From a candidate division FCPU426 bacterium (lineage in GTDB: Bacteria; Oederibacteriota; JAAXVQ01; JAUVAV01): a DNA stretch of 27,356 bases. The translations under genes and the position numbers were made by a program. The notes beneath the pieces were generated by a model, which worked only from the letters and a program-made list of their open reading frames with translations, was not told the DNA's origin and made no database searches. Position 1 is the first letter of the stretch. Every line of letters starts with the position of its first letter. The DNA lies in the NCBI GenBank assembly GCA_030637655.1, contig DAOWGI010000037.1, positions 1 to 27,356 on the forward strand, read 5' to 3'. This document shows, one piece after another, positions 1 to 27,356 of this stretch.

Positions 1-392
1 CACGTCCATTTCCCGTTCTCTAAATTGTAGATACCTTGGGCAGCTGCATCACTTTTGTTCTTGTACGCATCTCCCTGGACTCCGCCCCATTTGCCTTTCT
101 CACTTGAATACGCCGTGAACTTTTCTCCGGTCTTGGCCAGACCTTGTTTTTCCTCTGCTGCGCTCGCTGTAAACTCCTTAGCGTCTGTTTTCCACGTCCA
201 TTTCCCGTTCTCTAAATTGTAGATACCTTGGGCAGCTGCATCACTTTTGTTCTTGTACGCATCTCCCTGGACTCCGCCCCATTTGCCTTTCTTGTCAGTC
301 AATTGCGCAACAAACTTATCTCCCGTTGCTTTCGCTAACCCAAATTTAACTTCAGCGTTTGTTGCTATAAATTCTTTCTTATCCATTACCCA
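1..392 (-). repeat. Coding tandem repeat, 192-bp (64-aa) period, continuing off the left edge
   Basis: Bases 1-100 are identical to 193-292 (KGKWGGVQGDAYKNKSDAAAQGIYNLENGKWT). The other half is diverged but homologous: KEFTASAAEEKQGLAKTGEKF versus KEFIATNAEVKFGLAKATGDKF. Confidence 0.9.
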
Positions 393-3300
393 AACAAATC
401 CTGCTTTTTTAGTCTCAGGATCAACTTTCCATTCTGATATGCTCTGTTTATCCACACTTCCCAAAACATCACTCTTCGTAACCGTCTTCGTTATATTCCC
501 ATCACCTGACATCTGCACGACCACATGCTTCTTGGTGACTTCATGCACTGTCATATTTACGCCTTTTCCATCTACATCATTATATTTGGCAAACTTCAGA
601 TTTATCTCCTGCTGTACGTCAAACTCCATTACTTCCTGCAGCCCGCTGCCGCCGCTGCTGCCGCCTGGGATCAGGCGGCGGCCGTTCGCGCTGAAGAGTT
701 CCTGTTTGCGGGTTTTATTGTCTGTTAAGGTAAAGCTGCCGTCTGGGTTCATTTTGAAAGTGACGTTTTTATTTTGTGTGAGTTTTTGCAGGCTGGCTGG
801 GATCAAGTCGCCTTTGGCGTCATAGTGTAATTCAGCGTTGCCCAAATCATTGAAAATGGTTGTTGAGCCGCTAGGTTTGTTATCCTTATAAATCGCCTCG
901 GAGACGCGGGATTTATCCGCGCTGTGTTGGGTCACTGTATAGTTTTTGGCATTGCCCGGCTGGGGAGTAATAATCATGTCATGCGCCAACATTTTGCCGG
1001 ATACGTCTGCTCTTGTGAGTTGGTTGTCTTTATATTCAGCCAGATAGCCCAGAGTCTGCTCGCCTGCTTTATCAAGCTGATTTCTGCCGGCCACAAAATA
1101 ATTGCCTGCCTTAATCTCAGCCTGGGTCCCGATAAATAAGGTGCCGTCTCCGGCACGATAAGCGCTCTTGCCTTCCAGCATCTTGGTTAGGGTCCGGGCT
1201 GAATCAGCTTTTATACCCAATTGCGTTAAATGCTCCGTAGTAATAGCTGCTACTTCAGTGGTTTCATGGCGTTTGCCGTTAATAAATATCACCGGATTCT
1301 TGCCTTCAAAAACCATGGTGGCATGATTTGTTGCATTTAAAGCTGCCAATAGTTTATCTTGGGCATAGATCATGTCAGCCGTGGCTTTTCTGGTTTGGGT
1401 ATCAACTGTCAGGTGATAAATTTTTCCATTTTCTTTATGGAAGACTGACGCGCTGCCGTCAGTAATATCAGCTTGTGTAATCAGCACATAGCGGGTTACC
1501 TTTTGGCCGTCAAGCATGATTTGGACAGACATCCGTTCCTGAGTCATAGTCACGCCGTCTTCGCCTGCCTGATAAACCGCGCTGATTCCTTGCGCGTCGC
1601 TGGTCTGTATTGCGGCTACAACTATACCCAGCCCTTCTTGTTTGAAACTTATAATTATTTGCGAATAATCATTCAATTGCTGGGTAAGGGTAAGCTTGCC
1701 ATCAGCACCTTTATTTATTACGCCCAGGCCTGGGACCGTTTTTTGCGTACCAAAGGGCATCTTGACAAGCTGCGGCCAGACCTGCTTAATGACTTCTTTA
1801 GTAAATTTGTCAACCATTTTCTCGCTAAAGGACTTCGGCTGGGAATCGTCAAAAAGTTTAAGCCTTTGATCCCCGGCAGAGGCATTTTTAACCATGTCTT
1901 GTAACTGTGCCATATCCTGGGGCTGCATCTGCTGCTCAAGATATTCCCAAACTCCTTCTACCACATATTCAATCATACCACTCGTATCGTTAGCGTCTTT
2001 TAAGATAATCGCGACCTGGGCGTCTATTGCCATTTGGGCTTCTTTTGGCAACATATTTTTATTGGGAGCCATATAGGCGTGCTTGGCAGTTTCAACTGCG
2101 GCAATCATATGTCCGGCCTGGAGCTGCTTTTTGGCAGCTATGATAAGCGAGCCCGCGTCTCCGCTTTTCCGGGCCAAGTTGACCAATGCTTCTAATTTTT
2201 CCGGGGTTCTTTCCCGCTCATACTCCTCTACTGCCCGAATCATCTGGTAAGATTTCTGATGCGCTTTTTTGTGGTATTCCAGCGCCAGAGCGAGCGTCTG
2301 AACAACTTTGGCTGGATCAGGGTTTAGGGTTTGCTCTTTGAGATAATCTTCGACTATTTCTACGGCTTTATTATATAGAAACTGATTGCCTGTCTGTTCT
2401 GTTATCTTTAGGGCCTGGGCCGCCACTTCCGCCCGCGTAGCACTATCCTTAAAACCGGATATTTTGGCCAGAACCGCGCTGACCAGGCTGTCCGCGTTTT
2501 TTACGCTTTCCGGGGTTCCGTCCAGCATATTCTCAGCATACTTCAGCGATGCGGAGGCCCAGAGACCCATGGCAGTTTCATGTTCAGGAGAACCAACGTT
2601 CGTCTCTGCCAAATAATTTTTCGCAATATCTACTGCTTCTTTGGACCAGTTACCAGCCATCTCTTGCAAGGCCTGGTTATAGGCCGGGGTGCCTGGCTGC
2701 AGATTCCGGTCTGTGAGCACTTTAATCACAGCCGGGTTTTGCGCCATAACCGAAGGATTGGAATTGGCTATCAGTACCCGCGCGCGCCGGGTTTCGCTTG
2801 GCTGGCCTGCAACATGCCTGGTATCCAACAGAGCGGATATTTCCAGGCCGCGGTTGGTTCTGATATAAATGCGCTGTTGGGTCTTAACCCAGGTCTTTTT
2901 AGCTGTATCGTACTTCCAGACCTGGTTGACTTGTCCTTCAAAATGTGTATACGCAATATCTGCAGGACCGTTGGGACCCATTTGACGACTGATGACTTTA
3001 TTGTCCCAGAAACCACCGACTACGATATAGTCGGAAGCGCCATGAAAGTTGCCTTGTTGATCTATAGCCAGGGTGTAACTATGACCGTCACTGGCTTTCA
3101 CCTCGACCTGAGACCTGCGATCCCGGTCAACATACGGTTGATTCCACTCAGTGTCGTCTACGGTTGCAGTAACCGCTTTCCCGTCTTTTCCGGTAAATTC
3201 AAAGGTGGATGTTCCTACTGTTCCCGGATCCTTAAAGTTGATAAGACCCAGAGTCAACAACTGTGCTAAAGGAGACCAGGAGTCTTTCTTGGTTTGTTGG

Positions 3301-6300
3301 GACTTTGGTTTGGTTCCAGTCTTGTCAGTACCCTTTGTATCAGGTTGGCCGCTCTTGTCTCTCTCAACCTTTTTTTCCTGCTGAGCTTGCTCTTCCTTGT
3401 CCTTAACTGCGGTCTCACGTTTGGTGGTATTTTTAGTGGTATCGTTGGTGGCGCCGGCAGCTTGTTCATTCGACATCTGGTTAGTCGGGATTTTATTATC
3501 ACTTTTAATCTCGGGCGTTGTTTCATCATTAGTAACCTTTGCCATAGGCTGCGTGCTATCCGACAAAGTGCCCTTGGTTTGATCAACCGAACTCTTATTA
3601 TTTAGCACTTCCGGATTGGCGGAATTATCCCCCAGCATATTATTGTCAGTACCATTATTGGCACTGCCATCAGTGGCGCTGTCATTAGTGGCGCTGCCAT
3701 GATTTTCTTCCGCGGTTGGAGGAGCACGGGTCAACATATCCTTGGGCCGTTCCACAGAAGAACCGTCAGAATTCACCTTGTCAGGTACTTTTTGGCCATC
3801 CGCCAAGTTACGCGTTTCTTGCCCGACCATTTTGGCCACGGGCTGACCGGTTTTGTTGCCACCTTTGTCCCCAACAGTACCTCCGGTATTGTTGCTTTCA
3901 ATACTCTTGCTGTCAGAACTTACGGTCATATTGGCGGCTGTGTTTCCGTTAAAGCTGACTTCACCGTTAGGTCCAACTTTAGCTTTAATATGCACCTCTT
4001 TTGTTTTGATATTAATCATGCACGGGACTTTCTGACCTCCCGGCAAGGTGGCAGTGCCCAGTTTGGCATTACTCGGATCAAATTCACCCTGGCTGGCAGG
4101 TTTGTCAAATTTAACTTTTCCGTCCGGACCAATGGTGCCGGTCAGTGCCAGATTACCTTCATCATCCAGCTTGCCAGTGGCTTTCGAACCATCTGGCAAT
4201 TCCAACTCAACCGGTTTGCCTTGGCCTTGGCCTTGGCCTTGGCCCAAGGTGGATTTGCCGGCACCGGCAGCAGCTAATGCATCAGCTTCTAAGGGTTTAC
4301 CGTCTTCACCAAGTTTAACATCAGTCGCTGTTCCCTCAGAATTGCCGTCTTTATCAATCCGGTCTCCGGCTTTTTGGGGGAGTCCGGGTGTGCTCTTCTT
4401 ACCATTACCTTTGCCTGGGGCGGTGCTGGCCACGCCGCCTTTGCCTGCCAAGCCTTGGGACAGATCCATATCCGGAACTGTAAATTTATCACCTATTTGC
4501 TTGGCCTGGCCGTCGTTACCGCCGGCATAGGTGCGGGCTTCAACGCCGGCAGCACCTTGATTGAAGACGGTAGTATTGTTCTGTTTGTTGGGAAGTGTCT
4601 CATTCATAGCCAGCAACTGCGTGCTGCCATCCGGCTTAACAGCCGAAATTTCCATCATCTGATTTCCGTCTTGATTTGTATAGGACTTCACGTTAAGGGT
4701 CGCGTTGTCAGGAACTGAAGAAAGCACATCCGGGCCCATGGTTTTTATGGCATGCTGCAAGTTTTTATTCTCTCTATACATTTCACCGGTTACTGAGCTG
4801 TTTGTGACCGAAGTTCCCTCTTTAGGAGTAGACTTGGATGGATTAGTCCCTTGGCTGCCTGAAGATTTGGCGTTCGTGGCCTTTATTTCCGTTAATTGCT
4901 GCTGAGTGGCCACGGCATTGGCTAGTGTGGTCGGAGCAACGTAAACACTGCTACTGCCGGTATTGGCATTGGTTACATTAGAATTGGATTTGCCTCCCTC
5001 AGTGCCATCGCCCTTTGCGTCACCGCCCTCTGCGCCTTCACCTTCTGCTCCTTCGCCCTCTGCGCCTTCACCGCCACTACCACTTGTGTCACCCTCTTTT
5101 CCTTCTACTTTTTCACCATCTTGGCGTTCGCTTTTAGCCACCTTGTCGCCCTCTCTGGTTTGTTTTGTGTTCAACCCAGTTAAATCCTTGATCTCGACTT
5201 TATGTTTATCCCGGACTTGGGGCAGATTTTCCGGGTGATCTGTCAGCTCTTCACGCGAGGCAGAGTCAGTATGTTTTTGATCTTCAATCTTCGGTGTATT
5301 TAATGTGTCATCATGTGTGGTATTTGGCATCTTGGTATCAGGAATCGTCTCCTGTTTAGCGGCTTGGGGCTTGGGGTTCTCTGTTTTTGTGGTATCCGGA
5401 ACCGGTTTTGGTGCATCGGCCGGCTTGGTTTTCTCGGACTTCGGCATGCTGCTCTTTGGAGTTTGTGATTTGTCGGAAACCGTATTTTGGGGCAAGCTAG
5501 AGTTGGATACAGTCGCGGTGCTGGATTCAATATTAGATTCGCTGTCCCTTTCATTATTTTCTGTAATCTCTGCTGTAGTCTCTGCTGTAGAAAATTTACC
5601 CGCATCAGTTGCAATCGGATTGCCAACAGCTTTACTATCCTGTCCTGGCATGTTCACTGCCATATTAGATCCGGGTCCAAACACACCAGCACCAACCACA
5701 CCTTGCGCGCCAGTAACGCCGCCAGTAACGCCGCCAGTAACGTTGCCAGTCTTATTACCAGTACCGTCGCCAGTACCGTTGCCGCTGCCGCCGCCAAACA
5801 TTTTTTGTATATTAGCAGCTAAGCCGGTCCACTCCATGGTTTGTTTCGTTTCGTTCATAGCAAGACCTGGTATTATTCCGGTAACAGCATCGCCGGCCAT
5901 CCCAGAAACCATATTAAGCTGGTTCGCGCCCCAGCCCTCGTCTTGCAAACCCGCGGGTTGAGTGGTTTGGATGAACGAGGAAACCGCTGCCGCGACCACA
6001 GGACGAACGATCTCATTTAAGAGAACGCCCAATTCCTGCATCATGTCCAGGCTCAGGGTCTTGCCCACGTTCTGGATATCTATTTGCGCACTGGCATAGC
6101 CCATAACACCGCTGGCCAAGGCGCCGTAAACCGCGCCGGCGCGCATGCCCTGTGCCTCATTGGGATCGCCGTCGTCTTTTAAAAACGAGACATGGATCAG
6201 GACCGATACTATGGCCCGCATCATGGGCGAGAGCAGTACCTTCGCGGTATCTAACTGCTCCACGAAGTCTTTGCCTTTATCCATCCCTAAAATGTCCATG

Positions 6301-9239
6301 AGCCCGTCTTCGAGTCCGTCAAAAAAACCATCACCGGTTAGTAAGCTGGCCAAGCCGCTGGCCAGAACATCGGCGCCCAGACCCAAAATGGTCTTAAAAA
6401 CCATAAATTTATCATCCAATGTATTGACAAAGAACTGCATAATGACTTCTTTAATAACCCTCTTTAAGACTTCCGGCAAAACTTTAGCGTGAGCTATGCT
6501 CTTGAGCATATCCAGAAAAGTAGTTAATATAAGCTTGACTCCGTTCTCAAGCGCACTACTAAGCGCTTTAGCCCAGCCGCCTAAGGCAGCGGTTACAATA
6601 CTAAGAGCAATGTCCAGCCATTCCGGCATGGGAACAAACAAACAAATCAAACTTATTAATGCTATTGCTACCTGAAGCGCTATCATGAAGGCTGTTCCCG
6701 CGCCCAGGGTGAAAAAGCTTACAACAATGGTAATAATCCACATGCAGATTTTGCCTATTGGCGAATTAGCAAATTCACCCAATTCCTCCATATCATCCCA
6801 CTCAAAAGTAATGATTTTATACATTGTATAACCAGGGACAACAAACAGCAGCATGTCCCCAAACGATTTCAGGCTCGGATTTGTAATAAAGTTTATTATC
6901 GCATAAATAGGTCCGAGAATTATAAGCGTGATGCCATAGGTGAAGTAATCCATACATCCCGGACTACCCTGCGAATTATCCTGTGAGTCTTGTTCCGGCG
7001 GAGACGGATGATCCCACATGCCGGCCTGGGCCCAGGGATCTGCTCCAGCAGCATCGGAGCTTCCCCATCCCTGGCTATCCGGTGTGTGTTCTCCCTCAGG
7101 AGCGTCCTGCAAGGTCACAATCTCATCCTGCCTGCCGTCGAAAGCTTCTAAGCTTACATATTTAATGCGTGTATCTTCTTTCTGCGCTCCGGCAGTGACT
7201 GTAAAATTATAATCATCCCTGTCAAAGATCATGTTGACATCAACCTTTTCCGGATTTAGAGGCGCGGACATGCCGATATCAATAGTCATGTCCTCCGAAT
7301 ACGGATTCACCGCTTTTTTGTCCAATTCTGAATAATTTGAAGGAATGTTCTCTCCGGTGACAATTAAATTTATGCCGCTTTGCAGTACCTCGCCCAAAGT
7401 GGCCATATACCCGGATTCGCTCACACCAACGGGTTCCAACCCCAAGCTTTGGAACACGGCTGCTGCTGATGCTTCCTGCGGCAGATCTTTCAAGTCATCG
7501 CCCAGCATATCCGCGTCCACGTTAGCGCCTTTGATTTGAGCTTCGCCTTCTTCCTCATTTTCCAGCTCGGCTTCCACACGAGCCTCCGGACCAACAATGG
7601 CAATATTATTTTCTTCATCCATTTCTGAGTCCGTGTTTTCTACCAGCACCTCATCTTCTGTCTCACCCGACAATTCAATATTTCCCTCGTTTTCCGTATC
7701 CTCGGTCTCATCCTCATCTGTCCTTGCCAGCACTGGCGATAATTCGCGGGCTTCTACAGGCAAACCTTCTTCTTCCAATCCCAACTCTTCAAGCAACGCA
7801 TTGATATCCACATCTTCTTCCAAAACCAGTCCTTCGCCGGCTTCCAAGGCGGGCATACCCTCTCCCTCCATGACCTCGCCCAGCATGTCTTCCAGCATCT
7901 CAACGTCAATATCACTGCCTTCATCCTCGCCGCCTATTCCTAACATGGCCAGTATCTGTTCCGGAAATCCTTCGCTCTCGCCCTCTTCTTTGGGTTTTTC
8001 TTCACCTTTCTCATCGTCATCTGTTTTGACAGCCGCGTCTTTTGGCGACTCTTCCTCAGACAGCAGGTTGCCCTCTTGGTCATCTTCTTTGTCTTCTACG
8101 GCTTCACCTTTTTCATTTTCTGGTGTCAACTCAGCAACCATAGGTAATACATCTTCTTGGGTCTCTGTTTCAGTGTCCTTGACTTCGGATTCATTGTCCT
8201 GACCTGCTTCTATACCGGCTGCTGTCAGGCTATCCGGCAATTCCAGGTCTTTCGGATTTAAAATGTCTTCCTGGTTATTGTCATCACCCAGGCCCAGCAG
8301 ATTCATAAACTGCCGCGCCATGTCTGAAAACACATTGTCCGGTTTCTGTTCAATGGTTTGCTCTGCGTCTTGCTCAGCTGTGGTAGTCTGGTTGTCTTGA
8401 TCTTGGGTAGTAGTGTCCGGAACATCCGCGATTTCCGGTTGTGTGGTGTCTGTCGTAACCGGCGCTTGATCATCACTCTGATCTTGCGTAACCACCACTT
8501 CGGAGACAATAATCGTATTATCAGTTGTTGCGGTAATGATTTTGTCTGTGGTTGGATCTTCGGTCCGAATCGGTTCTGTTGTGTCGCCAATCGGCTTACT
8601 ATCCTGAACCACCGGCAACGGAACCGGCAGTCCTGCCAAAGCGCTGTTAGCTTCCGGACTTAAACGTGCAGCCTCCACACCACTGCCTAATTGCAGGGTT
8701 AAGGTTAATGGTCCTTGACCTGTAGTGACTGCCTCAGCCTGAATGCCTGGATCAACGGCTGGCATATTTGAATCCGTATCAGTTATTGGTTGTTCACCCT
8801 TTGTCTGGCCGGGAGTATTCTCAATTGCCAGGTTAATCAGCGTATCTAAGCCGGCGCCATTCGCACTTTGCTCAGCTACGGTTTGTAAAGACACAGTTTT
8901 GAGGATATCACCGTATTCTGATTTGAGCACATTTAACTGGGTGTCTCTAACGCCGCCATCCTCAGTGGTGGGTTGACAGGAGATGGCATCAAAGGCATTG
9001 GGTTGATTGTTTTGGATGTTTATGGGAGCTTGGAAATCGTCAACTGTGTCTTGATAGTAGTTCTCATTGCGGTTGGGATCATAAGCATGCGCCAGTATGA
9101 TGTCGATCCCGGTCATGGTAAACATAAAAGTTACCGCCAGGATCGTTGAGATTATTTTACGTTGTCGCTCTCGCAATAATCTGCCGAAGTCCTTACACTT
9201 TTTCATTCCAGCTGTAAAAATCATTTCTATGGTTGTCAT
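1..9239 (-). CDS. Giant (>=3079 aa, 3'-truncated by window edge) secreted or membrane-associated multi-domain protein of unknown function
   Basis: ATG at 9239 follows an SD (GGAGAGGTGA, 9254-9245). Manual translation stays open to position 3 (MTTIEMIFTAGMKK...IISTILAVTFMFTMTGIDIILAHA...GIYNLENGKWT). The ORF track lists no minus-strand ORF in this frame, consistent with no stop. The many Ser/Phe-rich plus-strand ORFs here are antisense shadows. Confidence 0.9.
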   Translation of the reverse strand, partial: MTTIEMIFTAGMKKCKDFGRLLRERQRKIISTILAVTFMFTMTGIDIILAHAYDPNRNENYYQDTVDDFQAPINIQNNQPNAFDAISCQPTTEDGGVRDTQLNVLKSEYGDILKTVSLQTVAEQSANGAGLDTLINLAIENTPGQTKGEQPITDTDSNMPAVDPGIQAEAVTTGQGPLTLTLQLGSGVEAARLSPEANSALAGLPVPLPVVQDSKPIGDTTEPIRTEDPTTDKIITATTDNTIIVSEVVVTQDQSDDQAPVTTDTTQPEIADVPDTTTQDQDNQTTTAEQDAEQTIEQKPDNVFSDMARQFMNLLGLGDDNNQEDILNPKDLELPDSLTAAGIEAGQDNESEVKDTETETQEDVLPMVAELTPENEKGEAVEDKEDDQEGNLLSEEESPKDAAVKTDDDEKGEEKPKEEGESEGFPEQILAMLGIGGEDEGSDIDVEMLEDMLGEVMEGEGMPALEAGEGLVLEEDVDINALLEELGLEEEGLPVEARELSPVLARTDEDETEDTENEGNIELSGETEDEVLVENTDSEMDEENNIAIVGPEARVEAELENEEEGEAQIKGANVDADMLGDDLKDLPQEASAAAVFQSLGLEPVGVSESGYMATLGEVLQSGINLIVTGENIPSNYSELDKKAVNPYSEDMTIDIGMSAPLNPEKVDVNMIFDRDDYNFTVTAGAQKEDTRIKYVSLEAFDGRQDEIVTLQDAPEGEHTPDSQGWGSSDAAGADPWAQAGMWDHPSPPEQDSQDNSQGSPGCMDYFTYGITLIILGPIYAIINFITNPSLKSFGDMLLFVVPGYTMYKIITFEWDDMEELGEFANSPIGKICMWIITIVVSFFTLGAGTAFMIALQVAIALISLICLFVPMPEWLDIALSIVTAALGGWAKALSSALENGVKLILTTFLDMLKSIAHAKVLPEVLKRVIKEVIMQFFVNTLDDKFMVFKTILGLGADVLASGLASLLTGDGFFDGLEDGLMDILGMDKGKDFVEQLDTAKVLLSPMMRAIVSVLIHVSFLKDDGDPNEAQGMRAGAVYGALASGVMGYASAQIDIQNVGKTLSLDMMQELGVLLNEIVRPVVAAAVSSFIQTTQPAGLQDEGWGANQLNMVSGMAGDAVTGIIPGLAMNETKQTMEWTGLAANIQKMFGGGSGNGTGDGTGNKTGNVTGGVTGGVTGAQGVVGAGVFGPGSNMAVNMPGQDSKAVGNPIATDAGKFSTAETTAEITENNERDSESNIESSTATVSNSSLPQNTVSDKSQTPKSSMPKSEKTKPADAPKPVPDTTKTENPKPQAAKQETIPDTKMPNTTHDDTLNTPKIEDQKHTDSASREELTDHPENLPQVRDKHKVEIKDLTGLNTKQTREGDKVAKSERQDGEKVEGKEGDTSGSGGEGAEGEGAEGEGAEGGDAKGDGTEGGKSNSNVTNANTGSSSVYVAPTTLANAVATQQQLTEIKATNAKSSGSQGTNPSKSTPKEGTSVTNSSVTGEMYRENKNLQHAIKTMGPDVLSSVPDNATLNVKSYTNQDGNQMMEISAVKPDGSTQLLAMNETLPNKQNNTTVFNQGAAGVEARTYAGGNDGQAKQIGDKFTVPDMDLSQGLAGKGGVASTAPGKGNGKKSTPGLPQKAGDRIDKDGNSEGTATDVKLGEDGKPLEADALAAAGAGKSTLGQGQGQGQGKPVELELPDGSKATGKLDDEGNLALTGTIGPDGKVKFDKPASQGEFDPSNAKLGTATLPGGQKVPCMINIKTKEVHIKAKVGPNGEVSFNGNTAANMTVSSDSKSIESNNTGGTVGDKGGNKTGQPVAKMVGQETRNLADGQKVPDKVNSDGSSVERPKDMLTRAPPTAEENHGSATNDSATDGSANNGTDNNMLGDNSANPEVLNNKSSVDQTKGTLSDSTQPMAKVTNDETTPEIKSDNKIPTNQMSNEQAAGATNDTTKNTTKRETAVKDKEEQAQQEKKVERDKSGQPDTKGTDKTGTKPKSQQTKKDSWSPLAQLLTLGLINFKDPGTVGTSTFEFTGKDGKAVTATVDDTEWNQPYVDRDRRSQVEVKASDGHSYTLAIDQQGNFHGASDYIVVGGFWDNKVISRQMGPNGPADIAYTHFEGQVNQVWKYDTAKKTWVKTQQRIYIRTNRGLEISALLDTRHVAGQPSETRRARVLIANSNPSVMAQNPAVIKVLTDRNLQPGTPAYNQALQEMAGNWSKEAVDIAKNYLAETNVGSPEHETAMGLWASASLKYAENMLDGTPESVKNADSLVSAVLAKISGFKDSATRAEVAAQALKITEQTGNQFLYNKAVEIVEDYLKEQTLNPDPAKVVQTLALALEYHKKAHQKSYQMIRAVEEYERERTPEKLEALVNLARKSGDAGSLIIAAKKQLQAGHMIAAVETAKHAYMAPNKNMLPKEAQMAIDAQVAIILKDANDTSGMIEYVVEGVWEYLEQQMQPQDMAQLQDMVKNASAGDQRLKLFDDSQPKSFSEKMVDKFTKEVIKQVWPQLVKMPFGTQKTVPGLGVINKGADGKLTLTQQLNDYSQIIISFKQEGLGIVVAAIQTSDAQGISAVYQAGEDGVTMTQERMSVQIMLDGQKVTRYVLITQADITDGSASVFHKENGKIYHLTVDTQTRKATADMIYAQDKLLAALNATNHATMVFEGKNPVIFINGKRHETTEVAAITTEHLTQLGIKADSARTLTKMLEGKSAYRAGDGTLFIGTQAEIKAGNYFVAGRNQLDKAGEQTLGYLAEYKDNQLTRADVSGKMLAHDMIITPQPGNAKNYTVTQHSADKSRVSEAIYKDNKPSGSTTIFNDLGNAELHYDAKGDLIPASLQKLTQNKNVTFKMNPDGSFTLTDNKTRKQELFSANGRRLIPGGSSGGSGLQEVMEFDVQQEINLKFAKYNDVDGKGVNMTVHEVTKKHVVVQMSGDGNITKTVTKSDVLGSVDKQSISEWKVDPETKKAGFVWVMDKKEFIATNAEVKFGLAKATGDKFVAQLTDKKGKWGGVQGDAYKNKSDAAAQGIYNLENGKWTWKTDAKEFTASAAEEKQGLAKTGEKFTAYSSEKGKWGGVQGDAYKNKSDAAAQGIYNLENGKWT

Positions 9240-9345
9240 GCTGATCACCTCTCCACTTGGGTGTAAACTTTAAAAAAATTAAATATATATCGGGATTTAT
9301 CCCAATTTGTAATAATTACCAGAAAAACATACTTATTCTATAGTA

Positions 9346-9374
9346 AGTATATCATCTGAAAGTGTTTAAGTCAA
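9346..9374 (-). promoter_or_regulatory. Putative sigma70-type promoter of the giant gene
   Basis: Minus strand TTGACT-17 bp-TATACT with an extended -10 TG, about 105 bp upstream of the ATG. Confidence 0.65.
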
Positions 9375-9559
9375 AATGGGCGCAAAAATAATATCCTTGT
9401 TTTACAATGGTTTTGTCGGCTTTAGGCGAGGTGCAATAAAAATCGGTTTTTTCACAGCCTAAAACCCTAATTTATTTGTTCACAAATTCCCCAAAAAATA
9501 AGTGGTTTTTTCAACAATTCGTATATCTTACCTAAAAACGAAATAGAAAAAAGCGAGGC

Positions 9560-9637
9560 AGGGCGACCGCCAGGGTCGCCCCTACGCCAACGTATACACA
9601 AAATGTTTGTAGGGACACCCCTTGCGGGTGCCCCTAC
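9560..9637. repeat. Inverted doublet of GTAG-type REP-like palindromes
   Basis: 9560-9585 is the reverse complement of GTAGGGGCGACCCTGGCGGTCGCCCT. 9609-9637 reads GTAGGGACACCCCTTGCGGGTGCCCCTAC. The spacer is 23 bp. Confidence 0.8.
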
Positions 9638-9670
9638 ATTCGGTTAACTGTCTGGTACGTTTTTTATCGC

Positions 9671-9700
9671 TTGACAAAGACCACGCTGGTTTAGTACCAT
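9671..9700 (+). promoter_or_regulatory. Putative sigma70-type promoter of the transketolase genes
   Basis: TTGACA (9671-9676), 18-bp spacer, TACCAT (9695-9700), upstream of the SD GGAGGT (9720-9725). Confidence 0.5.
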
Positions 9701-9732
9701 CTTTTTTTCTATATTTTTTGGAGGTTTTCACT

Positions 9733-10569
9733 GTGGCATTCCCAAAAAATCCTAATCCTGCCTTTTTGCTTCAACAGGCAACAACCCTTCGTCGCGATAT
9801 TATTGAGATGTTGGGCGCTGCCGGCTCCGGGCATTGCGGAGGTTCTTTGTCCTGTGCTGATATCCTGGCAACCCTCTATTATTCCGAATTAAATCATGAT
9901 CCGCAAAAACCGGACTGGAAACAACGAGACCGTTTCATCCTTTCCAAAGGACACGGCGCTCCGGCACTCTATTCCGTGCTTGCCCGAACCGGTTATTTTT
10001 CGCCGGATTTGCTGGGCACTTTACGCAAACTGAATTCCACGCTGCAAGGACACCCGGATATGAATAAAACTCCGGGGGTTGAAATGTCCACCGGCTCTTT
10101 GGGCCAAGGTATTTCCGTGGCCTGTGGTATTGCCGCGGCAGCTCGTACACAAGACCCAAATCAGGCTGCCTACCGGGTCTATGCTTTGGTGGGTGACGGC
10201 GAGATGAACGAGGGGCAGGTGTGGGAAGCAGCCATGAGTGCGGCCCATTATCGATTGTCCAACCTTTGTGTTATTATTGATAACAATGGACTCCAGATCG
10301 ACGGAGAAACCTGCCGGATAATGAATCTCGATCCAATTCCGGAAAAATGGCGTGCTTTTGGCTGGCATGTGGTTCAGTGCAATGGGCATGATCACTGCGC
10401 TCTGGTAAATGCCTTTGCAGCAGCCCGAGCTGAAACTGCCAAACCAACGGTGATTATTGCCAAGACGGTTAAAGGCAAAGGCGTTTCATTCATGGAAAAC
10501 AAAGTCAACTGGCACGGAATTGCGCCAAATCAAGAACAGGTCTGCACAGCCCTGGACGAATTGAAATAA
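9733..10569 (+). CDS. tkt: Transketolase, N-terminal (ThDP-binding) subunit
   Basis: Motifs GSGHCGGSLS, DRFILSKGH, LQGHP, STGSLGQG and the ThDP motif GDGE...N. Start moved to GTG 9733 behind GGAGGT. The ORF track's TTG 9622 start lies inside a REP element, upstream of the promoter. Confidence 0.95.
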   Translation: MAFPKNPNPAFLLQQATTLRRDIIEMLGAAGSGHCGGSLSCADILATLYYSELNHDPQKPDWKQRDRFILSKGHGAPALYSVLARTGYFSPDLLGTLRKLNSTLQGHPDMNKTPGVEMSTGSLGQGISVACGIAAAARTQDPNQAAYRVYALVGDGEMNEGQVWEAAMSAAHYRLSNLCVIIDNNGLQIDGETCRIMNLDPIPEKWRAFGWHVVQCNGHDHCALVNAFAAARAETAKPTVIIAKTVKGKGVSFMENKVNWHGIAPNQEQVCTALDELK

Positions 10570-10691
10570 AAAAATCAGATCCTCCTGCTATTGATCTGAA
10601 GATCATTACATTTCCACAGTTATTTCGCTGAACAAAACCCATGGGTATTGATTCTCGGTTGTCTGTGGTTGATAAATAAGGAGTACGTATC

Positions 10692-11630
10692 ATGAGTGAA
10701 AAAATCGCAACGCGCGACGCCTATGGCAATGTTTTGGCTGAGTTGGGCGCTTCCCATGCCAACCTGTATGTTTTGGATGCCGATCTTTCCTGCTCAACCA
10801 AAACTAATGTGTTTGCTAAAAAATTTCCGGATCGTTTCTTCAATCTGGGAGTGGCGGAACAAAATCTGATCGGGTGGGCGGCAGGATTAGCTGTGGCCGG
10901 CAAGATCCCTTTTGCTTCTACTTTTGCTGTTTTTGCCACCACCCGGGCTTTTGATCAAGTACGCAATTCCATTGCCTTTCCAAATCTCAATGTGAAAATC
11001 GCGGCCAGTCACGCCGGTCTCTCCGTAGGACCGGACGGCGCTTCGCATCAAGCCCTTGAGGACATTGCCCTCATGCGCATCATGCCGAATTTTACGGTCG
11101 TGGTTCCGGCCGACGGCCCGCAAGCCGCCGAAGCCACACGTTGTGTGTTTGAGCATCAGGGCCCGGTCTACCTGCGGTTGGGACGGCCAAAAGTCGAGAG
11201 CATCAACGCCCAGGAACCTTTTGTGCTGGGCAAAGCGCAAACCCTGCGCGCCGGAGAGGATATCACCATCATCGCCTGCGGCACCATGGTCAGAGAAGCC
11301 TTGCTGGCCGGCGAACAGTTGCAAAAAGCGGGCGTCTCTGTACGTATTGTGAATATGCATACGATCAAACCTTTGGATCAAGCAGCCATCTTAGCGGCTG
11401 CCCGGGAAACCGGCGCTATTGTCACAGCAGAAGAACATACCATTATCGGCGGTTTGGGAAGTGCGGTAGCTGAAGTACTGGCAGAATCCAGGCAAGCGAT
11501 TCCCTTCAAACGGGTCGGTGTGGCAGATCAATTCGGCGAATCCGGAGAACCGGATGAGCTTTTTGATAAATACGGTATTTCCGCCAAACACCTGGTGAGC
11601 ACAGTAAAGACTTTGGTCAAACAAAAGTAG
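10692..11630 (+). CDS. tkt: Transketolase, C-terminal subunit (pyrimidine-binding and C domains)
   Basis: Motifs ATRDAYG, DADLSCST, GVAEQN, GPDGASHQ, GPVYLRLGR, EEHTIIGGLGS. SD AAGGAG upstream. Confidence 0.95.
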   Translation: MSEKIATRDAYGNVLAELGASHANLYVLDADLSCSTKTNVFAKKFPDRFFNLGVAEQNLIGWAAGLAVAGKIPFASTFAVFATTRAFDQVRNSIAFPNLNVKIAASHAGLSVGPDGASHQALEDIALMRIMPNFTVVVPADGPQAAEATRCVFEHQGPVYLRLGRPKVESINAQEPFVLGKAQTLRAGEDITIIACGTMVREALLAGEQLQKAGVSVRIVNMHTIKPLDQAAILAAARETGAIVTAEEHTIIGGLGSAVAEVLAESRQAIPFKRVGVADQFGESGEPDELFDKYGISAKHLVSTVKTLVKQK

Positions 11631-11654
11631 AGACGCGATTAATCGCGTCTCTAC
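11627..11654. repeat. Perfect 28-bp GTAG REP-like palindrome; probably also a bidirectional terminator or RNA stabiliser
   Basis: GTAGAGACGCGATTAATCGCGTCTCTAC sits between convergent genes. An identical copy is at 18666-18693. Confidence 0.9.
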
Positions 11655-13864
11655 GATTTATCATTTTCTTCCTTAATCCGGTTCTCAATCTCTTCACTCA
11701 ATTGAACCCATACTTTTTCAAAAGCATCTGTCACTTGAGGGTCAAATTGCGTGCCTGCCGCCTTTCGTATAATCCGAAAAGCATCCCAAGGTGTTTTGGG
11801 GGCATGATACGAACGCACACTGGTGATAACATCAAAGGCATCACAAATCGCGATAATCTTGGATCCCAGAGGAATAGCCTCCCCTTTGATTCCGGCAGGA
11901 TAGCCATTGCCATCAAAGTGTTCGTGATGATGCAGGATCAAGTCCTTGATTTCCCAAGGAAATTCCACGTTTTCTATAATTTGCACTCCTATTTCCGAGT
12001 GCCGTTGCATGGCTGAGTATTCCTTTGCTCCCAACTTGGCTGGTTTCAATAAAATGTTTTCCGAGATTCCAATTTTACCGATATCATGCAACAAACCGGC
12101 CATTTTAATCCGCTCTACTTCATCGCGAGGCAATTGCATTTGCTCGGCAATAGTCGCGGAATACGAGGAGACACGTTCCGAGTGACCGCGGGTGTACGGC
12201 TCCCGGGCATCCACCATATCGGAAATAACTTGCACAATAGAATGATAGCTGCGCTTCAATTTGTTATACAGATTGGCATTCTGTATGATAACTGTGGCCT
12301 CAGAAGCCAGGGTCTTAAACAAGCGCACATCATTTCCGGTAAAGCTGCTCTGTTCCCGTTTGTTGGCCACAAAAAAAACACCCAAAGTCTGTTCTTGTCC
12401 GCGCAAAGGTACTGCCATAAGATTGCGCAAGGTAAAAATATTTTTAAATTCCGCTTGCACCAGCGGTTCCTGCTCGGCAGTATTCGTAAACAGCGGACGT
12501 GCTGTGCGAAACACTTGAGTCGAGACTACCGTGGCTTCCAGGGACACACGCATCCCTGCGATTTGTTCTTCATCAATACCTATCGCAGCCGGATGCGTAG
12601 CCAAGGTGTTGTCCTCACGGCTGTGGAACATAAACCAGCTTTTTTCCGCGTTCAATACCCCACTCACGCGTTCAACTATTTGTTCCAAGGCAATGTCCAG
12701 ATTGGACATTTCACTGATCACTTGTGCCACTTCATACAAGGCCAATAATTCCTGAGAACGGCGTTTGGTTTCTTCGAACAAACGGGCATTGTCAATCGCG
12801 TTGGCGGCTAGAGTGACTAAGGTCTTCATCAAGTATTGTTCTTCCGAAGAGAAGGCTCTTTTTTGTTTGGAATAAAAATGCATAACTCCAATGACTTTAT
12901 TCTTGGTTTTTAAGGGGACAATCGCCAAAGAAGCAATTCCCACAATTGTCAACCGGTCCTTATCCACATTGGCGTCATTTTCAATCTGCTCAACCCAGAC
13001 CGGATCCCCGCCGGCCAGGACCTGATACGAATAGGTTTCTGTAAAAAGAACCCGCTGAAATTCTTTATTCAATCCCAGACCGCTATGATAGATCATTTCG
13101 GTCTGTTTTTCCCCTTTTAACCAAATGTCCCCGCCCTGATACCGCATGGCTTTGGTGACTTCCAGGATAATCAGACGTAATAAAATATCCAAATCCATGG
13201 TGGAATTTATGTTCTGGGCAATCTCAGAGACAGCGGCAGCTTGACGCAAACGTTTTTCGACCTGCTTTTTTTGTTCCAGTATGGCCAAGGCCATTCGCGC
13301 TTGCGGCAGGAAAAAGTCAATGGTTTTTAAATGCTCTTTTTTCCAATCCCGCAGTTTGACCACCAGTACTTTGGCCGCCGCTTGACTCATATCCCGGTTG
13401 GCTTTGCCCGGCGAATCCAAAGAGATCAGCAAAAGTTTGGCTCGTTGGTAGGCTTTTCCCAGCCACGGTATATCGTTCTGTCTAAGCGCTTCCAAGTCTG
13501 CGGGATTGGCCGGCGTTTCCAGCTTGTGGGTAGCCTCATGATATACGGTATATGGTTTTATTTTATCCGGCAGGTAGAGCAGTATGGTTTTACGCTCCAC
13601 TATATATTCAATCAATCCGGCCGGCAAGCCGGCCGGTGCAGACACGGCAGCCGGAGCATTCAAGATAAATGGTTTGTTCCCTGCTGGCGGCAGCATAATG
13701 ATCCAGGCCTGTTCGGCCTTGAACAATTGTTTACACTCGACGGCTACGCGCTGCGCCACCTGTTTGCGGCTACGCGCTGCCAATACATACTGTAGAAAAC
13801 TATCTTCCGGTAATCTGCCGGTCTTTTTTTTCATGACTTTCTTCGTGTTTTTTATCTTTTTCAC
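11651..13864 (-). CDS. GAF-GAF-HD-GYP cyclic-dinucleotide phosphodiesterase
   Basis: Two GAF domains ending in AIDNARLFEE and IIQNARLY-type helices (IIQNANLY). HD-GYP motifs HSERV, LLHDIGK, HHEHFDGNGYP, CDAFD. Likely start is GTG 13864 behind AGGTGG, just after the cutA stop. Confidence 0.92.
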   Translation of the reverse strand: MKKIKNTKKVMKKKTGRLPEDSFLQYVLAARSRKQVAQRVAVECKQLFKAEQAWIIMLPPAGNKPFILNAPAAVSAPAGLPAGLIEYIVERKTILLYLPDKIKPYTVYHEATHKLETPANPADLEALRQNDIPWLGKAYQRAKLLLISLDSPGKANRDMSQAAAKVLVVKLRDWKKEHLKTIDFFLPQARMALAILEQKKQVEKRLRQAAAVSEIAQNINSTMDLDILLRLIILEVTKAMRYQGGDIWLKGEKQTEMIYHSGLGLNKEFQRVLFTETYSYQVLAGGDPVWVEQIENDANVDKDRLTIVGIASLAIVPLKTKNKVIGVMHFYSKQKRAFSSEEQYLMKTLVTLAANAIDNARLFEETKRRSQELLALYEVAQVISEMSNLDIALEQIVERVSGVLNAEKSWFMFHSREDNTLATHPAAIGIDEEQIAGMRVSLEATVVSTQVFRTARPLFTNTAEQEPLVQAEFKNIFTLRNLMAVPLRGQEQTLGVFFVANKREQSSFTGNDVRLFKTLASEATVIIQNANLYNKLKRSYHSIVQVISDMVDAREPYTRGHSERVSSYSATIAEQMQLPRDEVERIKMAGLLHDIGKIGISENILLKPAKLGAKEYSAMQRHSEIGVQIIENVEFPWEIKDLILHHHEHFDGNGYPAGIKGEAIPLGSKIIAICDAFDVITSVRSYHAPKTPWDAFRIIRKAAGTQFDPQVTDAFEKVWVQLSEEIENRIKEENDKS

Positions 13865-13866
13865 TG

Positions 13867-14199
13867 TTATTCCACCTGCTCTTGGTCTGTGGTTTCCTGC
13901 TCCACCCAAGCAAGATAGGACGCAGATCCTGCCACAATCGGCAGGGCAATGATCTCCGGCACTTCGTACGGATGATTGCTTTGCACCAGTTTTATTAAAG
14001 GATCGACGAATTGGCGCCGGGTTTTAATGATTAAAAGCAGTTCCTGATCTTTTTCAATGTTTCCCTGCCAGTGATACCAAGAGGTCAATCCCGGCACACA
14101 ATTCACGCAGGCGGCCAGCCGCCCTTCCACCAGCAGCCGGGCAATCTTTTCACCGGTTTCCTGATTCGGTACTGTTACCAAGACCACACACAATTCCAT
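13867..14199 (-). CDS. cutA: Divalent-cation tolerance protein CutA
   Basis: Motifs LVEGRLAACVN, SWYHWQG, HPYEVPEIIALP. SD GGAGG. Confidence 0.95.
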   Translation of the reverse strand: MELCVVLVTVPNQETGEKIARLLVEGRLAACVNCVPGLTSWYHWQGNIEKDQELLLIIKTRRQFVDPLIKLVQSNHPYEVPEIIALPIVAGSASYLAWVEQETTDQEQVE

Positions 14200-14216
14200 C
14201 GGTCCTCCAAATTTAC

Positions 14217-14239
14217 GGGCGCACGCAGTGCGCCCCTAC
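14217..14239 (-). repeat. GTAG-type REP-like hairpin overlapping the amrB stop codon
   Basis: Minus strand GTAG-GGGCGCAC-TGC-GTGCGCCC. Its TAG is the stop of amrB. Confidence 0.75.
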
Positions 14240-15042
14240 CCTACTATTACACCCGCATAACCAACCACGCGATCTTTATCTCCGGAAAAATCAGCCGAGG
14301 TGGTGTATTCCACCAATTCCGCTTCTTGTGCTCCCATTTCCCGGGCGGCAAAAAGCATAACTGCCGTAGGACCGGCGCCACACATGGAAATATTCTTCTT
14401 CCGAACCGTCTCCAACAACCCGATTGGATCGCGTTCCAAAACATGTTGCAAGGCACTTTCGTCCAACTGCCTGGTTCTCTCCAGGGACTCAAAATGATTC
14501 ATATCCGAAGATGCTATGATCAGGCATTTTTTATTACTGGCTTGCAGGCATTGGGCCAAGCTCTTTCCCAACGCCTCCAAAGTCTGTATACGTTGGGTGC
14601 CCAAAACAATTGGGATAATGGTTATCGGCCGGCCTGGCATTTGCAAAAAAGGCAGTTGTACTTCCAGGGAATGTTCCTGAAGATGAGCTAATTCATCCAA
14701 CTGCACTTCGGAATTTATATTTAGAATGGTCCGGACCATGGACTGCTCTACTTGAACCTGTCCCAGGGGTGTCTGCCAGGCTTCGGCTGCTGAAATTGCC
14801 ACTGCTTTTCCATGCCCGGTATGATTGGGCCCAAGCAAAACATACACGTCTGCCGGACATAAGCGCGCGTATACTGCCGCGGCCGTATGACCGGAATAGA
14901 TATAACCGGCATGCGGAACCATGACACCCAAGGCCTGCCGCGTAGACACCGGCGCCGAGGGCATGAGTTGCTGAATCTCCGCGCGTAAACGACCGGCCGT
15001 GCTCTCATAAAACATCCCGGCGACTACAGGCTGTCGAACCAT
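14236..15042 (-). CDS. amrB: AmmeMemoRadiSam system protein B (MEMO1 family)
   Basis: Motifs RQPVVAGMFY, PHAGYIYSG, GPNHTG, EHSLEVQLPFLQ, ASSDMNH, SMCG, VVGYA. Confidence 0.95.
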   Translation of the reverse strand: MVRQPVVAGMFYESTAGRLRAEIQQLMPSAPVSTRQALGVMVPHAGYIYSGHTAAAVYARLCPADVYVLLGPNHTGHGKAVAISAAEAWQTPLGQVQVEQSMVRTILNINSEVQLDELAHLQEHSLEVQLPFLQMPGRPITIIPIVLGTQRIQTLEALGKSLAQCLQASNKKCLIIASSDMNHFESLERTRQLDESALQHVLERDPIGLLETVRKKNISMCGAGPTAVMLFAAREMGAQEAELVEYTTSADFSGDKDRVVGYAGVIVG

Positions 15043-15120
15043 TCTGCCACCTCAATATCTGTCTATTCCGAAATGATGACATAAGTTATTTGAAAAAGGA
15101 AGAAAATTCTGGATTCCGGC

Positions 15121-15279
15121 GTATCTGGTCAGTAAAAAAAACGTAACAGATCAGTCAAGTGCAGTTAAACAAAGATTGTCATTCCCGAGGGTTTAATCGG
15201 GAATCCGGTTTTTAAACCATATCCCCGATACAAGCATTCGGGGATGACAAACTAAAAAAACACTTCACTGACACGATAC
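15121..15279. mobile_element. Nested palindromic, MITE-like intergenic element
   Basis: Inner element 15176-15250 is bounded by TTGTCATTCCCGA / TCGGGGATGACAA and holds two hairpins. Outer imperfect inverted repeat GTATCTGGTCAGT (15121-15133) / ACTGACACGATAC (15267-15279). Confidence 0.6.
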
Positions 15280-15332
15280 TCATTTTTTGCCCCTGCTATT
15301 GACAGTTTTGAAAGTCCATGCTACACGAGTAT

Positions 15333-16718
15333 ATGCTCCGTATCCATCGTGCCTGCGTATTGACACTCATTGCTTTGAGCCTGGCTTTTTACAGTTGGGC
15401 GGAACCGCGGATTATTGAACAAAAACCAACCTCCTTAGTCTATCCGCCTTTCTGGCATACTCCCTTTGGAATTCACCGTGGCACACCGGAACTTCTGAAA
15501 ATGTTCCTGGGCGATCGAAGCATACTTAAAGAACCACAGGATCTGGCCTGCACATTATTGCTTAGCGAGCTGGAAAACTCGAGAAACACGGCGGAATTTC
15601 AAGTGACGATCCTGGGAGCTAATGCCGGCCAGGGTCACCTTATTTACAATCCTGATCTCACGCACCTCGAGGTGCTGGGTGACCGCGGCGAGAGCAAACG
15701 GCTTTTTTCCTATCCCCTGGGTACTGCCCTGCACACTGATGGCAGCGCCTATGTGACAGATCCCAGGCATCCGGCGGTTTTTCGTTTGGTTTTGGAAAAT
15801 AAAAAACTGGTTCCTGCCGGTATGCTAACTCCACCACCCGGTGGTTGGAAACAACCATGGGGTGTCGCGCTCGATTCGCAAGGATCACTATATGTCAGTG
15901 ATGCCAAACGCGATCAACTCTTTGTGTATTCGCCAAAAGGCGATTTGCTGCAAACCATTGGACCGCAATTGAGCGAACAGATCCGCTTATCACAACCAGG
16001 TTCACTGACCGTTGTTGATCCTTTGGAACCCTGGTCTTTTTATCATGACGGGTATATCTTTGTTATCGATCAGTCCGGAAAACGTCTGCTCCGACTGGAT
16101 TTGGCCGGCCGCGTGCAAAAAGTCCTGGAAGCAAGAAAGCTTACAGAACAATATCCTGAGTTTACTTTTGCCTGGATGGAATTGGATTATTATGAAAATG
16201 TGTGGATCACAGATCCTGTCCGTTCCCAGATACACAAGTTTAACCGCCAACTGGCGTATCTGACCTCGTACGGCCGGGTTGGAAATGGTGACTATCGCTT
16301 TGAGCAGCCGACCGGCCTTGCGATTCATCGTCATTTTGGCCAGGTATTTGTTGCCGAAAAAAACGGCGCTCATTATTTTTGGATCGGTTCGGATATTCTG
16401 CGTGCCCAAGTACAACAGGACGCTACACATCCGCACTTGCTACGCATCGAATTTTTCCTCACCGAACCGGCGTGGTTGACAGTAGAAATCAAATCCTCGC
16501 CGCGGCTGCGGCAACCCTTCCTAAGCAAAAAACAATGGGCCGATTCCGGACAGCGAGTTGTTTTTTGGAATAGTGAGCAGACCAAGGGAATACAAACAGA
16601 GGGTTTTTGGATTACCGCTGAAGCAACCTACTCTTCCGCGCGCTATATGGCCAAACGTGTTTTTATTCCCAGGCCCAAACTTATTTCTTCTTATTCACTT
16701 TCATCTCGCGAACCGTAA
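15333..16718 (+). CDS. Secreted NHL-repeat (beta-propeller) protein with possible C-terminal Ig/FlgD-like domain
   Basis: Signal-peptide-like N-terminus. NHL repeats FSYPLGTALHTDGSAYVTD, WKQPWGVALDSQGSLYVSD, FEQPTGLAI. The start is ATG 15318 or 15333. The 3' end overlaps the convergent gene by 38 bp. Confidence 0.8.
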   Translation: MLRIHRACVLTLIALSLAFYSWAEPRIIEQKPTSLVYPPFWHTPFGIHRGTPELLKMFLGDRSILKEPQDLACTLLLSELENSRNTAEFQVTILGANAGQGHLIYNPDLTHLEVLGDRGESKRLFSYPLGTALHTDGSAYVTDPRHPAVFRLVLENKKLVPAGMLTPPPGGWKQPWGVALDSQGSLYVSDAKRDQLFVYSPKGDLLQTIGPQLSEQIRLSQPGSLTVVDPLEPWSFYHDGYIFVIDQSGKRLLRLDLAGRVQKVLEARKLTEQYPEFTFAWMELDYYENVWITDPVRSQIHKFNRQLAYLTSYGRVGNGDYRFEQPTGLAIHRHFGQVFVAEKNGAHYFWIGSDILRAQVQQDATHPHLLRIEFFLTEPAWLTVEIKSSPRLRQPFLSKKQWADSGQRVVFWNSEQTKGIQTEGFWITAEATYSSARYMAKRVFIPRPKLISSYSLSSREP

Positions 16719-18513
16719 TTATCACCCGGCGATTCCGGTAGCGCTGCTTATAATTCGAATTATTGACCGCCGGATTTTTATCTCCGCGACCGCGTACCAA
16801 GATGCGCGAAATATGTACTTTGTGATAGGCTGTCAAATACCGGGCCACGGCTTCAGCACGGGCTTTGGAAAGATATACTTTCCGGGCTTCTTCATTTACC
16901 GAATCAGCATACCCTTCAATGAGTACTTTAGTGCGCGGATGAGACTGAATAAAAACCGCGGCCTTGGCAATAATATCGGCGGCTTTAGGTCTGATCTCAG
17001 CCCGGCCTTTTTCAAACAATACCGGACCAAAAATTTCCGCTTCCACCAGTCGCGGTACTTGGTGTTTTTTTGCATTCGGCGGCGTATCGGCAACATTAAC
17101 TCCTACCCTGCCTTTCTGAGTCTCGCTCTGACCATTAATATCCGTCAAGGTCAAGTAATACCGCACTCCCTTAATAGCCTTGATAAAATTCCCTTTGGTA
17201 TTCTTTCCATCCCAGATAATCATTTTTGGCAGCGCGGTTCCTTTTAAGACCCGGATTTTTTTGCCCTTGCGACCTTCCAATTTTAAAGACCACCGCACTA
17301 TCCGCGCGCCGGAAGTACGTTTGACCTTAAAGTGCACTTCCCGCGCTCCCTTGGTTTTAGCTGTGGCCTTGGTAATCCGAGCCTCAACCTGCACATTGTC
17401 TTTGAGCAGCGATCGCATGGCCGCTTCTTCTTTGGTGGTTGGACTGGATGAAATATCCCGGCTGCCAAAACCATCGGACTGCGCGTCAAAATCCATGCGC
17501 GCTGTCATGATCGAACGTTTCTGTTTCGGTTTTTTGGCTCGGGAACGACTTTTTCCGATTTGTTTGAGGTTTAACGCTACCGAAATACGATGTGTCAGAC
17601 CCAGCTCCCCATGCGGCGCTATGGTATATCCAAAATTCCACATTCCCGGCGCGATTCCCAAGCCGGCCGTCAATCCCGCCAAACCCTCAGGCTGTGTGGC
17701 GCCGCTTAATTGATACCCCGTACGAATTGTTAAAACCCGGGCAAAGTTGTACTCGAATCCCACATGGACAATCGAATCCACCAATTCATGAAACAATACT
17801 TCCAAATCCAACCCGATGATAACGCCGCTGGTCCGATTAATTTTTGCTTTGTACGCAGCGCCCAGAGTCCCGCTTATGGGCAGACTGTAGCCGGCAACTC
17901 CCAGGCCTAAATTTCTCACAGCCACGCCAAGATCAATATTCTCAATCCCGCGATACTGCCAGCCTATATCTCCCATAAGGCTAAAAGGTGTGGTGTCACC
18001 CAAATCCTGGACCACCACACGTGCCGCCAAACCAAAAGACATGAGCGGTGTAATCGCAATACCGGCTCCGAGTGAACCGCCAAACATGGCCAAATTGATC
18101 TGAGTGCCTTCAAAAATCAAACGTCCGTCTGAGGTGATGTCCGTTTTTTCAATCGTGCCCAGATTCAAGTAGTTCGCGTTGACACCTATCACAAATTTGC
18201 GCGAAAACGGAACCGCGAAGAGAAAACTTTCACGATTGGTTTCCTGAATCCAGCTGTTGTGAATAAACTCCACTTCCGGATATTTTATCTGCTGCAAGCC
18301 GGCCGGATTCCAGTACAGAGAAGAAATATCATTGCTGTTGGCCACACCCACGCCGCCCATGGCCGGAGCCCTGGTTCCCAAACCAATGAGAATTTCCGGC
18401 ATCACGACTCGTGAATAGGCGTAATTCTCCTCGATTTCAGCAGCCAACAGAATCCGGTTGGAAACGACAAGCATGACCAGACTCAGTAAGAGGAAAAAAA
18501 ACAAACGTTTCAT
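16681..18513 (-). CDS. PorV/PorQ-like outer-membrane barrel fused to FlgD-Ig-like and OmpA-type peptidoglycan-binding domains
   Basis: N-terminal GTRAPAMGG...YWNPAGL motif and amphipathic strands ending LGLTHRISV. Middle WSL...IIWDGK...YYLTLTD. C-terminal VLFEKG...IEGYAD...LSKARAEAV...GRG...NRRV. ATG 18513 fits the SD AAGGA better than TTG 18519. Confidence 0.85.
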   Translation of the reverse strand: MKRLFFFLLLSLVMLVVSNRILLAAEIEENYAYSRVVMPEILIGLGTRAPAMGGVGVANSNDISSLYWNPAGLQQIKYPEVEFIHNSWIQETNRESFLFAVPFSRKFVIGVNANYLNLGTIEKTDITSDGRLIFEGTQINLAMFGGSLGAGIAITPLMSFGLAARVVVQDLGDTTPFSLMGDIGWQYRGIENIDLGVAVRNLGLGVAGYSLPISGTLGAAYKAKINRTSGVIIGLDLEVLFHELVDSIVHVGFEYNFARVLTIRTGYQLSGATQPEGLAGLTAGLGIAPGMWNFGYTIAPHGELGLTHRISVALNLKQIGKSRSRAKKPKQKRSIMTARMDFDAQSDGFGSRDISSSPTTKEEAAMRSLLKDNVQVEARITKATAKTKGAREVHFKVKRTSGARIVRWSLKLEGRKGKKIRVLKGTALPKMIIWDGKNTKGNFIKAIKGVRYYLTLTDINGQSETQKGRVGVNVADTPPNAKKHQVPRLVEAEIFGPVLFEKGRAEIRPKAADIIAKAAVFIQSHPRTKVLIEGYADSVNEEARKVYLSKARAEAVARYLTAYHKVHISRILVRGRGDKNPAVNNSNYKQRYRNRRVIITVREMKVNKKK

Positions 18514-18566
18514 CAGCAATTCCTTTTACATTTCATTTTTCTTTCATGTTTTTTTCAACAGTACCT

Positions 18567-18724
18567 AACCCGGACAAGCCGGAACCAAAAAAGTATATTC
18601 ACCGCATACCCAAAAAACGGGCACAAGGAGACGCAAAGTTCGCAGAGAAAGATGGGATAAAAACCGTAGAGACGCGATTAATCGCGTCTCTACATAGAAC
18701 AATCTATGTGTCCTCTGCGGTGAA
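18567..18724. repeat. Composite intergenic repeat: TTCACCGCA...TGCGGTGAA inverted repeat with the 28-bp REP nested inside
   Basis: Inverted arms at 18598-18606 and 18716-18724. The REP at 18666-18693 is identical to 11627-11654. Confidence 0.7.
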
Positions 18725-18782
18725 ATAATCTTGCCATAAAAACACGTATTTGAGAATTAAGATACTAAAGCCTTTTCTGTTT

Positions 18783-19808
18783 TTACTTGGTAATGACTAC
18801 ACGCCGCAGCTTGTTTTTTTGCGTTCGGCCGTTATGGCCGCGGACCACAACTTGATACATATAAATACCCGGAGCAATATCACGAATATTCCAGGTGGTT
18901 CTGCGGTTAATCTGTCCGCTCTTGTTACTGTCTTCCAGGTGAGCCACTTTGTAGCCCAGGGTATTATAAATTTCAATACTAATATCTGCCGGTGATACCA
19001 AAGAATACATAAACGTCACTTGATCGCCGCCGGCAGGATTCGGAAAAGCAATCGCATCACCGTGCGGCACCGGCCAGGGAGTGATAGTGAGCGTCTGCGT
19101 GATGGTCGGGGTAACGGTATAAGTGGGAGTAATGGTGTAGGTGGAGGTAAAAGTCTCGGTAATGGTGGATGTCTTGGTAATGGTGTAAGTGGGGGTAATG
19201 GTCGGCGTATTGGTTTTCGTGGCTGTGATCACGTCCAGAGAAATATCGTCCACATGAATGTAACTAGGATCGTCGGTGGGATCGTCGTACGCGCGAAAAC
19301 GGAGCAAGACATTCTGATCACTGTAGCTGCTCAATTCGACATACTTCTCTACTAACGTCCAGCCCGGAGTGGGATCAAACTGAACAAAAGAGCCGTCGCC
19401 TTGCTCCCGGACCAGCTCGACTCCCTGAAAATGAGCATCCATATATAAATAACTTCCAAACACAGACTTAGCATACCACTCATAATAAAAAGTTAGCGTA
19501 CTGCCAAGAGCATCACGTGGAATATGCACGGTTTGCTGAATCCAAGAGGAGGTGTATCCACCTAAGCTATTGCCGGGCGCTACCACAATAGGTCCAGAGG
19601 TGGCATCATGCTGGATGGCTGTATGGATAAAGGGATTGAAAGAAGCCGGATTTCCATTAGTAATCCAGCCCGGAATACCACCGGAAGGGCCTGGCGTGGG
19701 TGTTAAAAAGTCGCCATTTACAATTAATTCCAGGGCTGAAGCAGAGCCGGAAAACAGGCCCAATACTCCAGCTAAAACAACAATGGCACAAAAATGTTTA
19801 ATAGTCAT
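18783..19808 (-). CDS. Secreted protein: CBM-like beta-sandwich, Thr/Pro linker, T9SS-like C-terminal domain
   Basis: Signal peptide ending SASA. ELIVNGDF...GW...DDISL. TPTITPT-type linker. CTD AFPNP...IEIYN..G..V...GIYMY...VVITK. Confidence 0.8.
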   Translation of the reverse strand: MTIKHFCAIVVLAGVLGLFSGSASALELIVNGDFLTPTPGPSGGIPGWITNGNPASFNPFIHTAIQHDATSGPIVVAPGNSLGGYTSSWIQQTVHIPRDALGSTLTFYYEWYAKSVFGSYLYMDAHFQGVELVREQGDGSFVQFDPTPGWTLVEKYVELSSYSDQNVLLRFRAYDDPTDDPSYIHVDDISLDVITATKTNTPTITPTYTITKTSTITETFTSTYTITPTYTVTPTITQTLTITPWPVPHGDAIAFPNPAGGDQVTFMYSLVSPADISIEIYNTLGYKVAHLEDSNKSGQINRRTTWNIRDIAPGIYMYQVVVRGHNGRTQKNKLRRVVITK

Positions 19809-19837
19809 GGTTTTAACCCCTTCAGGTTACTGGTATA

Positions 19838-19866
19838 AGTATATCCGATTTTCATCAAATGCTCAA
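19838..19866 (-). promoter_or_regulatory. Putative sigma70-type promoter for 18783-19808
   Basis: Minus strand TTGAGC-17 bp-TATACT. Same GATATACTTA -10 context as the giant-gene promoter. Confidence 0.45.
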
Positions 19867-19968
19867 GTCAGGGTTTGGTTTAATCTGAGTTTGGTTTAAT
19901 CCACTGGAATTGTTTTCTGTGATAATTTAGACTTCAACAAACTGTCTTTGGTTCCTTATGGGAGAGGA

Positions 19969-20104
19969 CTATTTGATAACCGCCACTTTGACAAAAGCTT
20001 TGAAGCTGTCAGCCAACATATTCCTTGCCATACACCAGGGTCTTGATCAGATTGCCGTTTACATTATAGATTTTAATGGTAGTCTTGGCTGTTTCTGCCT
20101 GGCA
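19969..20104 (-). pseudogene. Degenerate remnant of a T9SS-like/FlgD-type C-terminal domain
   Basis: Minus strand reads AETAKTTIKIYNVNGNLIKTLVYGKEY, then in a shifted frame LADSFKAFVKVAVIK-TAG. These match the start and end of the CTDs of the flanking genes, with the middle missing. Confidence 0.6.
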
Positions 20105-20119
20105 CTACAAACTTTTCCA

Positions 20120-22753
20120 TTAACGTACTAGAGCCAGTTTTTTAGTCAGAGTTTCATGAACCCCACCCACAGAAGCATCCACTTTATAAAAATAGACTCC
20201 ATTGGCCATGCCTGAAGCGTTCCATACCCATTCATTCCAGTCTTCATGATAATGGTCTTCTTGTGACCAGACAAATGACCCGTTTGACGCATAAATAGTA
20301 ATCTTCACTTTCGCGCCCTGCTGTAAAAAGAATTTAAAGCGCACGAGAGTACTTTTGGCAGGATTGGGATAACAATAAAAATATCTTTTCTCAATAATTC
20401 TGCCTTCAAATCCATCTATATGCATTCTGGGGGTAATGGTAGGTGTGGGTGTTAAGGTCGGAGTGGTGGTTGGAGAACACACTGGTGTAAGCGTTGAAGT
20501 AGGAGTAATTGTAGGCGTATTGCCGTTTATCCTGGCGTTCAAACAAAATGAGGAAGAATTGTTATTATTATCTGTAGCAATAGCACTGACATATTGACCA
20601 GGATATAGTCCGGAAGGTACAAAACTCCACACACCAATTCCATCAGCCATAGCAGATCCAAGCGCATATATCGCACCGCCATGATTGCCAGCTCCCTCGT
20701 CGGCTAGGAAAAGCTCTATATAATTACCAGGCTGCGCAGTACCGTTGATCGCATAAATGTCCGAGAATGTGATCAACGGTGCTGCTTTATTTTCATTGGC
20801 ACCATCATTAGCCAGCCAGATTCCCTCATTTGAAATGGCTGTTATGGTATTATTGAAAAAAGCATTTCTATCCGTATCCAATCCTGCTAGTCTTATTCCA
20901 TCTGTACTATTTGAAACAATGTTACCCGGCCCGTTTTGCACGCCTATCCAATTATCCTGCGCACTGGAAGAAATACTTATTGCACAGGTAAAAGTGTCTG
21001 AAGCAGGGAAATCACCAGGCAGTAATCCCAGTGTATTTCCTGCTATGGTATTCCCTTGAGAATCAGCGCCATTAAGAATAATACCATAAGTATCCCCAAC
21101 AATGATATTACCCTGGCCAGGACTTGTGCCACCGAGTAGACATGAACTGGTATCCAGCATACGAATCCCGGCATTGCTATTTTTCAATGCGCCTGTCCCG
21201 GCCGCGTTGACTCCAATATAATTTCCCTGTACCAAATGCCCGGTTGTACTTTCCATATTAATTCCGCAATCTGTATTAGCAGAAATAATGTTGCGCAGAG
21301 ATGTTTGTGAGCTTCCAATACAAGTCCCGGTATTCCCTTGCACTATGGAAATACCAACAGCATTGGGAATAGCAACATCTCCAGCAACATTGAGACCTAT
21401 GGTGTTGCCATTAATACTATTTCCTATACCGCCGGACAATAATATCCCAGCACCACTGGTTTGACCGGAGATAACATTCCCCTGGAGATTGGAGAGTATA
21501 GCATTGGACCCCCCAATTAAATTCCCTTTCCCTCCTGTCACCTGAATGCCAATTGTATTCCCCACCACACCCATGCCAGTTGGATCTGTTCCAATATAAT
21601 TGCCACTGATGGTATTGCCATAGCCGTTCATTTCAATACCTATATTATTTCCAGAAATAACGTTGCGTTCGTACAAATTAGTATTTTGTCCTCCGCCGAT
21701 CAAGTTACTCGCGGCATTTTTAAACCAAACACCTTTATCATTAGCGATCTTGACTCCGCTGGGATTGATTCCAATCAGATTGTTTTGTAGCTTATTGAGA
21801 TATGGGGTGGGGTTTGTGCCTGTAAAGTAAATTCCGCAAATGGAATTACCAGCAATATCATTGCCATAACCAACTTGTGGCAGCCCAATAAAGTTATTAG
21901 CAGCACAAGTTAAATAAATGCCGTAACTATTAGGAATAGCAGCTGTTTGAGACGCATTTAATCCGATGATGTTGCCACAAATACTATTTCCTCTGCACTC
22001 TGAAGAAAGTGTCTCATATAGATATATACCAATATAATTTCCCGAAATTAAATTGCCTTCCCCTAAATTGAAGTTACCGCCAACTTTAACTAGGTTAGAC
22101 GAAGAAAGTGATATACCGTATCTTTGAAAACTGTTTGGCAATGTCCCACTAGCATTTGTACCAATATAATTACCAATAATTTTATTGCCTGTACTACTTA
22201 TGATACCACACTGGTTTGCTGAAATAACATTTCTTTCACTGGTTAAAGTGCCGCCAATAGTATTATCTGAACGCTCATACCGTATATAAATTCCGCTTGT
22301 GTTTCCCCGGGGATTATCCGACCAATCTATACCAATAGCACAACCTGAAATTGTATTATTACTTGAATTAACAAATATGCCATAACCCGAAGTAACAACT
22401 GAGATGTTTTTTATAACACTTCCATCACTGCCAGAGTCTAGTTTGAGAGTTTGTACAGCCGGAGAAGTATTGGTCGGTCCTCCTATTACCTGGGTTTTTC
22501 CTCCATCTATAATGATTGGGCTTATAATATTAAGCGGAGTATAGGCTGTAATGGAATTCGAACCAGGAACATTAAAAGTAATTACTTGAACACCTGTTGT
22601 GGTATTAGACGCAGCTATAGCTTCACGTAAAGTCCCTAATCCGCTATCCTCGCGACTGGTAACAATAAAGGTTTCAGCTTGGGCGGGTAATACCGAAAAG
22701 CAATACAAAATCACAGACATTATCAATAATATTATCTTCTTATAAATAAACAT
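20120..22753 (-). CDS. Large secreted parallel beta-helix repeat protein with Thr/Pro linker and T9SS-like CTD
   Basis: Signal peptide ending AQA. CSLREA-like cap (VTSREDSGLGTLREAI). Repeated GNxISGN / GNYIGT motifs. CTD YCYPNP...ITIYA..G...GVYFY...KKLALVR. Confidence 0.85.
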   Translation of the reverse strand: MFIYKKIILLIMSVILYCFSVLPAQAETFIVTSREDSGLGTLREAIAASNTTTGVQVITFNVPGSNSITAYTPLNIISPIIIDGGKTQVIGGPTNTSPAVQTLKLDSGSDGSVIKNISVVTSGYGIFVNSSNNTISGCAIGIDWSDNPRGNTSGIYIRYERSDNTIGGTLTSERNVISANQCGIISSTGNKIIGNYIGTNASGTLPNSFQRYGISLSSSNLVKVGGNFNLGEGNLISGNYIGIYLYETLSSECRGNSICGNIIGLNASQTAAIPNSYGIYLTCAANNFIGLPQVGYGNDIAGNSICGIYFTGTNPTPYLNKLQNNLIGINPSGVKIANDKGVWFKNAASNLIGGGQNTNLYERNVISGNNIGIEMNGYGNTISGNYIGTDPTGMGVVGNTIGIQVTGGKGNLIGGSNAILSNLQGNVISGQTSGAGILLSGGIGNSINGNTIGLNVAGDVAIPNAVGISIVQGNTGTCIGSSQTSLRNIISANTDCGINMESTTGHLVQGNYIGVNAAGTGALKNSNAGIRMLDTSSCLLGGTSPGQGNIIVGDTYGIILNGADSQGNTIAGNTLGLLPGDFPASDTFTCAISISSSAQDNWIGVQNGPGNIVSNSTDGIRLAGLDTDRNAFFNNTITAISNEGIWLANDGANENKAAPLITFSDIYAINGTAQPGNYIELFLADEGAGNHGGAIYALGSAMADGIGVWSFVPSGLYPGQYVSAIATDNNNNSSSFCLNARINGNTPTITPTSTLTPVCSPTTTPTLTPTPTITPRMHIDGFEGRIIEKRYFYCYPNPAKSTLVRFKFFLQQGAKVKITIYASNGSFVWSQEDHYHEDWNEWVWNASGMANGVYFYKVDASVGGVHETLTKKLALVR

Positions 22754-22808
22754 ACGGTTTATAGGTCCCTCCTTATAAAGTAAGCCTATTAACTACGCAG
22801 TCCTCGGA

Positions 22809-23762
22809 CTATCGAAATCTCATAAAAATCGAAAAACGATGCTGGTGAAATCCCAGTTCACTAAAATCATAAATAAAAGCATAATCAATTTCATATATTT
22901 CCACGCGATAAGACGCGCCCATTGATAATTCCCTGCTATTAAACCCACTGCTAAACCCACTGCGAAATCCCAATGATTTTGTATACCAATATTCTGCGCC
23001 AACATGACCACCGAGCCTATAATATTCTGAAAAATCAAAATCCAAGGTTGTAATCAGGTGATTGAAAAAAATCACATCCTTGGAAGGAAGAAATTTCAAC
23101 GCTGTTCCCAGCTTCACATTAATCAAGCCCTTGTCAACATGTTGGCTGTCGGTTTGCCAATAGAGCTGTTGGGCAATATTTTGAATATTGATTCCTAAAG
23201 TATGATCCCAATATAGAACAGGCTGCCAGATTGCACCCACATCAAACCCAAAGCCTATTGCTTTGTGTTCTAAAATGGATTGATGAAATATCTTAATATT
23301 CCCTCCAAGGTACAACCCTTTAACCAGATCAAAACTATTTCTTCCATAACTGATAATAAAAGTGTTTTCCATACTGTTAAAGGATTGTGTCATTTCTCCC
23401 ATTTCATCACGACCCTCAATATCCAAAATACTATAATTAATCCAGGAAAAAGCGAATGATCCGGCATTGGGAATCTTGAAAGCATAGGACCCGTAATAGG
23501 AGTGTATATCCGGAACAACCATAGCATACTGCAAACCCAGGTAGTAGAGATACAACTGCATCTGACCCAAACCAGCCGGATTCCAGTAAACTGTGGTTAT
23601 GTCATCGGCCAGAGCTACGAATCCTCCGCCCATTCCAATTGCTCGTGCTCCAATACCTCTGGATAGTGTGACGGTTGAACCAAAGTTATTACCTTCTGCT
23701 GCTACAAAACCGGAATACAATGCAAGATAAACAAGAACTATTGTAATTACTATTCTTTTCAT
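22809..23762 (-). CDS. PorV/PorQ-family outer-membrane beta-barrel protein
   Basis: Motifs GIGARAIGMGG, YWNPAGL, FGFDVG, IDYAF, HRFS. Signal peptide present. Confidence 0.85.
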   Translation of the reverse strand: MKRIVITIVLVYLALYSGFVAAEGNNFGSTVTLSRGIGARAIGMGGGFVALADDITTVYWNPAGLGQMQLYLYYLGLQYAMVVPDIHSYYGSYAFKIPNAGSFAFSWINYSILDIEGRDEMGEMTQSFNSMENTFIISYGRNSFDLVKGLYLGGNIKIFHQSILEHKAIGFGFDVGAIWQPVLYWDHTLGINIQNIAQQLYWQTDSQHVDKGLINVKLGTALKFLPSKDVIFFNHLITTLDFDFSEYYRLGGHVGAEYWYTKSLGFRSGFSSGFNSRELSMGASYRVEIYEIDYAFIYDFSELGFHQHRFSIFMRFR

Positions 23763-23806
23763 AGTGTCCCTTAATTAATTTGATAATAATATTTTCTGCT
23801 ATATTA

Positions 23807-24412
23807 TTATCTGGATCGGTTTATAATTGCAACTGCATAATCACTTATATCCCTGCTTAATCCTTCTACTTCAGCCAGACTTTTATCCTGATCTACAAGC
23901 TTTATCTGAAATACTCCTACCGGCGAACCGTTGGGTTCAACAATAATACCCTCCAGCCCAGTCCGTATTTTTTTTGCAGCTCCGGCGGCCATGATTATTT
24001 GGGTGACCCGCCCCCCCACTCTTTCAATTTCAAGTATTTCAGCTTTAATGCTGTCTATCGGCCCTTTTGTTTTGGGTTTTCTTACCATTACAGGATAGGA
24101 AGAATATTCGATTGTTTCTTTTATCTCTTGAGGATTATTACGCTTTTCTTTTATTTTACTTATTCCGGCCAAATAGGTTTCTGCTCGTTTGATCCTTTCG
24201 GAAGCTTTCGCAGAATCCGGATCAATCGCTAATACTACTTCCCATTCTGTAATTGCCTCGATAATGCGTCTTTGCTTATACAATTCATCACCTATGGCAA
24301 TATGTTTTCGAACAGCTCTTTCATATCCAGCATAGCATACTGCATAATTGCCAAGCAGAAAAATAAAAAGTAGTATAATGTGACTCATTTTATTTATTAT
24401 CTTTTGTTTCAT
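23807..24412 (-). CDS. Secreted protein with a TPR-like hairpin and a C-terminal beta domain
   Basis: Signal peptide. TPR-like GDELYKQRRIIEAITEWEVVLAIDPDSAKA. SD AAGGAGG. Confidence 0.75.
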   Translation of the reverse strand: MKQKIINKMSHIILLFIFLLGNYAVCYAGYERAVRKHIAIGDELYKQRRIIEAITEWEVVLAIDPDSAKASERIKRAETYLAGISKIKEKRNNPQEIKETIEYSSYPVMVRKPKTKGPIDSIKAEILEIERVGGRVTQIIMAAGAAKKIRTGLEGIIVEPNGSPVGVFQIKLVDQDKSLAEVEGLSRDISDYAVAIINRSR

Positions 24413-24454
24413 AGTGTCCTCCTTTACAAAAATAATTACTAATCAAAATACATC

Positions 24455-25591
24455 TCAATATAAATTAAATTTGTCCCTTCGTTTTTTTGCTAAAATCGAA
24501 ACCGGAATATTCATGTATACATAACGAAATGTTTGCAGGTCGACTTCTCCATTAGTATATTGTAAATTAGGATATATTTTTTCCAGCCCTTCCAGTGTAG
24601 CTTCATCCATAGTTCCATTTATTTCCGTGTCAAACCCATAAAGGTATAACCATTCCTGCAAACAAGCAATAATACTGGTTGTTGTCAGACTATAATAGTA
24701 TTGATCTATTTGATTCATAATTATTTTATCAGGTTTGGCATCCGGTCCAAGCAAACGCCAATAAGGCAGCATAAGGTGTTTACCCACTAATTGAATCATA
24801 CTGAGTTCCACCAGCAATCGAACGGCGGCGTGTCGGCCTTGTACTTTTTTAATACTTCCTCTCGCTCCAAAGGAAGGACCAAAAAGACTGATTCCAACTT
24901 CTCGTTCTGTTAAAGCCTTTCTGACCAGCATGGAATTAACTGTATTCATTTTTGCAATTCCGGTCATCGTTTGAAAATCCAAAAGATTAAAATCCAAGGT
25001 AATTCTGGCTAGTCCACTTTTCCGGGCGCTGCCATAACGCAATTCGGCAAAATTGGAAGGAATATCCTTTGGCAAACCTGTAAATTCCCCGCTTGCGTTT
25101 ATATCTGTATTAGATCCCTTTGTTTCCAGTCCACGGTCGAATTCTGTTATTCCGCCAGTAAGAACAACGTCGGGAATAATCTTATTTGAAAATGTGGAAT
25201 AACCAGTAATCATTTGATTTTGCATAAAAGACGGATCATATGGGATATATACTATATTGCCTCCAATCGTATTTAGGGCGCTTTTCATCATCTCAGTAAT
25301 ATCACGTGGGATTTCTCCTCCGGTAGCTGCGGAAGATCCTGTATTGTCACCTATAGGATTGCATTGAATCTTTAATGTCGGAGTACCGTAGATTTCGGAC
25401 ATCAAACCCAAATCATCCAACGCCTGCGTATATGATGTGATTGTCATATACGGCAAAGTCTCCTCTAATTCCAGATCGACCTGCCGCACATCCAAAGAGG
25501 AACAGGACAACTGCATTGTCCCCATTAAACCCAGAAGGAAATATCCTAAAATATTTCGAACTTTTATTTTTACCGTGTGTTTTTTGCTCAT
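24455..25591 (-). CDS. CsgG/HfaB-like outer-membrane secretion-channel lipoprotein with C-terminal peptidoglycan-binding-like domain
   Basis: Hydrophobic leader ending LSC (imperfect lipobox). CsgG-like order of elements: DNTG...ITEMMKSAL...PDVVLTGGITEFD, beta hairpin, ITLDFNLLD, second hairpin, AAVRLLVE. Tail LQEWLYLYGF...INGTMDEATLEGL resembles PG_binding_1. Confidence 0.7.
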   Translation of the reverse strand: MSKKHTVKIKVRNILGYFLLGLMGTMQLSCSSLDVRQVDLELEETLPYMTITSYTQALDDLGLMSEIYGTPTLKIQCNPIGDNTGSSAATGGEIPRDITEMMKSALNTIGGNIVYIPYDPSFMQNQMITGYSTFSNKIIPDVVLTGGITEFDRGLETKGSNTDINASGEFTGLPKDIPSNFAELRYGSARKSGLARITLDFNLLDFQTMTGIAKMNTVNSMLVRKALTEREVGISLFGPSFGARGSIKKVQGRHAAVRLLVELSMIQLVGKHLMLPYWRLLGPDAKPDKIIMNQIDQYYYSLTTTSIIACLQEWLYLYGFDTEINGTMDEATLEGLEKIYPNLQYTNGEVDLQTFRYVYMNIPVSILAKKRRDKFNLY

Positions 25592-25630
25592 AATAATCCT
25601 CGCTCGAAATAAGAACTTTTCATTCTTTTT

Positions 25631-26002
25631 CTATTTTTCAATTACAATATTATAGATTTTATCAACTTTACTGCCGGACTCAATAACAACACTATTTTGA
25701 TTGTTGTCTTGATTGCCATCCTTTATATTAGAAATTGTTGCGTTGTTTTTTTTGCCATTTTCATTTTCTTCTATTGCTTTATTTTTTTTCTTTTCCATTG
25801 CTTCTTTTTCCGCCATTTTTGCTTTGGCTATGGCATCCACGATGATGAAGTTGATATTTGTATCTTTATCACCGAGTTTTTCTTCTGTTGTAATCGGTTC
25901 TTCAGTATATTCTGATATCCCATCGCTTAAATCACTAGCAAACAGGCTGCTTGGTAGAAACAAACCCAGTAATGCGGCAATACCCATGGTTTTTATTTTC
26001 AT
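25631..26002 (-). CDS. Small secreted accessory protein (123 aa) with an Asn-rich, repeat-like C-terminus
   Basis: ATG 26002 follows AAGGAAGTG. Signal peptide ending LFA. The C-terminus NQDNNQNSVVIE resembles the end of the upstream repeat protein (NKNSVVLK). Confidence 0.75.
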   Translation of the reverse strand: MKIKTMGIAALLGLFLPSSLFASDLSDGISEYTEEPITTEEKLGDKDTNINFIIVDAIAKAKMAEKEAMEKKKNKAIEENENGKKNNATISNIKDGNQDNNQNSVVIESGSKVDKIYNIVIEK

Positions 26003-26045
26003 TGGTGTCACTTCCTTTTCTATTAACATCCTCATATAAAGCGTT

Positions 26046-26084
26046 CCATGAGCCGGCAATAGTATAATCATCACCGGCTCATGG
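26046..26084. terminator. 11-bp perfect stem-loop after the four-repeat gene (mRNA stabiliser or partial terminator)
   Basis: CCATGAGCCGG-17 nt-CCGGCTCATGG. No poly-U tail. Confidence 0.5.
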
Positions 26085-26099
26085 TCTCGTGTTTTCTTA

Positions 26100-26597
26100 T
26101 TACTCAGTTTCTATTGCTCCCATAACTGCTTCACTATCTTCACCAATAGCCATATTTGCGCCTTCTTTAATGTCCACACTATTGCTGATTGTGCCTGAGA
26201 CATCAGCGTTGTTTAGATTAACTATTCCCATACTGGCTTTTGAATTTTTTCCTACTGCTATATTAGCTGCTTTATTCACATTCACAGAATTGGAAACAGT
26301 ACCTTTAATATTTGAATTTTTCATGGCAACAGATCCCATTTCAGCTTTGGAGTCGTCACCAATTGCAATATTCGCGCCTTGTTTAACGGTTACTTTGTTG
26401 GATATGGTTCCACTTGCTTTCGTATTGTTCAATTTCATGGTACCCATTTTTGCTTTTGCGCCTTTTCCCACCGCAATATTTCCGCCCTGCTTGACATCCA
26501 CTTTATTACTCAATTTACCACTAATGTTATTCTTTGCTGCCATAGCGCTGCCTGCCATCATTAAAAACGCGATTGATAATACAATTAATCTTTTCAT
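26100..26597 (-). CDS. Secreted protein made of four 36-aa Asn/Gly beta repeats; candidate major fibre (functional amyloid-like) subunit
   Basis: 20-aa signal peptide ending AMA, plus 4 x 36 aa plus 1 residue = 165 aa. Consensus xNxxhxGxhSNxVxVxxxxNhAhGxxSxAxMGxhxh. SD AAGGAG. Confidence 0.85.
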   Translation of the reverse strand: MKRLIVLSIAFLMMAGSAMAAKNNISGKLSNKVDVKQGGNIAVGKGAKAKMGTMKLNNTKASGTISNKVTVKQGANIAIGDDSKAEMGSVAMKNSNIKGTVSNSVNVNKAANIAVGKNSKASMGIVNLNNADVSGTISNSVDIKEGANMAIGEDSEAVMGAIETE

Positions 26598-26622
26598 TTT
26601 TTTCTCCTTTAATTTTTATTAT

Positions 26623-27356
26623 TTATTTTAAAACAACAGAATTTTTGTTTGATTCACCACCTCCCACTGCAATATTGGCATTTTGTCCGGTTATTTCACT
26701 CAATGGTATTTTCACATCATTTACTACGATTCCCGCTCCTGAGCTATTGCCTATATTGCCGTTTTTTCCTCTGTTTTTCATCACTACTGATCCGGAATTG
26801 GCTTCACTTCCTGAGCCTATTGCAATATTAGTTGCTGTAATCCCATTAACATTGTTTACAATTTTTCCATTCACATTGCTGTTTTCCAAATATACAGAGC
26901 CCAGATTTGCAGTTGTCCCGGAGCCGATCGCTACATTTGTCAGCAAACCGCCGCAATTATTATTGATAATCTTCCCTTGAGTCGTACTGTTGACAATATT
27001 TACAGCCGCAGTATTTGCACTAGCATTTCTGCCTATCGCAGCATTGGTAGAAATGCCGCCAACTGCTGTATTGACAATAGTGCTATTCACGCCGCTATTC
27101 TCCAGGTTTATTGCAGCTTGATTAGCTTTGACATTCTTTCCAAGACCTATATTCGTTACTATCCCTCCTGCTGAGGTATTAACAATATTCCCTCTAACAT
27201 TACTATTCTTCATGTTTACGGCTGCTTGATTTACTTCGACGTTTTTCCCTATGCCTGCGTTTGTTACAATTCCTCCGGCTGCGGTGTTTACTACCACGCC
27301 TTGCTGGCTGCTGTTTTTCATGTTCACTGCTGCCTGGTTTGCTTCGACGTTTTTCC
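26623..27356 (-). CDS. Second 36-aa beta-repeat protein (5'-truncated by window edge); candidate minor or nucleator subunit
   Basis: The frame stays open to the window edge (KNVEANQAAVNM...). At least five full 36-aa repeats in the same register as the downstream gene (N11, N20, G24 invariant), plus an irregular last repeat. Confidence 0.85.
   Translation of the reverse strand, partial: KNVEANQAAVNMKNSSQQGVVVNTAAGGIVTNAGIGKNVEVNQAAVNMKNSNVRGNIVNTSAGGIVTNIGLGKNVKANQAAINLENSGVNSTIVNTAVGGISTNAAIGRNASANTAAVNIVNSTTQGKIINNNCGGLLTNVAIGSGTTANLGSVYLENSNVNGKIVNNVNGITATNIAIGSGSEANSGSVVMKNRGKNGNIGNSSGAGIVVNDVKIPLSEITGQNANIAVGGGESNKNSVVLK

Follow-up and report, generated by a model that had tools for sequence, protein, structure and literature searches.

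In the present study, a gene cassette that is conserved in about 200 species was found in the genome of a cold-seep candidate division FCPU426 bacterium, and we propose, with a probability of roughly 0.6, that it encodes a curli-like (type VIII-like) system for the export and assembly of a new beta-solenoid surface fibre. A distant relative of the CsgG channel is paired in this cassette with secreted proteins made only of repeats, and this pairing makes a surface fibre or rod probable. The window, by which we mean the whole stretch of 27,356 nucleotides that was analysed, is an entire contig, and the first gene of the cassette (26623-27354) is therefore truncated. The features discussed herein are as follows.

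26623..27354, minus strand: 3' portion of a class A (long) repeat protein that runs off the contig end, with self-similarity at lag 36
26100..26597, minus strand: class B (short) repeat protein, 165 aa, signal peptide plus 4 x 36 residues
25631..26002, minus strand: small secreted accessory protein, about 123 aa including the signal peptide, with a relative at 66 of 80 loci
24455..25591, minus strand: predicted outer-membrane lipoprotein, 378 aa, with a lipobox and, in the AF2 model searched with Foldseek, a CsgG-fold core and a PG_binding_1-like domain
23807..24412, minus strand: 201-aa protein with domain X and a weak TPR; homologues lie directly after the lipoprotein gene
22809..23762, minus strand: outer-membrane beta-barrel of the PorV/PorQ family, 317 aa (NCBIfam NF033709)
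20120..22753, minus strand: 877-aa beta-helix protein with a T9SS C-terminal sorting domain (Pfam NosD, Por_Secre_tail)

A first-pass annotation of this DNA had described four tightly spaced, co-oriented genes, and these are present among the open reading frames of the window on the minus strand from 24455 to 27354, with intergenic gaps of 25, 97 and 39 nt. All four were confirmed; however, the four-gene picture proved incomplete, since the 201-aa protein and the PorV/PorQ-family barrel also belong to the neighbourhood in this lineage, where the cassette probably extends downstream as far as 22809. From 27356 to 18694, no strong terminator-like site was detected, just four short stems of 5-8 pairs, all within coding sequence, and the counts of promoters and terminators inside the cassette were at the level of shuffled sequence. 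Plus-strand reading frames across the repeat genes (e.g. 26089-26631) were rejected as mirror-frame artefacts of the repeats. A second, complete cassette was observed elsewhere in the same genome, on contig C35.

As judged from its predicted structure, the lipoprotein carries a CsgG fold. The AF2 model (pLDDT 78.2, with two loops below 50) comprises a CsgG-fold core at about residues 55-272, including two long amphipathic beta hairpins, and a helical PG_binding_1-like domain at about residues 289-378. Foldseek returned 25 matches to this model at E <= 0.001, and those listed above rank 26 were all CsgG chains, the best being 6l7c_A (E 1.9e-10, probability 1.00); the TM scores for CsgG chains were 0.47-0.56 by target and a moderate 0.30-0.33 by query. 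The comparison of 24455-25591 with CsgG, which the first-pass annotation had put forward as a point at which its interpretation could fail, therefore recovered the CsgG fold. In addition, the lipobox Cys30 (MQLSC) is invariant in 24 relatives, and weak family-level matches were obtained among these relatives for Pfam CsgG (10 of 24, best 5.6e-5) and PG_binding_1 (11 of 24, best 1.4e-4). The language-model neighbours point in the same direction, as the nearest named Atlas clusters (score 0.92, 179-180 of 256 features shared) carry CsgG in 96-99% and PG_binding_1 in 96-99% of their members. The CsgG- and PG-binding-like character attributed earlier to this lipoprotein was supported by fold, by weak family-level matches and by neighbours, but not by its own sequence, which matched no Pfam family at E <= 1 and no NCBIfam family and did not reach the gathering score of CsgG (PF03783). 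Against PDB sequences, this protein had no phmmer match, and a profile of 24 sequences had a single irrelevant one; when it was compared by hhalign with the CsgG-family protein of this genome that does match Pfam, nothing beyond the signal peptides aligned (probability 0.6%). Hydrophobic and polar residues alternate in columns 164-170/182-186 and 221-227/232-236, a pattern that is only mildly hydrophobic and is compatible with membrane hairpins. A complex prediction run without controls on three lipoprotein cores (35-300) and the mature small protein returned a score of 0.01 and a mark of 0.32, values that speak neither for nor against an association. DUF4384, the NCBI name of some longer relatives, was rejected as a description of the window lipoprotein, which lacks that extension.

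The two repeat proteins are two distinct conserved classes built on the same unit. The mean BLOSUM62 self-score of the long protein was 2.19 at lag 36 and that of the short protein was 2.09 at lag 36 and 2.13 at lag 72, whereas at lags other than multiples of 36 the score never exceeded 0.13 in either protein. Tandem Repeats Finder detected no DNA-level repeat in the cassette genes, which, given this strong 36-residue period, indicates that the repeats are old and maintained at the protein level rather than products of recent slippage. The earlier description of 36-aa repeats with invariant Asn and Gly agrees with these scores and can be extended, because Gly, Asn and Ala are each invariant once per repeat in 14 orthologues. 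Class A consists in the window of six and a half 36-residue repeats and a conserved C-terminal module ending in NKNSVVLK, and N-K-N-S-[VI]-[VI]-x-K is the terminus of every long repeat protein listed (215-1543 aa). The window copy lacks its 5' end, and the class-A signal peptide was therefore taken from the complete paralogue on contig C35 (541 aa). Class B consists of a 21-aa signal peptide and exactly 4 x 36 residues, ends in MGAIETE and has no cap or linker. The length of class-B proteins modulo 36 is 20-24 in 34 of 40 orthologues, so that these proteins amount to a signal peptide and a whole number of repeats, without caps. The number of repeats ranges from 3 to 11 in class B and reaches about 40 in class A, i.e. 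about 1500 aa (the longest being 1451-1543 aa). A profile scan for the short protein recovered 270 representatives, while a word-based homologue search with this protein alone gave 45 candidates, none of which scored, and the Atlas search returned unnamed clusters only (0.88). The short protein weakly matched NCBIfam CsgH at E 5.4e-4, its 20 bits falling short of the cut-off of 35, and this match was rejected as an artefact of repeat composition. The Pfam matches of class B, among them Pentapeptide_4 (8 of 14 proteins) and DNA_ligase_OB (7 of 14), were rejected as mutually inconsistent. The short protein is predicted to be a regular all-beta solenoid of 36-residue units, based on an AlphaFold model with a pLDDT of 90.0.

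The small secreted protein of the first-pass annotation was also substantiated. Its reading frame spans 25631-26074, with the Met at 26002 as the likely true start, and signal peptides are present on this protein and on the short repeat protein. Its mature N-terminus is acidic and conserved (DL-DGIS-Y-E), its middle is rich in Lys, and an N-x-N-S-V-V beta motif lies at the C-terminus. Searches of Pfam and PDB revealed no relative, and CsgE and CsgF gave no match at E <= 1 to any of 21 such proteins.

Relatives of the lipoprotein occur at 197 places in a collection of species-representative genomes, and the phyla concerned include Thermodesulfobacteriota, Nitrospirota, Nitrospinota, Elusimicrobiota and others. 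For the neighbourhood analysis, 80 of these loci were kept, and the linkage that had been proposed for the cassette genes is conserved across phyla. At 66 of the 80 loci a relative of the small protein is encoded, nearly always directly upstream of the lipoprotein gene, and in all but 2 of the computed gaps its stop codon falls in a range from 76 nt past the lipoprotein start to 372 nt ahead of it. Among the 63 loci for which 1.5 kb or more of upstream DNA was available, 50 have reading frames with a period of 36 or 72 in that region. Where at least 4.5 kb was available (n=51), class B was present in 38 loci, class A in 21, both in 14 and neither in 6; in three of these six (L060, L062 and L075), repeat genes lie downstream. 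The family is present in cultured Geomonas (sp. Red32), Desulfuromonas (D. thiophila) and Desulfosudis (D. oleivorans), and our hypothesis is therefore directly testable.

Downstream of the lipoprotein gene, the 201-aa protein is a lineage-specific partner of the cassette; its N-terminus is hydrophobic, it has one sub-threshold TPR, and roughly 90 conserved residues at its C-terminus make up domain X. Homologues follow the lipoprotein gene directly in nine distinct loci, eight of them in the clade of the same phylum (contig C35 included) and one in Elusimicrobia (L024), and the domain was found only beside this CsgG-like gene. In six of the nine loci, i.e. the paralogous cassette on C35 and five related loci, it is fused to a PorV-like barrel. 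The 201-aa protein showed no similarity to a DUF4384-named relative, and domain X had no match to the long forms at E <= 1. The product of 22809-23762 passed the cut-off of NCBIfam NF033709 for the PorV/PorQ family (E 3.5e-34, 118.8 bits against 90) but remained far under the equivalog cut-offs for PorV (50 against 250), PorQ (55.8 against 220) and PorV2 (78.3 against 325). The gene for the 877-aa protein (Pfam NosD, 7.7e-12; Por_Secre_tail, 5.9e-8) is co-oriented and begins 55 nt downstream of the barrel gene, and it is uncertain whether this protein is part of the system. T9SS-type C-terminal sorting domains were observed on two downstream proteins.

Herein, we propose a route by which these components might build a fibre. 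Both repeat classes and the small protein carry Sec signal peptides, and the lipoprotein would oligomerise to give a barrel in the outer membrane that is attached to the cell wall. The repeat proteins might pass this barrel unfolded and fold outside the cell, where class-B subunits, with their 3-11 exact repeats and no caps or linkers, could stack end to end into a fibre, and the long class A, with its C-terminal N-K-N-S-V-V module, may nucleate this fibre or form its base or tip. The small protein may be CsgF- or CsgE-like, its acidic N-terminus binding the channel and its C-terminal N-x-N-S-V-V motif, which is common to class A, pairing with the solenoid. In this lineage, the PorV/PorQ-type barrel with domain X could act as an extra outer-membrane anchor or partner. 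According to the argument of Sleutel et al. 2023 (PMC10192328), solenoids that are open-ended and lack capping domains polymerise. None of the computational outcomes that the first-pass annotation had named as refuting its interpretation was obtained. The CsgG fold, the non-curlin repeats and the conserved linkage have stood, whereas the channel, the passage of the subunits and their polymerisation or amyloid nature are inferred.

Other readings of the cassette should be considered. The components might belong to a divergent member of a described system, namely curli, Fap or the Caulobacter holdfast anchor Hfa, as the channel candidate has the CsgG fold, FapC is the top fold match of the subunit, and curli and Fap operons are reported in Desulfobacterota and Nitrospirota in a review (PMC12822426). 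However, the repeats are not curlin: Curlin_rpt (Pfam PF07012) was not detected anywhere in the genome at E <= 1, although the E. coli control matched, nor in the repeat proteins of the window at E <= 0.1, and it was absent from the best 25 of 52 families for 14 class-B proteins, one of which gave a stray CsgE match (0.0037). The match to FapC (9u4u_A), in spite of its E value of 3.4e-4, had a probability of 0.18 and a TM score of 0.11-0.12, too weak to count, and the proteins of the window matched Fap families neither in NCBIfam at E <= 0.1 nor in Pfam. With the 36-residue unit free of linkers and the small proteins free of CsgE or CsgF matches, we consider membership in a described system highly improbable, the comparison covering the curlin, CsgE, CsgF and Fap families. 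The repeats match neither curlin nor, at a convincing level, any solved solenoid.

It is rather unlikely that the channel and export route are as proposed and the repeat proteins are non-polymerising, monomeric surface beta-solenoid rods whose length is set by the number of repeats, serving as adhesins or spacers, as faces that bind minerals or ice, or as an anchor in the manner of holdfast Hfa. A single class-A chain at its longest would already be a long rod, its conserved C-terminal module could act as a cap or anchor, the class-B model matched ice-binding and pentapeptide solenoids about as weakly as amyloids, and a contig from another run differs by precisely one 36-residue unit, as expected if length is tunable. 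Nevertheless, class B is cap-less at both ends with whole repeats in most orthologues, a design which stable monomeric solenoids normally avoid, and 3-11 coils are very short for a stand-alone rod. We regard as improbable a different arrangement, in which the lipoprotein forms a periplasmic CsgG-fold ring or scaffold on peptidoglycan without a pore, like FlgT, PelC or LpoB, and the repeat proteins are periplasmic or associated with the outer membrane. CsgG-fold lipoproteins with no channel role exist, which speaks against the fibre model, and FlgT (E 1.2e-3), PelC (3.1e-3) and HpaA do appear after CsgG in the Foldseek list; moreover, curli CsgG lacks the C-terminal PG-binding-like domain, the hairpin columns are only mildly hydrophobic, and the adjoining PorV/PorQ-family barrel could be the true conduit in this lineage. 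Yet the CsgG matches are about seven orders of magnitude stronger than those to FlgT and PelC, the membrane-inserted structures 6l7c and 4uv3 are matched best (259-295 columns) with the pre-pore 4uv2 lower, and the PorV-like partner is limited to one clade (nine distinct loci and the window), so that it cannot be the general conduit.

To our knowledge, curli and Fap are the only well-described dedicated export systems for fibre amyloids in Gram-negative bacteria. Going beyond the proposed fibre, we suggest tentatively, at clearly less than even odds, that the cassette represents a third independent Gram-negative class of functional-amyloid or beta-solenoid fibre machinery beside curli and Fap, with a peptidoglycan-tethered CsgG-type pore, a new CsgF-like adaptor and cap-less subunits containing whole numbers of 36-residue coils, present in at least five phyla and coupled to a PorV-type barrel as a type VIII/IX-like hybrid in the cold-seep lineage. 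The carriers under this suggestion are mostly anaerobic sediment bacteria. CsgG-type pores also serve as sequencing nanopores. A third system, if real, would widen the design space of functional amyloids and CsgG-type pores: its repeat geometry would be different, its subunit would be cap-less with an exact integer of repeats, its CsgG-type pore would be tethered to the wall, and its adaptor would be new. It would also point to a structure that might serve as matrix or in adhesion in abundant but little-studied lineages that reduce sulfate or metals or oxidise nitrite. No description of the cassette was found in the literature searched.

Among the closest known systems is E. coli curli, or type VIII secretion (CsgG, CsgA, CsgB, CsgE, CsgF and CsgC), with which the cassette shares a predicted outer-membrane lipoprotein of the CsgG fold, two related secreted repeat proteins encoded beside the channel gene, a small secreted accessory protein whose gene immediately precedes the channel gene, and subunits that consist almost only of repeats, turn at Gly/Asn and lack capping domains. 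Unlike curli, however, the window lipoprotein is too diverged for the Pfam CsgG model and has a C-terminal PG_binding_1-like domain, the repeat comprises 36 residues instead of about 20 and matches no curlin model, the subunit classes differ greatly in length (3-11 against about 40 repeats) and in their C-termini, and no match to CsgE or CsgF was obtained for the accessory protein. Also, no gene for a CsgC/CsgH-type chaperone was identified, the weak CsgH match being the repeat protein itself, below the cut-off. In Pseudomonas, the Fap channel is FapF, and Fap is not known to use a CsgG-type protein; the channel candidate of the cassette is CsgG-like rather than a FapF-type barrel. The repeat of Fap subunits is about as long as that of the cassette, and in the solved beta-solenoid fibril of FapC each layer is made by one repeat (PMC12822426); the repeats of the cassette, in contrast, are contiguous and without linkers. 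The same two-domain architecture as in the window lipoprotein is found in the uncharacterised Atlas clusters of CsgG and PG_binding_1 lipoproteins from Pseudomonadota (337-345 aa), of which 96-99% of the members, unlike the window lipoprotein, reach the Pfam CsgG model. Lastly, the PorV/PorQ proteins of type IX secretion resemble the product of 22809-23762, which passes the family cut-off and is followed downstream by T9SS sorting domains, but such a barrel is absent from the cassettes of other phyla and, in related cassettes, is fused to the 90-aa domain X.

The cassette occupies the right-hand end of the window, which is one entire contig (C95, 27,356 bp) of a source genome of 3.28 Mb (120 contigs, 91.55% complete). 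Its genes and their neighbours are as follows.

Genes of the cassette and its surroundings
26623-27354, minus strand: repeat protein of the long class (class A), open at the contig end
26100-26597, minus strand: 165-aa repeat protein of the short class (class B)
25631-26074, minus strand: ORF of the small protein; the start with a signal peptide is the Met at 26002
24455-25591, minus strand: 378-aa lipoprotein
23807-24412, minus strand: 201-aa protein, C-terminal half domain X
22809-23762, minus strand: PorV/PorQ-family barrel (NCBIfam NF033709, 118.8 bits against a cut-off of 90)
20120-22753, minus strand: 877-aa beta-helix protein with a T9SS sorting domain
18783-19808, minus strand: 341-aa protein with a T9SS sorting domain
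16681-18519, minus strand: 612-aa protein, N-terminus weakly PorV/UPF0164-like, C-terminal OmpA domain

The four tightly spaced, co-oriented genes of the first-pass annotation are indeed all on the minus strand, and gaps of only 25-97 nt separate the genes throughout the run 20120-27354. The sole strong terminator-like hairpin on this strand (18694-18665, 13-bp stem) follows the 341-aa gene. At 3-9248 (minus strand, open at the contig start) lies a giant ORF, 3,081 aa or longer, in which Pfam finds no family at E <= 0.001. The stretch recurs in cold-seep metagenomes, where a 1,810-nt contig of run X3, from another sample of the same study, is identical over 25161-26970.

The periodicity of the repeat proteins is sharp. 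In self-correlation, the mean BLOSUM62 score reaches 2.19 at lag 36 in class A, and 2.09 at lag 36 and 2.13 at lag 72 in class B, with all remaining lags at or below 0.13; no DNA-level repeat was detected in these genes by Tandem Repeats Finder, and the 36-residue period is therefore kept at the protein level. The window's class B protein consists of a 21-aa signal peptide and exactly four 36-residue units, and in an easily made alignment of 14 orthologues Gly, Asn and Ala are each invariant once per unit, in keeping with the Asn/Gly pattern proposed earlier. Two classes are distinguished by their C-terminal ends: all long proteins (215-1543 aa) end in N-K-N-S-[VI]-[VI]-x-K (NKNSVVLK in the window), and the short ones, including the window's second gene, in MGS-x-x-x-E/K. 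Length modulo 36 is 20-24 in 34 of the 40 class B proteins with a recognisable signal-peptide start, so that the mature protein is a whole number (3-11) of units, in these 34 without cap, linker or extra domain. Variants of the period were also observed: some class B proteins have a unit of 37 residues in L006, L056, L063, L073 and L079, loci carrying lipoprotein relatives (period 74 as a two-unit super-repeat), period 72 is stronger in many other class B proteins, i.e. unit types alternate, and the long proteins of L060, L062, L067 and L075 have a 35-residue period. In addition, one contig of run X5 goes back 108 bases at 27234-27341; because this step is exactly one 36-residue unit, it suggests that the repeat number of the long protein varies between populations.

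The lipoprotein, with its lipobox, matched no Pfam family, NCBIfam family or PDB chain by its own sequence, and a profile of 24 relatives matched no CsgG chain in the PDB. Its family is nonetheless large and very conserved, with 976 proteins at E <= 0.001 among 4000 candidates and 53-78% identity for the best 120 of these. In its AlphaFold model (24 relatives; pLDDT 78.2, pTM 0.69) an alpha/beta core with two long beta hairpins is followed by a helical tail, and Foldseek returned 25 PDB matches at E <= 0.001, led by CsgG chain 6l7c_A (E 1.9e-10, probability 1.00). Two independent lines agree with this predicted assignment: Pfam finds CsgG weakly in 10 and PG_binding_1 in 11 of the 24 relatives, and the nearest named ESM Atlas clusters (score 0.92) carry CsgG and PG_binding_1 in 96-99% of members. 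The CsgG-like and PG-binding-like character suspected earlier is supported by fold, relatives and Atlas neighbours, although not by the protein's own sequence. With the Pfam-positive CsgG-family lipoprotein that the same genome encodes on contig C111, hhalign aligned the signal peptides alone, so the kinship is visible at the fold level only. This separate 252-aa protein (L082:1222-1980) exceeds the Pfam CsgG cut-off (35.2 bits) and has no repeat-protein neighbours among ORFs of at least 100 aa in its 3.2-kb locus; counted with the window's lipoprotein and a third on contig C35, it brings the CsgG-fold lipoproteins of the genome to at least three. In run X4, one record (depth 23.1) links position 24405 to 25778 through 22 different letters, which would omit the entire lipoprotein gene; this joint is absent from the supported ones.

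The small protein carries a signal peptide. Its mature N-terminus is acidic and strongly conserved, its middle is rich in Lys, and at the C-terminal end it has a motif, N-x-N-S-V-V...G (invariant N101, N103, S104 and G110), which echoes the class A C-terminus. Among 21 small proteins, no Pfam relative was found (seven stray families, each in one protein), and the sole PDB matches, which cover the signal-peptide region, were to a hydrophobic proteolipid. This layout of conserved N-terminus and class A-like motif suggests a CsgF-like role, in which one end would serve the conserved channel and the opposite end the solenoid.

A scan of one genome per species with two conserved peptides yielded 245 stretches, of which 197 encode a lipoprotein relative; 80 loci were kept, spanning Thermodesulfobacteriota, Nitrospirota, Nitrospinota, Elusimicrobiota, Campylobacterota and other lineages. 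The linkage is conserved: a small-protein relative occurs in 66 loci, its stop lying from 76 nt inside to 372 nt before the lipoprotein start with two exceptions among computed gaps, and the two repeat proteins have BLAST relatives in 68 and 70 loci. Among the 63 loci with 1.5 kb or more of DNA upstream, a same-strand ORF whose period is 36 or 72 residues is present in 50, and two such ORFs in 17. Where at least 4.5 kb was available (51 loci), 38 have class B and 21 have class A; the two classes occur together in 14 loci, and six show neither, three of which (L060, L062, L075) carry repeat genes downstream instead. In these three and in L067, all Desulfobulbales/Desulfobacterales, the repeat genes are several kb downstream of the lipoprotein; in L060 and L062 the small gene is downstream as well. 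In a FastTree of 82 lipoproteins, the window clusters with eight loci, one of them from Elusimicrobia (support 99), adjoining a Nitrospirota/Nitrospinota clade; the tree is quick, with long branches, and the placement only indicative. Within its own phylum the gene occurs in 6 of 99 genomes; the carriers belong to the window's family, where 4 of the 10 other genomes have it, and to one sister family, where 1 of 4 does.

Contig C35 of the same genome (L093:3546-12208, minus strand) carries a second cassette, paralogous and complete, in the order ECF sigma factor (Pfam Sigma70_r2, r4_2 and ECF), 541-aa class A protein with a signal peptide, class B, small protein, 385-aa lipoprotein, 439-aa PorV-like barrel fused to the ~90-aa C-terminal domain X, and 807-aa Gly-rich protein. 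In the quick tree, neither of the two lipoproteins is the other's nearest relative. At nine distinct loci, of which eight belong to the own-phylum clade (C35 included) and one is Elusimicrobia L024, the lipoprotein is directly followed by domain X, which is fused to a barrel in six of them and is absent from the longer lipoproteins of other phyla.

With signal peptides, lipobox, folds and conserved linkage demonstrated, we propose, at a probability of roughly 0.6, a curli-like system for export and assembly in which subunit and adaptor are new and the CsgG-type pore is tethered to the wall. The lipoprotein would form the pore, the repeat proteins would pass through it and polymerise, and the small protein would serve as adaptor. 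A less likely reading retains this export route and regards the repeat proteins as monomeric surface rods. The window's class B protein was modelled confidently as all-beta (pLDDT 90.0), with strands of ~13, 6, 4 and 4 residues per unit, and the model resembles no solved structure well: the FapC amyloid 9u4u_A ranks first (E 3.4e-4, probability 0.18, TM 0.11), the CsgA fibril is at rank 26, and ice-binding and pentapeptide solenoids score alike. That the lipoprotein is a non-channel periplasmic ring seems improbable. FlgT appears at rank 26, followed by PelC and HpaA, at about 1e-3, and above it the matches listed are all CsgG chains, the pre-pore form scoring below the membrane-inserted ones; the hairpin columns alternate hydrophobic and polar residues, which is compatible with membrane strands and not proof of them.

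Membership in curli, Fap or Hfa is very improbable, despite the CsgG fold and the FapC match. A curlin-repeat model found nothing anywhere in the genome at E <= 1 (E. coli control positive), in line with the earlier claim that these repeats differ from curli; the 14 class B proteins have no Pfam family consistently in common, and a class B profile retrieved 270 representatives from 1.84 billion proteins at E <= 0.001, of which 101 reach <= 1e-10 and many are fragments. No description of the cassette was found in searches of the open full-text literature. Curli and Fap operons (PMC12822426) and curlin repeats (PMC10192328) have been surveyed, CsgG-like pores have been catalogued without substrates (PMC13397529), and an Armatimonadetes CsgG-linked gene cluster differs from the present one (PMC4737851). 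Among known kinds of system, we file the cassette under CsgG-dependent fibre export.
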